A stretch of 32,000 nucleotides of DNA. It comes from Candidatus Lokiarchaeum ossiferum. GTDB taxonomy: Archaea > Asgardarchaeota > Lokiarchaeia > Sigyniarchaeales > Promethearchaeaceae. The stretch spans positions 930,001 through 962,000 of the forward strand of contig CP104013.1 in the NCBI GenBank assembly GCA_025839675.1, written 5' to 3'. Positions 1 through 32,000 of this stretch are shown one piece after another. The notes under the pieces were generated by a model that was given only the letters and a program-made list of their open reading frames with translations, made no database searches and was not told the DNA's origin. How positions within the stretch are numbered: the stretch's first letter is position 1; every line of letters begins with the position of its first letter. Both the position numbers and the translations under genes were made by a program.

Positions 1-1487
1 ATGTGAGTGATAAACTGTATTTTGAAGAATTAAGTCCTGAGCGCGTCTTAGACATTTGCCATAAAGAATATGCCCAAGGATTGATTGTGAGTGTAGGAGG
101 ACAAATTGGGAATAATCTAGCTCAAGAATTTACCAAATATAAGAAAGCTTTCGATGCAACAGGAATAAAAATTTTGGGAACCTTAGGAAAAGATATTGAT
201 AAAGCTGAAAATCGCATGAAATTTGGAAAAATAATGGATTCTTTAGGAATTATTCAACCCCGCTGGGCTCAGCTCTTAGAAATGGAAGATGCCTTAATGT
301 TTGCCAAAAATGTTGAATATCCTGTTTTAGTGCGACCATCATATGTACTCTCTGGAGCAGCCATGCGAGTGGCCACGCGAGAATCAGAACTGAGAGAATA
401 TTTAGAACTTGCAGCAGTAGTTTCCAAAGAAAATCCAGTAGTAATAACCAAATTTTTTACTGATGCACGAGAAATTGAATGTGATGGAGTTGCGGATGGA
501 GAGAATGTGTTCATTGCTGGAGTAGTTGAACATATTGAAAATGCAGGTGTACATAGTGGAGACGCCACTATGAGTCTTCCCGCACCATCACTGCCGTATA
601 AAATGTGGGAAAAAATTCAGCATGAGACACGCAGAATTGCATTAGCTATGGGAGTGCAAGGTCCATTCAACATCCAATATTTAGTAAGAGATAAAAAAAT
701 CTATGTAATTGAAATGAATCTCCGTAGCTCCCGATCCATGCCATATGTAAGTAAAACAATAGGCATGAATCTAATTAAGTTAGCCGCCGAAGTCATCATG
801 GGAGGCAAAATACCCAAACGGTTAATAAAACATTCAATTCCCCCATATGTTTGTATAAAAACCCCTCAATTTTCTTTTATGCGCTTAGAAGGAGCAGATC
901 CAATCTTAGGAGTTGAAATGATGTCGACCGGAGAAGTAGCATGCATTGGTGAAGATTTTCCTGATGCTTTAATTAAAAGTATGATGGCCGCAGAATTCAA
1001 AGTACCACTTGAATGTGGTAATATTTTGATTACAGTTGCCGGGATGGAGTTAAAACAAGCGATTACACCTTTTGCATTACGCTTGGAAGAGTTAGGTTTT
1101 AAAATTTTTGCAACCCCCCACACTGCGGATGTATTCATGGATCAAGGTATTAACGTGGGCATCCTCAATAAAGTAAGTCAAGAAGAAATCAAACCAAATA
1201 TAGTGGATTATATTCTAAAACGCGATTTGGCTTTAGTCATCAATATTCCCCTTGCATCAAACAAAATTCACAGCAATCAGATTTTAGAAGATGAATATCT
1301 TATCCGTAGAAAAGCAATTGAATTCAATATTCCGGTGATAACCAACATCCAGCTTGTCGAAGCATTGGTTGAAGCGATTGAGAATTTGCATGATGCAGGC
1401 ATAACCAGCATAGAAAAATACCATGAAAAAGTATTGATAAAATCTCTTTCTGATTACCATCAATATCTTCGTGAAATATACTGGTAA
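1..1487 (+). CDS. carB: carbamoyl-phosphate synthase large subunit, C-terminal half (5' end cut by window edge)
   Basis: Frame 3 is open from the window start to TAA 1485-1487. The translation shows the second ATP-grasp half (VLVRPSYVLSGAAM, HSGD, EMNLRSSRS) followed by an MGS-like allosteric domain (ILITVAG...ATPHTADV). The apparent GTG 'start' at 3 is internal. Confidence 0.9.
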   Translation, partial: VSDKLYFEELSPERVLDICHKEYAQGLIVSVGGQIGNNLAQEFTKYKKAFDATGIKILGTLGKDIDKAENRMKFGKIMDSLGIIQPRWAQLLEMEDALMFAKNVEYPVLVRPSYVLSGAAMRVATRESELREYLELAAVVSKENPVVITKFFTDAREIECDGVADGENVFIAGVVEHIENAGVHSGDATMSLPAPSLPYKMWEKIQHETRRIALAMGVQGPFNIQYLVRDKKIYVIEMNLRSSRSMPYVSKTIGMNLIKLAAEVIMGGKIPKRLIKHSIPPYVCIKTPQFSFMRLEGADPILGVEMMSTGEVACIGEDFPDALIKSMMAAEFKVPLECGNILITVAGMELKQAITPFALRLEELGFKIFATPHTADVFMDQGINVGILNKVSQEEIKPNIVDYILKRDLALVINIPLASNKIHSNQILEDEYLIRRKAIEFNIPVITNIQLVEALVEAIENLHDAGITSIEKYHEKVLIKSLSDYHQYLREIYW

Positions 1488-1497
1488 TTTTTTTTTA
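1488..1497 (+). terminator. oligo-T tract (T10) immediately after carB stop
   Basis: Ten consecutive T directly follow TAA. Archaeal-type intrinsic termination signals are oligo-T runs. Confidence 0.4.
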
Positions 1498-1540
1498 CAT
1501 TCAATGATTTATTTAGGTTCATAATAACTTATTTGTTTGA

Positions 1541-2446
1541 TTGCATTTGTTGAAAAACGTAACCATCATTGGAGAGAAAAAATCTGTTTATTCCAAGGAT
1601 ATAGCATTCTCTTTTATAACTCCAGATTTTCTCTCAAATTTCATGATTAACATAAATGAAGAAATGACAGCCCGGAAGTATTTCAATCAAGAAACCGTTT
1701 TAGATTTACTTTCAGTTAAGATCATCTGCTATAAAATTTTGGAACCTTTTCCTTTATTCTTTGCCTTAACGTACGATGATTCTATTGTCCCAGAGAAATT
1801 TTATCCAACATTACATTCTGTGATAGAAAAGACCTTGGATTTCTTAAAAGATAAGAAACCCGAAATTTTACAAAAAGAACCAACAGTTTTTAAAAAGCCC
1901 TTTGAGAAACTTGTCGATTTTGCTATGGAAAATAGACCCCCAAAGATATCAATATTGGGATACAATGGTGTTGGCAAAACATCGATCTGTAATTACATTG
2001 AAGGAATAAAGCCTGAAAAGTTATTACCAACAATGAATATTGAACGACATTCATTTCGATTATTCAATATTCCAATAATACTATGGGATTTTTCAGATGA
2101 AATCCCAGAAAACATGGTCCAAAAGTTTCTTTTAGGTTCTGATGCGGTTATAATTGTTCTTGATTCAACCAAAAAAAATGCTAAAGACAGTTTACATCTT
2201 TTAAATTTGACAAAAAAGACCGTCCCACATGCTGAATTAATTATTGTCGGGAATAAACAAGATCAAAAAAAGGCGGAATCAATTGAGAAATTAGAAAAGC
2301 TAATGAATCACCGAATTATACCGTTTAATGCAACAAATTTTGCTAATGCGCGATTAATTCAGGAACAAACCGCTGAATTATTAGAAATATGTTGTGAAGA
2401 ATTAGATTATACTGACGAAAGCTATGTAGTGCAACGAAACGATTAA
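1541..2446 (+). CDS. small Ras/Arf-like GTPase with a roughly 130-aa N-terminal longin/roadblock-like extension
   Basis: The C-terminal half carries G1 GYNGVGKT (about 1958-1981), a candidate G2 Thr in LLPTMN, G4 NKQD (about 2252-2263) and an atypical G3 LWDFSDE (2081-2101). The N-terminal half has a beta-beta-alpha-beta-beta-beta-alpha-like residue pattern. In-frame TGA lies at 1538-1540, so the start must be TTG 1541/1547/1550 or ATG 1643; the start is uncertain. A T8 tract follows the stop. Confidence 0.8.
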   Translation: MHLLKNVTIIGEKKSVYSKDIAFSFITPDFLSNFMININEEMTARKYFNQETVLDLLSVKIICYKILEPFPLFFALTYDDSIVPEKFYPTLHSVIEKTLDFLKDKKPEILQKEPTVFKKPFEKLVDFAMENRPPKISILGYNGVGKTSICNYIEGIKPEKLLPTMNIERHSFRLFNIPIILWDFSDEIPENMVQKFLLGSDAVIIVLDSTKKNAKDSLHLLNLTKKTVPHAELIIVGNKQDQKKAESIEKLEKLMNHRIIPFNATNFANARLIQEQTAELLEICCEELDYTDESYVVQRND

Positions 2447-2454
2447 TTTTTTTT
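2447..2454 (+). terminator. oligo-T tract (T8) after GTPase gene stop
   Basis: Eight consecutive T directly follow TAA 2444-2446. Confidence 0.35.
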
Positions 2455-2629
2455 ATCTTCTTTCCATCTGGCGCCCTATGGATCCATCAGAGTAATGAGG
2501 AAATCATATATTTCTTACCCTAAATTAATTTAATTTAGATTTATGAAACTTTTCCTATCCAATCAGTAAGAAAAAAGATTCATAATATTACTAAAGAAAA
2601 TTCCATTAAAGTTAATTAGGTTAAAATTT

Positions 2630-3436
2630 ATGAGTGAATCAAATATAATGCTTAAAGTTGAACACATATCAAAATCTTTTGAAAATGTGCACGCTGTGAA
2701 TGATTTGTCTTTCAATATTAAAAAAGGAGAAATCTACGGATTACTTGGACCAAATGGAGCGGGAAAAACAACCACAATTAAAATGATTTTGGGTTTATTA
2801 GAACCAAATGAGGGCAATATTGATGTATTAGGACTTCACCCTGAGAGAGATGAGGTAGAATTGAAGAACCGGATTGGTTATGTTTCCGAAGAACCTCTAA
2901 TTTACAAATCACTCACTCCTAAGGAATTGTTTAATTTCATTGCTTCGATTCGAAAGTTGCAAGGAGAACGAGTTTCAGAAAAATTAGCCCAATATTTGGA
3001 TAGTTTGGGGGCGGTAGAATATTATGAGAGATTGATATCGACCCTATCTAGAGGAAACAAACAAAAAATCCAAATCATCGCAGCAATTCTACACGATCCG
3101 GAATTACTAATCATGGATGAGCCTTTAGCAGGTTTAGATGCAAAATCTGTGAAAGTAGTTAAAGAAATTTTGGAATTACATACCCAACGGGGAGGTTCCG
3201 TCTTATTTTCGACGCACATCATGGAAGTTGCAGAAGATCTATGTGATCGAATCGGAATAGTTAATCAAGGAAAACTTGTTGCTGATGGAACAATTGATGA
3301 ATTGCGCGAAAAGGCACAAAAACTTGGTCCAGATTATGATTTAGAAGATATCTTCTTAAAGTTAACAGATCAAGACGAATCGGTAAATGAGATCATTGAA
3401 AAACTTAGAGCAACTATGAATGGAAACCATAAGTAG
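2630..3436 (+). CDS. ABC transporter ATP-binding protein (ABC-2/drug-exporter type)
   Basis: Walker A GPNGAGKTT, signature-like LSRGNKQK, Walker B LLIMDEPLAGLD and H-loop STHIM. The next gene starts 14 nt downstream. Confidence 0.9.
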   Translation: MSESNIMLKVEHISKSFENVHAVNDLSFNIKKGEIYGLLGPNGAGKTTTIKMILGLLEPNEGNIDVLGLHPERDEVELKNRIGYVSEEPLIYKSLTPKELFNFIASIRKLQGERVSEKLAQYLDSLGAVEYYERLISTLSRGNKQKIQIIAAILHDPELLIMDEPLAGLDAKSVKVVKEILELHTQRGGSVLFSTHIMEVAEDLCDRIGIVNQGKLVADGTIDELREKAQKLGPDYDLEDIFLKLTDQDESVNEIIEKLRATMNGNHK

Positions 3437-3450
3437 AGGCATCGAATTCA

Positions 3451-5199
3451 ATGAATAATAAACAATTATACAAAATTTCTAAGTTTGCTTACACGGAGGC
3501 ATTCACACAATCTCAATTGGACATCGCAGGTTCTCAACAGAGCAAAATTTTGGAGAAAATGGAAAAAAATCGAAAATATATGAAGATGCAAAGTATTACC
3601 ATGAAAATTGTTGTAGGTGTTTTCATTGCTCTAATGGTGATTATCCCGATTCAAGCATTCATTAGTATTAGAAGTGCTATTGCTGAAAATATTATCCCCG
3701 AAAGTTATTTGATTTTTGCGGGAAGCATGACGCTAAGTGCTTCGTTTTTAATTCAGATAATGTATCTGATTATGTTTGGGATGTTCTTTGCCTCAAGTTT
3801 ACTTTCAGGCGATTATTTGAAATGGCTTTCTACATTACCCATTGAAATGAAAGATATGCGAAAAATTACAATGATGACATTCTTCCGTGGTATGGATGTA
3901 CAATTTGTTGCTTTGCTACTCGTTCTTCCAATCGGTACCGCCATTATTACTCAAAGTATAGTGCTTACTCTGTTGAGTCTTCTGTTATCGATTATAAATA
4001 TAGTCTTCTCATTTAGCTTACTTGTAATAATTGGAGAAAAAATCAATAGAATCATGAATAATAACGAAGCAAATTCGAAAAAAGCAACTTTTGCACGAAT
4101 GTTTGTTATGCTTTCATATTTGATTGGTTCGATGAGTATGTCCTTGGGATTAAATTTTGCAATGAGATTCATTCCAACATTATTTACCGAAGCAACTTTA
4201 AGCAGTATTCCTTCATCTACTATTAATACCCTTAATCTTATATTCAGCGCCATACCTCTCCCTTTTACGGCAAGTTATTCTTTAGTTGAAGTATTAATCG
4301 TTTTAACAGGAAACGGAGAAATATCTACAACTTTGATTATCACATCTCTTCTCGGATTGCTATTGTTTATTGGATTTACATACATCTTATTAAATAAAGC
4401 ACTTAAACTTCTTACGAATGTTTTTGTTCAGAAATCCAAATCTTTTGATGAAAATGCAAAAAAAACCACTATTGAGGATGTAAAGTTATGTATAGAAGAA
4501 CCAGTGAAAGCATTTTTCCTAAAAGATAGACAAATGATTACTCGAGACATGCAAATGATGATGCTTGTTATCATGCCCATCTTACTTCCATTTATAGGAA
4601 TCGCAACAACGGGATTTGTAGGCGAACAGGGAAATGAAGCCTTATTTGTACTTTTTACTGTGAATATCATCTACTCAGTTCTTTCTGGAGTTATGATTGT
4701 TTGGGGATTATTGAATGTGGAATCAACGGGATCAACAATTCATGCTTCCTTACCAATAACAGTAAGAGATCAAGTGAATGCAAAAGTGAGATGGATTTTC
4801 TTAGTATTGACAATTTCTTCTTTCCTTCCAACCATTTTTATGATTGGAAAAGAATATTTCATAGATTATTTGATAATAACCACTCTATTCTTCCCAATTG
4901 GACCCATCACAGGTATTATTACATTAGAACTAAAAGTTAGATTGTTCGGTAAAATGAAATATAAGTATGTAATAGAAGATGTGAATATTGGTCAGACATT
5001 ACTAAAATGGATCTTAATTGGAGTGGTTGCATTATTGGTGTATATAGGAACGTTTGCAATGGTCATAATCTACATGTCAGAAATGACCGAAGGATATATT
5101 GGAAGGATGGCTACAATCATTCTTCCAATTGAAGCAACAGTCAGTGCATTATTATACTTCATCTATAATAAAATGTTCCCTAAACCTAAGATTTTCTAG
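3451..5199 (+). CDS. polytopic membrane protein, putative permease partner of the upstream ABC ATPase
   Basis: 582 aa with many long hydrophobic segments throughout. GAGG lies about 12 nt upstream of the ATG, and the gap to the ATPase stop is 14 nt. There is no recognisable catalytic motif. It is much larger than a typical roughly 250-aa ABC-2 permease. Confidence 0.75.
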   Translation: MNNKQLYKISKFAYTEAFTQSQLDIAGSQQSKILEKMEKNRKYMKMQSITMKIVVGVFIALMVIIPIQAFISIRSAIAENIIPESYLIFAGSMTLSASFLIQIMYLIMFGMFFASSLLSGDYLKWLSTLPIEMKDMRKITMMTFFRGMDVQFVALLLVLPIGTAIITQSIVLTLLSLLLSIINIVFSFSLLVIIGEKINRIMNNNEANSKKATFARMFVMLSYLIGSMSMSLGLNFAMRFIPTLFTEATLSSIPSSTINTLNLIFSAIPLPFTASYSLVEVLIVLTGNGEISTTLIITSLLGLLLFIGFTYILLNKALKLLTNVFVQKSKSFDENAKKTTIEDVKLCIEEPVKAFFLKDRQMITRDMQMMMLVIMPILLPFIGIATTGFVGEQGNEALFVLFTVNIIYSVLSGVMIVWGLLNVESTGSTIHASLPITVRDQVNAKVRWIFLVLTISSFLPTIFMIGKEYFIDYLIITTLFFPIGPITGIITLELKVRLFGKMKYKYVIEDVNIGQTLLKWILIGVVALLVYIGTFAMVIIYMSEMTEGYIGRMATIILPIEATVSALLYFIYNKMFPKPKIF

Positions 5200-5208
5200 C
5201 AAGGGTTA

Positions 5209-5225
5209 TTTTTTTTTCATTTTTT
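5209..5225 (+). terminator. oligo-T tracts (T9, T6) after permease stop
   Basis: The sequence ttttttttt ca tttttt begins 10 nt after TAG 5197-5199. Confidence 0.4.
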
Positions 5226-5317
5226 CTGAGAAGTTTTAGTTTAATCGATTGAAGCTTCTTACTCAGTAAAATATTTAAATTTAAAAAGTTGTTTATCCTA
5301 GTATTGGAGCAATTTCT

Positions 5318-6391
5318 ATGCAAAAATTAATTCTTGTTAATTGGGATATGCAACTTGGACCTCGAACCTTAGTTCAATTTCCTCCCGAAGAAAATTTCCC
5401 ACCAAAAGAAGTTCTCTTAAAAATTTGGGCCCAACATGAAATTAATCCTAAAAAATACTTTATTTCCTATTATGATAACGAGCAGGATAAGTATTATTGC
5501 TCCTATTTAAAGAAACAAATTAGAACCATTAAGACCTATTTCATTGTGTTAGAACTGTCTCCAGAAGATGATGAGCGAATTTTTCAAGAGATCTTGGACA
5601 ACATTGCGGAAGATTTAATTAACAAGATTGATCATCCTCATTTTAACCACGTATTGTCTGAAACATATCGAATTGTTAAAACCTATTCTGATCTTGACCA
5701 AGAACAATTATTTTTAAGATTATTTGAGGATAAAGTGAGATCGGACATTTTTTCAATATTAAGAAATGGGGTTCTCACGAAAAAGCAATTGAAATCTAAG
5801 TTAGAAGATTTATATGGTTACTCTGATTTGAATGTAGATCTTCTCTTAACTCCCTTCATACGATTAGGATTAATTCAAATAAATAATATCCCCGGTTCTC
5901 CAGATTCCCTTTTCTTGGTAAATGATGTTTATTCTTGTTTCTTACCTCCAAAAGAAAAACCTAATACAGATATAATTCGAGATGTAATAACTCAACGGTA
6001 TATGTCACCTAAGATCATTCCAAATGAAGATTTACAACCCCTAATGCATTTATATCAAGAACCAGGAGTTAAAGAACTCATTTCATTATTGAATGAAGAT
6101 ATTCACAACGGTATGCCTTATGAAATCGCACTCACGGTTTTAAAGAATAAAGAAGACACAATTGAACAATTGGAAAAGCACAATATTGTTTTTGTTCACA
6201 ATAAGAAAAGAATTTATCTCATAAGTCAATTGAATTTCATTAAATTCGTACCGACATATTTAATCTCAATTCTAGCTAAAAGATATCAAAAAAGTGAAAT
6301 ATCTTTAGATCAATTAGTTCAACAATTGGATTACATAAAATTAACAGATATGGAAAACACTTTGGGAGCAAATTGGAACCGGATCTATTAG
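5318..6391 (+). CDS. hypothetical protein: N-terminal longin-like domain plus two winged-helix-like segments (NPRL2/FLCN-type architecture suspected)
   Basis: ATG is preceded by GGAG at about -13. The N-terminus LILVNWDMQLGPRTLVQFPPEENF fits the 'strand - GP - strand - P' signature of FLCN/NPRL2/DENN-type longin domains, followed by a beta-beta-alpha-beta-beta-beta-alpha pattern. Later segments (IFSILRNGVLTKKQLKSKL...FIRLGLIQI; YEIALTVLKNKEDTIEQLEKHNIVFV) look like wHTH units. Function is not established. Confidence 0.7.
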   Translation: MQKLILVNWDMQLGPRTLVQFPPEENFPPKEVLLKIWAQHEINPKKYFISYYDNEQDKYYCSYLKKQIRTIKTYFIVLELSPEDDERIFQEILDNIAEDLINKIDHPHFNHVLSETYRIVKTYSDLDQEQLFLRLFEDKVRSDIFSILRNGVLTKKQLKSKLEDLYGYSDLNVDLLLTPFIRLGLIQINNIPGSPDSLFLVNDVYSCFLPPKEKPNTDIIRDVITQRYMSPKIIPNEDLQPLMHLYQEPGVKELISLLNEDIHNGMPYEIALTVLKNKEDTIEQLEKHNIVFVHNKKRIYLISQLNFIKFVPTYLISILAKRYQKSEISLDQLVQQLDYIKLTDMENTLGANWNRIY

Positions 6392-6446
6392 GATTCCTAT
6401 GATAACAAAATTGATATAAAATTATTTAGCTATGAAATAATTCCCA

Positions 6447-6455
6447 TTTTTTTTT
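6447..6455 (+). terminator. oligo-T tract (T9) downstream of 5318-6391 gene
   Basis: Nine consecutive T lie about 55 nt after the stop. Confidence 0.3.
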
Positions 6456-6549
6456 CTAGAATTTACGAAAAATTTTTGAAATGTAAATATATTAGTGCTT
6501 CTCTCATTTAAAATACTTGAAATCCACTTGATTAAAAAATAGGATTATT

Positions 6550-8067
6550 ATGGATATTTATCGGTCGTTTGTAGAGAATTTTCATGGAATTGCATTTAGA
6601 AGATTACTAAATGACAAAATCGTTCTTTTCGAAGGTATGGTTAAAGAAATTTCTGGTTATGATAAAGAAGAATTCATGAATAAAAAAATTACGTGGAAAA
6701 AACTAATGCATCCAGATGATCTAGAAAGATTATCCGAAAATATCCATAGATTACATGTAATTAGAAATTATTCTACAGAACGCGAATATAGGATCAAAAC
6801 TAAAAATGGAAAAATGAAATGGATTCATGAGAATTTGCGTAGAATTGATGAAAAAAACCAAATATATATTGAAGGAACTATTGTAGATATCTCAAAAATG
6901 AAAAATGCGGAACTTCAATTACGAGAGAGTGAAGTAAAGAGAAGCGAAGAGCAAATGCAAAAAGAAAAATTGGAATCGATAGCCCTTTTGGCGGGTGGTA
7001 TTGCCCATGACTTCAATAATATCTTAACTTCCGTATTAGGAAATTTAGAATTAATGCAGATGGAATCTTTAGAGGGCGAAACCCAATTACTCCTAACTGA
7101 AACATTGCAAGCAACTCATAGAGCCACAAATCTTACACAACAACTTTTAACTTTTTCAAAAGGGAAAAAACCAATAAAAAAAACAGAGTCCATAATCCAA
7201 ATCTTAGATGAAGCATCCTCTTTTGTTCTTCGAGGCTCAAATTGCAAAACTCAATGTATTTTTGAAGATTTAATCCCTCCCATTAATGTAGATGCAAATC
7301 AAATTTTACAAGTCATTAATAACTTGTTAATCAATGCAAAACAAGCCATGGAAAAAGGAGGTATTATAACAATAAGCTGCTCAACAATAGATATTAATCG
7401 GATTGATACAATTCCCCTTCCTTTTGGTAAATATCTTAAAATTGCAATTAAAGATACTGGAAAAGGCATTCCAAAGGAAATTCAATCAAAAATCTTTCAA
7501 CCTTATTTTACTACAAAATCTAGAGGATCTGGTTTAGGGCTTGCAACGAGCTACTCGGTGATAAAAAACCACAATGGTCACATTAACTTTCAATCAACAA
7601 AAGGAGTTGGGACAGTTTTTAACATATTTTTGCCTGTCTGGGATGAAGCTTTTGTGATAGAAGAAAAACGTAATGAAAATTCTATACTTCCTGAGAATAT
7701 GAAAGTACTTGTAATGGATGATGATAAAGCCATTCATCGGATGTTGTCACGAATTTTTAAGCGCTACAAATATCGGATGGATTCAACTTATGCTGGGGAA
7801 GAAGCAATAGAATTATATAACCAAGCTCTTCTAGAAAACACTCCTTATGATCTGGTAATAATGGATTTAACTATTCCAGCAGGTCTCGGAGGTGAAGCCA
7901 CTGCAGGAGAAATTCTTAGAATTAATCCCGATGCGAAAATGATTGTTTCTAGTGGTTATTCAAACAATGAAATTTTAGCAAATTATAAAAAATATGGATT
8001 CCAAGCAATTCTAAAAAAACCCTACACAGTTGAAGATTTGCGAAAAGTTATAAACATAATAAGTTGA
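6550..8067 (+). CDS. hybrid sensor histidine kinase (PAS - HisKA - HATPase_c - receiver), no TM segment
   Basis: PAS-like N-terminus (YRIKTKNGKMKWIHENL...EGTIVDISKMK), coiled linker, H-box GGIAHDFNNILTSVLGNLEL, N-box NNLLINAKQAM, G1 IKDTGKGIP, F-box FQPYFTTK and G2 GSGLGLATSY. The C-terminal REC domain shows VLVMDDD...DLVIMDLTIP...KKP. Confidence 0.9.
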   Translation: MDIYRSFVENFHGIAFRRLLNDKIVLFEGMVKEISGYDKEEFMNKKITWKKLMHPDDLERLSENIHRLHVIRNYSTEREYRIKTKNGKMKWIHENLRRIDEKNQIYIEGTIVDISKMKNAELQLRESEVKRSEEQMQKEKLESIALLAGGIAHDFNNILTSVLGNLELMQMESLEGETQLLLTETLQATHRATNLTQQLLTFSKGKKPIKKTESIIQILDEASSFVLRGSNCKTQCIFEDLIPPINVDANQILQVINNLLINAKQAMEKGGIITISCSTIDINRIDTIPLPFGKYLKIAIKDTGKGIPKEIQSKIFQPYFTTKSRGSGLGLATSYSVIKNHNGHINFQSTKGVGTVFNIFLPVWDEAFVIEEKRNENSILPENMKVLVMDDDKAIHRMLSRIFKRYKYRMDSTYAGEEAIELYNQALLENTPYDLVIMDLTIPAGLGGEATAGEILRINPDAKMIVSSGYSNNEILANYKKYGFQAILKKPYTVEDLRKVINIIS

Positions 8068-8118
8068 TTTGAAATTCTGATGGAAAATCATATTAAAAAG
8101 TGCAATTTATTTTAAATT

Positions 8119-11100
8119 TCAAATTAGATTAATCCGTGCATAGGAAAGAAAATTAGCATTAATCAGCAATTTACGATGCTTTTTTAATCGTTTTAGTTGT
8201 TGGGGTACATCAAATTCCAGATTTTCCAAAATTTGCGACCATCTTTCAATTTCATTCTCATAATATTGAACTTCTTTCTCAACCCGCATAAATTGTTTAA
8301 TACGTCGCTTTTTACGGACAGGATCACTAAGTTGATCTAGATTCTGTCGCTGTCGTTCAGTCGGAAGTTTAAGTTTTTTAGCTCTTAAGGCATTTTCGGT
8401 CAGTTTCATTTGGGTTTCTGCAAATTTTTTCTTAAAATTGGCATTTTTTAGCACTCTCATCTTTTGGGAGAGGTATTTTTCTTTATTCAATTTAATCAAT
8501 CTTTGTGCTTTTTCAGAGATCTGATTTTTTGTTGATTGTTTTGCACTTTCCAAGCACCTTTCCAATTTTTCACGAGATATGGATAAGTGTGCTAGATCCA
8601 AAGAAGGAGCATTAAATTGTAATATCTTTGCAAAATTATGAGGTTTAGAAATAAATCGTCCCAAAATAGGTAAAAGTTCCAAATCATCTGTTATAAAGAT
8701 GGGAATAACACTTTTTTCAATAATAACCCCAAGAAATTCAATTTCGAATAAGAATAAATTTAATCCAACTTCGAACCGTAGCAGACGTTTGAAAATATCC
8801 AATTCATCTTTGGGAATCCGGCTCCCATAAGGATAAATAAATAATGAGGCCCATTGTTTTATATCAATTGTCAGCTGGCATGAATTTCCACCAAAATCAC
8901 TTTTTTGAGACCAATCAATTAAATTCATAACCAATGGATGACCTAATGAAAAGAAGTCAAATTCTTCTTGTTTCCGAGCCAAATCAATATCAAAAACGCC
9001 TTCATATCTCCGATGTGGAATACGAAGAGTTCGACGTAAAGCTTCTGAAAATTTAATGAGCCAAACTCCTATATCATGAGGTTTTTGAACAAGATTCAAA
9101 TCCATCTGAAACTCAGGATATTGAATTCGAAAATTGGGATCATTTGTCACGTATCGGACAAAGATATCTAAAAAAATGTGAATATCAATCCCCGTTAAGA
9201 GTTCTTTCTTGGAAAGATCCCGTGAGATATAATCATATTGAAATGATCTTTTATCTAAAATGAGATCTTCTAATTTATCATATACTTCATCAATTTTATT
9301 ACTGGTTTTGGAGATCACTTCATCTAATCTAAATTTCATTGGTGATTCATCTTCCTTTAAAACCAGAGAAGTTATTTGTCCTTCTAAACTCCCCAAAATA
9401 GGCTCTAATGCGCCAATAGACTCTTCGAAGAGATGAATACGTTCTGAAATTGCAGTGATAATGGAAGATTCGACAGTATCTTTGATATAAAAATTAAAAA
9501 TGAGAATATCTTTTGTTTGCCCAAAACGATCTAATCTTCCAATTCGTTGTTCCAATCTCATAGGATTCCAAGGTAAATCATAATTTACAATGATATGACA
9601 GAATTGGAAATTTCTCCCTTCCCCACCAATTTCAGTAGAAAGCAAAATCGGTATATCATGTCGAAAAGAAGAAACTGAAGCCATTTTTTGAGATTCAGTT
9701 AAATCTCCATGAAATGGAGCAACTTTTATCCCTTCTTTTTCAATTAAATCTTGAAGATAAAATAGTGTTTTTTTAAATTGGGTAAAAATAATGAATTTTT
9801 CTTTAGGATCCGTTTTTATAACTGATTTTACTATCTCAAGCAATCGTGAAGCTTTGGAATCATAGTCTAAAGATTCCAAATCTTGTACAAATTCCTTAAG
9901 AATTCGTATATGTTCATTGATATCTAAAGAAGGTCCTTTCTTCTTAGGGATCATTTTTCTTTTCCTTGCTTGAATAACCATCCGATCTTCTACATCCAAT
10001 TCATCTAGTCCCCAAGCGAGATCCATGCTAGATTCGTCTTCAGTAAATTCTCGTTGAGCTTCTTGTTCCATCCCAAGTTTTAAAAGTGTCTCTTTATTTT
10101 CTTCCAAATACAAAATTCTTTTTTTTAAACTTTTTAAAATCGCCGGAACCGAACTAGTCAAGAGTTTCTGTAAAATAACCATAACAAAACCCATCCCCGA
10201 GGGTCCCGTTTCGTAATTTTGAGAATAAATTTTGGCGAGATATAGATGAATTTTGTTATATACCTCTAATTCATCTTTAGTGAGATCTACATCAATTATT
10301 TGAGGGATTCTCTTAATAGGATTATCAGGAAAAACAACTCTTCTCCTATTTCGGATGACATACCGGCTTAAGAAATGTCTTTTCTCCAATTTTGCAATAA
10401 TTTCTCTCCGAAAAGATTCAAAACGTAGTTTTTCATTTAATTCCGTTTCTGTGATCTTTATATGGAAGGATTGAATTTGATAAACCAATGCATCTCGTTC
10501 ATAGGAATTAATACTCGTGAAAAGTTGCAGATTTTTTACAACCAAATTAAGTAAAGAAATTTTCTTCCGTTCTGCTTCAAAGGAATCAAAATTAGGAAAT
10601 TCATAGGGGTTTAAAAGTTGGATCAAGGAAAATAAGTCAAAGGAATGCAATTGGATGGGAGTAGCAGTCAATAATAATAAACTTCGTGTTTTTGCAGACA
10701 AATTTTGTGCCAACTCATAAGCCAAGGTTGTTCGGTATTGTTCAGTTTTTTGATTGGCGAGATATCTTCGAAGATGATGTGCTTCATCAAAAATTACAAT
10801 ATCCCACTCAATACGTGTTAACAACTTGGCACATTGTGGTAGTCGCGCGTATTGTAATGTTACAGTACATAAGGTCAAATCTTGGCCAGTTTGGGAATTA
10901 AAAAAATTACCAGATTGATAGTTGATCTTCAAGTTTTTTACAATTTTTGATTTCAATCGAGTAAATTTTATATTAAATTTGTTTTCCAATTCAAACTCCC
11001 ATTGACCTACAATAGAAGCGGGAGTGATAATCAGTACACGCGTAGCCAAATTTCGTGCAATCATTTCTTTGACATAGATCCCTGCTTCAATAGTTTTTCC

Positions 11101-11862
11101 CAAACCAACTTCATCAGCTAAAATGTATCGGGCTTGACCAATATCCAATAAATGATGTGCAACAGCGATCTGGTGTGGAAGCAGAGAAAGACGTGAATGA
11201 GTAATAATTTTCAAGAGATTGCTTGTATAGAGTGAATATATTTGAGCACCCCAGTACCGTAACAAAAATTGATATGTTCCATCTTGATTTCCCTTTAAAA
11301 ATTCGTTCAATGGGGATTCAAGCTCACTAATAATATCTATTTCGGCAACAGTTTTTTTTGTTCCATCAGGGAGTAATAATGTATAATGGATTAAACCTGT
11401 GGGATGCGCTAAATTTCGACCAATTATAACACCAATTCCATCTTTAAAGCGAATTTCTTTATCCAGATCCCAAAGAAAATGAGAAATATCTTCTCTAAAG
11501 AGAGGTTTTTCTAAAAAAGCTGTAAATTCTACCAAAAATTGGTTGAATTTCTTTTTATCAATTAAAGAAAGAAGATCTTTATCGGAATTTCCTTCAAAAG
11601 ATATAATTTTATTAGATTTTTTATGAGATTGGGCATGGAAAAGAGTTGGATTCGATTCATTAGTAGATTTTGCTTTTATTGGAATAATATCAGTAATTCT
11701 ACCAATACCAAGTTCGGTTCGCTGTGGACAATGCACTCTGTTGCCTACAATAAAGACATGACTTCTGCAATCTTTATTAGAACACCTTTCTACCTTAAGT
11801 CCATAGGTTTTTGCTAACGGTGAATGACAATAGGGACACACATTGAAATTAGATTTGATCAA
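8119..11862 (-). CDS. SNF2-family (RapA/HepA-like) ATPase with N-terminal zinc ribbon and long C-terminal extension
   Basis: Motif I ILADEVGLGKTIEAG (encoded about 11081-11125), motif II FDEAHHLR, LLLTATPIQ, and helicase-C motifs LLSTEIGGEGRNFQ...NYDLPWNPMRLEQRIGRLDRFGQ. The N-terminus has CPYC...CSNKDC...HCPQ. About 430 aa follow the helicase core and end in a Lys/Arg-rich coiled coil. The only possible start that includes the zinc ribbon is TTG 11862-11860. Confidence 0.9.
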   Translation of the reverse strand: MIKSNFNVCPYCHSPLAKTYGLKVERCSNKDCRSHVFIVGNRVHCPQRTELGIGRITDIIPIKAKSTNESNPTLFHAQSHKKSNKIISFEGNSDKDLLSLIDKKKFNQFLVEFTAFLEKPLFREDISHFLWDLDKEIRFKDGIGVIIGRNLAHPTGLIHYTLLLPDGTKKTVAEIDIISELESPLNEFLKGNQDGTYQFLLRYWGAQIYSLYTSNLLKIITHSRLSLLPHQIAVAHHLLDIGQARYILADEVGLGKTIEAGIYVKEMIARNLATRVLIITPASIVGQWEFELENKFNIKFTRLKSKIVKNLKINYQSGNFFNSQTGQDLTLCTVTLQYARLPQCAKLLTRIEWDIVIFDEAHHLRRYLANQKTEQYRTTLAYELAQNLSAKTRSLLLLTATPIQLHSFDLFSLIQLLNPYEFPNFDSFEAERKKISLLNLVVKNLQLFTSINSYERDALVYQIQSFHIKITETELNEKLRFESFRREIIAKLEKRHFLSRYVIRNRRRVVFPDNPIKRIPQIIDVDLTKDELEVYNKIHLYLAKIYSQNYETGPSGMGFVMVILQKLLTSSVPAILKSLKKRILYLEENKETLLKLGMEQEAQREFTEDESSMDLAWGLDELDVEDRMVIQARKRKMIPKKKGPSLDINEHIRILKEFVQDLESLDYDSKASRLLEIVKSVIKTDPKEKFIIFTQFKKTLFYLQDLIEKEGIKVAPFHGDLTESQKMASVSSFRHDIPILLSTEIGGEGRNFQFCHIIVNYDLPWNPMRLEQRIGRLDRFGQTKDILIFNFYIKDTVESSIITAISERIHLFEESIGALEPILGSLEGQITSLVLKEDESPMKFRLDEVISKTSNKIDEVYDKLEDLILDKRSFQYDYISRDLSKKELLTGIDIHIFLDIFVRYVTNDPNFRIQYPEFQMDLNLVQKPHDIGVWLIKFSEALRRTLRIPHRRYEGVFDIDLARKQEEFDFFSLGHPLVMNLIDWSQKSDFGGNSCQLTIDIKQWASLFIYPYGSRIPKDELDIFKRLLRFEVGLNLFLFEIEFLGVIIEKSVIPIFITDDLELLPILGRFISKPHNFAKILQFNAPSLDLAHLSISREKLERCLESAKQSTKNQISEKAQRLIKLNKEKYLSQKMRVLKNANFKKKFAETQMKLTENALRAKKLKLPTERQRQNLDQLSDPVRKKRRIKQFMRVEKEVQYYENEIERWSQILENLEFDVPQQLKRLKKHRKLLINANFLSYARINLI

Positions 11863-11872
11863 AATAGCTACC

Positions 11873-11890
11873 TTTTATAAATTTTATAAA
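11873..11890 (-). promoter_or_regulatory. tandem duplicated TATA-like box (2 x TTTATAAAA) upstream of the SNF2 gene
   Basis: The minus strand reads TTTATAAAA TTTATAAAA GG TAGCTATT TTG(start). The first copy is centred about 24 nt upstream of the start codon, which fits an archaeal TATA box for a leaderless or short-leader mRNA. T6/T5 tracts of the upstream MFS gene lie just before it. Confidence 0.3.
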
Positions 11891-11943
11891 TGCAGCAAAT
11901 TTTAATTAGATTTCGGTTTAAAAAGATGCAAAAAAGTGTGAGT

Positions 11944-14205
11944 TTATTCATTTGATTGCCAAAGATCATATTCTTTGAAAATATCATCAATTTGATTGAT
12001 AGCACGATTTATTTTCCTTGCAACCCGCTTATCAAAAGTTTCATTTATAATATCTTGCAGTTTCAAGCCGTACTCATCAGTAATTTCCATAAGATTCATA
12101 AGATCATTACGCGAAATTCCTTCTTTCATCACAGCAATAACAATTTCATCCAATTTCTGTTTTAAAAGTTCTGTATTAGATCGAGATTTTTGAGAATTTA
12201 CTAATAACTGGGAAATACGGAGTTGAAGTGCTTTTTCTTCGTCACTTAATTTTTTAGCCCCTTCTTCTATCAACCTGTCGGAAGCTAAGCGAACAACTCG
12301 ATTATAGATTTCAATCGATTTTTCCAATATTTGACTACACTCAATGGGATTATAAAATCTACGCAACCGAGCTTCACATACTTTTAGATAAGCACTATCG
12401 TATAAAATTTCGATATTTCCAAAATCACTTTCTTCCCACAAAGCATCGATTTTCATAAATAATTCTTGCAATTGGGCATAAGGGGCACTAGTTGTTATTT
12501 TTCCAAGATCTTCTTGAAATTCTACCGATTTATTCAATAATTTTTGAGCCCTTTTTTCTACTACCAATAAATTTTTTTGATGTGCCTTAGCCATAATCCA
12601 AATAAATTTATTTACCGCCCGATCGATAAGTTTTTCTGCTTTTTTAGGCTTTAATACTAAAATATCTTTCGCATCTTGAATAAGCTGAACACCATCATCA
12701 AGTGCGAGTTCTACTTCAAAAAAGAAATCAAAAAACGTGATTTGAGCACGTTCTCGGAGAATAAGATCTTTATCATAGCTATCCTTAACCACACTTTTCA
12801 TAGAGATATACCAAAAAATGGCAGAGGGAATCCAGAAAAGAATACCCATGTATAACATATTTTTATAGGAGCCTAAAAGCTGTAACAACCCAGCAGCAAT
12901 CAATAAAGTTATACTTTTTCCAATCTGCTCGGTTAATTGAAAAAATGAAGTCGCAGTCCCTCGATGTTCAGGCAAATTCACATCAATCATCACCGCATTT
13001 TTGTTTGTAACCATACCTGCAGAAAAAAATGTTCCAAAGAAGGAAAATATCAGATAGGTAATATATTTCGGATAAGTAGTAAATATGGCTTTCATTGTTT
13101 CAAACATGAAAAAAACTTGATCTTCAGGAGCAATTGATTCTGGATATGTGATACCAAGTTGTGTTAGGGACACAGGTTCAAGTTGAAAAATCATTAAAAA
13201 TACTAGTGGAATGGCAATAACATTGGTGATAAATGCAAGTAATGCTCTATATTGCCGCTTTTTTTTATATACAATATCCCCCAGCCAGGATAACACGATG
13301 CTACCCAACATATATCCAGCACTCGTCATTCCAGCCATGATTGTTGATACCTGAGTGCGAATATCTCCAGGAAGTTCTCGAAACATACCTTCTGTGGAAT
13401 GGGAAAAGGTCATAATTAAAGAAAAAATGATAATAGTTCCTGGTACAATCGAAAAAAACCCATTTATGATTAAAGCTTTATTCGTCCGTTTATGAAGCAA
13501 GTTAAAAAGTTCTTTCTGATTGATTTTATATCCATATTCCATCTCCTCAAATTCATTAACCCTTGATAAACTTTCTTCTTTGGATCCCATTGCAGGAAGT
13601 TTTACAAAGAAAAGCATAATAGTAATGATAATTGCAAGAATTGTTAGAATTAAAAAGGGAAATTGCCACCCATATTGTAATAATCCAAGAGAGACAAATA
13701 TATTAAGAGGACCCAAAAATGCAGACAAAAATTGACCCAAACCATTACTAATCGCAGAAAATATTGCTAAGAACCCAAATAAACCCGCACGTTCTTCTGA
13801 AGGAATTATATCACTTAAAACTGAATAAGCCACAGGTAATGCAAAACCTAAACCCGCTCCAGTTAAAATTCGTGCAAACAATAACTGAAGAAAATTTTGA
13901 CAAAATGCAGTTCCAATAAAACCTATAACGGCTAAAAAGGCACCCCCAATAATAATTTTATTTCTATCAATTCGATCTGTGTAGTATCCCCATAAAATCA
14001 TGATGAAAGCTGAGATTAAAACCGATAAAGAATCAGGCAAGTAAATCAAAGAATTTTTTATTCCAAAATCTTCAATAATCGGTGAATAAGAAGGAATAAG
14101 TACATTTAATGAACTAGTATATAATAATAAAAGTAATAAAACCAGTATTATGACATTTAACTCATTTTTGGAATATTTTTCACGCAGCGGAGTCATTTTT
14201 TTCAT
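11944..14205 (-). CDS. MFS transporter fused to a roughly 280-aa C-terminal soluble alpha-helical domain
   Basis: The N-terminal roughly 470 aa are polytopic, with MFS motif A (GYYTDRIDRNK) between early TM segments. Residues about 471-753 (DNA about 11947-12795) are hydrophilic, helix-prone and K/E/L/Q-rich, with no TM segment. ATG at 14205 (alternative ATG at 14196). Confidence 0.85.
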   Translation of the reverse strand: MKKMTPLREKYSKNELNVIILVLLLLLLYTSSLNVLIPSYSPIIEDFGIKNSLIYLPDSLSVLISAFIMILWGYYTDRIDRNKIIIGGAFLAVIGFIGTAFCQNFLQLLFARILTGAGLGFALPVAYSVLSDIIPSEERAGLFGFLAIFSAISNGLGQFLSAFLGPLNIFVSLGLLQYGWQFPFLILTILAIIITIMLFFVKLPAMGSKEESLSRVNEFEEMEYGYKINQKELFNLLHKRTNKALIINGFFSIVPGTIIIFSLIMTFSHSTEGMFRELPGDIRTQVSTIMAGMTSAGYMLGSIVLSWLGDIVYKKKRQYRALLAFITNVIAIPLVFLMIFQLEPVSLTQLGITYPESIAPEDQVFFMFETMKAIFTTYPKYITYLIFSFFGTFFSAGMVTNKNAVMIDVNLPEHRGTATSFFQLTEQIGKSITLLIAAGLLQLLGSYKNMLYMGILFWIPSAIFWYISMKSVVKDSYDKDLILRERAQITFFDFFFEVELALDDGVQLIQDAKDILVLKPKKAEKLIDRAVNKFIWIMAKAHQKNLLVVEKRAQKLLNKSVEFQEDLGKITTSAPYAQLQELFMKIDALWEESDFGNIEILYDSAYLKVCEARLRRFYNPIECSQILEKSIEIYNRVVRLASDRLIEEGAKKLSDEEKALQLRISQLLVNSQKSRSNTELLKQKLDEIVIAVMKEGISRNDLMNLMEITDEYGLKLQDIINETFDKRVARKINRAINQIDDIFKEYDLWQSNE

Positions 14206-14288
14206 AAAGCATCATATTTCACAGAATTGCTAACAGTATAGTTTTGAAGCCAAGGACTTATCCAATTCTTATTTCAATATAATGAAAG

Positions 14289-14309
14289 AAATGCTTTCTT
14301 AAAGCATTT
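14289..14309. promoter_or_regulatory. perfect 9-bp inverted repeat (AAATGCTTT ctt AAAGCATTT) in the MFS upstream region
   Basis: Read directly from the sequence. It lies 84 nt upstream of the MFS ATG and 73 nt downstream of the small-ORF stop (minus strand). It could be an operator or an RNA hairpin. Confidence 0.25.
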
Positions 14310-14381
14310 AGGATCGCATGTAGATAATCAAATATTCAAACTAATGAGAGAAAAAAATAATAGAAAAGGGATTTATTTTTA

Positions 14382-14528
14382 TTAGTTAAAATCAACCTTT
14401 TTATCCATAACATCGGGATGTTCAGTTTTATAATCTCCAATTTCTTGTAAACATTCTAATGCTTCAATGTCGTCGGTAGTATTTAGCCATCTTGTTCTAA
14501 GATTGTCATATTTTTCTTGTGTTGTCAT
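14382..14528 (-). CDS. small hypothetical protein (48 aa from ATG; 61 aa if the TTG at 14567 is used)
   Basis: The ORF has non-degenerate, acidic composition (MTTQEKYDNLRTRWLNTTDDIEALECLQEIGDYKTEHPDVMDKKVDFN). GTGAT lies about 10 nt upstream of ATG 14528. No homology is recognisable. Confidence 0.35.
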   Translation of the reverse strand: MTTQEKYDNLRTRWLNTTDDIEALECLQEIGDYKTEHPDVMDKKVDFN

Positions 14529-15008
14529 GTTAATCACTAATATTTTTATGGGTTCTTGTTCCCACAAAGATAAGTTGTATATTATATAAAAACTTTAGGA
14601 AAAAACGGTGAGACAAGTCGGTTTAAAACCAAAATAGCGTATTATTCTTGATTAAAATGAGAAAATGTAACAATATATCAAATAAATTGCACTTTATGAC
14701 AGAATTTTCTTATGAATCCATTTTTATGGAGCTTTTGAATTTAATTCTGTATTTAAAATTCAAGAAAAATTTACAAGGATTTCATATAAATATTTTCATT
14801 TTTCTTCAAATAAATAACTATAGTCCACTAACCAAAAGTACACTTTTATTAATCCCGTTTTCCCATTTGATATCAAAGAAAATAAATCAGATTTTAAAAT
14901 TTATCAGAGTAAAAGTTCACAAATTCAAAATTTTCCAAAATTGATGAAAATCCTCTTAAAAATATTCAAATGGTCTGCTTAAAACTTAAAAATAATTTGA
15001 AAAATGTA

Positions 15009-15611
15009 TTAAAGTTCTTTTTCAATTTCTTTTAATACATTTTTCAAACTAGTATGGAGCGAACGAATTTTATGATTTCTCAAATCTACATCCACTTCAG
15101 TAATTGCTTTTTCAAGAGCAATTTGTGCACTTTTGGATGGAATTGACATCATTTTGTCAAAAAGTTCCTCCGACAGCAATTCATCCGGAACATTTATCAC
15201 AAAAGGTGCCAGTAAATTAATATATTGCATAATGAAATCGATATCCCCTTTAAAATTATCCCGTACAATAAAATCTATACTTTTTCTTCCCAAATCCTCC
15301 AATATATACACTTTTTTTACTGGACCAAGAGGAGATTTCTTTCGGGAGCCTTTTATCATATTCTTTTTTCCTTCAAGTTTGGATAAAATTGGATATATAG
15401 TCCCAGATTTTGCCTCCCATGACCCCGCAAATAAAGTATTCAATTGTTGGATCATTTCATAACCATATTGCCCTACAGGATCCCCTTTATTTCGTAACTC
15501 CCGCGAGCGAAGTTGAGCTAAAATTAACACTTCAAGAGGACTGAGATTAATAGAATCTTTCTTTTTATCTTTAGAAGGACTAGTAGATATAGATTTGCCA
15601 AGCCAAAACAT
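15009..15611 (-). CDS. PadR-family transcriptional regulator with C-terminal extension
   Basis: The wHTH signature typical of PadR is present: LEVLILAQL...GYEMIQQLNTLF...WEAKSGTIYPILSKLEGKKNMIKG...KKVYILEDLG. The ATG lies 4 nt after the stop of the upstream 2TM gene. Confidence 0.8.
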   Translation of the reverse strand: MFWLGKSISTSPSKDKKKDSINLSPLEVLILAQLRSRELRNKGDPVGQYGYEMIQQLNTLFAGSWEAKSGTIYPILSKLEGKKNMIKGSRKKSPLGPVKKVYILEDLGRKSIDFIVRDNFKGDIDFIMQYINLLAPFVINVPDELLSEELFDKMMSIPSKSAQIALEKAITEVDVDLRNHKIRSLHTSLKNVLKEIEKEL

Positions 15612-15615
15612 AATT

Positions 15616-16164
15616 TTATTCTGACCTCCTTTCGTCTGCCGAAATTTTTCTTTGTGTTTTAATCCTTTCTAATTCCTTATCAATCTTCCGATCTAACCAG
15701 CTTAAATCTTCAGATTCCCCTCGCTTAGGTACAATGTAATAAACAATGATTAAATGAAGTGCCAATCCAACAGCCCAAAACCCAAATACCCACAAAGACC
15801 ACCATGGCGAAGTCCAACGGGGAGAAGAAGTAAAGCCATCAATAAACGCGATTAGAATGTTCGTACAGATGAAAATAAAGAGATGATAATAAAAAAGTAA
15901 CTTCGCAATATTGACAATTCCCTTGGTATAAATCCAATACGAAAAAGAATGGATCAACAATCCTAACCCCCATCCAGATAAAGCCCATAAAAACCAAGGA
16001 TATGATAAATGATTAACGAGAAAATTGATAATAAATAATAAAATATTAACAAATACATACACCCAACAATGTAAAATTACAACATATCGCCGAACAATCA
16101 TTTGTTTGGCAATACGTCTTACAGAATCATCATTAAATTCATTTAATTTCTTTTCTTCAGTCAT
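15616..16164 (-). CDS. membrane protein with 2TM-type domains
   Basis: There are two repeated units, each a pair of Trp/Leu-rich TM helices preceded by a basic segment (AKQMIVRRYVVILHCWVYVFVNILLFIINFL...PWFLWALSGWGLGLLIHSFSYW), and a charged C-terminus. It is tightly coupled to the PadR gene. Confidence 0.7.
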   Translation of the reverse strand: MTEEKKLNEFNDDSVRRIAKQMIVRRYVVILHCWVYVFVNILLFIINFLVNHLSYPWFLWALSGWGLGLLIHSFSYWIYTKGIVNIAKLLFYYHLFIFICTNILIAFIDGFTSSPRWTSPWWSLWVFGFWAVGLALHLIIVYYIVPKRGESEDLSWLDRKIDKELERIKTQRKISADERRSE

Positions 16165-16335
16165 AACAGATTCCCTATCTATATATAATTTTGAATGGCT
16201 TTACACTTAAAATTTCTTACGTTCTATATATGCACTGAATAATAATAATTAATTTACCAATATAAATTGTTATATCTACATAGTAGAATTAATTTTTCCT
16301 TTTCTTTTTCAATTTCCTTCAGAAAGAAATTCAAA

Positions 16336-16350
16336 AAACCATCATGGTTT
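16336..16350. promoter_or_regulatory. 15-bp palindrome AAACCAT c ATGGTTT in the divergent intergenic region
   Basis: Read directly from the sequence. It lies 35 nt upstream of ATG 16385 and about 170 nt upstream of the 2TM-PadR operon. It is a candidate operator; no experimental basis. Confidence 0.2.
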
Positions 16351-16384
16351 GGGATTTCTTAAGCACAAAATCTAATTGTATCCT

Positions 16385-16606
16385 ATGAATAGTCATGATC
16401 ATCCCTCCGCAAATGATGAAGAACAAATTCAAATTAATATCTCCTTGGACACTTTCATGCCAACTCCAAGTGTTTTATATACCTATTATGCAATTCTCAA
16501 GGAATATGGTATGGTTAAGCAAGTTTCTGCACCATTATCTCCTGAAAAAATGCAAGTTAATAGCAATACAATTAAAAACGATATTGAAAATCAACTTGTA
16601 ATATAG
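16385..16606 (+). CDS. small hypothetical protein (73 aa)
   Basis: This frame gives a more protein-like, acidic sequence (MNSHDHPSANDEEQIQINISLDTF...) than the overlapping alternative frame 16395-16601. No motif is recognised. Confidence 0.3.
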   Translation: MNSHDHPSANDEEQIQINISLDTFMPTPSVLYTYYAILKEYGMVKQVSAPLSPEKMQVNSNTIKNDIENQLVI

Positions 16607-16828
16607 AACTTAAATATATTAAATATTCTATACAAATTCAAATTTACAAAAAGGAAATACTATCCATTTTTCATAATTTCTTTTGAACTCAACTTATCAG
16701 GATGAATTTTAAGTTCAATGAAACCATTTGTAGAAGCAGAACAGATGAGATAACTAAAAAGCGGATTACGGTTCTCAGTTTAATCATACACTAAAATTAT
16801 AAAAAAAGAGAATGTTTTTTCAAAAATA

Positions 16829-17038
16829 TCAAGAACATAACTTAGCATGTGATTTATAACATTTTGGACAATAAATTCCATTGCATACTTTACATTGCTT
16901 TGAACACGGATCGCAAACCATTTTTCCACATTCCTTACATTCGAAAGCACAACTTTCACAAACAAATGATTTACATTTTTTGCACTTCACATATTCTTCA
17001 AGGGATTCATTGCAAACGTTACATACTCCAGGACTCAT
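16829..17038 (-). CDS. cysteine-rich zinc-binding mini-protein (7 x CxxC in 69 aa)
   Basis: ATG start. The motifs are CNVC, CKKC, CESC, CKEC, CDPC, CKVC and CPKC, plus a terminal H-x2-C: 15 Cys and 1 His. The regular short spacings are incompatible with chance in AT-rich DNA. Confidence 0.65.
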   Translation of the reverse strand: MSPGVCNVCNESLEEYVKCKKCKSFVCESCAFECKECGKMVCDPCSKQCKVCNGIYCPKCYKSHAKLCS

Positions 17039-17191
17039 AAATGACCATATTTGAGATTATTTTTAAAGTTGAATATCAAGTTCTCAATAAAAATATAGAA
17101 ACAGATCAAAATTTGGCATCAGCGGTAAGAAAAATATGAAAAAACAAACCATCTTCACAATAAAAAAAATCTTAAATAGAAATTTCCTTTT

Positions 17192-18151
17192 TTAACCCCA
17201 CAAACCTTCTTTGAGTTTAGATAATTTCTGATCCATATCCTCAAGTTCTTTCCGACCTTCTTCATCCAGTATTTTTTGCCTTGGAATTAAAGATTTCAAC
17301 GATTCTGATAATAAAGCATCATCTTTCCACATTGAAGTATGAGACCGGGCAATAAATTCATTGCGATGAAAAATCATTTCAACTAACTCTTGGGTAAGCC
17401 ATGGTTGTTTATTCTTTTCTTTGGATAGTTGCTTATAAATTACTTTCGGAGCCTTTGGCATTAAATCTGCAACTAAATCACCGTATCGTTCGAGATGTTT
17501 AACCGCGTTGTTAAAAAGGATATAATTTTCAAGTAATTTCCTATCCATCAAAAATGATACACTTTCAGATTCGAACAGTGATACTGGACTATGCAGTAAT
17601 AATCCATGAGTTACGTTCAAGATGCAATAATTATCAAAATTACCATCTTTAATAAGTTCATCATATTCACTCATTGAATAAATTAAAATCTTCTCTGCAA
17701 GTATTGGATGAACAGACGCAAATAGAGAATATAACAACTGAAATCGATCACTTTCCGGCTCATTCTCAATAAAAATTATGGGATACCGCATAAAACAACT
17801 TTCAAAGAAGTGTAAAAGATCATGTTTTGAAAAAGAATCCAAAATAAACTCAATATTTGTACGACCGAAATAATTCCGATATTTTGAGAGAGCCTTAGTT
17901 TTAATTTGCTCAATTTTCGCGGTCATCGACATAATATTATACTCAAATTGGAGATATCCTCTTACTGCCCCATTTTTATCGATATAAGAGTGAATTTTAT
18001 GTTCGCAAATGACATTTTCAGGTATCATCACTGGTGTAGTTCCAGTTGTGCTTTTTGCAAAAATATCTACAGGAACTTGAACATATTTAGATTTCCGACA
18101 CACTGGACAAATAAAAATTATATTTTTTGTTTTCGCCAATAATTTCACCAA
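17192..18151 (-). CDS. hypothetical protein with N-terminal zinc-ribbon-like motif
   Basis: 319-aa ORF with balanced composition. The N-terminus has CPVCRK...x25...CEHKIH. The central alpha/beta-like segment is LLHFFESCFMRYPIIFIENEPESDRFQLLYSLFASVHP. The only start before the zinc motif is TTG 18151 or GTG 18148. Confidence 0.7.
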   Translation of the reverse strand: MVKLLAKTKNIIFICPVCRKSKYVQVPVDIFAKSTTGTTPVMIPENVICEHKIHSYIDKNGAVRGYLQFEYNIMSMTAKIEQIKTKALSKYRNYFGRTNIEFILDSFSKHDLLHFFESCFMRYPIIFIENEPESDRFQLLYSLFASVHPILAEKILIYSMSEYDELIKDGNFDNYCILNVTHGLLLHSPVSLFESESVSFLMDRKLLENYILFNNAVKHLERYGDLVADLMPKAPKVIYKQLSKEKNKQPWLTQELVEMIFHRNEFIARSHTSMWKDDALLSESLKSLIPRQKILDEEGRKELEDMDQKLSKLKEGLWG

Positions 18152-18402
18152 AACTAATTATTATTTGATTTGTTTTTCTTATAAATAGATCTAATCGAAT
18201 TTCACTATCAAATTATATGAGTTAATGGGAATGATAGAAATAATAGACAAACCAATTAGAAAATCTTTGAAAATTACCTACAGAAATTAAAATAAAAGTA
18301 CCGCCCGAACTATGGATCTATAATGAACCGTCTAATTTTTTCTTTATTTGTAAAAGAAAATAGTTTAATTCTGTAAAATTCAACTACTTTTTGGAGATAA
18401 AA

Positions 18403-19587
18403 ATGTTTGCTTTCAAAATTGCTCGAAGATTTCTAACTTCGAATAAATCCCAAACTTTCTTCATTATTTTAGGAATAGCGATAGGTGTGTCTGTACAAGT
18501 TTTTGTTGGGAGCTTGATTCAAGGATTACAGGTAGGACTGGTTAATAGAACAGTTGGAGCTCAGCCCCAAATAGTAATTACATCAGAAGCAGAAAATGGC
18601 TTAATTTCGGATTGGGAAACAATTAGCCAAACATCGATCCAGAATATTGATGGAATTAATCGGATAATTACGGCTGTAGATTCAGGCGCATTCATCATGG
18701 GAATAAATTCTGAATCCATAGAAGAACCTACACCAATATTATTAAGAGGGTTCGATTTAGAATCTGCAGATGGTATTTATAATTATTATGATAAAACCAA
18801 TTTTGCAGGAAATAAACCGACAAAGGATAATGAGGTAATTATTGGAATAAATTTACAAGAAAATTTGGGAATTGAACAAGGACAAAATATCACAATTCAA
18901 GAGAATCCCAATCCAATTTTAGACAAATTCAATTTGACAGTTGTAGGATTTTTTGATTTGGGGGTGGCGAGTTTAAACGAACTGTGGATAATCACTCAAA
19001 ATACTACAGTTTCGCAAATTTTTGGATATGGAAATAATGTAACTTCAATAAATATTCAAATAGAAGACTTTTTTGAAGCGGATATAATTGCGGATGAAAT
19101 AGATGGTCTTATTGATAACTCAGATATAATCATAAGTAATTGGAAAGCCGAAAATCAGCAATTATTAGATGGTTTGAATGGACAAACAGCTTCGAGTATT
19201 ATGATCCAAGTATTTGTCATCGTTTCCGTAGTCATTGGGATTGGATCAGTTTTAGCAATTACTGTCCTCCAAAAATCAAAACAAATAGGTATACTAAAAG
19301 CAATGGGTGTTACTGATGGCACAGCAGCCCTTATATTTCTTTTTGAGGGTTTACTCCTTGGAATAGGAGGGGCAATTTTAGGAGTTTCTTTGGGTTTAGG
19401 ACTGGGATTTGCATTCACAACATTTGCACTAGACAGCACAGGAAAGCCGATTATAGATTTAGTGATTGATCCAAAATTCATGATATTATCAACATTTATT
19501 GCCATTATTGCATCGATGGTATCTGCTTTAATACCAGCTAAGAAATCTACAAGTTTAAGTATAATTGAGGTGATTCGTAATGGCTAA
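18403..19587 (+). CDS. ABC transporter permease, FtsX/MacB/LolC-E family
   Basis: The N-terminus MFAFKIARRFLTSNKSQTF plus TM1, a roughly 220-aa extracytoplasmic domain and three C-terminal TM segments (FtsX topology) are present. GGAG lies 8-11 nt upstream of ATG 18403; the track start at TTG 18391 is less likely. Confidence 0.9.
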   Translation: MFAFKIARRFLTSNKSQTFFIILGIAIGVSVQVFVGSLIQGLQVGLVNRTVGAQPQIVITSEAENGLISDWETISQTSIQNIDGINRIITAVDSGAFIMGINSESIEEPTPILLRGFDLESADGIYNYYDKTNFAGNKPTKDNEVIIGINLQENLGIEQGQNITIQENPNPILDKFNLTVVGFFDLGVASLNELWIITQNTTVSQIFGYGNNVTSINIQIEDFFEADIIADEIDGLIDNSDIIISNWKAENQQLLDGLNGQTASSIMIQVFVIVSVVIGIGSVLAITVLQKSKQIGILKAMGVTDGTAALIFLFEGLLLGIGGAILGVSLGLGLGFAFTTFALDSTGKPIIDLVIDPKFMILSTFIAIIASMVSALIPAKKSTSLSIIEVIRNG

Positions 19588-20272
19588 TTCAATAATTCAA
19601 TTAAATAAAATAAATAAAATATATGGGACCACGGTGAAGACTCAAGTATTACACGATATTGACCTTAAATTTGAACCAAATTCATTTAATAGCATTATCG
19701 GTCAATCTGGCAGTGGAAAATCAACATTATTAAACATCATTGGCACTTTGGATAAACCAACATCAGGCGAAGTATACATCAACCAGAAACGTACAGATAA
19801 GATGACAAAAAAAGGACTGGCAACTTTGAGAAATGCTGAAATAGGATTCATTTTCCAATTTCATTACTTACTTCCCGAATTCTCTGTGCTTGAAAATGTT
19901 TTAATGCCCTATTGGATTAAAAAAGAAAGAAAAGTACCTAGTGAAATCTTTGAACGAGCAAATTATCTTTTAGATTTTGTTGGACTAAAAGAGGTTAAAA
20001 ATAATAATGCTTATGCAATTTCAGGAGGACAACAACAAAGAACTGCAATAGCACGTGCACTTATAAACAACCCTAAGCTCATTTTGGCAGATGAACCCAC
20101 GGGCAATTTAGATTCAGACTCTACTGAGACAGTTTATGAACTATTAAGAAAACTGAACGAAGATTTCGGTACAACTTTCATTGTCATTACACATGATTCA
20201 CATGTTGCAGAAAGAACAGATAGAATAATTGAAATACTGGATGGGAGAATCAAAATGGATATTCGCACGTAA
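19580..20272 (+). CDS. ABC transporter ATP-binding protein, LolD/MacB type
   Basis: Walker A GQSGSGKST, Q-loop FQF, signature ISGGQQQR, Walker B LILADEPTGNLD and H-loop ITHD. It overlaps the permease gene by 8 nt. Confidence 0.9.
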   Translation: MANSIIQLNKINKIYGTTVKTQVLHDIDLKFEPNSFNSIIGQSGSGKSTLLNIIGTLDKPTSGEVYINQKRTDKMTKKGLATLRNAEIGFIFQFHYLLPEFSVLENVLMPYWIKKERKVPSEIFERANYLLDFVGLKEVKNNNAYAISGGQQQRTAIARALINNPKLILADEPTGNLDSDSTETVYELLRKLNEDFGTTFIVITHDSHVAERTDRIIEILDGRIKMDIRT

Positions 20273-20299
20273 GTGAGAAAATCAAAAAAGGTGAATAAC

Positions 20300-21106
20300 A
20301 TGGAAAACACAAAAAATATTAAAGAAAAAATTGCCAATCTTTATGCAGACCAAAGATTTGGTGTATTTGCGACAGTATGGAAGAATCAATCTCATCAAAC
20401 TCTTGTTTGTTTTCAAGTCTCAGAAGATTTATCAACCATTATCTTTGGGACCCCAAAAAATAGTCGAAAATTTGTAAATTCACGAGTGCATGAAAAAGTT
20501 TCTTTCTTTGTTGATTCAGCAAATAATGATCCAAAAGATCTGTCTCAAGCAATGACGCTTTCGGCAGTGGGTCGTGCTTTCATAGGGGATCTTTTACCAA
20601 AAGAAAAGTTGGACTCACTTATTCAACGATTTTTAAAGAAACATCCATATCTGGAAAAGTTCATAACAAGCCCTAGCACCGATTTAGTGATTATTGAAAT
20701 AGATCATTATCAAGTAGTTGAAGATTTCCAGACTGTAATTGATTGGAAACCATCCCCTAGTGAAAAACCAATCCTTTATCGCCAAATAAAAGGAAATTCT
20801 GTAGTAAAAGGACTCTTCAGAGGGAAAATTGCGACGATTGCATCGGAAAAAGATTTAGAACAGCACTTAGAGGATAATGCAATTTTCCTCCAAAATGAAG
20901 CGTTAATTGAGCAAATTATCAAATATAAATTTAAGGGAGTGATTTGTGAATCCGATGTTTCAAGTAAATTATTGGAAGAATTTTGCAGTAATCAAAAAAT
21001 CCCCTTTGTGTCTAATCTAAACAATTTGAGCCAGAGTATTGAAGATAAGGATGAAATTACTATTGATGGATATTTAGGATTAATTATCATCCACAAAATC
21101 CGATAA
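20300..21106 (+). CDS. fusion protein: PNPOx-like (FMN-binding split-barrel) domain plus degenerate PEP-utilizer 'swivel'-like domain
   Basis: The N-terminal half has a general-stress-26/PNPOx-like pattern (FGVFATV...LVCFQVSEDLSTIIFGTPKNSRKFVNSRVHEKVSFFVD...). The C-terminal roughly 110 aa (GNSVVKGLFRGKIATIAS...GVICESDVSSKLLEEFCSNQKIPFVSNL...ITIDGYLGLI) resemble the PEP-utilizer mobile domain but lack the GG-x-TSH phospho-His motif. GGTGA lies about 10 nt upstream of ATG 20300; GTG 20273 is the alternative start. Confidence 0.65.
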   Translation: MENTKNIKEKIANLYADQRFGVFATVWKNQSHQTLVCFQVSEDLSTIIFGTPKNSRKFVNSRVHEKVSFFVDSANNDPKDLSQAMTLSAVGRAFIGDLLPKEKLDSLIQRFLKKHPYLEKFITSPSTDLVIIEIDHYQVVEDFQTVIDWKPSPSEKPILYRQIKGNSVVKGLFRGKIATIASEKDLEQHLEDNAIFLQNEALIEQIIKYKFKGVICESDVSSKLLEEFCSNQKIPFVSNLNNLSQSIEDKDEITIDGYLGLIIIHKIR

Positions 21107-21225
21107 CCGGATAATTTCTTTTTTTCTTATGGGTTTCTTTAGTTAACACCACACCTCAGTTAACTCAAACAAAAATGTCATTAAATAAAGCATTAAATAG
21201 TTCTTTTGAATTAATATGTCTATAG

Positions 21226-21789
21226 ATGAGCCATCAAACAAACCAAATTATCATAAATTTCACCTCTAATTTTCCTCATCTATTTGGTAACATGCAAAAA
21301 TACCTTCCGCTCATAAATCATCTGTTAAGTGAAGAAACTCAGAATAAATTTTATATTGAAACTACTTTGGATGGATTAGTTTACATATACCAAGATTTCA
21401 ATACCTTTTTCTTAATGAATAAACCCTATCCACCCGAAAAAATTAAAAAATTTACTGAAAATCATGAATTAGAACTTGATCCAAAGGTGCTTCCTAACAA
21501 TGTCATTAATCGAGACAATTTTCCTCCTAACGGGGTACATTTTCAATACAAAATCTTCGGAGAAAATAAAGAAAAAATTAGTGATATGATTTTTACTCAC
21601 TTCAAATCCTTTTTATACGATGACGTTTCAATAGTTAATAATCCAAATTATGATTTAACTTTGAAACTTCACAAATTCGAAAACATCGCTCTTTACAATC
21701 AAATGGTGTCCTCAATGTATTCGGGTATTCTGACAGAAGCAGGTCCCGAAATCACAAGAGGAGGAATTTCTAAAAAAATTAAAAATTGA
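21226..21789 (+). CDS. hypothetical protein (187 aa)
   Basis: ATG-initiated ORF with non-degenerate composition and no recognisable motif. Its 3' end overlaps the convergent uxaC 3' end by 11 nt. Confidence 0.5.
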   Translation: MSHQTNQIIINFTSNFPHLFGNMQKYLPLINHLLSEETQNKFYIETTLDGLVYIYQDFNTFFLMNKPYPPEKIKKFTENHELELDPKVLPNNVINRDNFPPNGVHFQYKIFGENKEKISDMIFTHFKSFLYDDVSIVNNPNYDLTLKLHKFENIALYNQMVSSMYSGILTEAGPEITRGGISKKIKN

Positions 21790-23185
21790 AGTAATTTTGA
21801 GCATTATAATAACAAACATCTTGAATCAATTTGCCCAACAGTTCAGGATCATAAGGAATTTCACCTTTGTCGACCCATTTTCCAATTAAGTTACAAAGAA
21901 TCCTTCGAAAGTACTCATGACGCGGATAAGAAAGAAAGCTCCGTGAATCCGTGAGCATCCCGACAAATTTTGATAATAATCCATGATTTGCTAGAGAAAT
22001 CAATTGATTTTCAATCCCTAGCTTTTGATCGTTAAACCACCAAGCACACCCCATCTGCATTTTCCCTACAACTTTACCGTCTTGAAAGCTTCCCAACATC
22101 GTAGCGATAACATCGTTATCTTTGGGATTGATGGAATATACAATGGTTTTTGGTAAAGAATTTGTTGATTCTAATGCATTTAGAAATTTGCACAAAGATA
22201 TTGCGATATTAAAATCCCCCATGGAATCATAGCCAGAATCAGGCCCTAATTCTTGGAACTTAAGTGAATTATTATTCCGTATAGCTCCAAAATGCAGCTG
22301 CATAACCCAGTTTTTTTCTGAATTCATTTTTCCAAATTCTATCATTAGACCAGTTTTCAACTGATCCTTTTGAAGAGTTGAGAGAGGAGAATGGCTTCGG
22401 ATTTGCAAAAAGGCATCTTCCAATTCATTTTTGCTAGAAAAAGTGGAATATGGATGTTCCAACCCATGATCCGAAAGCCGGCATCCGAGAGAATGAAAAA
22501 AATCATGTCGTTTACGAAGAGCACGAATATAAGTAGAAAAATCATTGATGGTTGATTTGGTAATTACTTCCAATTTGTCAACCCAGGAATTGAAATCTTC
22601 GATGTTATCAAAATTTAGAGCTTTATCTGGCCGAAATGCGGGGAAAATTTGAATTTGAAAGGTTTTATCCCTACGTAGCTTTTCATGAAATTCTAAGTTA
22701 TCTAAGGGATCATCGGTAGTACACACAATTTTAACGTTCATTCGTTCCAATAAACCACGAACACGGAAATGATCTTGTTTCAGAAGTTTTTCGGTTTGAT
22801 AATATATATCACGACCCGTTTTCTCATTGAGAATACGGTCTTTTATATTAAAATAACGCAATAGCTCCAAATGAGTCCAATGAAAAAGTGGATTACCTAA
22901 AGTCGCCGGAACCGTTTGAGCCCAAGCATAAAATTTATCGAAATCAGTACCATCTCCAGTAATCAATTTTTCAGGAATACCGTTGGCTCGCATCGCTCGC
23001 CATTTATAATGATCTCCATTGAGCCATAATTGTGTGAGATTTTGAAATTGGGTATTCTCAAAAATATCTTTAACAGAAAGATGACAATGATAATCAATAA
23101 TAGGTAAATTTTCGGCATATTCATGGTATAAAGTCTCGGCTATTGTCGAATTAAGCAAGAAATTTTGATCTAAGAATTTTTTCAT
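21779..23185 (-). CDS. uxaC: glucuronate (uronate) isomerase
   Basis: The N-terminus FLLNSTIAETLYHEYAENLPIIDYHCHLSVKDIFEN matches the hallmark UxaC motif (LYH...PIxDYHCHL). The length of 468 aa is typical, and conserved WW/HxGA-type blocks continue downstream (MQLHFGAIRNNN, GCAWWFND). Confidence 0.9.
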   Translation of the reverse strand: MKKFLDQNFLLNSTIAETLYHEYAENLPIIDYHCHLSVKDIFENTQFQNLTQLWLNGDHYKWRAMRANGIPEKLITGDGTDFDKFYAWAQTVPATLGNPLFHWTHLELLRYFNIKDRILNEKTGRDIYYQTEKLLKQDHFRVRGLLERMNVKIVCTTDDPLDNLEFHEKLRRDKTFQIQIFPAFRPDKALNFDNIEDFNSWVDKLEVITKSTINDFSTYIRALRKRHDFFHSLGCRLSDHGLEHPYSTFSSKNELEDAFLQIRSHSPLSTLQKDQLKTGLMIEFGKMNSEKNWVMQLHFGAIRNNNSLKFQELGPDSGYDSMGDFNIAISLCKFLNALESTNSLPKTIVYSINPKDNDVIATMLGSFQDGKVVGKMQMGCAWWFNDQKLGIENQLISLANHGLLSKFVGMLTDSRSFLSYPRHEYFRRILCNLIGKWVDKGEIPYDPELLGKLIQDVCYYNAQNYFNF

Positions 23186-24273
23186 TAGTTTATCACCGTT
23201 GAATTGTTTTGAATAAAAAGATCTATTTCGGATCGAGTAGGAGATTTGCCTGTCTTAACTTTTAAAGCAGCAACAATTCGGGCAAATTTTGCACATGCAA
23301 TCACATTTTTTATTAGAGTATCAAGATCAAGATGATTTAATTCTTCTTTAGAGGAAATGCGTGAATTAAACTCAACCAAAAAAGCCGCCGCAAAAGTATC
23401 CCCTGCTCCGGTTCGATTTCTTACTTTTATTGAGATAATGGGAATGTGAACAGGTTGCTTATTAGAAACACATATCCAAACACCTTTTTTTCCGAAAGTG
23501 TAGACTCGAATTTTGGCAAAATGCGAGATTTGGAGATCATTTCGGATTACTTGCTGGGAATTCATTGATATATCTGTTTGAGTTTGAGAAAATGAGCAAT
23601 CTTGTAATATAGTAGCAATATCTTGTAGATTCATAAATAGAATATCACAAGGGTGGTCATTAAGTAATTCTAACTGGGCTAAATTGTGTATTTTCTGAGT
23701 CTCAATAGTCACCGCTAGAATTTTATCATGTTTTGGAACCGCCAAATAGATTGGAGCAAATTTTGGAGCAAAAGGAGTGATGAAAACAATGTTATAGGGA
23801 TAAAATTTATGAGTTGGAAATTGAATATCGGTGAAATTCATCTCCTTTTTGCAATTCGAAGCGAGAAGAATTTTAGTTATGGATGGATCTTCAATAATTG
23901 TACTAATTGGAGTCGGCGAAGATTTAATGTAAATGTTAGAAGTGCCTATGCCTAATTCTTGAAGTTCTTGAAGCATCCATTGAGAATTTTCACCAACTAC
24001 AGACAACAAATCCACATTGGCACCCAAGTGAGCTAAAATTTCAGAGGAATTATTCCCATTCCCCCCTCTTTTTAGATAGGAATTCCCTTGAATCTTTTTA
24101 TTGGTGGAATTAACAATATGAAGGATTTTGGATTCAATTTCTTCTTCTGATATATAGGATTGTTGATTTTGAAATAAGTTTTGACTTAAAATCTTGGCCA
24201 AAGATGAATAAACATCAGCCCGATAGAAGAGATCAATATGCAATTCTCCCACTACAATGATTCGATTCTCCAT
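23185..24273 (-). CDS. PfkB-family sugar/sugar-acid kinase
   Basis: GG motif RGGNGNNSS and the C-terminal ATP/anion-hole motif NRTGAGDTFAAAF are present. The stop TAA shares one nt with the uxaC ATG (TAATG). ATG 24273 is preferred over the track's GTG 24282. Confidence 0.85.
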   Translation of the reverse strand: MENRIIVVGELHIDLFYRADVYSSLAKILSQNLFQNQQSYISEEEIESKILHIVNSTNKKIQGNSYLKRGGNGNNSSEILAHLGANVDLLSVVGENSQWMLQELQELGIGTSNIYIKSSPTPISTIIEDPSITKILLASNCKKEMNFTDIQFPTHKFYPYNIVFITPFAPKFAPIYLAVPKHDKILAVTIETQKIHNLAQLELLNDHPCDILFMNLQDIATILQDCSFSQTQTDISMNSQQVIRNDLQISHFAKIRVYTFGKKGVWICVSNKQPVHIPIISIKVRNRTGAGDTFAAAFLVEFNSRISSKEELNHLDLDTLIKNVIACAKFARIVAALKVKTGKSPTRSEIDLFIQNNSTVIN

Positions 24274-24308
24274 TAATGTCACTTAATTCAGTAGATTGGA
24301 TAAAAAAA

Positions 24309-25562
24309 TTAGAGGAGGGATAAATTACCTTCAATTGCGGCTTGAATTATCGGTCCAATTATTTCATCAACTTTTTCAATGGAAACAGGGTTTGGCATAG
24401 CTTGAAGTTTCATAGCATTTTGGGAAGCATCTTTTAATGCTTTTTGTTTATACGCAGCCTGCCAACCAGGCATTTCCGTCAATTTGGTTGGAAATCCCAT
24501 GGATTCATACCAATTCAAAATAGATGTGGCAATAGATACCCCAAGATCACCCTCAACAGGAAGATGCAACATTTGGGCAATTGGACGTAATTTTTCAGCC
24601 ACAACAGGATTTTTGGCATAATATGCCATATAATAGGGTAACATTATTCCTGTAGAATTACCGTGAGCAATTGTATCTGCCCAAGAAAACGAATTCATAT
24701 GCGGTCCCCCAGTACCTTTAAATTTCTCGCCGCCGATGACCGTTCCACCTAAAACTGATGCATAAGCCATCATTGTTCGAGCATTACTATCATTTGGATT
24801 TTCGACTGCAATTTTTAACCACTTAAAAATTAGTTCGATAGATAATAGAGCATATTCATTGATTGATTCATTTCCTGGATCTTGCACAAGATTTAGGTAT
24901 CCCTCCATACTATGAGTTAAAGCATCTAGACCGGCGGTTAAAGTTAGAGAAGCAGGACATGATTTTGTTATTTCAGGATCTATAATTGCATAATGTGGGT
25001 GAATAGCAATATCAGATATTAATTTTTTTAAGTGGAGGTTTTTGATGGTGACGTTGGAATATCGTGTTACTTCTGAAGAAGTTCCAGAAGTCGTTGGAAT
25101 ACAGATACAGGGAGAAATCCGCTCTAACTTAGGAGAAACAGCCCCAACTCCAAAATAGGGAGAAATATCTGTTTCGTTCAATCCCGTCAAAATAAGTGCA
25201 GCTTTTGCAGCATCCATTGCACTTCCTCCCCCTAACGCAATACAAACATCAAAATCATGTTGTAAATATAATTTTGCAATATCTTCCACGGTTTCTTTGG
25301 AAGGGTTTGGTTCCACACCTTCGAAAATAATTGCGCTTAAACCAGCATTATCCAAGGAAGTTAGTAAGGTATCTAAGGAACCATTTTTTTTTACGGATCC
25401 CCCTCCAATCACAATGAGAGCTTTTTTTCCAAATTCGGCAGCTCGCTTACCTACAGTTTTAAGTAAACCAGAGCCAAATTCAATTTTTGTTCGCGGCCAA
25501 TGTTCAAAGATGTCATTTGCCCTTTGAATAATTTCTAAATCTCGATCGGTTAATTCTTCCAT
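24309..25562 (-). CDS. iron-containing (group III) alcohol dehydrogenase
   Basis: Fe-ADH signatures are present: VIGGGSVKKNGS, ALGGGSAMDAAKA, a candidate metal-ligand region GLDALTHSMEGY and a His pair HMNSF...AHG. It ends 36 nt before the kinase ATG (26 nt before the alternative GTG 24282). Confidence 0.9.
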   Translation of the reverse strand: MEELTDRDLEIIQRANDIFEHWPRTKIEFGSGLLKTVGKRAAEFGKKALIVIGGGSVKKNGSLDTLLTSLDNAGLSAIIFEGVEPNPSKETVEDIAKLYLQHDFDVCIALGGGSAMDAAKAALILTGLNETDISPYFGVGAVSPKLERISPCICIPTTSGTSSEVTRYSNVTIKNLHLKKLISDIAIHPHYAIIDPEITKSCPASLTLTAGLDALTHSMEGYLNLVQDPGNESINEYALLSIELIFKWLKIAVENPNDSNARTMMAYASVLGGTVIGGEKFKGTGGPHMNSFSWADTIAHGNSTGIMLPYYMAYYAKNPVVAEKLRPIAQMLHLPVEGDLGVSIATSILNWYESMGFPTKLTEMPGWQAAYKQKALKDASQNAMKLQAMPNPVSIEKVDEIIGPIIQAAIEGNLSLL

Positions 25563-25647
25563 TTTTTCTTCATCTAAGTTAGGGTTTACTAGTTATTTTC
25601 TGTTCAATGGCTAAAAATGTATGGATGGATGTATGGAAAAAAAGAAA

Positions 25648-27702
25648 TTATTCTTCTTTCAAGAGTAAATTTGAAAGATAATCAATATCCCGTCCCCGCT
25701 GGGTACGTAAGAATTTAACACTATTTTCGGCAGTCTCATAATCGTGAATTACGTTAGAAACGGCGAGAGTCACTGCTAATGGATCATCGAATCCAGGATA
25801 CAATAAATTTCGACCAACAAGGGCACCTTTAATATTGGGCCCTGCTCCTAACCCTTTTTCAAAATTTATGATAGTATCCGTGGGATATCCGGTGGAAGCC
25901 CCTCCCAATAGCAAAATGGGGTTGCTAGTTGAGCGAGCAACTTGCTCAAAATTATCAACATAAGGTACTTTCAACCAAATTTTACTTGAAGATGACCCTC
26001 CAATTGCGGTAGCAACTCCAATTGTTTTGATTAAATCTACATAATTCAATTTTACTCGATACTTATTTTCTATACGTTCTACAGGCAAAGGTTCCACAAA
26101 AGCGGGTAAATTATACTTACCACATTCTCGAACCATATCAGCACAAGCAATAATAGTTTTTTGAGAATATCGGGCTTGACTTGATTGCAAATCTAAACGA
26201 AACATCATTTTTGCTCCATCTAAATTCATATCAAAAATTTCTTTTATTGTATATGCAGTGATCTGATCATCCATTTCATAATCGGAACCCGACAATCCAC
26301 CACGATTCGTACACCCAATTAAAATACGCCCATTCAACAGTGATTCACCACTTACTTCTGTAATCATATGATCTAGAGCAAATAAATCGTCAAATATATC
26401 TGGAGTCGCCATAATCCCATCAACTTTTGGATCAATCAATGTTCGAACAATCCGACCTAAATATTGTTGACGATCTCCCATGGCCACTTCATTATCGCCA
26501 ACAGTTGTAACAAATCGTGCAGGATGATCTGCTGCCACGATGATAATATTAGAATCCCAGGGGTAGGAACGTTTCTTTCTTTTCTTAGCATTCTCCAAAA
26601 TTTGAGTTGAATGTTTGATTTTATATTCAGTTAACCGGTAAAATAACCTTTCGGGAAGAAATTGGCGAGTTTTGAATCGGTAGGCTCCAATGGCATAATT
26701 AACCATGATATGAGCTTCAGCATTTTTCATAGCAGCAATTCCAGTATAGATCACCGATTCACTTGATTGATCACCTATAGGCATGACCTCTAGGGCTATT
26801 CCCCCTTCAAAATCAATGTCCATTAAAGCAATATAAAATTCTTTTAATACTGTTGGAGTCACCGCCCCATCCGGATGATCCATACTTAGGTGAAGATCCC
26901 CATACGCATTCTTTTCTTCTTCTGCAACACAATTTGCCACATGAACCCAATTTAGAAATGGTTTCAAAGATCTAATAGTCTCAACTGTTTCAGGATAACC
27001 GCCATCAAAAATGAGAAACATGTGTGAAACATCATAAAGAAGGCCAAATTCATCATAACCTTGATCAATTTTGATTGTTTCAGCCACAGTTCGAGCATCA
27101 GAGGAAGGACCTATAAGTTGATTTTTTGTTAAACTATGATCAATCCGGTCAAATAGTTCCAAGGTCATTTTCAGAGGTTTTTTCCCTAATTTTTTCGCAC
27201 ATTTCCTATTGTAGCGACACATTTCTTTAATTGATAGAATTAAAGCGCGGATTGCATGTTTTCGATCTTCAGTACAATTTGTAGTTTCTGGATCTTTTCC
27301 GCTTAAGAAACAAAATGCCTTGGCATCAATCTCATAGGCTTCATCAATCAAATTTCTCATTCGATCCACAGCGTTAGAACGCTCAATTTCATTGATGGAA
27401 GAAATATCAGTTGGTTCTATCAGGTGATCCTCATTAATCAATTGAACGGGTTGCGCACAAAAAGAGACATAAAAATTCTCTTTCTTGTATAATGCAGCCA
27501 TTTTCTTACGTAACATCGGATCTTTAATGGTTGTTACTTCAATTCCATTAAAATAATTTGTATTTTTTATCGAGTTAAAAGATTCCACCATAAATTTTTC
27601 GGAAGCTTCACCTAATAAGGTGGTTTTTCCATGACGTGGGCCTGGAAAAGCCATAAAATGTACAATACTTTTGATATTTTTTTCAAATGCCATTTTTTTC
27701 AT
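25648..27702 (-). CDS. two-barrel fusion protein: xylose-isomerase-like TIM barrel (N) plus DeoC/FbaB/LacD-type class-I-aldolase-like barrel (C)
   Basis: Residues about 1-350 show sugar isomerase/epimerase (AP-endonuclease-2 fold) blocks: MTLELFDR, LLYDVSHMF, WVHVANC, GIALEVMP. Residues about 385-684 show aldolase-like blocks: IIVAADHPAR, VDGIMATPD, LPAFVEPLP, KIWLKVPYV (candidate Schiff-base Lys), ILLLGGAS, GALVGRNLL. It is the first gene of the minus-strand operon. Confidence 0.85.
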   Translation of the reverse strand: MKKMAFEKNIKSIVHFMAFPGPRHGKTTLLGEASEKFMVESFNSIKNTNYFNGIEVTTIKDPMLRKKMAALYKKENFYVSFCAQPVQLINEDHLIEPTDISSINEIERSNAVDRMRNLIDEAYEIDAKAFCFLSGKDPETTNCTEDRKHAIRALILSIKEMCRYNRKCAKKLGKKPLKMTLELFDRIDHSLTKNQLIGPSSDARTVAETIKIDQGYDEFGLLYDVSHMFLIFDGGYPETVETIRSLKPFLNWVHVANCVAEEEKNAYGDLHLSMDHPDGAVTPTVLKEFYIALMDIDFEGGIALEVMPIGDQSSESVIYTGIAAMKNAEAHIMVNYAIGAYRFKTRQFLPERLFYRLTEYKIKHSTQILENAKKRKKRSYPWDSNIIIVAADHPARFVTTVGDNEVAMGDRQQYLGRIVRTLIDPKVDGIMATPDIFDDLFALDHMITEVSGESLLNGRILIGCTNRGGLSGSDYEMDDQITAYTIKEIFDMNLDGAKMMFRLDLQSSQARYSQKTIIACADMVRECGKYNLPAFVEPLPVERIENKYRVKLNYVDLIKTIGVATAIGGSSSSKIWLKVPYVDNFEQVARSTSNPILLLGGASTGYPTDTIINFEKGLGAGPNIKGALVGRNLLYPGFDDPLAVTLAVSNVIHDYETAENSVKFLRTQRGRDIDYLSNLLLKEE

Positions 27703-27947
27703 CTTTTATTATTGATTTTTTTGATAATTTGAATAAGAATCATTGATTAAATTCCCCCGAACTGCTTGTAAGGGTTAGCATGCCTTGTTATAACCGAAAA
27801 ATTCCAACAATTAGCATTTTTCATTTCAATCACTTTTAATGCCAAAAACAAATAAAAAAAAGTGTTTTGAATATTTAAAAAAGAGTCAATTTCCATGGAC
27901 TTCTTGAAAATAATAGGGTAATATTGTACGAATATTCACACAAACCA

Positions 27948-28379
27948 TTATAGAAAATAAGATGAATCAACTGGTAAACGATGAGAAATTCGATTTAACG
28001 CATCAATTGTACGAGTTAAAACAAGTAGTGCATCGGCTTTAGATAAATCTTCAGTATTCGTTGTGTGATAAAATCGTTCTAAATATTCAATTACTTCTTC
28101 CAATTGAAGATATCTATGTTTTGGATTTCTTCGATGACTTGATAGTTTTAAGGTCGTGTAAGTTTTGGGTTTCTTAGATGTTTTCTTTTTCTTGGAAACA
28201 GAATGGGAATTAAAATAAAGATATGGCCGCTCTTGTATATTTTTAATTATTTCCAAAACCGTAGTAGGATTAGAAACAACTTCGCGCAAATTTGATGCAT
28301 ATATTTCTCCCCCGTTAGTTTCTATGTATTCATATACGGAATCAATTATTTCAACCATAGATCTTTTTTTTTTTTCCAT
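27948..28379 (-). CDS. hypothetical protein, possible N-terminal winged-helix, basic linker
   Basis: ATG start. The N-terminal roughly 55 aa have a three-helix pattern (IIDSVYEYIETNGGEIYASNLREVVSNPTTVLEIIKNIQ), followed by a Lys/Arg-rich linker (SKKKKTSKKPK...HRRNPKHR). It lies directly upstream of the sugar operon on the same strand. Confidence 0.55.
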   Translation of the reverse strand: MEKKKRSMVEIIDSVYEYIETNGGEIYASNLREVVSNPTTVLEIIKNIQERPYLYFNSHSVSKKKKTSKKPKTYTTLKLSSHRRNPKHRYLQLEEVIEYLERFYHTTNTEDLSKADALLVLTRTIDALNRISHRLPVDSSYFL

Positions 28380-28454
28380 ATGTAATCTTCTTCCGAATCC
28401 CTAAATAGATTTTTTGAGTGGAGTTAAGATCCCCACCATAAAGCTATAAAAAAT

Positions 28455-29531
28455 TTAGTGGTATGTCATATAAATGTGTTTGAAAAAGAGCCCAAACATA
28501 AATCCTACATCATATAGTGCCTTTTCTGTCAATTCGTTTAAAATAATCAAACCCGGATTCGAAGAATCAGAAAAAAGGAAATGTTGAGCATTATTTTCTA
28601 AGTATGTCGTTTGCTTTGAAAAATCAAGCGTTTTTAATTCCGATGGAATAGAATCTGTATCATAAACATCAGCGAATTCATCCCCAAAATGTTCCAGCAT
28701 GGTGTGAAATATGGGACTTAGTCGAGTAGCGGATTTTTTTCTATAGTGTTCGATTTTCTTAAATGAAAGATCCTTATTGCTCTCATAACCATCTTGGGAT
28801 CCAGATACGATTGCTTTTTTGAATGGTAAAAAACCATCCCTTAGCCGTTTCTGAGTGAAAACCTCGTGTCCACTATGGAGTGCGGAGAGAATTTTCATCA
28901 TTTTTTTTGGTTTCCCTAAATATTTAAAGATCTTCGAGTAAGGAACTGTTTTTGTGTGGAAAGGATGGCCCAAATCCGCTAAATAGTGAGTTGCGCGAGA
29001 ATTAAAACGCCAATACCAATACTTATTCCGATTTGATTTTGCACGTTCCGCTGCGGAAAGATAATACTGGAAACATTGACTAGTACATCCAAATTTTTTG
29101 CCAAACAATGAAAACTCCATATGGCGATATCCATGGCTACCTTTAGTCAATTTTTGGGACCAGTGAAGGTTCAAATCACAATCTAGATGCAAATCAGGCT
29201 CGGTACAATATAAAAACAGAATCTTCCAAGGTTCTATCTTCAGTTCTGGATTAGGTTTAGATGAGTACTTTCCATTCCGAATTTCACAATCAAAACATTC
29301 ATCAGGATTTAATTTAGTTTCAAAATGTGCAGATTTCTTATAGTAATCAATATGTTTGGGACCAATTCGCCAATCTTTAAAATTCGGATTAGGTTGTAAA
29401 GTCACTGGTTCAAGATCGTACATCCATTGATGAGGAAGTGTAGCATAATAGGTAAGATATTCATGGGTATAATACGGACCCCAAGCATCTTCGAGACGAG
29501 GATCTTCATGTAAAAGATAATCTACAACCAT
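28455..29531 (-). CDS. zinc-dependent phospholipase C / S1-P1 nuclease superfamily-like protein, no signal peptide
   Basis: HYLADLGHPFH (encoded about 28955-28990) has exactly the spacing of the family motif HYLxDxxxPxH (three Zn ligands). Upstream lie W-x5-H (WGPYYTHEY) and a His/Asp-rich block (DLHLDCDLNLHW...SHGYRHMEF). Downstream, LHSGHE has the H-x3-E spacing of the last ligand pair. Confidence 0.65.
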   Translation of the reverse strand: MVVDYLLHEDPRLEDAWGPYYTHEYLTYYATLPHQWMYDLEPVTLQPNPNFKDWRIGPKHIDYYKKSAHFETKLNPDECFDCEIRNGKYSSKPNPELKIEPWKILFLYCTEPDLHLDCDLNLHWSQKLTKGSHGYRHMEFSLFGKKFGCTSQCFQYYLSAAERAKSNRNKYWYWRFNSRATHYLADLGHPFHTKTVPYSKIFKYLGKPKKMMKILSALHSGHEVFTQKRLRDGFLPFKKAIVSGSQDGYESNKDLSFKKIEHYRKKSATRLSPIFHTMLEHFGDEFADVYDTDSIPSELKTLDFSKQTTYLENNAQHFLFSDSSNPGLIILNELTEKALYDVGFMFGLFFKHIYMTYH

Positions 29532-29780
29532 ATCAAATGGTAATAGGTATAGATACTGTATAAAGAATTTTCATTGCCTTCCCTAGGAACCTTCGTAATT
29601 TTTTCTTTTTTTCAACATTTCTGACCTTTTTTTGTGAGTATACTTAATCTTCTGGTATTTTTCCAGAGTTAATAATTTGAGATATATATGTTTTTTATTA
29701 GAACTAATATGTACGAATATTAATGATTCCTAATTTAAGATCCATTCAACTTTTATTTTTATTGAACGAAAAATTAAAAC

Positions 29781-32000
29781 ATGCTTCTACAGATCACATT
29801 TGGAAAAGTAATAATTGGCATAATGATTGGTTTTCTCTTATTACTTCTTATTCTAGGTATTATATGGTTCTTACTTCCCTATTATTTCAAATATATTCGT
29901 ATCCTAGATTATGATGGAACTTATGATCCAAAAAAAGATACGATCAAGAAACCTACGCCACTTTCAATCCAAACTACAATAGGAAAATTGCTGTTAGATA
30001 AAAAAAACTTAAGTTATTCCATAGATTTTGGAGGAAATCGGAAATTTACCAATGGAACAGTCCAAATATTTTATAAATCAAAATTATATTCATCCTATTC
30101 TTCTCAATTGGAGACTCAATTGACTTTTCGAGGGGAAAAACACCAAGAAGGCACGAATGATCTAGGCATTTTTCATAAAACCATTTGGACATGGCAAATC
30201 CCTCAAACTGAACTAACATTTCAAACACAGTTTTTAGAATTTCCAGAAAAAGATTACATTATATTCCAATTTCATGTTGAAGACTCTATTTCCAATATCA
30301 ATATCAAGCAAATGAAGCAACCCAACGTAAAATTTCCGTGTTTTAATAATGAAAGTTATAATCAACGAATATTGACATATCGAGATGCTCAATTTCATCC
30401 CGCTCAACGTGATTTTGATTTTGTTACAGCTCCAGTTATGCTTTTTGATGATGCTAAAAATGTCGTCATAATTTCGGCATTGGATCATTTCATTACTAAT
30501 GGAGTTGGAAAAAAACTCAATAACAAAAATGGAATGCAAATACAATGTGGAACCAATGGTCATGTTGCAATTATCCCTCAAAATCACACCCACCGCTACA
30601 TTGTCGTTTTTCATCAAGGAATAAACGAGAGTATGCGTTATTGGGGATCCTTATTGAGAAAATTTCATCACGCACCAAAAAAAGAGCGGTATTCTGACGT
30701 CGTGTGCAATTCATTAGGGTATTTCACCGATAATGGAGCCTATTACTATTACAATCCTATCAAAGGTAAAAAATTTGATCAAACACTTATAGAAGTCAAA
30801 AAGCATGCAGATCAAATGAAAATTCCCTATCAATATTACCAATTGGATAGCTGGTGGTATATTAAATCCCTTAAGAAATGGAAACGTGATATTCAAGGAT
30901 ATTTTGGAAAAATTTTAGGAGGGGGGTTATTTGGAGGTACAAAGGATTGGAGCCCAGATCCTTATGCATTTGATATGAGCCTTGAAGATTTGTATCAAAA
31001 ATTAGGACAAAAACCCTTTATAGCTCATAACCGATGGTTTTCGGATGATACAATATATGCTGACAAATTCAAATTTGATATCATCGAGAATCGCGCTCTT
31101 TCAATTGATCCGGACTTTTGGGACTATTTAATGGCTTATTGCAAAAAAAATCATATCGCTGTTTATGAACAAGACTGGCTTTCAACCCACATGGAAAAGA
31201 TGCCACGCCTTCATTCAGAAATTGGGTATGCAGAAAAGTGGTTGGAAAATATGGCTATGGCAGCCGAAAAGCATGGAATCGCTATCCAATATTGTATGGC
31301 CACCCCTGCAATAATCATGCAATCAATTCACAATAAAGCCATTACAAATTCCCGATCCGCTGAAGATTACAATCCTCGTTGGCCTCATAGATATGATGTT
31401 CCGCCGTTCTTTCAATCCTCAATGTTTTCTTCAGCTTTAGGTTTAAATGTCATTAAAGATACCTTCCAAACTACGAGAATATCAAAGATGGCAGGAGAAA
31501 AATACCCAGAACTGATGGTTCTCACGGGAGCTCTTGGAGGAGGACCCATCAGTCCGGGTGACGCAATCGGACATATGAATGCAGAATTAATAAATGCAAC
31601 TTGCCGTAAGGATGGATGGCTATATAAACCATCCCATCCTATGATTCCAGCAGATATCACATTTATCAAGAATTCAACTTACTTTATAGGCCATACATTC
31701 TCACAAATTGCGAATTATAAATGGATTTATAGTCTTACTGCGAATTTTTGGCCGAAACGAGTGAAAAATCCTGATTATTCATTAAAAGAGATCGGAATAG
31801 ATGGAAGATACATTGAGTATGATTGGTTTTCTAAAAAAACACGCCTAGTTGATACAACGAGCAAGTTTGAGGACAAGTTAGAAGAAGAGCAATATATATT
31901 TTCTATATATTCCCCCTTAATTAATAAATCCTTTGCGCTACTTGGAGATGTAAACAAAATCATCATGATGAATGATTGTGAGTTTCTCTCTTTTAATGCT
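29781..32000 (+). CDS. membrane-anchored glycoside-hydrolase-like protein, 3'-truncated by window edge (not in supplied ORF track)
   Basis: Manual codon-by-codon translation from ATG 29781 (in-frame TAA at 29775-29777) gives 740 sense codons with no stop up to base 32000. The N-terminal anchor is KVIIGIMIGFLLLLLILGIIWFLLPYYF. The central region has barrel-like motifs GYFTDNGAYYYY, YYQLDSWWY, AVYEQDWL and GGGPISPGDAIGH. The composition is clearly protein-like, unlike the antisense track ORFs here. Confidence 0.85.
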   Translation, partial: MLLQITFGKVIIGIMIGFLLLLLILGIIWFLLPYYFKYIRILDYDGTYDPKKDTIKKPTPLSIQTTIGKLLLDKKNLSYSIDFGGNRKFTNGTVQIFYKSKLYSSYSSQLETQLTFRGEKHQEGTNDLGIFHKTIWTWQIPQTELTFQTQFLEFPEKDYIIFQFHVEDSISNINIKQMKQPNVKFPCFNNESYNQRILTYRDAQFHPAQRDFDFVTAPVMLFDDAKNVVIISALDHFITNGVGKKLNNKNGMQIQCGTNGHVAIIPQNHTHRYIVVFHQGINESMRYWGSLLRKFHHAPKKERYSDVVCNSLGYFTDNGAYYYYNPIKGKKFDQTLIEVKKHADQMKIPYQYYQLDSWWYIKSLKKWKRDIQGYFGKILGGGLFGGTKDWSPDPYAFDMSLEDLYQKLGQKPFIAHNRWFSDDTIYADKFKFDIIENRALSIDPDFWDYLMAYCKKNHIAVYEQDWLSTHMEKMPRLHSEIGYAEKWLENMAMAAEKHGIAIQYCMATPAIIMQSIHNKAITNSRSAEDYNPRWPHRYDVPPFFQSSMFSSALGLNVIKDTFQTTRISKMAGEKYPELMVLTGALGGGPISPGDAIGHMNAELINATCRKDGWLYKPSHPMIPADITFIKNSTYFIGHTFSQIANYKWIYSLTANFWPKRVKNPDYSLKEIGIDGRYIEYDWFSKKTRLVDTTSKFEDKLEEEQYIFSIYSPLINKSFALLGDVNKIIMMNDCEFLSFNA

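Follow-up and report, generated by a model that had tools for sequence, protein, structure and literature searches.

Gene organization and start codon

The window, a 32,000-nucleotide stretch of the Candidatus Lokiarchaeum ossiferum genome (contig CP104013.1), contains near one end a stand-alone gene encoding a longin-like domain followed by an Arf-like small GTPase domain. The ORF listing of the window includes an ORF at 1541..2446 (+ strand), and the gene product was 99% identical to the 299-aa protein recorded by NCBI as "Rab family GTPase [Candidatus Lokiarchaeum ossiferum]". Full-length homologues of identical architecture were found (n = 33), and belong to what is referred to below as the family. 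Among the relatives of the G domain, the nearest found were Asgard proteins of ~282 aa in which an extension of about 117 aa precedes it (sister group). The features of the gene are as follows.

1547..2446, + strand: whole longin and Arf-like GTPase gene, 299 aa plus stop (ORF listing, NCBI model)
1547..1852, + strand: longin-like core, aa 1-102 (AF2 of the domain alone, Foldseek)
1859..1927, + strand: helix alpha3 of the longin domain, or linker to beta1 of the G domain, aa 105-127 (AF2 helices 107-110 and 112-127)
1937..2386, + strand: Arf-like small GTPase domain, aa 131-280 (Pfam Arf, PDB sequence matches, Foldseek)
1958..1981, + strand: G1 or P-loop, GYNGVGKT, aa 138-145
2030..2032, + strand: putative G2 switch-I Thr, T162 in LLPTMN, aligned to the "PT" of Arf/Arl switch I
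2084..2101, + strand: G3 and start of switch II, W180-D181-F-S-D184-E185, in which D181 is the Walker-B Asp, D184 replaces the Gly of DxxG and E185 replaces the catalytic Gln
2252..2263, + strand: G4, guanine specificity motif NKQD, aa 236-239, invariant across 34 sequences
2327..2335, + strand: G5-like N-A-T, aa 261-263
2423..2443, + strand: extreme C-terminal tail, YVVQRND-COOH (alignments)

The initial annotation had proposed a TTG start at 1541. The need for a TTG start was upheld, although not at that coordinate: translation most likely begins two codons downstream, with the TTG at 1547 (M-L-K-N-V), and the TTG at 1541 probably remains untranslated. Indeed, MLKN forms the N-terminus of all homologues in the alignment, the start reads ATG-CTT-AAA in two orthologues and TTG-TTA-AAA in another, and the NCBI model of 299 aa begins with MLKNV. 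In the close relative L005, LHLLKNVTIIGEKK is kept in frame without an ATG, which indicates that the TTG start is conserved there.

The G domain

The G domain matched Pfam Arf (PF00025) over residues 129-259 (301-aa numbering) with an E-value of 1.2e-11 and 44.8 bits, above the cutoff of 22.3 and thus above the gathering score of the Arf family model. NCBIfam returned only the generic small_GTP domain, which scored under its cutoff. The best PDB sequence matches obtained with HMMER were the Asgard protein GerdArfR1 (8oun/8oum) and Arl1, and a Foldseek search with the full-length model retrieved Arl1, GerdArfR1, Arl8, Arl3, and Arl13B (TMt 0.7-0.8).

The claim that the P-loop GYNGVGKT and the NKQD motif are intact was borne out by the motif coordinates and by family conservation. 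Both Gly and the Lys of G1, the Asn, Gln, and Asp of NKQD, and the Ala of G5 did not vary in either the family or the sister group, with the Lys of NKQD and the switch-I Thr near-invariant; the single deviation from NKQD was NMQD, observed in P0039 in the wider family alignment. The consensus P-loop of the family is GYDFVGKS, with an Asp at the third position, where the window protein reads G-Y-N. Among the motifs that define the Ras superfamily (TRAFAC, extended Ras-like), G1 GxxxxGK[ST] and G4 [NT]KxD are present in the protein and G3 DxxG is not. The Arf hallmarks of PMC11914678, namely the Leu/Asp of G1 (GLDxxGK[ST]) and the Gly at position 3 of G3 (DxGG), were absent; G1 reads G-(Y/F)-D in most family members, and the third residue of G3 is Ser or Pro.

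Downstream of the G domain, the tail motif (Y/F)(I/V)(I/V)(Q/N)RND was near-invariant in the family and terminal in almost all members, and was absent from the sister group. Residues 281-300, which include the tail, had a pLDDT of about 77-79 in the full-length AF2 model.

The N-terminal longin domain

The matches of the full-length model were all confined to the G domain, so the N-terminal domain was modelled and searched separately. The full-length AF2 model was of moderate quality (pLDDT 74.5), with low confidence in the N-terminal strands. Modelled alone, the N-terminal 127 residues reached a pLDDT of 84.9 and a pTM of 0.81, with the topology ββαβββαα: the core comprises beta1 (2-8), beta2 (13-18), alpha1 (28-42), beta3 (49-54), beta4 (57-64), beta5 (70-77), and alpha2 (82-101). 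This is the longin topology described by Levine et al. (2013, PMC3747258), a five-stranded meander flanked by a single helix on one side and by two helices on the opposite side. The alpha3 helix at 112-127 in the domain model corresponds to residues 114-131 of the full-length model, and this helix and linker sit where true Arfs carry their N-terminal amphipathic helix. Two family signatures lie within the core, C61-Y-K and L-T-Y-D77-D78-S79.

When the N-terminal domain was compared with the PDB by Foldseek, the best 50 matches were all longin or roadblock proteins, including AP2 sigma (TMq 0.67), zeta-COP (0.63), the Ykt6 longin domain (0.52), and SRX (0.52), as well as TRAPPC/Bet5, a GATOR1 NPRL chain, LAMTOR, and MglB; E-values were modest (1e-3 to 2e-2). 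At the sequence level, no longin or roadblock Pfam family matched the domain at E ≤ 10, and its profile gave no relevant match, only spurious weak ones, among PDB sequences. Searched against 1.84 billion representatives, the same profile recovered family members alone; 11 clusters at 50% identity matched, and the full-length ones were all family members of ~300 aa. The N-terminal region is thus predicted by modelling to fold as a longin domain. This agrees with the longin/roadblock-like module of about 130 residues that the initial annotation had placed before the G domain, and the prediction was of an ordered, longin-like region and not of a disordered or non-longin one. Of the secondary-structure elements named at that time, those corresponding to beta1-beta2, alpha1, beta4-beta5, and alpha2 coincided with the AF2 model; beta3 (ETVLDL) had been missed.

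Remodelled G3 motif

DxxG is the GTP-sensing motif of small GTPases, and its Gly is normally invariant. In the window protein, WDFSDE superimposed exactly on FDLGGQ/WDLGGQ of GerdArfR1 (8oun/8oum) and yeast Arl1 in the HMMER alignments, and the G3 Asp was located at the end of strand beta3 in the full-length AF2 model. A regular expression search for D..G over the entire protein returned zero matches, so there is no alternative DxxG. From these three observations, G3 is not misaligned. Across the family (n = 40), the Gly position is occupied by Asp in 34 proteins, by Ile in two, by Gly in two, and by Leu and Val in one each, and the substitution is genuine. P0036, with Val, and the clade with Ile and Leu suggest that the Gly may have been lost more than once. 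We therefore confirmed that the longin-GTPase with an altered G3 is real. The further claim that the Gly and the Gln are both replaced is valid for the clade of the window protein, but not family-wide: the Gln position holds Gln in 20 of the 40 proteins, Glu in 10, and other residues in 10, and the largest clade, with WDIPDQ, retains Gln at the catalytic position.

Outside the family, the nearest relatives whose N-terminal extension measures 105 aa or more carry (W/F)DFAGQ in 60 out of 64 cases. The family was monophyletic in 99 out of 100 NJ bootstraps, and its two Gly-keeping members branched basally. Since most of these extended relatives and the two basal members keep Gly, the change from Gly to Asp is derived, clade-wide, and selected.

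Family distribution and origin

Almost all metagenome-assembled genomes containing family members were labelled Promethearchaeota or Lokiarchaeota, with a few Hel- or Hodarchaeota. The protein belongs to a small longin-GTPase (LG) subfamily, nearly confined to Lokiarchaeia/Promethearchaeota. The combination of a DxxD switch II, a longin domain that is an orphan at the sequence level, and a near-invariant C-terminal -IQRND tail defines this subfamily, which appears to be previously undescribed. The motifs RP.KIS..G..GVGKT, GSD.V..V.DST, and ANKQD are common to the family and the sister group. The sister proteins differ in having a canonical (W/F)DFAGQ G3 and a VAID-type G5, and in lacking the -IQRND tail. 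Comparison of the N-terminal domains of both groups by hhalign, profile against profile, gave a weak, though colinear, match (E = 0.002, probability 14%). The subfamily probably derives from the widespread Asgard proteins of ~282 aa that combine an N-terminal extension with a WDFAGQ GTPase, the G3 motif subsequently becoming DxxD(E/Q).

Proposed function and alternative explanations

The best explanation, which we regard as probable, is that the protein is a longin-GTPase of the LG type with a remodelled G3, which binds nucleotide, switches in a non-classical manner, and uses its longin domain as a dimer platform. Given the strong constraint on G1, the Walker-B Asp, NKQD, and G5, Mg-guanine nucleotide would still be bound, and the protein probably binds guanine nucleotide without acting as a classical on/off switch. 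The classical mechanism, in which the Gly amide and the Gln sense and hydrolyse the gamma-phosphate, would not be usable; this would make the protein an atypical GTPase, as are the RGK proteins with DxWE. It may be held in one nucleotide state, or its GTP hydrolysis may require either a partner or a non-canonical route. The carboxylate conserved in G3 would adjoin the gamma-phosphate/Mg site and tune the preference for one nucleotide state. The longin domain would most likely serve as the usual longin/roadblock dimer platform, pairing two G domains as in Rag/Gtr dimers, and the -IQRND tail could dock in cis or onto a partner. The suggestion in the initial annotation of a pseudo-GTPase, or of a GTPase relying on a residue supplied in trans, is plausible from the sequence. 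However, the Asp is conserved and not freely variable, which speaks for a positive role, perhaps in catalysis or in the binding of Mg, and against a simple loss of function; moreover, the catalytic Gln is still present in the largest clade, so hydrolysis may persist.

This positive role could go as far as full GTPase activity by alternative catalysis, with the Asp, together with the adjacent Gln or Glu, positioning the attacking water or a second cation, in which case the protein would be a genuine cycling switch. Such a reading is in keeping with selection on the Asp rather than drift, with the adjacent Gln kept in half of the family, and with an intact switch-I Thr, P-loop, and NKQD. It is nonetheless rather unlikely, as the six members with Ile, Leu, Val, or Gly at this position are incapable of carboxylate chemistry, and no precedent was found for catalysis by a residue that replaces the Gly of DxxG, RGK proteins being counted as non-canonical switches. 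A further possibility, that the loss of G3 is an artefact, produced by an error of alignment or of sequencing or by the decay of a pseudogene, has a negligible chance of being correct. Some erosion has occurred within the family, since two members (L007 and L008) lack the first ~77 residues, but the identical motif was recovered from independent assemblies, full-length ORFs are intact across the family with a mean column identity of 53-64%, and the codons flanking G3 vary synonymously among loci. Together with the alignment, the family counts, and the regular expression search, this has already refuted the artefact.

It was also proposed that the GTPase acts with its neighbours in the window, either with the product of the gene at 5318-6391 supplying a residue in trans or with the intervening ABC transporter as its target. 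In favour of this, the order GTPase, ABC_tran, 12TM_1, 357-aa protein, and hybrid histidine kinase is common to the window and to a relative with 79% identity (L005/L006). However, of the six family neighbourhoods inspected, synteny was observed only with this relative; the more distant members L001, L003, L004, and L007 lie in four unrelated neighbourhoods, and no conserved neighbour was found, so no pathway could be inferred. A kinase with PAS and HATPase domains lies directly downstream of the orthologue in L001; as a link to the hybrid kinase of the window it was rejected, the two sharing 28% identity over the catalytic core and having different architectures. In P. syntrophicum MKD1, a block of ABC, 12TM, 340-aa protein, SNF2, and MFS genes is conserved with no such GTPase adjoining; the gene at 5318-6391 thus travels with the ABC transporter/SNF2/MFS block. 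Moreover, no GAP-like domain was found by Pfam in the 357-aa family, the lone match being RasGAP_C at E = 0.08, below threshold. The product of 5318-6391 as a partner was accordingly not borne out, and the lack of conserved synteny largely refutes a partnership with the neighbours, which we hold to be very unlikely.

Returning to the nucleotide-binding, non-classical longin-GTPase, a more specific version can be put forward as speculation. The Asp of DxxD could be a built-in ligand of the gamma-phosphate/Mg site that freezes switch II whatever the nucleotide, which would turn the ancestral longin-Arf-like switch into a constitutive, nucleotide-stabilised scaffold whose output is controlled by docking of the -IQRND tail on the longin platform. 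If true, this would be a single-polypeptide archaeal analogue of the SRX-SRbeta or TRAPP-Rab pairs, in which engagement of the tail has taken over the regulatory part of nucleotide exchange.

Asgard archaea have large expansions of small GTPases and of longin/roadblock domains, which are building blocks of the regulation of membrane traffic in eukaryotes. In the present case, a longin-fused Arf-like lineage of Lokiarchaeia would have taken the path of the atypical and pseudo-GTPases of eukaryotes, keeping the nucleotide-binding motifs and rewriting the gamma-phosphate sensor. No new category is opened, but switch II has here been subjected to a clean natural experiment. Given the small size of the protein and the enrichment cultures of Ca. 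L. ossiferum, DxxD switching and the effect of the longin domain are directly testable.

Comparison with known systems

Fusions of longin and Arf-like domains in Lokiarchaeia have been published by Klinger et al. (2016), as cited by Dey et al. (2016, PMC4917890), and an Asgard longin-GTPase class (LG) has been reported by Tran et al. (2024, PMC10933270). Longin N-termini are also described for AArfs (Nat Commun 2025, PMC11914678). The architecture is therefore not new, having been reported in 2016 and in 2024-25, and is less novel than the initial annotation had implied. As in the window protein, a longin-like domain at the N-terminus precedes an Arf/Rag-like G domain in the Asgard LG fusions of Lokiarchaeia, with a length of about 280-300 aa; with a longin domain N-terminal to such a G domain in one Asgard polypeptide, the window protein belongs to the LG architecture class as outlined by Tran et al. 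(2024). In that source, longin/RB-fused Asgard GTPases are classed as "Rag-like but close to Arf" and are predicted to dimerise via the longin/RB domain; more generally, LD/RD pairs form GTPase platforms as a rule (Levine et al., 2013). An LGX paralogue of MKD1 also has a G3 without Gly (LWDFTI, from OCR text) in Suppl. Fig. 6b of Tran et al., and is not discussed in the available part of that article.

The Rag/Gtr proteins (RagA-D, Gtr1/2) resemble the window protein in that a small G domain is covalently joined to a domain of the longin/roadblock superfamily, which in Rag/Gtr is a dimerising platform. However, as noted initially, the domain order is inverse: Rag has an N-terminal G domain and a C-terminal roadblock domain. 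The two also differ in the topology of the latter domain (roadblock αββαβββα in Rag, longin ββαβββαα in the window protein) and in G3, since Rag retains DxxGQ and the window protein does not. Gtr1_RagA (PF04670) was not among the Pfam matches of the window protein, which thus lacks the features that define Rag/Gtr.

The closest likeness of the G domain is to Arf, Arl, and SRbeta, which provided the best Pfam, PDB-sequence, and Foldseek matches and share with it the Trp before the Walker-B Asp and the NKQD motif. SRbeta binds the longin domain of SRX, and SRX (1nrj) was among the Foldseek matches of the N-terminal domain. Unlike Arf and Arl, the window protein has a longin domain of 127 aa in place of the N-terminal amphipathic helix that packs on the interswitch; moreover, G3 lacks the Gly in the window family, and also the Gln in the window protein. 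The RGK proteins (Rad, Gem, and Rem) similarly have an acidic residue at the Gly position of DxxG (DxWE) and keep their nucleotide-binding motifs, and so provide a precedent for a G3 without Gly in an atypical, non-canonical switch (PMC4081519). They belong to an unrelated metazoan branch of the Ras family, have no longin domain, and have other extensions and partners, and the likeness is convergent.

Gene model and start codon

The open reading frame reported in the initial annotation was present in the AT-rich window (G+C about 29-37%), and its product was 99% identical to an NCBI entry, 'Rab family GTPase [Candidatus Lokiarchaeum ossiferum]', of 299 aa with the N-terminus MLKNV.

1541-2446, + strand: GTPase open reading frame, 301 aa counted from the first TTG

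The N-terminus was M-L-K-N in all GTPase homologues (33 out of 33). Two distant orthologues start with ATG-CTT-AAA, and a third, for which GTG is annotated as the start, carries TTG-TTA-AAA at the homologous position. In the closest relative (79% identical; L005 942-1745 and L006 279-1082), the call begins at an internal ATG and is 34 residues too short; the frame upstream of this ATG reads LHLLKNVTIIGEKKSIFSKDIAFSF, without any ATG, and only TTG codons precede the conserved N-terminus. Automatic annotation therefore systematically truncates family members that use TTG. Based on these N-termini, orthologue start codons, and the ATG-free frame, sequence comparison places the start at the TTG at 1547. 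The earlier view that a TTG is needed to take in the first two strands was thus retained, but its position, 1541, was moved two codons inwards, as favoured by the homologue N-termini.

The G domain and its substituted switch II

Pfam Arf was the top match of the G domain (44.8 bits, E = 1.2e-11, above the gathering score), followed by Roc and Ras, and the best sequence matches among solved structures were the Asgard GerdArfR1 (8oun/8oum) and yeast Arl1. The full-length AF2 model (pLDDT 74.5; mostly 85-95 in the G domain) overlaid Arl1, GerdArfR1, Arl8, Arl3, and Arl13B, with TMt of 0.7-0.8. The good P-loop and NKQD read initially from the sequence were both located and, together with two other elements, showed little or no variation across the family:

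aa 138-145: G1, GYNGVGKT
T162: switch-I Thr
aa 236-239: G4, NKQD
aa 261-263: G5, N-A-T

The reported replacement of DxxGQ by WDFSDE is real, because WDFSDE fell on FDLGGQ/WDLGGQ in the HMMER alignment with GerdArfR1 and Arl1, its first Asp lay at the end of beta3 in the AF2 model, and a D..G pattern was absent from the whole GTPase sequence. Among the 40 family members scored, the G3 Gly position was occupied by Asp in 34, Ile in 2, Gly in 2, Leu in 1, and Val in 1, and the Gln position by Gln in 20, Glu in 10, and neither in 10; 39 members retained the Walker-B Asp. Codons near G3 varied synonymously between loci (TCA/TCC/TCT/TCG, GAT/GAC, CCT/CCC).

According to the G-domain profile, the nearest outside relatives were Asgard proteins of ~282 aa named 'ADP-ribosylation factor-like', a large group with N-terminal extensions of ~117 aa that was drawn from MAGs of Prometh-, Hermod-, Odin-, Hod-, and Thorarchaeota; (W/F)DFAGQ was found in 60 out of the 64 proteins of this sister group with such extensions. 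The family was monophyletic in 99 out of 100 bootstraps of an NJ tree, with the two Gly-keeping members, P0037 (WDFAGE) and P0039 (WDFYGD), at its base. In the most economical reading, the catalytic Gln would have been lost or changed first and Gly replaced by Asp second, Asp then being kept by selection; a small clade would later have shifted from Asp to Ile/Leu.

The extreme C-terminus carried an almost invariant (Y/F)(I/V)(I/V)(Q/N)RND motif, which was terminal in nearly all family members and was not found in the sister group in the alignment. AF2 confidence at the GTPase tail was moderate (about 77-79), which suggests that the tail may be docked rather than free. P0037, a JGI metagenome protein of 322 aa and a basal member with a canonical DFAG, exhibited a 23-aa basic extension (APHEIRKKSMTWGKK) beyond -IQRND and was the sole case in which the motif was not C-terminal.

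The N-terminal domain

At E <= 10, Pfam still gave no match to the N-terminal domain; PDB sequences gave none either, and a search of 1.84 billion representatives returned only 11 clusters, all of this family; as judged from sequence, it is an orphan. Profile-profile comparison with the sister-group N-extensions was colinear and weak (E = 0.002, probability 14%). An AF2 model of the domain alone, built from 23 sequences, had a pLDDT of 84.9, a pTM of 0.81, and the order β1-β2-α1-β3-β4-β5-α2-α3. Under the definitions of Levine et al. (PMC3747258), ββαβββαα is the longin and αββαβββα the roadblock topology; because the modelled order fits the former, the model identifies the domain as a longin, not a roadblock. 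The best 50 Foldseek matches in the PDB all belonged to the longin/roadblock superfamily, with modest E-values (1e-3 to 2e-2) and TMq <=0.67, and included a GATOR1 NPRL chain, LAMTOR subunits, AP sigma and mu N-terminal domains, zeta-COP, TRAPP Bet5/Trs23/synbindin, Ykt6, SRX, and MglB. The longin/roadblock fold initially proposed for the region preceding the G domain was thus borne out by a confident model and by superfamily-only matches.

Two GTPase relatives (L007 2172-2888 and L008 599-1300; 68-76% identical) lacked the first ~77 residues, corresponding to most of the longin sheet, and had a 12-aa insertion in the linker. Their missing part was not encoded in any upstream frame; natural truncation, decay of the gene copy, or faulty assembly could each account for them.

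Genomic context

The GTPase gene was flanked on one side by the C-terminal part of a gene for the large subunit of carbamoyl-phosphate synthase and on the other by an ABC ATPase/12-TM permease pair, beyond which were an orphan gene and a hybrid histidine kinase gene.

5318-6391, + strand: 357-aa protein, no Pfam or NCBIfam family
6550-8067: hybrid PAS-HisKA-HATPase-receiver kinase, four genes downstream of the GTPase
8119-11862, - strand: SNF2-family helicase, 1247 aa, weak RapA_C-like C-terminal match
11944-14205, - strand: MFS transporter, 753 aa, adjoining the SNF2 helicase

The gene order up to the hybrid histidine kinase was common only to the 79%-identical relative, and four more distant orthologues were found in unrelated neighbourhoods; the GTPase gene appears to stand on its own. 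The 357-aa protein had 14 homologues, all from Lokiarchaeia-type genomes or metagenomes (including P. syntrophicum DSAG12_03114), consistently placed between an ABC ATPase plus 12TM_1 permease and a large SNF2 helicase plus MFS transporter. It had been proposed as a trans-acting partner of the GTPase; this is unsupported, because the block occurs in P. syntrophicum MKD1 without an adjoining GTPase of this kind and the distant GTPase orthologues lie elsewhere, synteny being limited to the closest relative.

In MKD1 (CP042905.2), a 524-aa RVT_1 reverse-transcriptase gene on the opposite strand (L016 5273-6847) separates the 12TM_1 permease gene from the 357-aa orthologue, breaking the otherwise conserved block; it is possibly a retroelement, of the group II intron type or another. 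The SNF2 helicase/MFS pair kept its order in P. syntrophicum and in another Lokiarchaeial MAG. In one distant lineage, a PAS/HATPase_c sensor kinase gene (L001 9026-10537) directly followed the GTPase orthologue. A kinase was rejected as a conserved GTPase neighbour: the adjacency is probably a coincidence, because this kinase and that of the window shared only 28% identity over the catalytic core and differed in architecture.

Proposed mechanism

In Ras-superfamily switches, it is the flexible main chain at the DxxG Gly that links switch II to the gamma-phosphate. G1, the Walker-B Asp, the switch-I Thr, NKQD, and G5 are all strongly constrained, which suggests that the GTPase would still bind Mg-guanine nucleotide. 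The Gly-to-Asp change and the Gln loss in its own clade predict either that there is no classical GTP-dependent rearrangement of switch II, with very low intrinsic hydrolysis, or that the mechanism is non-canonical and possibly partner-assisted. Selection for Asp, as opposed to mere tolerance of it, suggests that this residue takes an active part close to the gamma-phosphate/Mg site. By analogy to all characterised longin/roadblock platforms (PMC3747258) and to the dimer predictions of Tran et al., dimerisation is the most likely role of the longin domain, which would thereby present the G domains.

Comparison with known systems

Overall, what had been observed from the sequence was confirmed, and its interpretation was supported except for the proposed partner. 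Ca. L. ossiferum is an Asgard archaeon in enrichment culture; its genome is reported (PMC9834061) to be rich in GTPases of the Arf-like and Gtr1/RagA kinds and in longin domains. Longin-GTPase fusions are already known in Lokiarchaeia: Dey et al. 2016 (PMC4917890), with reference to Klinger et al. 2016, mention five longin domains fused to lokiarchaeal Arf-like GTPases, and longin N-termini among Asgard Arfs were noted in 2025 (PMC11914678). In the available text of Tran et al. 2024 (PMC10933270), roadblock or longin domains are combined with 26 of the 74 MKD1 small GTPases, the fused GTPases are Rag-like but close to Arf, and dimerisation via longin/RB domains is predicted; the supplementary alignment (OCR text) contains one MKD1 LGX paralogue with LWDFTI at G3, without comment in that text. 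Our literature search found no paper linking Asgard GTPases to pseudo-GTPases.

Within this described architecture, the family forms a distinct subfamily, found mainly in Lokiarchaeia-type genomes; its new features are the conserved DxxD switch II, the sequence-orphan longin domain, and the conserved C-terminal tail. Judged by the criteria specific to Arfs (PMC11914678), which ask for Leu-Asp at positions 2-3 of G1, Gly at position 3 of G3, and an amphipathic helix at the N-terminus, the GTPase is Arf-like, not a true Arf. The nearest functional precedent is the RGK family, which has an acidic residue at the G3 Gly (DxWE) and is regarded as departing from the canonical switch (PMC4081519).

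Follow-up and report, generated by a model that had tools for sequence, protein, structure and literature searches.

The window, a stretch of 32,000 nucleotides from 'Ca. Lokiarchaeum ossiferum', contains at positions 5318..6391 (+) a genuine, conserved gene for a protein that is predicted to join an N-terminal longin domain to two winged helices. With a probability of roughly one half, we consider this protein to be a cytoplasmic, non-enzymatic GTPase-docking adaptor of an Asgard 'NPRL2-like longin + tandem winged-helix' family. The open reading frame is complete (357 codons plus stop), with the ATG start and N-terminus MQKLILVNWDMQLGPRTLVQFPPEENFPPKE given in the first-pass annotation of this DNA, and its product is 100% identical to NEF87_000754, a protein annotated in the database as hypothetical. 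Besides the list of open reading frames and this identity, the gene model is supported by an alignment with 13 full-length orthologues (44-87% identity), whose N-termini agree and which together with NEF87_000754 share 53 invariant columns. Single-protein searches of Pfam, NCBIfam and the PDB with NEF87_000754 returned no relevant match, and no mention of the locus tags NEF87_000754 or DSAG12_03114 was found in the literature or supplements searched.

NEF87_000754 belongs to an Asgard-wide family comprising at least 186 clusters and ranging across Loki, Thor, Hel, Hod, Odin, Jord, Frey, Atabey, Baldr, Hermod and Njord lineages. It is very probably the counterpart of the asCOG class described as 'NPRL2-like longin domain + HTH domain', an architecture that the published asCOG table gives for both cultured Lokiarchaeia. 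The two sets have their organisms and two-part architecture in common, and a TPR-fused variant occurs in each (P0051 in the family, ORTHOMCL196 in asCOG); for NEF87_000754 itself the candidate asCOG assignment is cog.008476 / cog.006472, an alternative counterpart being ORTHOMCL724, listed as 'HTH domain + uncharacterized protein'.

An AlphaFold2 model built from the 14-sequence alignment (pLDDT 88, pTM 0.82) defined the domain layout of NEF87_000754. Residues 1-108 (5318..5641, +) are modelled as strands 3-10 and 14-21, helix 30-42, strands 48-53, 58-66 and 73-80, and helix 86-102, reproducing the beta-beta-alpha-beta-beta-beta-alpha order that had been predicted from the sequence. A helical linker (residues 109-138, with helices 109-125 and 128-135; 5642..5731, +) leads to winged helix 1 at residues 139-209 (5732..5944, +), where helices 139-148, 155-166 and 173-182 precede a three-stranded wing (strands 186-209). 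Following a second linker of two helices (residues 210-250; 5945..6067, +), winged helix 2 spans residues 251-312 (6068..6253, +; AlphaFold2, HMM and Pfam evidence), with helices 251-260, 268-274 and 279-287 and a wing at 291-310. Counting the linker helices 128-135 and 236-246 as the first helix of each, these are the two alpha4-beta2/3 units anticipated for the C-terminal half, and the segment singled out by the first-pass annotation, SDLNVDLLLTPFIRLGLIQINNI, covers, in unit 1, helix 3 and the first strand of the wing. The protein ends (residues 313-357; 6254..6388, +) in two helices at residues 313-342 and a low-confidence tail at 343-357, where pLDDT falls below 50 and which the orthologue alignment confines to genus-level relatives.

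Foldseek searches with the full-length model returned as best match the GATOR1 chain 9o5d_D (E 3.4e-3, probability 0.96, 354 columns), with the GATOR1 chains 9v0j_A and 7t3b_B also near the top; with 363-370 residues modelled, these chains are as large as NPRL2. They were followed by yeast Npr2 (8adl_S), DENND10, DENND1A/B, a Lokiarchaeota longin (8yqg), Lst4 and C9orf72 (7o2w_A), the DENN proteins matching the longin part alone over 115-134 columns. These PDB matches are weak throughout (E 3e-3 at best, TM ~0.27). The model and these matches assign residues 1-108 to the longin fold, of the kind found in DENN, FLCN and NPRL2, a fold on whose presence in residues 1-110 the earlier reading had been made to depend.

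The C-terminal half returned matches of a different kind. Modelled alone, it superposed on ArsR/SmtB-type winged helices, among them SrnR, ArsR and HlyU, at an rmsd of 2.1-2.8 A over ~74 residues (probability 0.96-0.99), and the top 50 Foldseek matches comprised generic winged helices, with NPRL2/3 absent. The family HMM likewise matched winged helices of PH1932 (E 1.3e-3), TFE and MarR/ArsR proteins in the PDB at profile positions 244-320. These results raise the possibility of a transcription regulator in which a longin-like (GAF/PAS-like) sensor would control DNA-binding winged helices, possibly together with a neighbouring SNF2 helicase or histidine kinase. In keeping with this, some family members match Pfam HTH_5, HTH_20 or HTH_24 or are named 'winged helix-turn-helix domain-containing protein' by NCBI, the HTH part falls in category K of asCOG, and GAF and LOV-HTH proteins appear among the weak Foldseek matches. 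Both neighbouring genes are also suggestive at first sight. A 1247-aa SNF2-family helicase (8119..11862, -; Pfam SNF2-rel_dom and Helicase_C) is the sole neighbour kept beside every orthologue examined (loci L001-L004, L091 and L092), and a PAS-HisKA-HATPase-receiver hybrid histidine kinase (6550..8067, +; Pfam) lies immediately 3' of NEF87_000754. However, the helicase gene is convergent with NEF87_000754 and not co-transcribed, and the kinase is a neighbour only within the genus Lokiarchaeum (L091, L092), being absent from L001-L004. Further, the protein is acidic. Used as sequence proxies rather than an electrostatic calculation, its whole-protein pI is 5.0-5.6, and the net charge across the 14 orthologues is 0 for helix 3 of winged helix 1, -1.3 on average for helix 3 of winged helix 2 and -1.6 for the wing of winged helix 1, so that the putative recognition helices and the first wing are neutral or negative in 14/14 orthologues; on these charges DNA binding by the winged helices was rejected. 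Throughout the family, members share operons or are fused with GTPases and membrane proteins rather than with DNA-related genes. Winged helices of ESCRT-II are known to serve protein contacts. Those of eukaryotic NPRL2/3 do so as well (PMC8534245). Taken together, these observations make a role in transcription unlikely. A PAS histidine kinase located beside an orthologue of the nearby GTPase (discussed below) at locus L088 was also considered as an orthologue of the 6550-8067 kinase and was rejected, the two being only 28% identical over the kinase core.

The first-pass annotation had put NEF87_000754 forward as a candidate of the NPRL2/FLCN type. Its longin domain, winged helices, fold matches and GP hairpin uphold that likeness, whereas profile searches and the arginine-finger loop do not. 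The NPRL2 and FLCN strings that the annotation cited are accurate (NPRL2 equals PDB 6ces_N at 380/380 positions, and FLCN 1-214 equals 6ulg_L), as is the likeness in size (357 aa against 380 aa for NPRL2). The Pfam profiles NPR2 and Folliculin, by contrast, did not match NEF87_000754 even at E<=10, and NPR2 matched none of 67 family members at E<=1. Searches of the PDB with orthologue, 67-member and longin-only profiles returned winged-HTH matches or none, with NPRL2, Npr2, FLCN, SMCR8 and C9orf72 absent; NPRL2/Npr2 were not retrieved by the family HMMs at E<=10. Comparison of the family with NPRL2 by hhalign, for which the NPRL2 alignment was vertebrate-only and shallow (Neff 1.4; only vertebrates among 120 matches listed), was non-significant (E 0.34 at full length and 0.038 for the C-terminal domain, probability under 2%). 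An hmmsearch of the longin profile against the longin sequences of NPRL2, C9orf72, FLCN and SMCR8 gave E 58-180 at PDB scale.

At the level of motifs, the beta1-beta2 hairpin of the longin domain (W9-D10-x3-G14-P15...P22-P23, residues 9-23; 5342..5386, +) forms a candidate GTPase-contact face. G14, P15 and P22 are invariant across the 14 orthologues, and in the 67-member family W9 is conserved in 85%, D10 in 81%, G14 in 66/67 and P22 in 67/67 sequences. The hairpin octamer WDMQLGPR shares 6/8 residues with WDNILGPR of C9orf72, with identical spacing (W9-D10-x3-G14-P15-R16 against W33-D34-x3-G38-P39-R40), a correspondence that constitutes motif-level evidence only. In C9orf72, W33 and D34 lie at the ARF1 interface, and the W33G/D34K substitution nearly abolishes GAP activity (PMC8213707). 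The GP hairpin also falls in register with those of NPRL2, SMCR8 and C9orf72 in the non-significant hhalign and hmmsearch alignments.

Alternatively, NEF87_000754 might be a catalytic GAP subunit like NPRL2, FLCN or SMCR8, its longin arginine finger acting on a Rag/Arf-like GTPase. The GP motif, invariant in the 14 orthologues, is reported to be confined to GAP-type longins and some Asgard longins (PMC12290439). An NPRL2-sized GATOR1 chain as the top full-length fold match, and the operonic association of the family with Arf-like GTPases bearing a canonical DxxGQ, are both consistent with such an activity. The loop that would carry the finger argues against it. The beta4-beta5 loop (residues 65-72; 5510..5533, +), which alignment columns place at the position of the NPRL2 Arg78 finger, has no conserved Arg among the 14 orthologues or the 67-member family; across the orthologues K65 is invariant, R69 occurs in 2/14, and position 72 is K, Q or R. 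Asgard longins described earlier as carrying the GP motif have it in common with NEF87_000754 but retain the arginine finger as well (PMC12290439). Hairpin position 12 is R or K in 57% of the wider family, which might offer an alternative finger, but it is Q in NEF87_000754. Given also the lack of profile-level homology to NPR2 or Folliculin, and the state of the nearby GTPase described below, we regard a catalytic GAP as quite improbable. Because no arginine finger is conserved, a holding, non-catalytic role is instead favoured for NEF87_000754.

A candidate GTPase partner is encoded 2.9 kb upstream of NEF87_000754, at 1541..2446 (+), where the first-pass annotation had pointed to an atypical small GTPase. 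This 301-aa protein is Arf/Roc/Ras-like (Pfam Arf 1.2e-11, with a motif table in agreement) and consists of an N-terminal extension of ~135 aa, longin-like by pattern, followed by an Arf/Rag-like GTPase domain. Its P-loop (GYNGVGKT) and NKQD motif are present, and its switch II is degenerate (WDFSDE), lacking the Gly and Gln normally assisted by a GAP; the GTPase may therefore not cycle at all. It aligns at full length to the operon-partner GTPases of Jordarchaeia (E 4.5e-20). Detectable homology of its N-terminal extension to that of the operon-partner GTPases was rejected, with phmmer and profile searches finding none at E<=10 and hhalign giving E 0.01. The GTPase keeps its position relative to the NEF87_000754 orthologue in the sister species (L091), and proximity of the two genes is restricted to the genus Lokiarchaeum: the four more distant orthologous loci (L001-L004) have no GTPase within 8 kb. 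Elsewhere in Lokiarchaeia, orthologues of this GTPase lie beside a family member at 0/4 loci examined.

Linkage to GTPases is pronounced in the wider family. Among family loci retrieved with a 10-member subset alignment, an Arf-like GTPase gene starts within 2 kb downstream on the same strand of 45/69 family genes (Thor, Jord, Frey, Hermod), against a background of 31/964 (3%), many of the 45 loci being related Thorarchaeia and hence not independent. In the Jord/Frey group 13-41 nt separate the two genes, and a shorter Baldr locus outside the 69 (L039) has the same order with a gap of -3 nt. Examples of such operon pairs are 6995-8077 with 8092-8940 in the Freyarchaeia locus L024 and 6932-8140 with 8612-10510 in the Thorarchaeia locus L046. 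The N-terminal domain of these partner GTPases is weakly similar to the family longin domain (hhalign E 2e-3). Gene-neighbourhood statistics thus bear out a GTPase association for the wider family but not for the orthologue group of NEF87_000754 itself, where a downstream GTPase was found in 0/5 loci.

This pattern invites a broader reading, in which Asgard Arf/Rag-like GTPases would have in this family their missing native partner or regulator, and the two-longin platform of GATOR1, FLCN-FNIP and C9orf72-SMCR8 its prokaryotic precursor. The family longin would then pair with the N-terminal longin of the adjacent GTPase and place its C9orf72-type WD/GP hairpin on the switch region, while the Lokiarchaeum copy and its switch-II-degenerate GTPase would be a derived, hydrolysis-independent module, maybe coupled to membrane proteins. 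We put this forward tentatively, as a possible but doubtful history.

Membrane proteins are a second recurrent association. Nine family members are fusions in which a giant LamG/Ig-like ectodomain and one TM helix are followed, ~100 residues on, by the longin-WH module, and a gene for a 1468-1602-aa type-I membrane protein directly follows the family gene in Odin, Njord, Atabey and LC30. In the window, an ABC ATPase (2630-3436, +; Pfam ABC_tran 8.7e-32) and a 12-TM permease (3451-5199, +; Pfam 12TM_1 1.2e-8) sit between the GTPase gene and NEF87_000754, and the same pair is upstream of the orthologue in the sister species and in P. syntrophicum (L001). Together with the recruitment of eukaryotic longin GAP complexes by lysosomal membrane proteins (PMC12290439), these arrangements could indicate a cytoplasmic adaptor that connects other machinery to the cytoplasmic tails of membrane proteins (transporters or giant surface proteins), whether or not a GTPase takes part. 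However, the ABC pair is missing from L002-L004, and giant membrane-protein neighbours are not found in the NEF87_000754 orthologue group; as an explanation in its own right we find this rather unlikely. Such a role is compatible with the GTPase-docking adaptor and does not exclude it.

For the GTPase-docking adaptor, we envisage the following mechanism. The longin domain of NEF87_000754 would pair edge-to-edge with a second longin domain, which might be supplied by another copy of NEF87_000754, by a paralogue, or by a longin-GTPase through its N-terminal domain, for example the one at 1541-2446. The pair would form a two-longin platform seating the GTPase domain, with the WD/GP hairpin touching the switch region. 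The acidic winged helices would mediate contacts between proteins, as those of NPRL2/NPRL3 do, and would not read DNA. NEF87_000754 would thereby take a holding role like that of C9orf72, NPRL3 or FNIP, tethering or regulating a GTPase, possibly at a membrane protein, without catalysing GTP hydrolysis.

NPRL2-like longins are already a recognised Asgard eukaryotic signature class, so NEF87_000754 alone leaves the picture unchanged. The useful part of the present analysis is the comparative context, namely that family genes and longin-Arf-like GTPase genes form tight same-strand pairs in the Thor, Jord, Frey, Baldr and Hermod lineages. According to one recent paper, what regulates Asgard Arf GTPases has yet to be identified (PMC11914678); according to another, GTPase genes in the Promethearchaeum genome are not arranged in pairs with those for longin or roadblock proteins (PMC10933270). 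The GTPase-paired genes and the C9orf72-type hairpin supply defined protein pairs and sites for point mutation (W9/D10, G14/P15), which bear on whether small GTPases were already controlled by longin platforms before eukaryotes arose.

Among known systems, NPRL2/NPRL3 (Npr2/Npr3 of GATOR1/SEACIT, PF06218) resemble NEF87_000754 in size, N-terminal longin and repeated C-terminal winged HTH, a longin followed by repeated alpha4-beta2 winged HTH units being the published architecture of NPRL2/NPRL3 (PMC3747258). NPRL2 likewise begins beta2 with G-P and has a further proline after 8 residues (G20/P28, here G14/P22), and chains of its size give the best full-length fold matches. NEF87_000754 differs in its lack of a Pfam NPR2 or significant HMM/HH-suite match and of an Arg78 equivalent. 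In contrast to GATOR1, the family is confined to Asgard archaea and has no DEPDC5 or GATOR2 context, with no DEPDC5-like gene seen in the window. C9orf72, the non-catalytic longin-DENN subunit of the C9orf72-SMCR8-WDR41 ARF GAP, shares the WDxxLGPR hairpin and, like NEF87_000754, has no arginine finger of its own; its longin is among the fold matches, and the wider Asgard family is genomically tied to Arf-like GTPases. Beyond the hairpin the sequence match is not significant, no SMCR8-like or WDR41-like partner was identified, and where C9orf72, FLCN and SMCR8 carry a DENN domain, the C-terminal half of NEF87_000754 has two winged helices. Arf/Rag-like GTPases that carry a longin domain at the N-terminus are already known from Asgard archaea (PMC10933270, PMC11914678), and the operon partners of the present family are GTPases of this type. 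Along with the C-terminal roadblock dimers of Rag proteins on Ragulator, and MglB-MglA, such longin-GTPase fusions exemplify a two-domain longin/roadblock platform carrying a GTPase; the platform subunit described here differs from them in bearing two winged helices and would pair with the longin of its GTPase.

The gene at 5318..6391 (+) encodes a 357-aa protein, starting MQKLILVNWDMQLGPRTLVQFPPEE, which is 100% identical to NEF87_000754 of 'Candidatus Lokiarchaeum ossiferum', annotated as a hypothetical protein. We identified 13 more full-length orthologues (44-87% identity), exclusively among Lokiarchaeia/Promethearchaeota and including DSAG12_03114 of Promethearchaeum syntrophicum. Across the target and its orthologues 53 columns are invariant, including G14, P15, Q20-F21-P22-P23-E24 and K65, and the target is therefore considered a real gene under selection. 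As a single query against Pfam, NCBIfam and PDB sequences it returned no meaningful match. From the 14-sequence alignment, AlphaFold2 produced a confident full-length model (mean pLDDT 88, pTM 0.82; below 50 only in the last 15 residues). Residues 3-102 of this model form E-E-H-E-E-E-H, a longin topology corresponding to the beta-beta-alpha-beta-beta-beta-alpha pattern predicted in the first-pass annotation. The domain is followed by two alpha4-beta2/3 units, the first comprising helices 128-135, 139-148, 155-166 and 173-182 with strands at 186-209, and the second helices 236-246, 251-260, 268-274 and 279-287 with strands at 291-310, and the fold ends in two terminal helices. The initial description of the ORF, its longin topology and its two winged-helix units was thus correct, and a longin domain with repeated alpha4-beta2 winged HTH units is the published architecture of NPRL2/NPRL3 (PMC3747258).

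Fold comparison of the full-length model gave no match better than E 1e-3, with TM-scores of ~0.27, in line with expectation for a protein whose several domains pack flexibly against one another. Despite these weak scores, the order of matches to the model is coherent. The top matches were GATOR1 chains of 363-370 modelled residues (9o5d_D and 9v0j_A; for the former, E 3.4e-3, probability 0.96 and 354 aligned columns), which we infer from their size to be NPRL2 (380 aa, and present in those entries). Next was chain I of the FLCN-FNIP2 complex, presumably FNIP2 since FLCN itself is chain H, and then yeast Npr2 (8adl_S), followed in order by DENND10, a Lokiarchaeota longin crystal structure (8yqg), DENND1A/B, the Lst4 longin, 7t3b_B and C9orf72 (7o2w_A). 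When residues 126-357 were modelled separately (pLDDT 87), this second model matched solely generic winged helices, namely SrnR, HlyU, ArsR-family proteins and STIV F93 (rmsd 2.1-2.8 Å over ~74 residues, probability 0.96-0.99), its weak matches being tandem winged-helix proteins (MukE, the Stn1 C-terminal domain, ESCRT-II and Pyrococcus PF0095); its top 50 included no chain of NPRL2/3. These matches therefore confirm a winged-helix fold, but not a specific kinship to the NPRL2 C-terminal domain.

Sequences were compared with human NPRL2 and with N-terminal portions of C9orf72, FLCN and SMCR8, verified against PDB chains (NPRL2 380/380, FLCN 1-214 identical, C9orf72 1-148 full match). Profiles of the orthologues, of 67 members of the wider longin + winged-helix (LWH) family, or of the longin domain alone detected none of these four proteins in PDB at E<=10, and forced scoring gave E 58-180; hhalign of the LWH family with an NPRL2 alignment, which was shallow and vertebrate-only, was non-significant. 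The sole segment aligned by these methods was the beta1-beta2 hairpin, in register across NPRL2, SMCR8 (LISEFSEQVGPQPLLTIPNDT) and the target (LVNWDMQLGPRTLVQFPPEEN). Its closest match is C9orf72 (WDMQLGPR in the target, WDNILGPR in C9orf72), such that target W9-D10-x3-G14-P15-R16 corresponds to C9orf72 W33-D34-x3-G38-P39-R40. W33 and D34 lie in the interface with ARF1 in the structure of C9orf72-SMCR8-WDR41 bound to ARF1, and the W33G/D34K substitution nearly abolishes GAP activity (PMC8213707). The GP motif has been reported as specific to GAP-type longins (SMCR8, C9orf72, FLCN, NPRL2) and some Asgard longins (PMC12290439).

Profile searching was exhaustive across 1.84 billion representatives and recovered 186 LWH clusters at E<=1e-3, 120 of these at E<=1e-10. 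Named members and 80 genomic loci place the family in Loki, Thor, Hel, Hod, Odin, Jord, Frey, Atabey, Baldr, Hermod and Njord lineages. Typical members also occur in two MAGs labelled Thermoproteota (JAPDJY010000037.1; locus L016) and Deferrimicrobium (DATKTP010000243.1; locus L020), both probably Asgard contigs that were mis-binned or mis-classified. Conservation among the 67 full-length members is high for W9 (85%), D10 (81%), G14 (66/67), P22 (67/67), and H40 and S62 (91%); P15 occurs in just 46%, and the complete GP motif is therefore the mark of a subgroup, to which the target belongs. NCBI names members either "hypothetical" or "winged helix-turn-helix domain-containing protein". The class to which the family very probably corresponds has been catalogued in Asgard archaea before: Liu et al. 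reported NPRL2-like longin proteins in most Thor and a few Loki MAGs, together with further asCOGs carrying NPRL2-like longin domains, and the L. ossiferum paper describes the organism as enriched in "NPRL2-like longin domain" ESPs. A TPR-fused variant of the catalogued class (P0051) is also among our family matches. Asgard homologues of this kind being known already, the first-pass annotation was overstated in this respect.

From 3 to 8067 all genes of the window lie on the + strand, beginning with the 3' end of carB and continuing with a 301-aa Arf/Rag-like GTPase (1541-2446, +), an ABC ATPase (2630-3436, +), a 12-TM permease (3451-5199, +), the target and a PAS-HisKA-HATPase-receiver hybrid kinase (6550-8067, +); beyond the kinase are a convergent SNF2-family helicase (8119-11862, -), an MFS transporter, PadR and a 2TM protein. 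Gene order is identical, GTPase included, in the sister species (L091, 87% identity; kinase 5848-7365, helicase 7418-11200). In a 71% relative (L092) the kinase is kept (2632-4155; helicase 4177-7920) and the contig stops short of the GTPase position, while P. syntrophicum (L001) keeps the ABC/12-TM pair and lacks both GTPase and kinase. In three other Lokiarchaeia (L002-L004) carA-carB lies directly upstream of the orthologue. On four other Lokiarchaeial contigs no orthologue of the window GTPase adjoins a family member, in agreement with the remark that MK-D1 GTPase genes generally lie outside operons with longin or roadblock genes (PMC10933270). The small GTPase a few kb from the target, to which the first-pass annotation drew attention, is thus present and kept in the sister species, but its proximity is a genus-level feature. 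The sole neighbour kept beside every orthologue examined is the convergent SNF2 gene (L001 9010-12654; L002 9022-12783; L003 9030-12860).

This helicase (~1250 aa, with an N-terminal zinc-ribbon-like CxxC region) is tail-to-tail with target orthologues, and in two genomes their 3' ends overlap by 7-13 nt. The hybrid kinase occurs between target and SNF2 gene in the genus Lokiarchaeum only; because Liu et al. noted NPRL2-like longin domains fused with two-component domains, this adjacency might be functional. The permease and the target orthologue are separated in P. syntrophicum by the insertion of a 524-aa RVT_1 reverse-transcriptase gene (L001 6273-7847, -) that probably derives from a group II intron or a retroelement. 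The 753-aa MFS transporter (11944-14205, -) carries a charged-rich C-terminal extension of ~280 aa, helix-like in sequence, which is conserved in its counterparts from P. syntrophicum and from L002 (757 and 675-744 aa). Upstream of carA or the ABC genes, four Lokiarchaeial loci keep a 198-aa protein (L001 2386-2982; L002 2458-3054; L003/L004 2433-3029; all -) with no Pfam match, which the small-GTPase seeds used did not pick up as a GTPase.

Across the wider family, GTPase genes are frequent neighbours. ORFs called in 87 sequences (86 loci and the window) were searched with the family HMM and small-GTPase seeds, and a same-strand Arf-like GTPase gene starts <=2 kb downstream of 45 of the 69 family genes with >=2.6 kb of downstream sequence, against a background of 31/964 other ORFs (3.2%). 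Although these 45 loci are not independent events, many being related Thor loci, the link spans several class-level lineages. Jord/Frey pairs, a group that also takes in one mis-binned "Thermoproteota" MAG, are separated by 13-41 nt and have GTPases of 279-284 aa; a Baldr locus outside the 69, where less downstream sequence is available, encodes a 275-aa GTPase with a 3-nt overlap. Such pairs (L016, L019, L021-L024, L026-L028, L039) place the family gene at ~7001-8080 and the GTPase at ~8056-8973. In Thor and Hermod the partner is 516-683 aa, its first ~270 residues sharing the architecture of the short GTPases ahead of an acidic tail (Thor-type pairs L034-L085; family gene 7001-8140, GTPase-fusion gene start ~8450-9700). 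A protein of ~110-120 aa usually follows the pair. In the literature searched we came across no account of this operon.

Partner GTPases possess a canonical P-loop, DxxGQ (WDLAGQERF) and NKQD, and over their N-terminal ~110-130 residues they show weak similarity to the family longin domain (profile matches; hhalign E 2e-3, 79 columns), which fits the longin-GTPase fusions already published for Asgard Arf/Rag-like proteins. Residues 4-266 of the window GTPase align with Jord partners (E 4.5e-20), with P-loop (GYNGVGKT) and NKQD kept; in switch II WDFSDE replaces DxxGQ, without the DxxG glycine or the glutamine. Since this degenerate switch II, WD[FIY][SP]D[EQ], is shared by 33/33 Lokiarchaeial homologues, its sequence suggests a conserved GTPase that may be hydrolysis-deficient or otherwise atypical.

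Family genes were also linked to membrane proteins. The family genes of Odin, Njord, Atabey and LC30 lie directly upstream of a 1468-1602-aa type-I membrane protein with a signal/anchor segment, weak Ig/invasin-like matches, a single TM helix and a cytoplasmic tail rich in E and K (L005 9595-14253; L006 2773-7581 and 9180-13589; L012, L029, L030). Two of these cassettes stand in tandem at the Njord locus, where the second family copy was confirmed by hhalign (E 1.5e-65). Furthermore, nine database members (P0045, P0069, P0074, P0076, P0077, P0082, P0085, P0090, P0109) are fusions of a giant LamG/Ig-like ectodomain, a single TM helix and, ~100 residues on, the longin-WH module, constituting a Rosetta-stone link between this module and surface proteins. 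Pairing and fusions together indicate that the module is cytoplasmic and able to work attached to membrane proteins.

Building on the observed fold, hairpin motif and family, and on the operon and fusion links at family level, we propose with a probability of roughly one half that the target is a non-catalytic GTPase-docking adaptor. Its longin domain would form, through dimerisation, half of a two-longin platform and offer the WD/GP hairpin to a presumed GTPase partner in L. ossiferum, while the winged helices would mediate protein contacts and catalysis would be absent. A DNA-binding role for the winged helices is disfavoured by sequence composition: the pI is acidic (5.0-5.6), and in every orthologue the net charge of each putative recognition helix is zero or below. 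Native regulators of Asgard longin-Arf-like GTPases are still called unidentified (PMC11914678), which adds interest to the family-level pairing with such GTPases, itself testable.

The original proposal of an NPRL2/FLCN-type, GTPase-linked longin protein with tandem winged helices was right in kind, though NPR2/Folliculin membership is not demonstrable and the arginine finger, which is among the defining features, is absent. NPRL2 carries its finger, R78, in the beta4-beta5 loop, whereas the target loop 65-72 has no conserved equivalent, with K65 invariant, R69 in 2/14 orthologues and K/Q/R at position 72; the published Asgard GP-longins, unlike the target, keep the finger. Lacking it, the target would group functionally with C9orf72, NPRL3 or FNIP rather than with NPRL2, FLCN or SMCR8.

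Follow-up and report, generated by a model that had tools for sequence, protein, structure and literature searches.

What could a uronate isomerase do in a gene cluster from which every partner of the classical Ashwell route is missing? The question arises in Candidatus Lokiarchaeum ossiferum, a cultured Asgard archaeon known from more than a MAG, where the open reading frames and domain searches of a 32,000-nucleotide stretch (the window) bear out what a sequence-only reading had described: four packed, co-directional genes on the minus strand, encoding in order a fusion of a xylose-isomerase-like and a class-I-aldolase-like barrel, an iron-containing alcohol dehydrogenase (Fe-ADH), a PfkB-family sugar kinase and UxaC. 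Pfam and NCBIfam profile searches detected no UxuA/UxaA, UxuB/UxaB-type reductase, KdgK equivalog or Eda in the window, and the claimed absence of all classical partners holds for the cluster and the window alike. We tentatively read the locus, at somewhat less than an even chance, as a catabolic cluster specific to the genus Lokiarchaeum, in which a bacterial-type UxaC would have exchanged its classical downstream partners for a kinase, an aldehyde reductase and a class I aldolase of the DHAP type.

The four genes and their protein families

The last gene of the cluster (21779..23185, minus strand) encodes a 468-residue uronate (glucuronate/galacturonate) isomerase, UxaC, which agrees at every residue (100% identity) with the 'Uronate isomerase' entry of L. 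ossiferum and matches both Pfam UxaC (688 bits) and the NCBIfam glucuronate-isomerase equivalog NF002794 (611 bits, cut-off 387). The kinase gene before it reads from a GTG (23185..24282, minus strand; 365 aa) or, as in the NCBI annotation, from ATG 24273 (362 aa). Its product matches Pfam PfkB (78 bits), has ribokinases as top PDB matches (E = 6e-7) and, on direct reading of the translation, carries the GG (GGNGNN) and GAGD motifs, while missing every NCBIfam equivalog, ribokinase included (54 bits). Assignments as IolC (IolC_N model TIGR04382, 42 bits, cut-off 300) and as KdgK (17.6 bits on KDG-kinase models, cut-off 400) were both rejected. Together with the lack of an Eda domain (PF01081) in the aldolase, these scores do not bear out the objection that kinase and aldolase cluster with KdgK and KDPG aldolase in a standard Ashwell pathway.

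The 417-residue Fe-ADH (24309..25562, minus strand) matches Pfam Fe-ADH (156 bits) and ADH_Fe_C (71 bits), with TM0920 (1O2D, E = 6e-42) as its top PDB match. No NCBIfam equivalog was reached; the nearest models all scored far under their cut-offs, the GbsB-type model at 185 bits, 4-hydroxybutyrate dehydrogenase at 169 and lactaldehyde reductase FucO at 160, and we regard the protein as a candidate aldehyde (semialdehyde) reductase.

The fusion gene occupies 25648-27702 (minus strand) and probably starts at ATG 27693 (681 aa), since all homologues open with MAFE or MALE. Its N-terminal domain (26668..27702, minus strand; about residues 1-345) matches Pfam AP_endonuc_2 (37.6 bits, cut-off 31.1), and Foldseek searches of the PDB with its AF2 model (pLDDT 88.5) returned the Art22 isomerase, ketose 3-epimerases, UlaE and L-rhamnose isomerase at 12-17% identity. 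By hhalign, an ordinary AP_endonuc_2 protein aligned with a probability of 95%, the aligned ligand positions being E182, D224, H227, H254, D269/H271 and E305; a UxuA-like assignment was rejected at 3.8%, and profile searches returned no specific IolE or IolI match. Sequence and model together thus predict a divergent metal-dependent xylose-isomerase-like TIM barrel of the sugar isomerase/epimerase type.

The C-terminal domain (25648..26646, minus strand; about residues 353-684 plus the stop) falls in Cgl0159 (PF22649, 224 bits), an uncharacterised family. Its match to 3FOK is strong (E = 6e-51) and its likeness to FbaB/MJ0400 weak (MJ0400, E = 0.003); as had been claimed, this half is not Eda, being a DhnA/LacD-type class I barrel. 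Among 138 homologues, 34 positions hold the same residue in at least 90% of the sequences of each context group, including K498, E537, K578, G600-G601 and G630-R631. K578 (codon 25969-25971, minus strand) is the putative Schiff-base lysine, accompanied by K498 and E537. The conserved core, with this K/E/K pattern, two glycine/arginine motifs also present in MJ0400 and seven arginines, would fit an enzyme that forms DHAP from a substrate with two anionic groups.

Read from the sequence, the gap between fusion and Fe-ADH is 85 nt, that between Fe-ADH and kinase is 26 nt (GTG start) or 35 nt (ATG start), and the kinase stop and UxaC start overlap by 1 nt at 23185 (TAATG), so that of the spacings first reported only the 36 nt needs correction, to 35. 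The 85-nt spacer (25563..25647, minus strand) opens with a T-run (TAA-TTTCTTTTTTT), and a similar T7 run (24302-24308) follows the Fe-ADH stop. Archaeal termination signals are oligo-T tracts, and part of the fusion transcription may therefore occur on its own; the kinase/UxaC overlap, kept in the sister species, suggests co-translation.

The locus in related archaea

The sister species (L090) has the same gene order, similar spacing and an identical 1-nt overlap; identity to the proteins of the window is 90% for both the fusion and Fe-ADH, 82% for UxaC and 77% for the kinase. Little weight attaches to this conservation, since the flanking genes share it. Within the cluster the kinase evolves fastest, and UxaC appears intact and constrained, judging by its equivalog score and its identity between the two species.

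Two other Promethearchaeota (L093 and L095) carry a canonical Eda-KdgK-SDR-UxuA-UxaC operon, whose closing UxaC is 69% and 61% identical, respectively, to that of the window. This orthology makes glucuronate or galacturonate a more likely substrate than 5-deoxyglucuronate. L093 is moreover syntenic with the window at both cluster flanks, where genes are 70-72% identical. Downstream, a convergent 187-aa gene overlaps the 3' end of UxaC (21226..21789, plus strand); its counterpart after UxaC in L093 (184 aa) shares 70% identity with it, and the sister species has the same gene in this place. Upstream, the boundary of the replaced block is a conserved 358-aa gene with no assigned function (28455..29531, minus strand), 71% identical to the L093 gene directly before Eda. 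The L093 Eda, KdgK and UxuA gave no tblastn match in the window, and the synteny around the canonical operon indicates that the Lokiarchaeum cluster replaced the classical partners in place. The convergent gene and syntenic flanks bound the cluster, so that the operon cannot extend to canonical genes just past the window.

Upstream of the fusion lies a 143-aa ORF with no Pfam family (27948..28379, minus strand). A 157-aa gene beside the paired aminotransferase and fusion genes of L086/L087 shares 50% identity with it (E = 9e-41), and the L153 counterpart 35%; at the corresponding place in L093 the ORF is missing. It travels with the fusion.

The aldolase family and its partners in other genomes

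The fusion did not prove to be an operon-specific trait. The gene occurs across the Asgard archaea, mostly standing free next to an aminotransferase, and the divergence of the L. ossiferum copy is unremarkable among its homologues. The kinase likewise belongs to an Asgard-wide PfkB family (43-45% identity outside the sister species). Most Lokiarchaeia retain both the fusion and the kinase family, unlinked and with no UxaC close by, which argues that their ancestral role was not uronate-specific.

In bacteria the Cgl0159 family keeps varied company. Actinobacterial inositol clusters have the order IolC-Cgl0159-IolA-IolD-IolE, with Cgl0159 in the IolJ position; in Curtobacterium the free-standing homologue is flanked by IolC (358 bits, cut-off 300) and IolA (675 bits, cut-off 448), and dozens of soil contigs pair the family with an IolC-like kinase. 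Other free-standing homologues adjoin PFK-family, PfkB or FGGY kinases. Bacillota (L001/L009) combine the fusion with an IolB equivalog, DeoR, a 2-hydroxyacid dehydrogenase resembling glyoxylate/hydroxypyruvate reductase and an FGGY kinase, and Mesoaciditoga (L012) with DeoR, a TRAP transporter and an ADP-PFK/GK-type kinase, non-orthologous gene sets built around the same fusion. The role of DKGP aldolase has been proposed for DUF2090, also class-I-aldolase-like (PMC9007349).

Besides the genus Lokiarchaeum, the family meets UxaC only in Syntrophaceae-like bacteria (L030, L096, L097, L098 and L105), in the order Cgl0159, PFK-family kinase and UxaC (582 bits, cut-off 387), preceded by a TRAP organic-acid transporter and followed by a cupin gene where the contig extends far enough. 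In L097 and L098 this cluster adjoins Eda-KdgK-KduI-KduD, with no UxuAB/UxaAB visible beside it. UxaC, a kinase and Cgl0159 thus seem to have been joined independently in an unrelated lineage, with unrelated kinases. The adjacency to UxaC could also be incidental there: in L100-L103 and L151 an aldolase and PFK close to those of the L030 type (72% identity) occur with an unfused N-domain gene, as also in L023, and in L103, the one annotated locus of L100-L103 and L151, the neighbours are transketolase, membrane pyrophosphatase and housekeeping genes. From these contexts, the family may include ordinary FBP/SBP aldolases.

A candidate route and its alternatives

The route that we propose, plausible if still short of probable, is predicted at every step from family assignments. 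UxaC would convert D-glucuronate or D-galacturonate into D-fructuronate or D-tagaturonate, and the PfkB kinase would phosphorylate the CH2OH beside the keto group, C1 of the keto-uronate, which equals C6 of a 5-keto-hexonate, the site that IolC phosphorylates. The C-domain, through a Schiff base at K578, would cleave this phosphate into DHAP and tartronate semialdehyde, which Fe-ADH would reduce to glycerate. The aldolase substrate would be a fructose-1,6-bisphosphate analogue in which a carboxylate replaces the 6-phosphate, and at the same time the 2-hydroxy analogue of DKGP, the intermediate of inositol breakdown. The N-domain might epimerise or isomerise the keto-uronate (phosphate) to the stereoisomer that the aldolase accepts, or interconvert tartronate semialdehyde and hydroxypyruvate in a Hyi-like manner. 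By our own bookkeeping the route would yield 2 pyruvate and 1 net ATP and be redox-neutral, equalling the Ashwell route that it replaced. We count in its favour the IolJ slot of Cgl0159, which suits a DHAP-forming aldolase, the recurrence in the L030 type, the in-place replacement seen against L093 and L095, the cluster's retention in the sister species, the unchanged catalytic core and the non-orthologous sets around the fusion in Bacillota and Mesoaciditoga; against it stand the unlinked fusion and kinase of most Lokiarchaeia, the unremarkable divergence of the L. ossiferum fusion, the possible FBP/SBP aldolases of the family, the T-run spacer separating the fusion from the other three genes, and the canonical uxu/uxa/kdg genes that could lie elsewhere in the 6-Mb genome. 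We found no description in the literature matching this cluster or route.

It is also possible, though we think it unlikely, that fusion and kinase are ordinary Asgard enzymes for another sugar phosphate, rearranged next to UxaC; they could, for instance, act as an aldolase of the FBP type and a kinase resembling phosphofructokinase, with UxaC a relic of a lost Ashwell operon and Fe-ADH unrelated. Both families occur almost throughout the Lokiarchaeia as free-standing genes, the fusion took the small upstream ORF with it as block transfer predicts, and the stop codons of fusion and Fe-ADH are each followed by a T-run. The Cgl0159-PFK-N-domain core common to L100-L102 and L151, the housekeeping setting in L103 and the rarity of encounters with UxaC point the same way. 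Chance rearrangement, however, accounts poorly for an aldolase, a kinase, a reductase and a TIM-barrel enzyme replacing four functions at the identical locus, for the stop/start overlap kept in the sister species, for a constrained UxaC and for the convergent bacterial cluster.

That the classical chemistry persists with all enzymes replaced seems improbable. Fe-ADH would then reduce fructuronate or tagaturonate to mannonate or altronate, the N-barrel dehydrate these to KDG, PfkB form KDPG and the C-domain release pyruvate and glyceraldehyde-3-phosphate. The functional classes do map one-to-one onto the replaced Eda-KdgK-SDR-UxuA at a syntenic locus, UxuA is itself a xylose-isomerase-like barrel (that of L093 has a faint AP_endonuc_2 match), and the fusion's neighbours elsewhere, 2-hydroxyacid dehydrogenase and aminotransferase, would also suit a pyruvate product. 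But the N-domain profile aligns to isomerase/epimerase-type AP_endonuc_2 proteins and not to UxuA, the kinase is remote from KDG kinases, and the conserved C-domain residues are those of homologues linked to IolC and PFK, where the context requires cleavage to DHAP; we know of no pyruvate-forming aldolase in the Cgl0159 family. In L097 and L098, moreover, genuine KdgK and Eda occur alongside Cgl0159 and PFK, which at least there are no substitutes for them.

Least credible is the variant that the sequence-only reading favoured, a lower inositol-type pathway with UxaC acting for IolB on 5-deoxy-glucuronate, the kinase for IolC, the C-domain as DKGP aldolase (to DHAP and malonate semialdehyde), Fe-ADH reducing the malonate semialdehyde to 3-hydroxypropionate and an IolE/IolI-like N-domain: the likeness stands for Cgl0159 in the IolJ position, and IolB adjoining the fusion in Bacillota, the weak IolC_N match and the AP_endonuc_2 proteins common in iol operons agree with it, but profile searches found no IolG, IolD or IolE in the window, the kinase falls far short of the IolC cut-off, neither IolE nor IolI models match the N-domain and UxaC is orthologous to that of canonical hexuronate operons.

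The proposed uronate route has parallels among known systems. Its isomerase, kinase, aldolase and Fe-ADH repeat the FucI-FucK-FucA-FucO pattern of the fucose pathway, which we count in its favour along with the nearer models of Fe-ADH, which include lactaldehyde reductase and a semialdehyde reductase. The cluster would thus follow the same logic as the fucose, sulfo-EMP and lower inositol pathways, here applied to uronates.

Gene content of the cluster

Four open reading frames follow one another head to tail on the minus strand: a fusion of an N-terminal xylose-isomerase-like barrel with a C-terminal class-I-aldolase-like barrel (25648-27702), an Fe-ADH (24309-25562), a PfkB kinase (23185-24282, called from a GTG start; the annotated ATG lies at 24273) and UxaC (21779-23185). 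Because MAFE or MALE begins all homologues of the fusion, its most likely start is ATG 27693. The spacers, read directly, measure 85 nt and then 26 nt (GTG start) or 35 nt (ATG 24273), the kinase and UxaC are joined by a 1-nt TAATG overlap, and T-runs occur after the stop codons of the fusion and the Fe-ADH. These calls bear out the compact four-gene arrangement described in the sequence-only reading. Compared with database entries of L. ossiferum, UxaC (annotated as ‘Uronate isomerase’), the fusion and the kinase are 100%, 99% and 95% identical, respectively.

UxaC scored 611 bits on the glucuronate-isomerase equivalog NF002794 (cut-off 387) and 688 bits on its Pfam model. The kinase matched PfkB with 78 bits and fell below every equivalog, reaching 54 bits for ribokinase, 42 bits for IolC_N (TIGR04382, cut-off 300, residues 253-304 only) and 17.6 bits for the KDG-kinase models (cut-off 400). 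The Fe-ADH also reached no equivalog, its nearer models including 4-hydroxybutyrate dehydrogenase and lactaldehyde reductase. Within the fusion, the N-domain matched AP_endonuc_2 (PF01261; 37.6 bits, cut-off 31.1) and the C-domain the Cgl0159-type family PF22649 (223.7 bits, cut-off 27); the latter also aligned with the uncharacterised PDB entry 3FOK (E = 6e-51 over residues 353-653) and weakly with MJ0400.

Pfam and NCBIfam profile searches of the 32-kb window found no further ORF of a sugar-acid family. No window ORF has a UxuB/UxaB- or SDR-type fructuronate/tagaturonate reductase domain, and the reductase candidate of the cluster is the Fe-ADH; the UxuA, Eda and KdgK-like proteins of a related archaeon (contig L093, described below) had no match in the window (tblastn for UxuA), nor is a PF01081 domain present. 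A KduI/IolB-family protein is likewise missing from the window, where UxaC stands in the place of IolB, as is the aminotransferase that usually accompanies the fusion. The earlier claim that the cluster does without the classical Ashwell partners is upheld, as the window contains no UxuB/UxaB, UxuA/UxaA, KdgK equivalog or Eda. Elsewhere in the window, at 20273-21106, a 277-aa protein shows an unusual pairing of weak matches, to a PNPOx/F420-type flavin-binding domain in its N-terminal half and, in a C-terminal stretch, to the C-terminal domain of pyruvate kinase.

Comparison with Ashwell operons at the same locus

The sister species (L090) retains the end of the fusion, the Fe-ADH, the PfkB kinase and UxaC in the same order (90%, 90%, 77% and 82% identical to the window, respectively), with the identical 1-nt overlap, similar spacing and matching downstream genes. 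The next-closest UxaC proteins come from two other Promethearchaeota (L093, 69% identical; L095, 61%), and in both of them the gene is the last of a classical Ashwell operon, Eda (PF01081)-PfkB-SDR-UxuA-UxaC. Synteny between L093 and the window extends to either side of the cluster: the gene directly upstream of Eda corresponds to 28470-29513 (71% identity) and the next one further upstream to 30234-32000 (72%), and on the other side the gene after UxaC corresponds to 21226-21750 (70%) and one further downstream to 17195-18118 (72%). More distant L093 neighbours (PadR, 2TM, a 753-aa MFS protein and a 1247-aa SNF2 helicase) have counterparts among window ORFs of the same size that match by Pfam calls.

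Because both the 61% and the 69% identical UxaC relatives are canonical, the Lokiarchaeum arrangement appears to derive from the canonical state. Judging from this synteny, Eda-KdgK-SDR-UxuA would have been exchanged for a block consisting of a 143-aa ORF (27948-28379, minus strand, upstream of the fusion), the fusion, the Fe-ADH and PfkB, and the stop/start overlap onto UxaC would have been recreated. The possibility raised earlier, that canonical partners lie directly outside the window, is not what we found: relatives carry them at this very position, and at the Lokiarchaeum locus they are missing. The syntenic comparison offers a clean natural example of operon-level non-orthologous replacement, in which four downstream functions would have been swapped and UxaC and its translational coupling retained.

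We also considered whether the canonical operon is decaying in L093, where the SDR gene (L093:8309-8561) seems truncated, and rejected this reading: the break is a stretch of 100 N in the assembled sequence, and over its C-terminal 163 residues the SDR is 83% identical to the L095 protein, so the gene is not a pseudogene. Where L093 has a 215-aa ribbon-helix-helix gene, the window contains ~700 nt with stops in all six frames (29532-30233), perhaps the remnant of a regulator gene or else a non-coding element. A third UxaC context in this archaeal group was seen in another member of the Promethearchaeota (L094:881-4964), where a UxaC 62% identical to that of the window, on its own, has a GH4 glycosidase and a GFO/IDH/MocA oxidoreductase as neighbours; NADH-dependent ferredoxin/hydrogenase-like subunits come next.

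The fusion, the kinase and the Cgl0159 family

To judge from its homologues, the fusion was not invented for this operon. We detected 166 of them, in Promethearchaeota/Lokiarchaeia, Sigyn- and Hodarchaeota, Bacillota, Mesoaciditogaceae, Gemmatales and others, and in other Lokiarchaeia the gene is either free-standing (L004, L088) or beside an aminotransferase (L006, L086, L089, L153). This class I/II, aspartate-aminotransferase-like enzyme adjoins the fusion in Lokiarchaeia (L006, L086/L087, L089, L153), in Clostridia (L008, L010, L011) and on L015 and L019, a cross-domain pairing which hints that the product of the fusion is a 2-oxo acid. The 143-aa ORF shares 50% identity with a small gene that adjoins the aminotransferase-fusion pair in L086; it therefore seems to have travelled with the fusion, leaving the aminotransferase behind.

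The kinase is a member of an Asgard-wide PfkB family (~355 aa) that is free-standing elsewhere (L091, L092). Outside the genus, its nearest relatives share 43-45% identity with it and 58-65% among themselves, and relative to another L. ossiferum assembly the kinase differs at 18 of 362 residues (5.0%), compared with 5 of 681 (0.7%) for the fusion; by these comparisons, it is the fastest-evolving gene of the cluster. A recent paralogue was looked for, and no second L. ossiferum protein appeared among the best 120 family matches; a fast-evolving orthologue seems more likely. On L092, an Arf/Gtr1-RagA-type GTPase adjoins the kinase homologue. The window itself encodes a 301-aa protein with an Arf/Roc/Ras-type small GTPase domain (1541-2446), a eukaryote-like signature protein typical of Asgard archaea.

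The AF2 model of the N-domain (pLDDT 88.5) predicts an alternating strand-helix pattern. Foldseek related it with a probability of 1.0 to epimerases and isomerases (ketose 3-epimerases, UlaE, L-rhamnose isomerase and the Art22 isomerase) at 12-17% identity, and neither this search nor a PDB profile search separates the candidate functions. The Glu-Asp-His-Glu metal ligands, E182 (at least 90% conserved), D224, H254 and E305 (all three invariant), align with the ligands of MJ1311 and of a typical member of the family, as do H227 and D269/H271. A UxuA-like dehydratase was rejected (hhalign probability 3.8%). As a separate gene, the N-domain lies beside Cgl0159 and a PFK-family kinase in Anaerolineae (L023, together with a 2-hydroxyacid dehydrogenase) and on L100-L103 and L151, and its link with the aldolase is therefore old and robust. 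These data fit an epimerase/isomerase that supplies a cleavable stereoisomer to the aldolase; an unfused homologue matches a single NCBIfam model, weakly, that of the keto-uronate epimerase IolO. They also fit a Hyi-like isomerase acting on the aldehyde product, a role that would explain the presence of 2-oxo-acid enzymes near the fusion, either an aminotransferase or a glyoxylate/hydroxypyruvate-reductase-like dehydrogenase (423 bits, just under the cut-off of 455).

To place the C-domain, we surveyed the contexts of its family at 80 genome loci and 57 metagenome loci, along with contexts that came with supplied gene calls (at some bacterial loci, genes were called by a codon-position GC heuristic checked against the supplied calls). 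Across the surveyed loci, Cgl0159-type genes nearly always adjoin a sugar kinase, the family of which differs. Pairing with an IolC-like kinase recurs on dozens of soil contigs, often with IolB, and in Curtobacterium (L074) the order is IolC (358 bits, cut-off 300)-Cgl0159-IolA (675, cut-off 448)-IolD (831, cut-off 715)-IolE-like, where Cgl0159 occupies the exact position needing a 5-dehydro-2-deoxyphosphogluconate (DKGP) aldolase. A PFK-family partner is found in Chloroflexota, Bacteroidota, the Lokiarchaeon LC30 and others (the sole member tested, from the Syntrophaceae locus L030, reached 503 bits on the PPi-dependent PFK subfamily model, cut-off 273), and in NC10 the aldolase is paired with an FGGY kinase, an SDR and a Zn-ADH. 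A set parallel to that of UxaC, kinase and aldolase surrounds the fusion of Bacillota (L001/L009), with a DeoR regulator, an IolB equivalog, a hydroxypyruvate-reductase-like dehydrogenase and an FGGY kinase; E. coli KduI, which shares the Pfam family KduI/IolB with IolB, is reported to assist in the conversion of hexuronates (PMC3578941). In Mesoaciditoga (L012:9223-16528), DeoR, the fusion, a PCC-domain protein and a TRAP transporter (DctPQM) accompany an ADP-PFK/GK-family kinase, the fifth kinase superfamily to partner this aldolase family; a transporter of this type suggests that the substrate is a carboxylate.

When 138 C-domains were aligned, each of the context groups proved to conserve one and the same set of 34 residues (at least 90%), among them D392, H393, K498, E537, K578, G600-G601, G630-R631 and seven arginines, and no position carries different conserved residues between groups; the C-domain of the fusion therefore has the catalytic core of the iol-linked and PFK-linked enzymes. 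Such a core would suit an enzyme that splits a ketose phosphate bearing a further anionic group and releases DHAP. K498, E537 and K578, conserved in every context group, probably represent the Lys/Glu/Lys pattern of DeoC/LacD-type Schiff-base aldolases, and their spacing of 39 and 41 residues resembles that of LacD (see also PMC9007349). In that paper, Price et al. proposed DUF2090, another class-I-aldolase-like domain, fused to IolC, as the common DKGP aldolase. A simple NJ tree groups the fusions in a single clade, which has PFK-linked sequences as its sister group and is separate from the IolC-linked clades.

UxaC also occurs with this family in bacteria. The gene order Cgl0159, PFK-family kinase, UxaC was seen at the Syntrophaceae locus L030 and on four metagenome contigs (L096, L097, L098 and L105), the UxaC being 28% identical to that of the window (tblastn) and scoring 582 bits on the glucuronate-isomerase equivalog; where the contigs are long enough, a TRAP organic-acid transporter precedes the cluster and a cupin gene follows it. 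Since its aldolases and those of the Lokiarchaeum cluster belong to separate clades, and the kinases to separate superfamilies, we regard this as a second, convergent assembly of UxaC, kinase and Cgl0159 aldolase. On L097 and L098, Eda-KdgK-like-KduI-KduD-like genes precede the cluster and no UxuAB/UxaAB is visible on the contigs.

A different setting was observed at L103:6995-13694, where a Cgl0159-type aldolase, a PFK-family kinase, an unfused N-domain homologue, a transketolase subunit and a membrane pyrophosphatase stand in a row adjoining RecG, RsmD and CoaD, and the core of aldolase, PFK and N-domain recurs in L100-L102 and L151. This row resembles central carbon metabolism, not a catabolic island, and is possibly a PPi-dependent FBP/SBP module.

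A candidate hexuronate route, its alternatives and related systems

In the route that we propose, UxaC would yield fructuronate or tagaturonate, the kinase would phosphorylate the primary hydroxyl adjoining the keto group, the C-domain would split the product into DHAP and tartronate semialdehyde, and the Fe-ADH would reduce the latter to glycerate. Structurally, fructuronate resembles fructose-6-phosphate with a carboxylate at C6, and fructuronate 1-phosphate, reasoned from the structures, would correspond to DKGP carrying a 2-hydroxyl, its 3S,4R configuration unchanged. The expected balance is 2 pyruvate and 1 ATP per uronate, redox-neutral, as in the Ashwell route, so that the swap would cost nothing. 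The comparative evidence for a rewiring of some kind is solid and the chemistry is unproven; as a whole, we give the four-step route somewhat less than an even chance of being right. A broader proposal, a shade more tentative, is that this ‘uronate-EMP’, in which fructuronate as a fructose-6-phosphate mimic would be phosphorylated at C1 and then yield DHAP and tartronate semialdehyde through a class I aldolase of the Cgl0159 type, constitutes a fourth prokaryotic hexuronate route. It would have arisen in an Asgard archaeon, the lineage’s own kinase and aldolase taking the place of a putatively horizontally acquired Ashwell operon, and convergently in Syntrophaceae-like bacteria.

Isomerase and oxidative bacterial hexuronate routes and one eukaryotic route have been described, in a review that never mentions tartronate (PMC6353982), and the L. 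suebicus variant is a fourth described arrangement; none of these phosphorylates the keto-uronate. Full-text literature searches returned no account of a keto-uronate kinase/aldolase route with tartronate semialdehyde, nothing on the function of Cgl0159 or on 3FOK, nothing on uronate metabolism in L. ossiferum and nothing usable on glycolysis enzymes of Lokiarchaeota. If the model holds, it would provide a new way to catabolise glucuronate and galacturonate, a first function for the widespread, structurally solved and uncharacterised Cgl0159 family (PF22649) and for the isomerase-aldolase fusion conserved across Lokiarchaeia, Hodarchaeia and Sigynarchaeia, and a specific carbohydrate pathway, open to assay, in one of the handful of Asgard archaea in culture.

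It is unlikely, though a serious contender, that the fusion and the kinase are general Asgard enzymes merely juxtaposed with UxaC, forming no dedicated uronate pathway. Relatives of the L030-type aldolase and PFK (72% identical) do recur with the unfused N-domain gene (L100-L103, L151), and in L103, the one locus annotated, the transketolase, pyrophosphatase and housekeeping neighbours mean that the Cgl0159 family may include ordinary FBP/SBP aldolases; the T-runs after the fusion and Fe-ADH stops also agree with independent genes. The conserved kinase/UxaC overlap, the four-for-four exchange at a single locus and the convergent bacterial cluster speak against mere juxtaposition. We consider it improbable that the new genes carry out Ashwell chemistry with non-orthologous enzymes: the functional classes map one-to-one, but the N-domain does not compare with UxuA (hhalign 3.8%), the DHAP-type aldolase core is unchanged, and L097 and L098 hold Cgl0159 and PFK alongside real KdgK and Eda. 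A lower inositol pathway with UxaC replacing IolB is more improbable still, as UxaC is orthologous to the UxaC of canonical hexuronate operons and the upper iol genes are absent from the window; the likeness to inositol catabolism drawn in the sequence-only reading has comparative support in the C-domain, whose family is found between IolC and IolA in Curtobacterium with shared residues, although the fusion clade is separate from the IolC-linked ones; the window has no IolB and its kinase is below the IolC cut-off.

The proposed uronate route can be set beside several known systems. With the Ashwell pathway (UxaC, UxuB/UxaB, UxuA/UxaA, KdgK, KdgA/Eda; E. coli, B. subtilis; PMC6353982), the Lokiarchaeum cluster shares its first enzyme, a clear UxaC orthologue, the chromosomal position of its relatives’ full operon and the expected yield. 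It differs in having no UxuB/UxaB/SDR reductase, UxuA/UxaA, KdgK or Eda, and whereas Eda is pyruvate-forming, its aldolase is predicted to be of a DHAP-type, DhnA/LacD-like kind. With the lower inositol pathway (IolB, IolC, IolJ or a DUF2090/Cgl0159-type aldolase, IolA), it would share a three-step logic in which a uronate-like acid is isomerised from aldose to ketose, phosphorylated next to the keto group and cleaved to give DHAP, and its C-domain family is that found at the actinobacterial IolJ position, with identical conserved residues. Here, however, UxaC stands for IolB, a non-IolC kinase for IolC and the Fe-ADH for IolA, a CoA-acylating semialdehyde dehydrogenase, the cluster has no genes of the upper pathway, and the expected C3 product would be 2-hydroxylated (tartronate rather than malonate semialdehyde).

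The fucose/rhamnose (FucI-FucK-FucA-FucO) and sulfo-EMP (YihS-YihV-YihT-YihU) pathways comprise the same four functions, isomerase, kinase, DHAP-forming aldolase and aldehyde reductase, all of which are present at family level and adjacent in the cluster, where we infer a common substrate. The fucose reductase is an Fe-ADH, and sulfo-EMP has a PfkB-type kinase and an anionic group at C6 of its substrate; apart from PfkB and Fe-ADH, the enzyme families differ from those of Lokiarchaeum, in which the aldolase is fused to an isomerase/epimerase-like barrel and the substrate would be a carboxylate sugar. Finally, if the model is right, tartronate semialdehyde and its reduction to glycerate would be shared with the E. 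coli Gcl-Hyi-GlxR and GarL-GarR systems. Hyi is a xylose-isomerase-like barrel like the N-domain, a likeness at the level of fold, and the E. coli tartronate-semialdehyde reductase is a beta-hydroxyacid dehydrogenase, whereas the Lokiarchaeum candidate is an Fe-ADH.

Follow-up and report, generated by a model that had tools for sequence, protein, structure and literature searches.

On its minus strand, the window (a stretch of 32,000 nucleotides from Candidatus Lokiarchaeum ossiferum) contains an uninterrupted ORF of 684 codons at positions 25648–27702, confirmed by ORF translation. Its product of 684 aa, the first three codons of which are probably untranslated, is a two-barrel protein that we take to be bifunctional. 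Translation probably starts at 27693, with Met4 (27691–27693, minus strand) as the start codon, rather than at the first codon of the ORF, because all homologues open with MALEKN or MAFEKN and the database copy of the gene (P0002, 681 aa) begins at the second methionine (MAFEKN...).

The fusion is the first gene of an operon of four, all on the minus strand, and a 245-bp AT-rich intergenic region upstream of it (27703–27947, minus strand), as read from the sequence, is presumed to be the operon promoter. An iron-containing alcohol dehydrogenase (Fe-ADH; 24309–25562, 417 aa, PF00465 and PF25137) lies 85 bp downstream of the fusion and is followed after 26 bp by a PfkB-family sugar kinase (23185–24282, 365 aa, PF00294 with E = 1e-21), which also matched the IolC N-domain weakly and locally (5.8e-11). 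The last gene encodes the glucuronate isomerase UxaC (21779–23185, 468 aa, PF02614 with E = 7e-207; 610 bits against NF002794, cut-off 387), and its start codon shares 1 nt with the stop codon of the kinase gene.

Sequence and fold of the two barrels

Pfam analysis placed both domains of the continuous ORF above cut-off, in agreement with the initial annotation, which had described a single reading frame joining two domains: PF01261 (AP_endonuc_2) matched residues 65–307 with 37.6 bits (cut-off 31.1), and PF22649 (Cgl0159-like) matched residues 385–642 with 223.7 bits (E = 3e-66, cut-off 27). All of the motifs quoted there (LELF(DR), YDVSH, (V)HVAN, LEVMP, AADHPAR, FVEPLP, WLKVPY, and GRNLL) are present in the translation; the strand, which had been left unstated, is the minus strand. 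One polypeptide thus comprises two different (β/α)8 barrels: an N-terminal xylose-isomerase-like metal barrel (residues 1–332; 26707–27702, minus strand), identified by PF01261 and Foldseek, and a C-terminal Cgl0159-type class I aldolase barrel (residues 385–684; 25651–26550, minus strand), identified by PF22649 and PDB 3FOK. The connector between them (residues 333–384; 26551–26706, minus strand) consists of a loop at residues 333–339 (pLDDT <50) and helices that form part of the Cgl0159-type N-terminal extension, the 3FOK alignment beginning at residue 353. Both barrels are visible in the AF2 model (mean pLDDT 85.7), and the pTM of 0.53 leaves their mutual placement too uncertain to judge channelling.

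The C-terminal half had been likened to the 'Cgl0159-type' barrel, and the PF22649 score together with the alignment of residues 353–653 to 3FOK (E = 6.4e-51) bore this out. Foldseek comparison of this domain with 3FOK gave E = 1.8e-22, TM 0.86, 36% identity, and a probability of 1.00; further neighbours with a probability of 1.00 were the ADH synthase MJ0400 (TM 0.73–0.76), the FBP aldolase of T. tenax, and LacD. The expected aldolase fold was therefore found by profile search and structure comparison alike. Three residues of an aldolase triad were invariant among 19 homologues from archaea and bacteria and kept in Cgl0159: K498 (DGAKMMFR; 26209–26211, minus strand), the first residue of the triad; E537 (FVEPLP; 26092–26094, minus strand), the general acid/base; and K578 (WLKVPY, WMKLP in Cgl0159; 25969–25971, minus strand), the candidate Schiff-base lysine. 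Alignments to the NCBIfam profiles of ADH synthase and archaeal FBA begin at K578 or cross it. We infer that K578 forms the Schiff base. The K498–E537 spacing is 39, and the Lys126–Glu164 spacing in LacD and DUF2090 is 38 (PMC9007349). Scores against named aldolase families were subthreshold: 30.2 bits for NF040816 (cut-off 430), 22.8 for TIGR01949 (299), and 28.7 for NF005556 (241). The second barrel is of the Cgl0159 type, with the class I aldolase fold and a K/E/K triad that is kept throughout.

The last 330 residues of the protein can be aligned over their whole length with Cgl0159 of Corynebacterium glutamicum, whose structure (3FOK) dates from 2009, and both proteins carry the K/E/K triad and a GRxLLYP motif. 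Cgl0159 is a stand-alone structural-genomics entry of ~300 aa, whereas the window protein has an additional ~340-aa metal barrel and adjoins UxaC instead of iol genes. Our literature search found no published function for Cgl0159; cg0198, perhaps the same gene, appeared only as a 'conserved hypothetical protein'.

The N-domain is highly divergent, its best profile match to PDB reaching only E = 0.002. Its Foldseek neighbours were D-tagatose 3-epimerase, L-ribulose 3-epimerase, Art22, MJ1311, and UlaE. Residues were matched to an E/D/H/E metal site via weak profile alignments to MJ1311 and D-tagatose 3-epimerase, which makes the following ligands candidates: E182 (LELFDR; 27157–27159, minus strand), aligned with the glutamate in IETLN of D-tagatose 3-epimerase; D224-x-x-H227 (YDVSH; 27022–27033, minus strand), a metal ligand and base aligned with DIGH of MJ1311; H254 (VHVAN; 26941–26943, minus strand), aligned with HVH of MJ1311; and E305 (LEVMP; 26788–26790, minus strand), a metal ligand and catalytic Glu aligned with IEN of MJ1311. 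Of the E/DxxH/H/E pattern proposed initially, D224, H227, H254, and E305 were invariant in 19 homologues, but E182 was present in only 17 of the 19, being replaced by V or C in P0063 (labelled Bathyarchaeota) and P0070 (Sigynarchaeota); the nearby D185 is invariant.

Searching NCBIfam with the N-domain of the window returned zero matches, including none to hydroxypyruvate isomerase (Hyi; TIGR03234, cut-off 353) or IolO (NF041099, cut-off 300), against which a Limnochordia orthologue scored 17.4 bits and a bacterial orthologue 24.9 bits (E = 1e-5), respectively. Free homologues of the N-domain, which are 30–37% identical, scored 62–74 bits against PF01261. Since the profile matches of the N-domain are marginal, its function was read from gene context. 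Ketose 3-epimerases (D-tagatose 3-epimerase, UlaE) are its best structural matches, yet they share 12–16% identity with it, and the N-domain differs from them in long insertions, an extra invariant D269-x-H271, and R186. IolO, the 5-keto-L-gluconate epimerase of Thermotoga, gave the best, though weak, profile match and also acts on a keto-uronate.

Occurrence of the fusion

A search of 5.8 billion proteins found both domains in 119 of the 120 best matches, giving at least 119 independent full-length homologues, which span Asgard archaea and roughly six phyla of bacteria. The suspicion that an assembly error or frameshift had joined two genes is refuted, and we give it practically no weight: the 119 matches come from separate assemblies (NCBI, JGI, ENA, and Logan) across two domains of life, each with a single ORF of ~680 aa; the complete genome of the cultured bacterium Athalassotoga saccharophila (L026) carries the fusion as well; and the alignment of homologues shows that the junction region is kept. 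The two-barrel fusion is real and widely conserved rather than rare. No characterised enzyme of this architecture was found in our searches, just as none had been known to the initial annotation.

Bacterial and Asgard fusion proteins are 42–47% identical, and exchange by gene transfer is therefore possible. The aldolase family is patchy, occurring in 36 of the 151 Lokiarchaeia genomes searched. The PF22649 gene is single-copy in the host genome, where no other DeoC/DhnA aldolase was found.

Gene context of the two domains

Uronate-type isomerases of three unrelated families were found beside the aldolase: UxaC at the present locus, a Bh0493-type uronate isomerase (PDB 2PNK, E = 4e-160) at nine loci in Mesoaciditogaceae, Gemmatales, and Chitinophagales, and IolB/KduI at four loci. 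Sugar kinases of four families (PfkB, PPi-PFK, ADP-PFK/GK, and FGGY) likewise adjoin the aldolase in its fused or stand-alone form. The Athalassotoga operon comprises a uronate isomerase, DeoR, the fusion, PCC, GH2, GH4, a transporter, and an ADP-PFK-like kinase, and at a Bacillota locus the fusion is flanked on one side by a heparinase II/III-like lyase and on the other by an ADP-PFK-like kinase. In L055, another Promethearchaeota genome, a homologue of the Fe-ADH (47% identical) follows a stand-alone Cgl0159-type aldolase.

Genome-wide, the Bh0493-type isomerase occurred in 18 of 35 fusion-bearing genomes; in a sample of 301 genomes from one phylum it was present in 4 of 6 fusion genomes versus 25 of 301 overall (OR 26, p = 5e-4, counting related genomes, which are not independent). 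Aldolase and UxaC occurred together in 14 of the 151 Lokiarchaeia genomes (expected 6.7), and UxaC was not seen in 22 of the 36 that bear the aldolase; among the Lokiarchaeia searched, UxaC adjoins the fusion only in the host genome. The majority of fused loci have no kinase or uronate isomerase within ~8 kb, and several lie amid housekeeping genes (tsaBDE, groESL). A ComB-like phosphatase, considered as a functional partner, occurred only within a single synteny block of Bacillota/Limnochordia (6 loci) and was set aside.

Among stand-alone aldolase loci, a PPi-PFK was the partner in 20 of 31, with the aldolase immediately upstream. Because PRK14072 scores mark these partners as bona fide PFKs, some stand-alone Cgl0159-type members could be plain FBP aldolases. 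Extending this to the fused protein, with an ordinary glycolytic or gluconeogenic (DhnA-like) FBP aldolase in the C-domain and an unrelated accessory activity in the N-barrel, would agree with the fold, which is like that of archaeal FBP aldolase, and with the JGI label of homologues, 'DhnA family fructose-bisphosphate aldolase class Ia/sugar phosphate isomerase'. We consider this improbable: the family is patchy, the archaeal class I FBA model gives 30 bits against a cut-off of 430, and the nearby uronate isomerases, glucuronidase-type GH2/GH4, and an IolB–aldolase–PFK arrangement (L058) favour acid-sugar substrates. The host genome, moreover, already encodes a class II FBP aldolase, which rules out the idea that the fusion supplies the only FBP aldolase of the genome.

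The association of the Cgl0159-type family with inositol gene clusters, also mentioned initially, was recovered in two true iol clusters from Acidobacteria relatives (L078 and L085), which have the order LacI–IolB–IolC–aldolase–IolD. Their aldolase is 46% identical to the C-domain of the window, and its expected substrate is 2-deoxy-5-keto-gluconate-6-P, which is the same compound as 5-deoxy-fructuronate-1-P. Clusters of the iol type also typically include AP_endonuc_2 barrels. The fusion might thus be an IolJ-type 2-deoxy-5-keto-gluconate-6-phosphate aldolase of myo-inositol catabolism joined to an IolE-, IolI-, or IolH-type barrel. We judge this a slim prospect, as the fusion shares its operon with a bona fide UxaC, the members linked to iol genes stand alone and belong to a clade other than that of the fused forms, and malonate semialdehyde would give an aldose-ketose isomerase nothing to act on; no IolB or IolE homologue was found in the host genome, whose sole IolD-like match is 29% identical. 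On the other side, the related DUF2090 has been proposed as a DKGP aldolase from fitness data (PMC9007349).

For the metal barrel, the contexts of free N-domain homologues were informative: in three of five, the order is N-domain homologue, 2-hydroxyacid dehydrogenase, glycerate kinase, the kinase belonging to either of two unrelated families (PF02595 in L143/L144 and L146, MOFRL in L149). Split N-domain genes adjoining the aldolase (L067, L073, and L079) have the same 2-hydroxyacid dehydrogenase family alongside. This neighbourhood mirrors the isomerase–reductase–glycerate kinase logic of E. coli gcl-hyi-glxR-glxK, except that the reductase is a D-2-hydroxyacid dehydrogenase instead of a GlxR-type enzyme. 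Hyi belongs to the same AP_endonuc_2 superfamily of barrels with an E/D/H/E metal site, for which the N-domain has candidate ligands; the similarity is nevertheless marginal (17 bits, cut-off 353), and the N-domain is predicted to 'work like' Hyi rather than to be a recognisable member of that family. A 688-aa TAL_FSA-like protein in L149, considered as an analogous fusion, is unrelated to the window protein.

An AspAT-type aminotransferase accompanied 20 of 49 fused loci and none of 31 stand-alone loci. Its position directly upstream of the fusion in both archaea and bacteria, its likeness to prephenate aminotransferase, the housekeeping-like surroundings in Bacillota, and the rank of MJ0400 ADH synthase as second-best structural neighbour would be compatible with a biosynthetic role, for example in the synthesis of aromatic amino acids, through a transaldolase step like that of ADH synthase, or in another amino-acid pathway. 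Such a role appears improbable as well: the distribution is patchy and not that of a core gene, DeoR regulators, glycosidases, and transporters at several loci suggest catabolism, and the genome-wide association of the fusion with uronate isomerase holds even in Bacillota genomes. The DKFP/ADH route to aromatic amino acids was specifically rejected, as DHQ synthase II was not found in the host genome and ADH-synthase models gave 23–29 bits, far under their cut-offs of 241–299.

A possible phosphorylative-aldolytic hexuronate route

Pectin, hemicellulose, glycosaminoglycans, and xanthan supply uronic acids such as glucuronate and galacturonate, which serve as major carbon sources and whose textbook catabolism follows three logics: the isomerase (Ashwell), oxidative, and fungal reductive pathways. 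From gene context we infer, with a probability that we would put slightly below even, that the fusion contributes two enzyme activities to a hexuronate route that proceeds by phosphorylation and aldol cleavage, the substrate, products, and order of steps all being drawn from the same context. UxaC would convert glucuronate (or galacturonate) to fructuronate (or tagaturonate), and the PfkB kinase, proposed as a candidate keto-uronate 1-kinase, would phosphorylate the primary alcohol beside the keto group, yielding a 1-phosphate that resembles FBP with the C6 carboxylate replacing the 6-phosphate. Context thus points to separately encoded isomerases and kinases as the makers of the aldolase substrate. 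The C-domain would then form a Schiff base on K578, helped by K498 and E537, and cleave the substrate to DHAP and tartronate semialdehyde, which the fused metal barrel would convert to hydroxypyruvate, as in hydroxypyruvate isomerase. The C3 acid would finally reach D-glycerate, either through reduction of the aldehyde by the Fe-ADH, proposed as a candidate reductase for this product, or through reduction of hydroxypyruvate by a 2-hydroxyacid dehydrogenase, and from there 2-phosphoglycerate via MOFRL glycerate kinase, which is present in the host genome. L-serine would be formed instead in relatives that have the AspAT-type aminotransferase next to the fusion.

Most probably, the N-barrel thus acts once cleavage has taken place and has tartronate semialdehyde, the reactive C3 product, as its substrate, because free homologues of this barrel adjoin hydroxypyruvate-reductase-type dehydrogenases and glycerate kinases and because the amino-acid aminotransferase pairs only with the fused form. 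Isomerisation or dehydration had originally been thought to feed an unstable keto-sugar-acid phosphate to the aldolase; context points to the reverse order.

With the same aldolase, the N-barrel could alternatively act before cleavage, as a ketose or keto-uronate 3-epimerase/isomerase (IolO- or UlaE-like) that makes the stereoisomer used by the aldolase from tagaturonate, 5-keto-gluconate, or their phosphates. We regard this as unlikely, though deserving serious consideration. In structure, the N-domain comes closest to D-tagatose 3-epimerase, L-ribulose 3-epimerase, and UlaE, IolO is the top (weak) NCBIfam match of a bacterial orthologue, and the invariant K60, R65, R108, R114, R147, and R186 fit a phosphorylated or carboxylated C6 ligand; in a host without UxaE, an epimerase would also be useful if galacturonate and glucuronate are both used. 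An epimerase leaves unexplained, however, the aminotransferase that accompanies only the fused form and the C3-acid enzymes (2-hydroxyacid dehydrogenase, glycerate kinase) flanking free N-domain homologues; every family score is far under cut-off, and gene context favours a C3 substrate. Action before cleavage is also the order of events in the initial annotation.

The preferred reading, with the N-barrel acting last, makes the route a counterpart, with 5-hydroxy substrates, of the IolB/IolC/IolJ steps in the lower part of the myo-inositol pathway. It shares with the DUF2090 route (PMC9007349) the proposed chemistry of a class I aldolase cleaving a 1-phospho-2-keto-hexuronate-type substrate to DHAP and a C3 aldehyde acid, an aldose-ketose isomerase and a sugar kinase preceding the aldolase, and a Lys–Glu spacing of 38–39. 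The window protein differs in belonging to another Pfam family (it matches PF22649 only), in an expected substrate that keeps the 5-OH and so would give tartronate rather than malonate semialdehyde, and in its fusion to an isomerase-type barrel rather than to IolC. A Thermogutta preprint proposes the classical route alone, and our literature search found no fructuronate or tagaturonate kinase or 1-phosphate.

More broadly, and only tentatively, we propose a fourth, phosphorylative-aldolytic hexuronate route in Asgard archaea and in six or more phyla of bacteria, in which a uronate isomerase (of three families), a keto-uronate 1-kinase (of four families), the Cgl0159-type aldolase, and the fused Hyi-like isomerase would lead to glycerate or serine, the fusion handing over the semialdehyde. 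If this is true, fructuronate is treated as a look-alike of F6P and its phosphate ester is cleaved directly, in a route that is shorter and redox-neutral as far as the C3 stage. It would give functions to the orphan Cgl0159 family and to a large branch, so far unnamed, of the 'sugar phosphate isomerase/epimerase' barrels, would explain seemingly redundant PFK-like genes in many genomes, and would provide Asgard archaea with a concrete capacity for sugar-acid fermentation that is common to bacteria.

The Ashwell pathway (UxaC, UxuB/UxaB, UxuA/UxaA, KdgK, and Eda, with UxaE in the Thermotoga variant) has the same first step, catalysed by UxaC or a Bh0493-type isomerase, whereas in the proposed route the keto-uronate would be phosphorylated directly and split by an aldolase instead of being reduced and dehydrated to KDG. 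Genes for UxaE, UxuA, altronate dehydratase (UxaA), and the mannitol-dehydrogenase family (UxuB-type) were not found in the host genome. Other Lokiarchaeia with the same UxaC type carry it in a UxaE–UxaC–UxuA–SDR cluster.

Domain architecture and conserved residues of the fusion protein

The ORF at window positions 25648-27702 (minus strand) is a single open frame of 684 codons, and all eight motifs quoted for it in the initial annotation were found in its translation. The database copy of the gene encodes 681 aa and, like the homologues, starts at the second Met; the true start is therefore probably 27693. Pfam placed a xylose-isomerase-like barrel (PF01261) at residues 65–307 (37.6 bits, cut-off 31.1) and, C-terminal to it, a Cgl0159-like barrel (PF22649) at residues 385–642 (223.7 bits), with the Cgl0159 structure 3FOK aligning to residues 353–653 (E 6.4e-51). 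The AlphaFold2 model, built with 19 homologues as input (mean pLDDT 85.7), predicted two separate (beta/alpha)8 barrels with a low-confidence loop (333–339) between them; given a pTM of 0.53, their mutual orientation is not fixed by the model. Foldseek matched the C-barrel to Cgl0159 (TM 0.86), MJ0400 ADH synthase, archaeal FBP aldolase, and LacD, and the N-barrel to D-tagatose 3-epimerase, Art22, MJ1311, UlaE, and L-rhamnose isomerase.

Alignment of 19 archaeal and bacterial sequences (mean column identity 59%) revealed invariant C-barrel residues K498 (DGAK), E537 (EPLP), K578 (WLKVPY), and R631-N632, all of which are also present in Cgl0159. K578, the point at which alignment to the NCBIfam profiles for class I FBA and ADH synthase starts, is likely the Schiff-base lysine. 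The spacing of 39 between K498 and E537 matches that of the Lys126/Glu164 pair of LacD, which is kept in the related DUF2090 (Price et al., PMC9007349).

In the N-barrel, D224, H227, H254, D269, H271, and E305 were invariant, as was D185-R186. The adjoining E182, previously proposed as the first metal ligand, held in most of the alignment and gave way to V or C in the homologues P0063 and P0070. This substitution was observed in Sigynarchaeota-type fusions (P0070; loci L005, L012, and L013) and in P0063 (labelled Bathyarchaeota), which also share a 6-residue deletion right before the E182 column and retain all other candidate metal ligands.

The fusion belongs to PF22649 and PF01261, but of the named enzyme families against which it was scored (Hyi, IolO, archaeal FBA, and ADH synthase) it reached the curated cut-off of none. 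An N-domain profile found nothing in PDB better than E 0.002 (MJ1311), and the window N-domain matched no NCBIfam model; a bacterial orthologue matched IolO (1e-5) and Hyi (2e-3), both far under cut-off. With matches this weak, homology settles the fold of the N-barrel and a metal-dependent aldose/ketose-type chemistry, not its substrate.

Spread and phylogeny of fused and stand-alone forms

A search of 5.8 billion proteins returned 268 matches, and both domains lay within approximately 680 aa in 119 of the 120 best, so that the joining of two genes by a sequencing or assembly artefact, a possibility raised in the initial annotation, was not borne out. These two-domain matches came from Promethearchaeota/Lokiarchaeota, Sigyn- and Hodarchaeota, Limnochordia, and other Bacillota, with the Limnochordia and other Bacillota proteins 42–47% identical to the window protein. 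Further lineages emerged when species-representative genomes were scanned: Mesoaciditogaceae, among them Athalassotoga saccharophila NAS-01, a cultured organism with a complete genome; Gemmataceae and other Planctomycetota; Anaerolineae; and Bacteroidota. The scan also yielded many stand-alone C-domain proteins of approximately 345 aa. Judged from these sequences, the fusion is genuine, neither an artefact nor rare. Within Lokiarchaeia the PF22649 aldolase is patchy (36/151 genomes), as an accessory catabolic trait would be.

In a midpoint-rooted FastTree phylogeny of the C-domain, the Asgard fused proteins, including that of the window, formed one clade, bacterial fused forms a second, and stand-alone forms linked to PFK or iol genes a third. 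A few stand-alone Asgard proteins of approximately 350 aa (L051, L052, and L055; Promethearchaeota/Hodarchaeota) were nested within the Asgard fused clade, which indicates secondary loss of the N-barrel.

Uronate isomerases and kinases around the aldolase

In the window, the fusion gene is followed on the same strand by an iron-type alcohol dehydrogenase (Fe-ADH; 85-bp gap), a PfkB sugar kinase (26-bp gap), and a UxaC glucuronate isomerase overlapping the kinase by 1 nt. By its profile scores (E 7e-207; NF002794 610 bits, cut-off 387), this UxaC is a bona fide member of the glucuronate isomerase family. Searches of the genome, a single contig of 6,035,313 bp, found no second PF22649 gene or DeoC/DhnA-family aldolase, no UxuA, altronate dehydratase, or mannitol-dehydrogenase-family gene, no detectable UxaE homologue, and no IolB, IolE, or DHQ synthase II; they did find aldolases of the class II FBP and Eda types and a MOFRL glycerate kinase. 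In other Lokiarchaeia the same UxaC type lies within a UxaE-UxaC-UxuA-SDR cluster, the Thermotoga-style classical route; with no UxaE or UxuA homologue detectable in the window genome, UxaC has therefore been re-wired here to the kinase, ADH, and fusion. Hexuronate clusters of this Thermotoga type were observed in several Lokiarchaeia genomes (loci L129–L136), so the class appears to harbour two different uronate routes.

Upstream of the operon lie three ORFs without a significant Pfam match: 29781-32000 (+; >740 aa, hydrophobic near the N-terminus), 28455-29531 (−; 358 aa), and 27948-28379 (−; 143 aa). It is purely speculative that the first might be an unrecognised glycosidase or lyase providing uronates. 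Elsewhere in the window, the 301-aa product of 1541-2446 (+) has an Arf/Roc/Ras-type small GTPase domain, which is typical of Asgard archaea and in line with the Promethearchaeota affiliation of the closest homologues.

For the neighbourhood census, ORFs were called at 80 non-redundant loci (49 fused and 31 stand-alone), and neighbours were clustered and recurrent clusters annotated. A 425-aa neighbour with no Pfam match was identified through PDB 2PNK/2Q08 (E 4e-160) as a Bh0493-type uronate isomerase, adjoining the fusion at six Mesoaciditogaceae and two Gemmatales loci and a stand-alone aldolase at one Chitinophagales locus; IolB/KduI adjoined the stand-alone aldolase at four loci. Four kinase families occurred near the aldolase: PPi-PFK, ADP-PFK/GK-like (L025, L062, and L071), FGGY (L017), and PfkB (the window and iol-type loci). 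Fuller arrangements were an Athalassotoga sp. operon (uronate isomerase, DeoR, fusion, PCC, GH2, GH4, transporter, and ADP-PFK-like kinase), a Bacillota locus (heparinase II/III-like lyase, fusion, and ADP-PFK-like kinase), and an arrangement in Acidobacteria (LacI, IolB, IolC, an aldolase 46% identical to the window C-domain, and IolD). Within 8 kb, most fused loci showed no kinase or isomerase.

A PRK14072-type PPi-PFK lay directly 3' of 20 of the 31 stand-alone aldolase genes. Two readings fit this gene pair: an FBP aldolase and its PFK that have gone unrecognised, or a PFK paralogue that phosphorylates keto-uronates. Such pairs (within L053–L086, e.g., L070:8001-10241, L063, and L073) were observed in Chloroflexota, Bathyarchaeota, Atabeyarchaeia, Firestonebacteria, Latescibacterota, and others, and the gene order at L058 is IolB/KduI, aldolase, PFK.

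At the genome level, a Bh0493-type isomerase was present in 18 of 35 fusion-bearing genomes and canonical UxaC in three more. Among 301 genomes sampled from the phylum to which one Bacillota carrier belongs, 25 had the isomerase, versus 4/6 of those with the full-length fusion (Fisher test, OR 26, p 5e-4, a p-value that overstates the case because related genomes are not independent). Among 151 Lokiarchaeia genomes, 28 carried UxaC, 36 the aldolase, and 14 both, versus 6.7 expected, here too with non-independence of kin. The association of aldolase and uronate isomerase had the same direction in three lineages and persisted where the fusion has a housekeeping-looking neighbourhood.

Proposed route and the position of the N-barrel

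The pattern common to these loci is an aldo-uronate isomerase, a kinase whose target is the newly formed primary alcohol, and a Cgl0159-type aldolase, the same order as IolB/IolC/IolJ acting on 5-deoxy-glucuronate in the inositol pathway. This context makes it reasonably probable that the C-domain works as a class I aldolase and that what it cleaves is a phosphorylated keto sugar acid stemming from a uronate-type substrate. Where the partner is UxaC or a Bh0493-type isomerase, the pathway substrate would be glucuronate or galacturonate; the kinase would phosphorylate the primary alcohol newly made by the isomerase, and the aldolase barrel would split the phosphorylated keto-uronate into DHAP and tartronate semialdehyde. 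The N-barrel would then convert tartronate semialdehyde to hydroxypyruvate, to be reduced to glycerate or transaminated to serine. We advance this full mechanism, uronate cleavage followed by N-barrel isomerisation, tentatively on the strength of gene context. A 47%-identical homologue of the window Fe-ADH follows a stand-alone aldolase in another Promethearchaeota genome (L055), which fits reduction of the aldehyde product.

Our literature search found no paper on Cgl0159, a keto-uronate kinase, or fructuronate or tagaturonate phosphate. The published proposal that comes closest assigns DUF2090, which is not the Pfam family of the window aldolase, as DKGP aldolase on genetic grounds (PMC9007349). 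The enzyme superfamilies and pathway logic are already known; no description is known of the fusion, its substrate class, or the uronate route that would result.

Alternatively, the N-barrel could act before cleavage as a keto-uronate 3-epimerase, as its structural neighbours and weak IolO match would favour. Two features of gene context set action after cleavage apart from this alternative. Firstly, an AspAT/prephenate-aminotransferase-like gene (closest PDB entries 1GD9, 1DJU, and 5WMH), of a kind that acts on 2-oxo acids, adjoined the fused form at 20/49 loci and the stand-alone aldolase at 0/31. This neighbourhood spans Loki and Sigyn to Clostridia and Planctomycetota and includes the closest relative of the window protein (L097, 76% identical), although the link could have a different meaning. 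Secondly, free N-domain homologues (295–315 aa, 30–37% identical to the window N-domain) had, in three of five contexts, a D-2-hydroxyacid dehydrogenase directly 3' and, one to three genes beyond it, a glycerate kinase from either of two unrelated families, PF02595 (L143/L144 and L146) and MOFRL (L149). A fourth context contained a second AP_endonuc_2 gene and a GlxR-like NAD_binding_2 fragment, and the same dehydrogenase family lay between or beside the separate N-domain and aldolase genes clustered at L067, L073, and L079. Isomerase, hydroxypyruvate reductase, and glycerate kinase together constitute the known salvage of tartronate semialdehyde (E. coli gcl-hyi-glxR-glxK). On this context, the simplest reading is that the N-barrel works on the aldolase product, turning tartronate semialdehyde into hydroxypyruvate; there is a good rationale for fusing two successive steps when the compound passed between them is a reactive 2-hydroxy-3-oxo acid.

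In one bacterial group (L032:10285-12003, L035, L049, and L050), the aminotransferase beside the fusion is 570–583 aa long, with an unannotated N-terminal extension of approximately 200 aa, and the gene after it encodes a GHMP-family kinase of approximately 305 aa. A small cyclophilin-like protein (PF04126/PF18050; loci L001:12885-13307, L020, and L068) repeatedly adjoins the fusion in Limnochordia, and in archaeal L149 (7895-8269) its gene separates the 2-hydroxyacid dehydrogenase from the MOFRL glycerate kinase, beside the free N-domain homologue. Divergent beside this L149 operon is a 688-aa protein (3902-5968, −) whose sole match is a sub-threshold one to TAL/FSA (transaldolase/F6P aldolase); it is unrelated in sequence to the window fusion and may be a further aldolase supplying the same C3 module.
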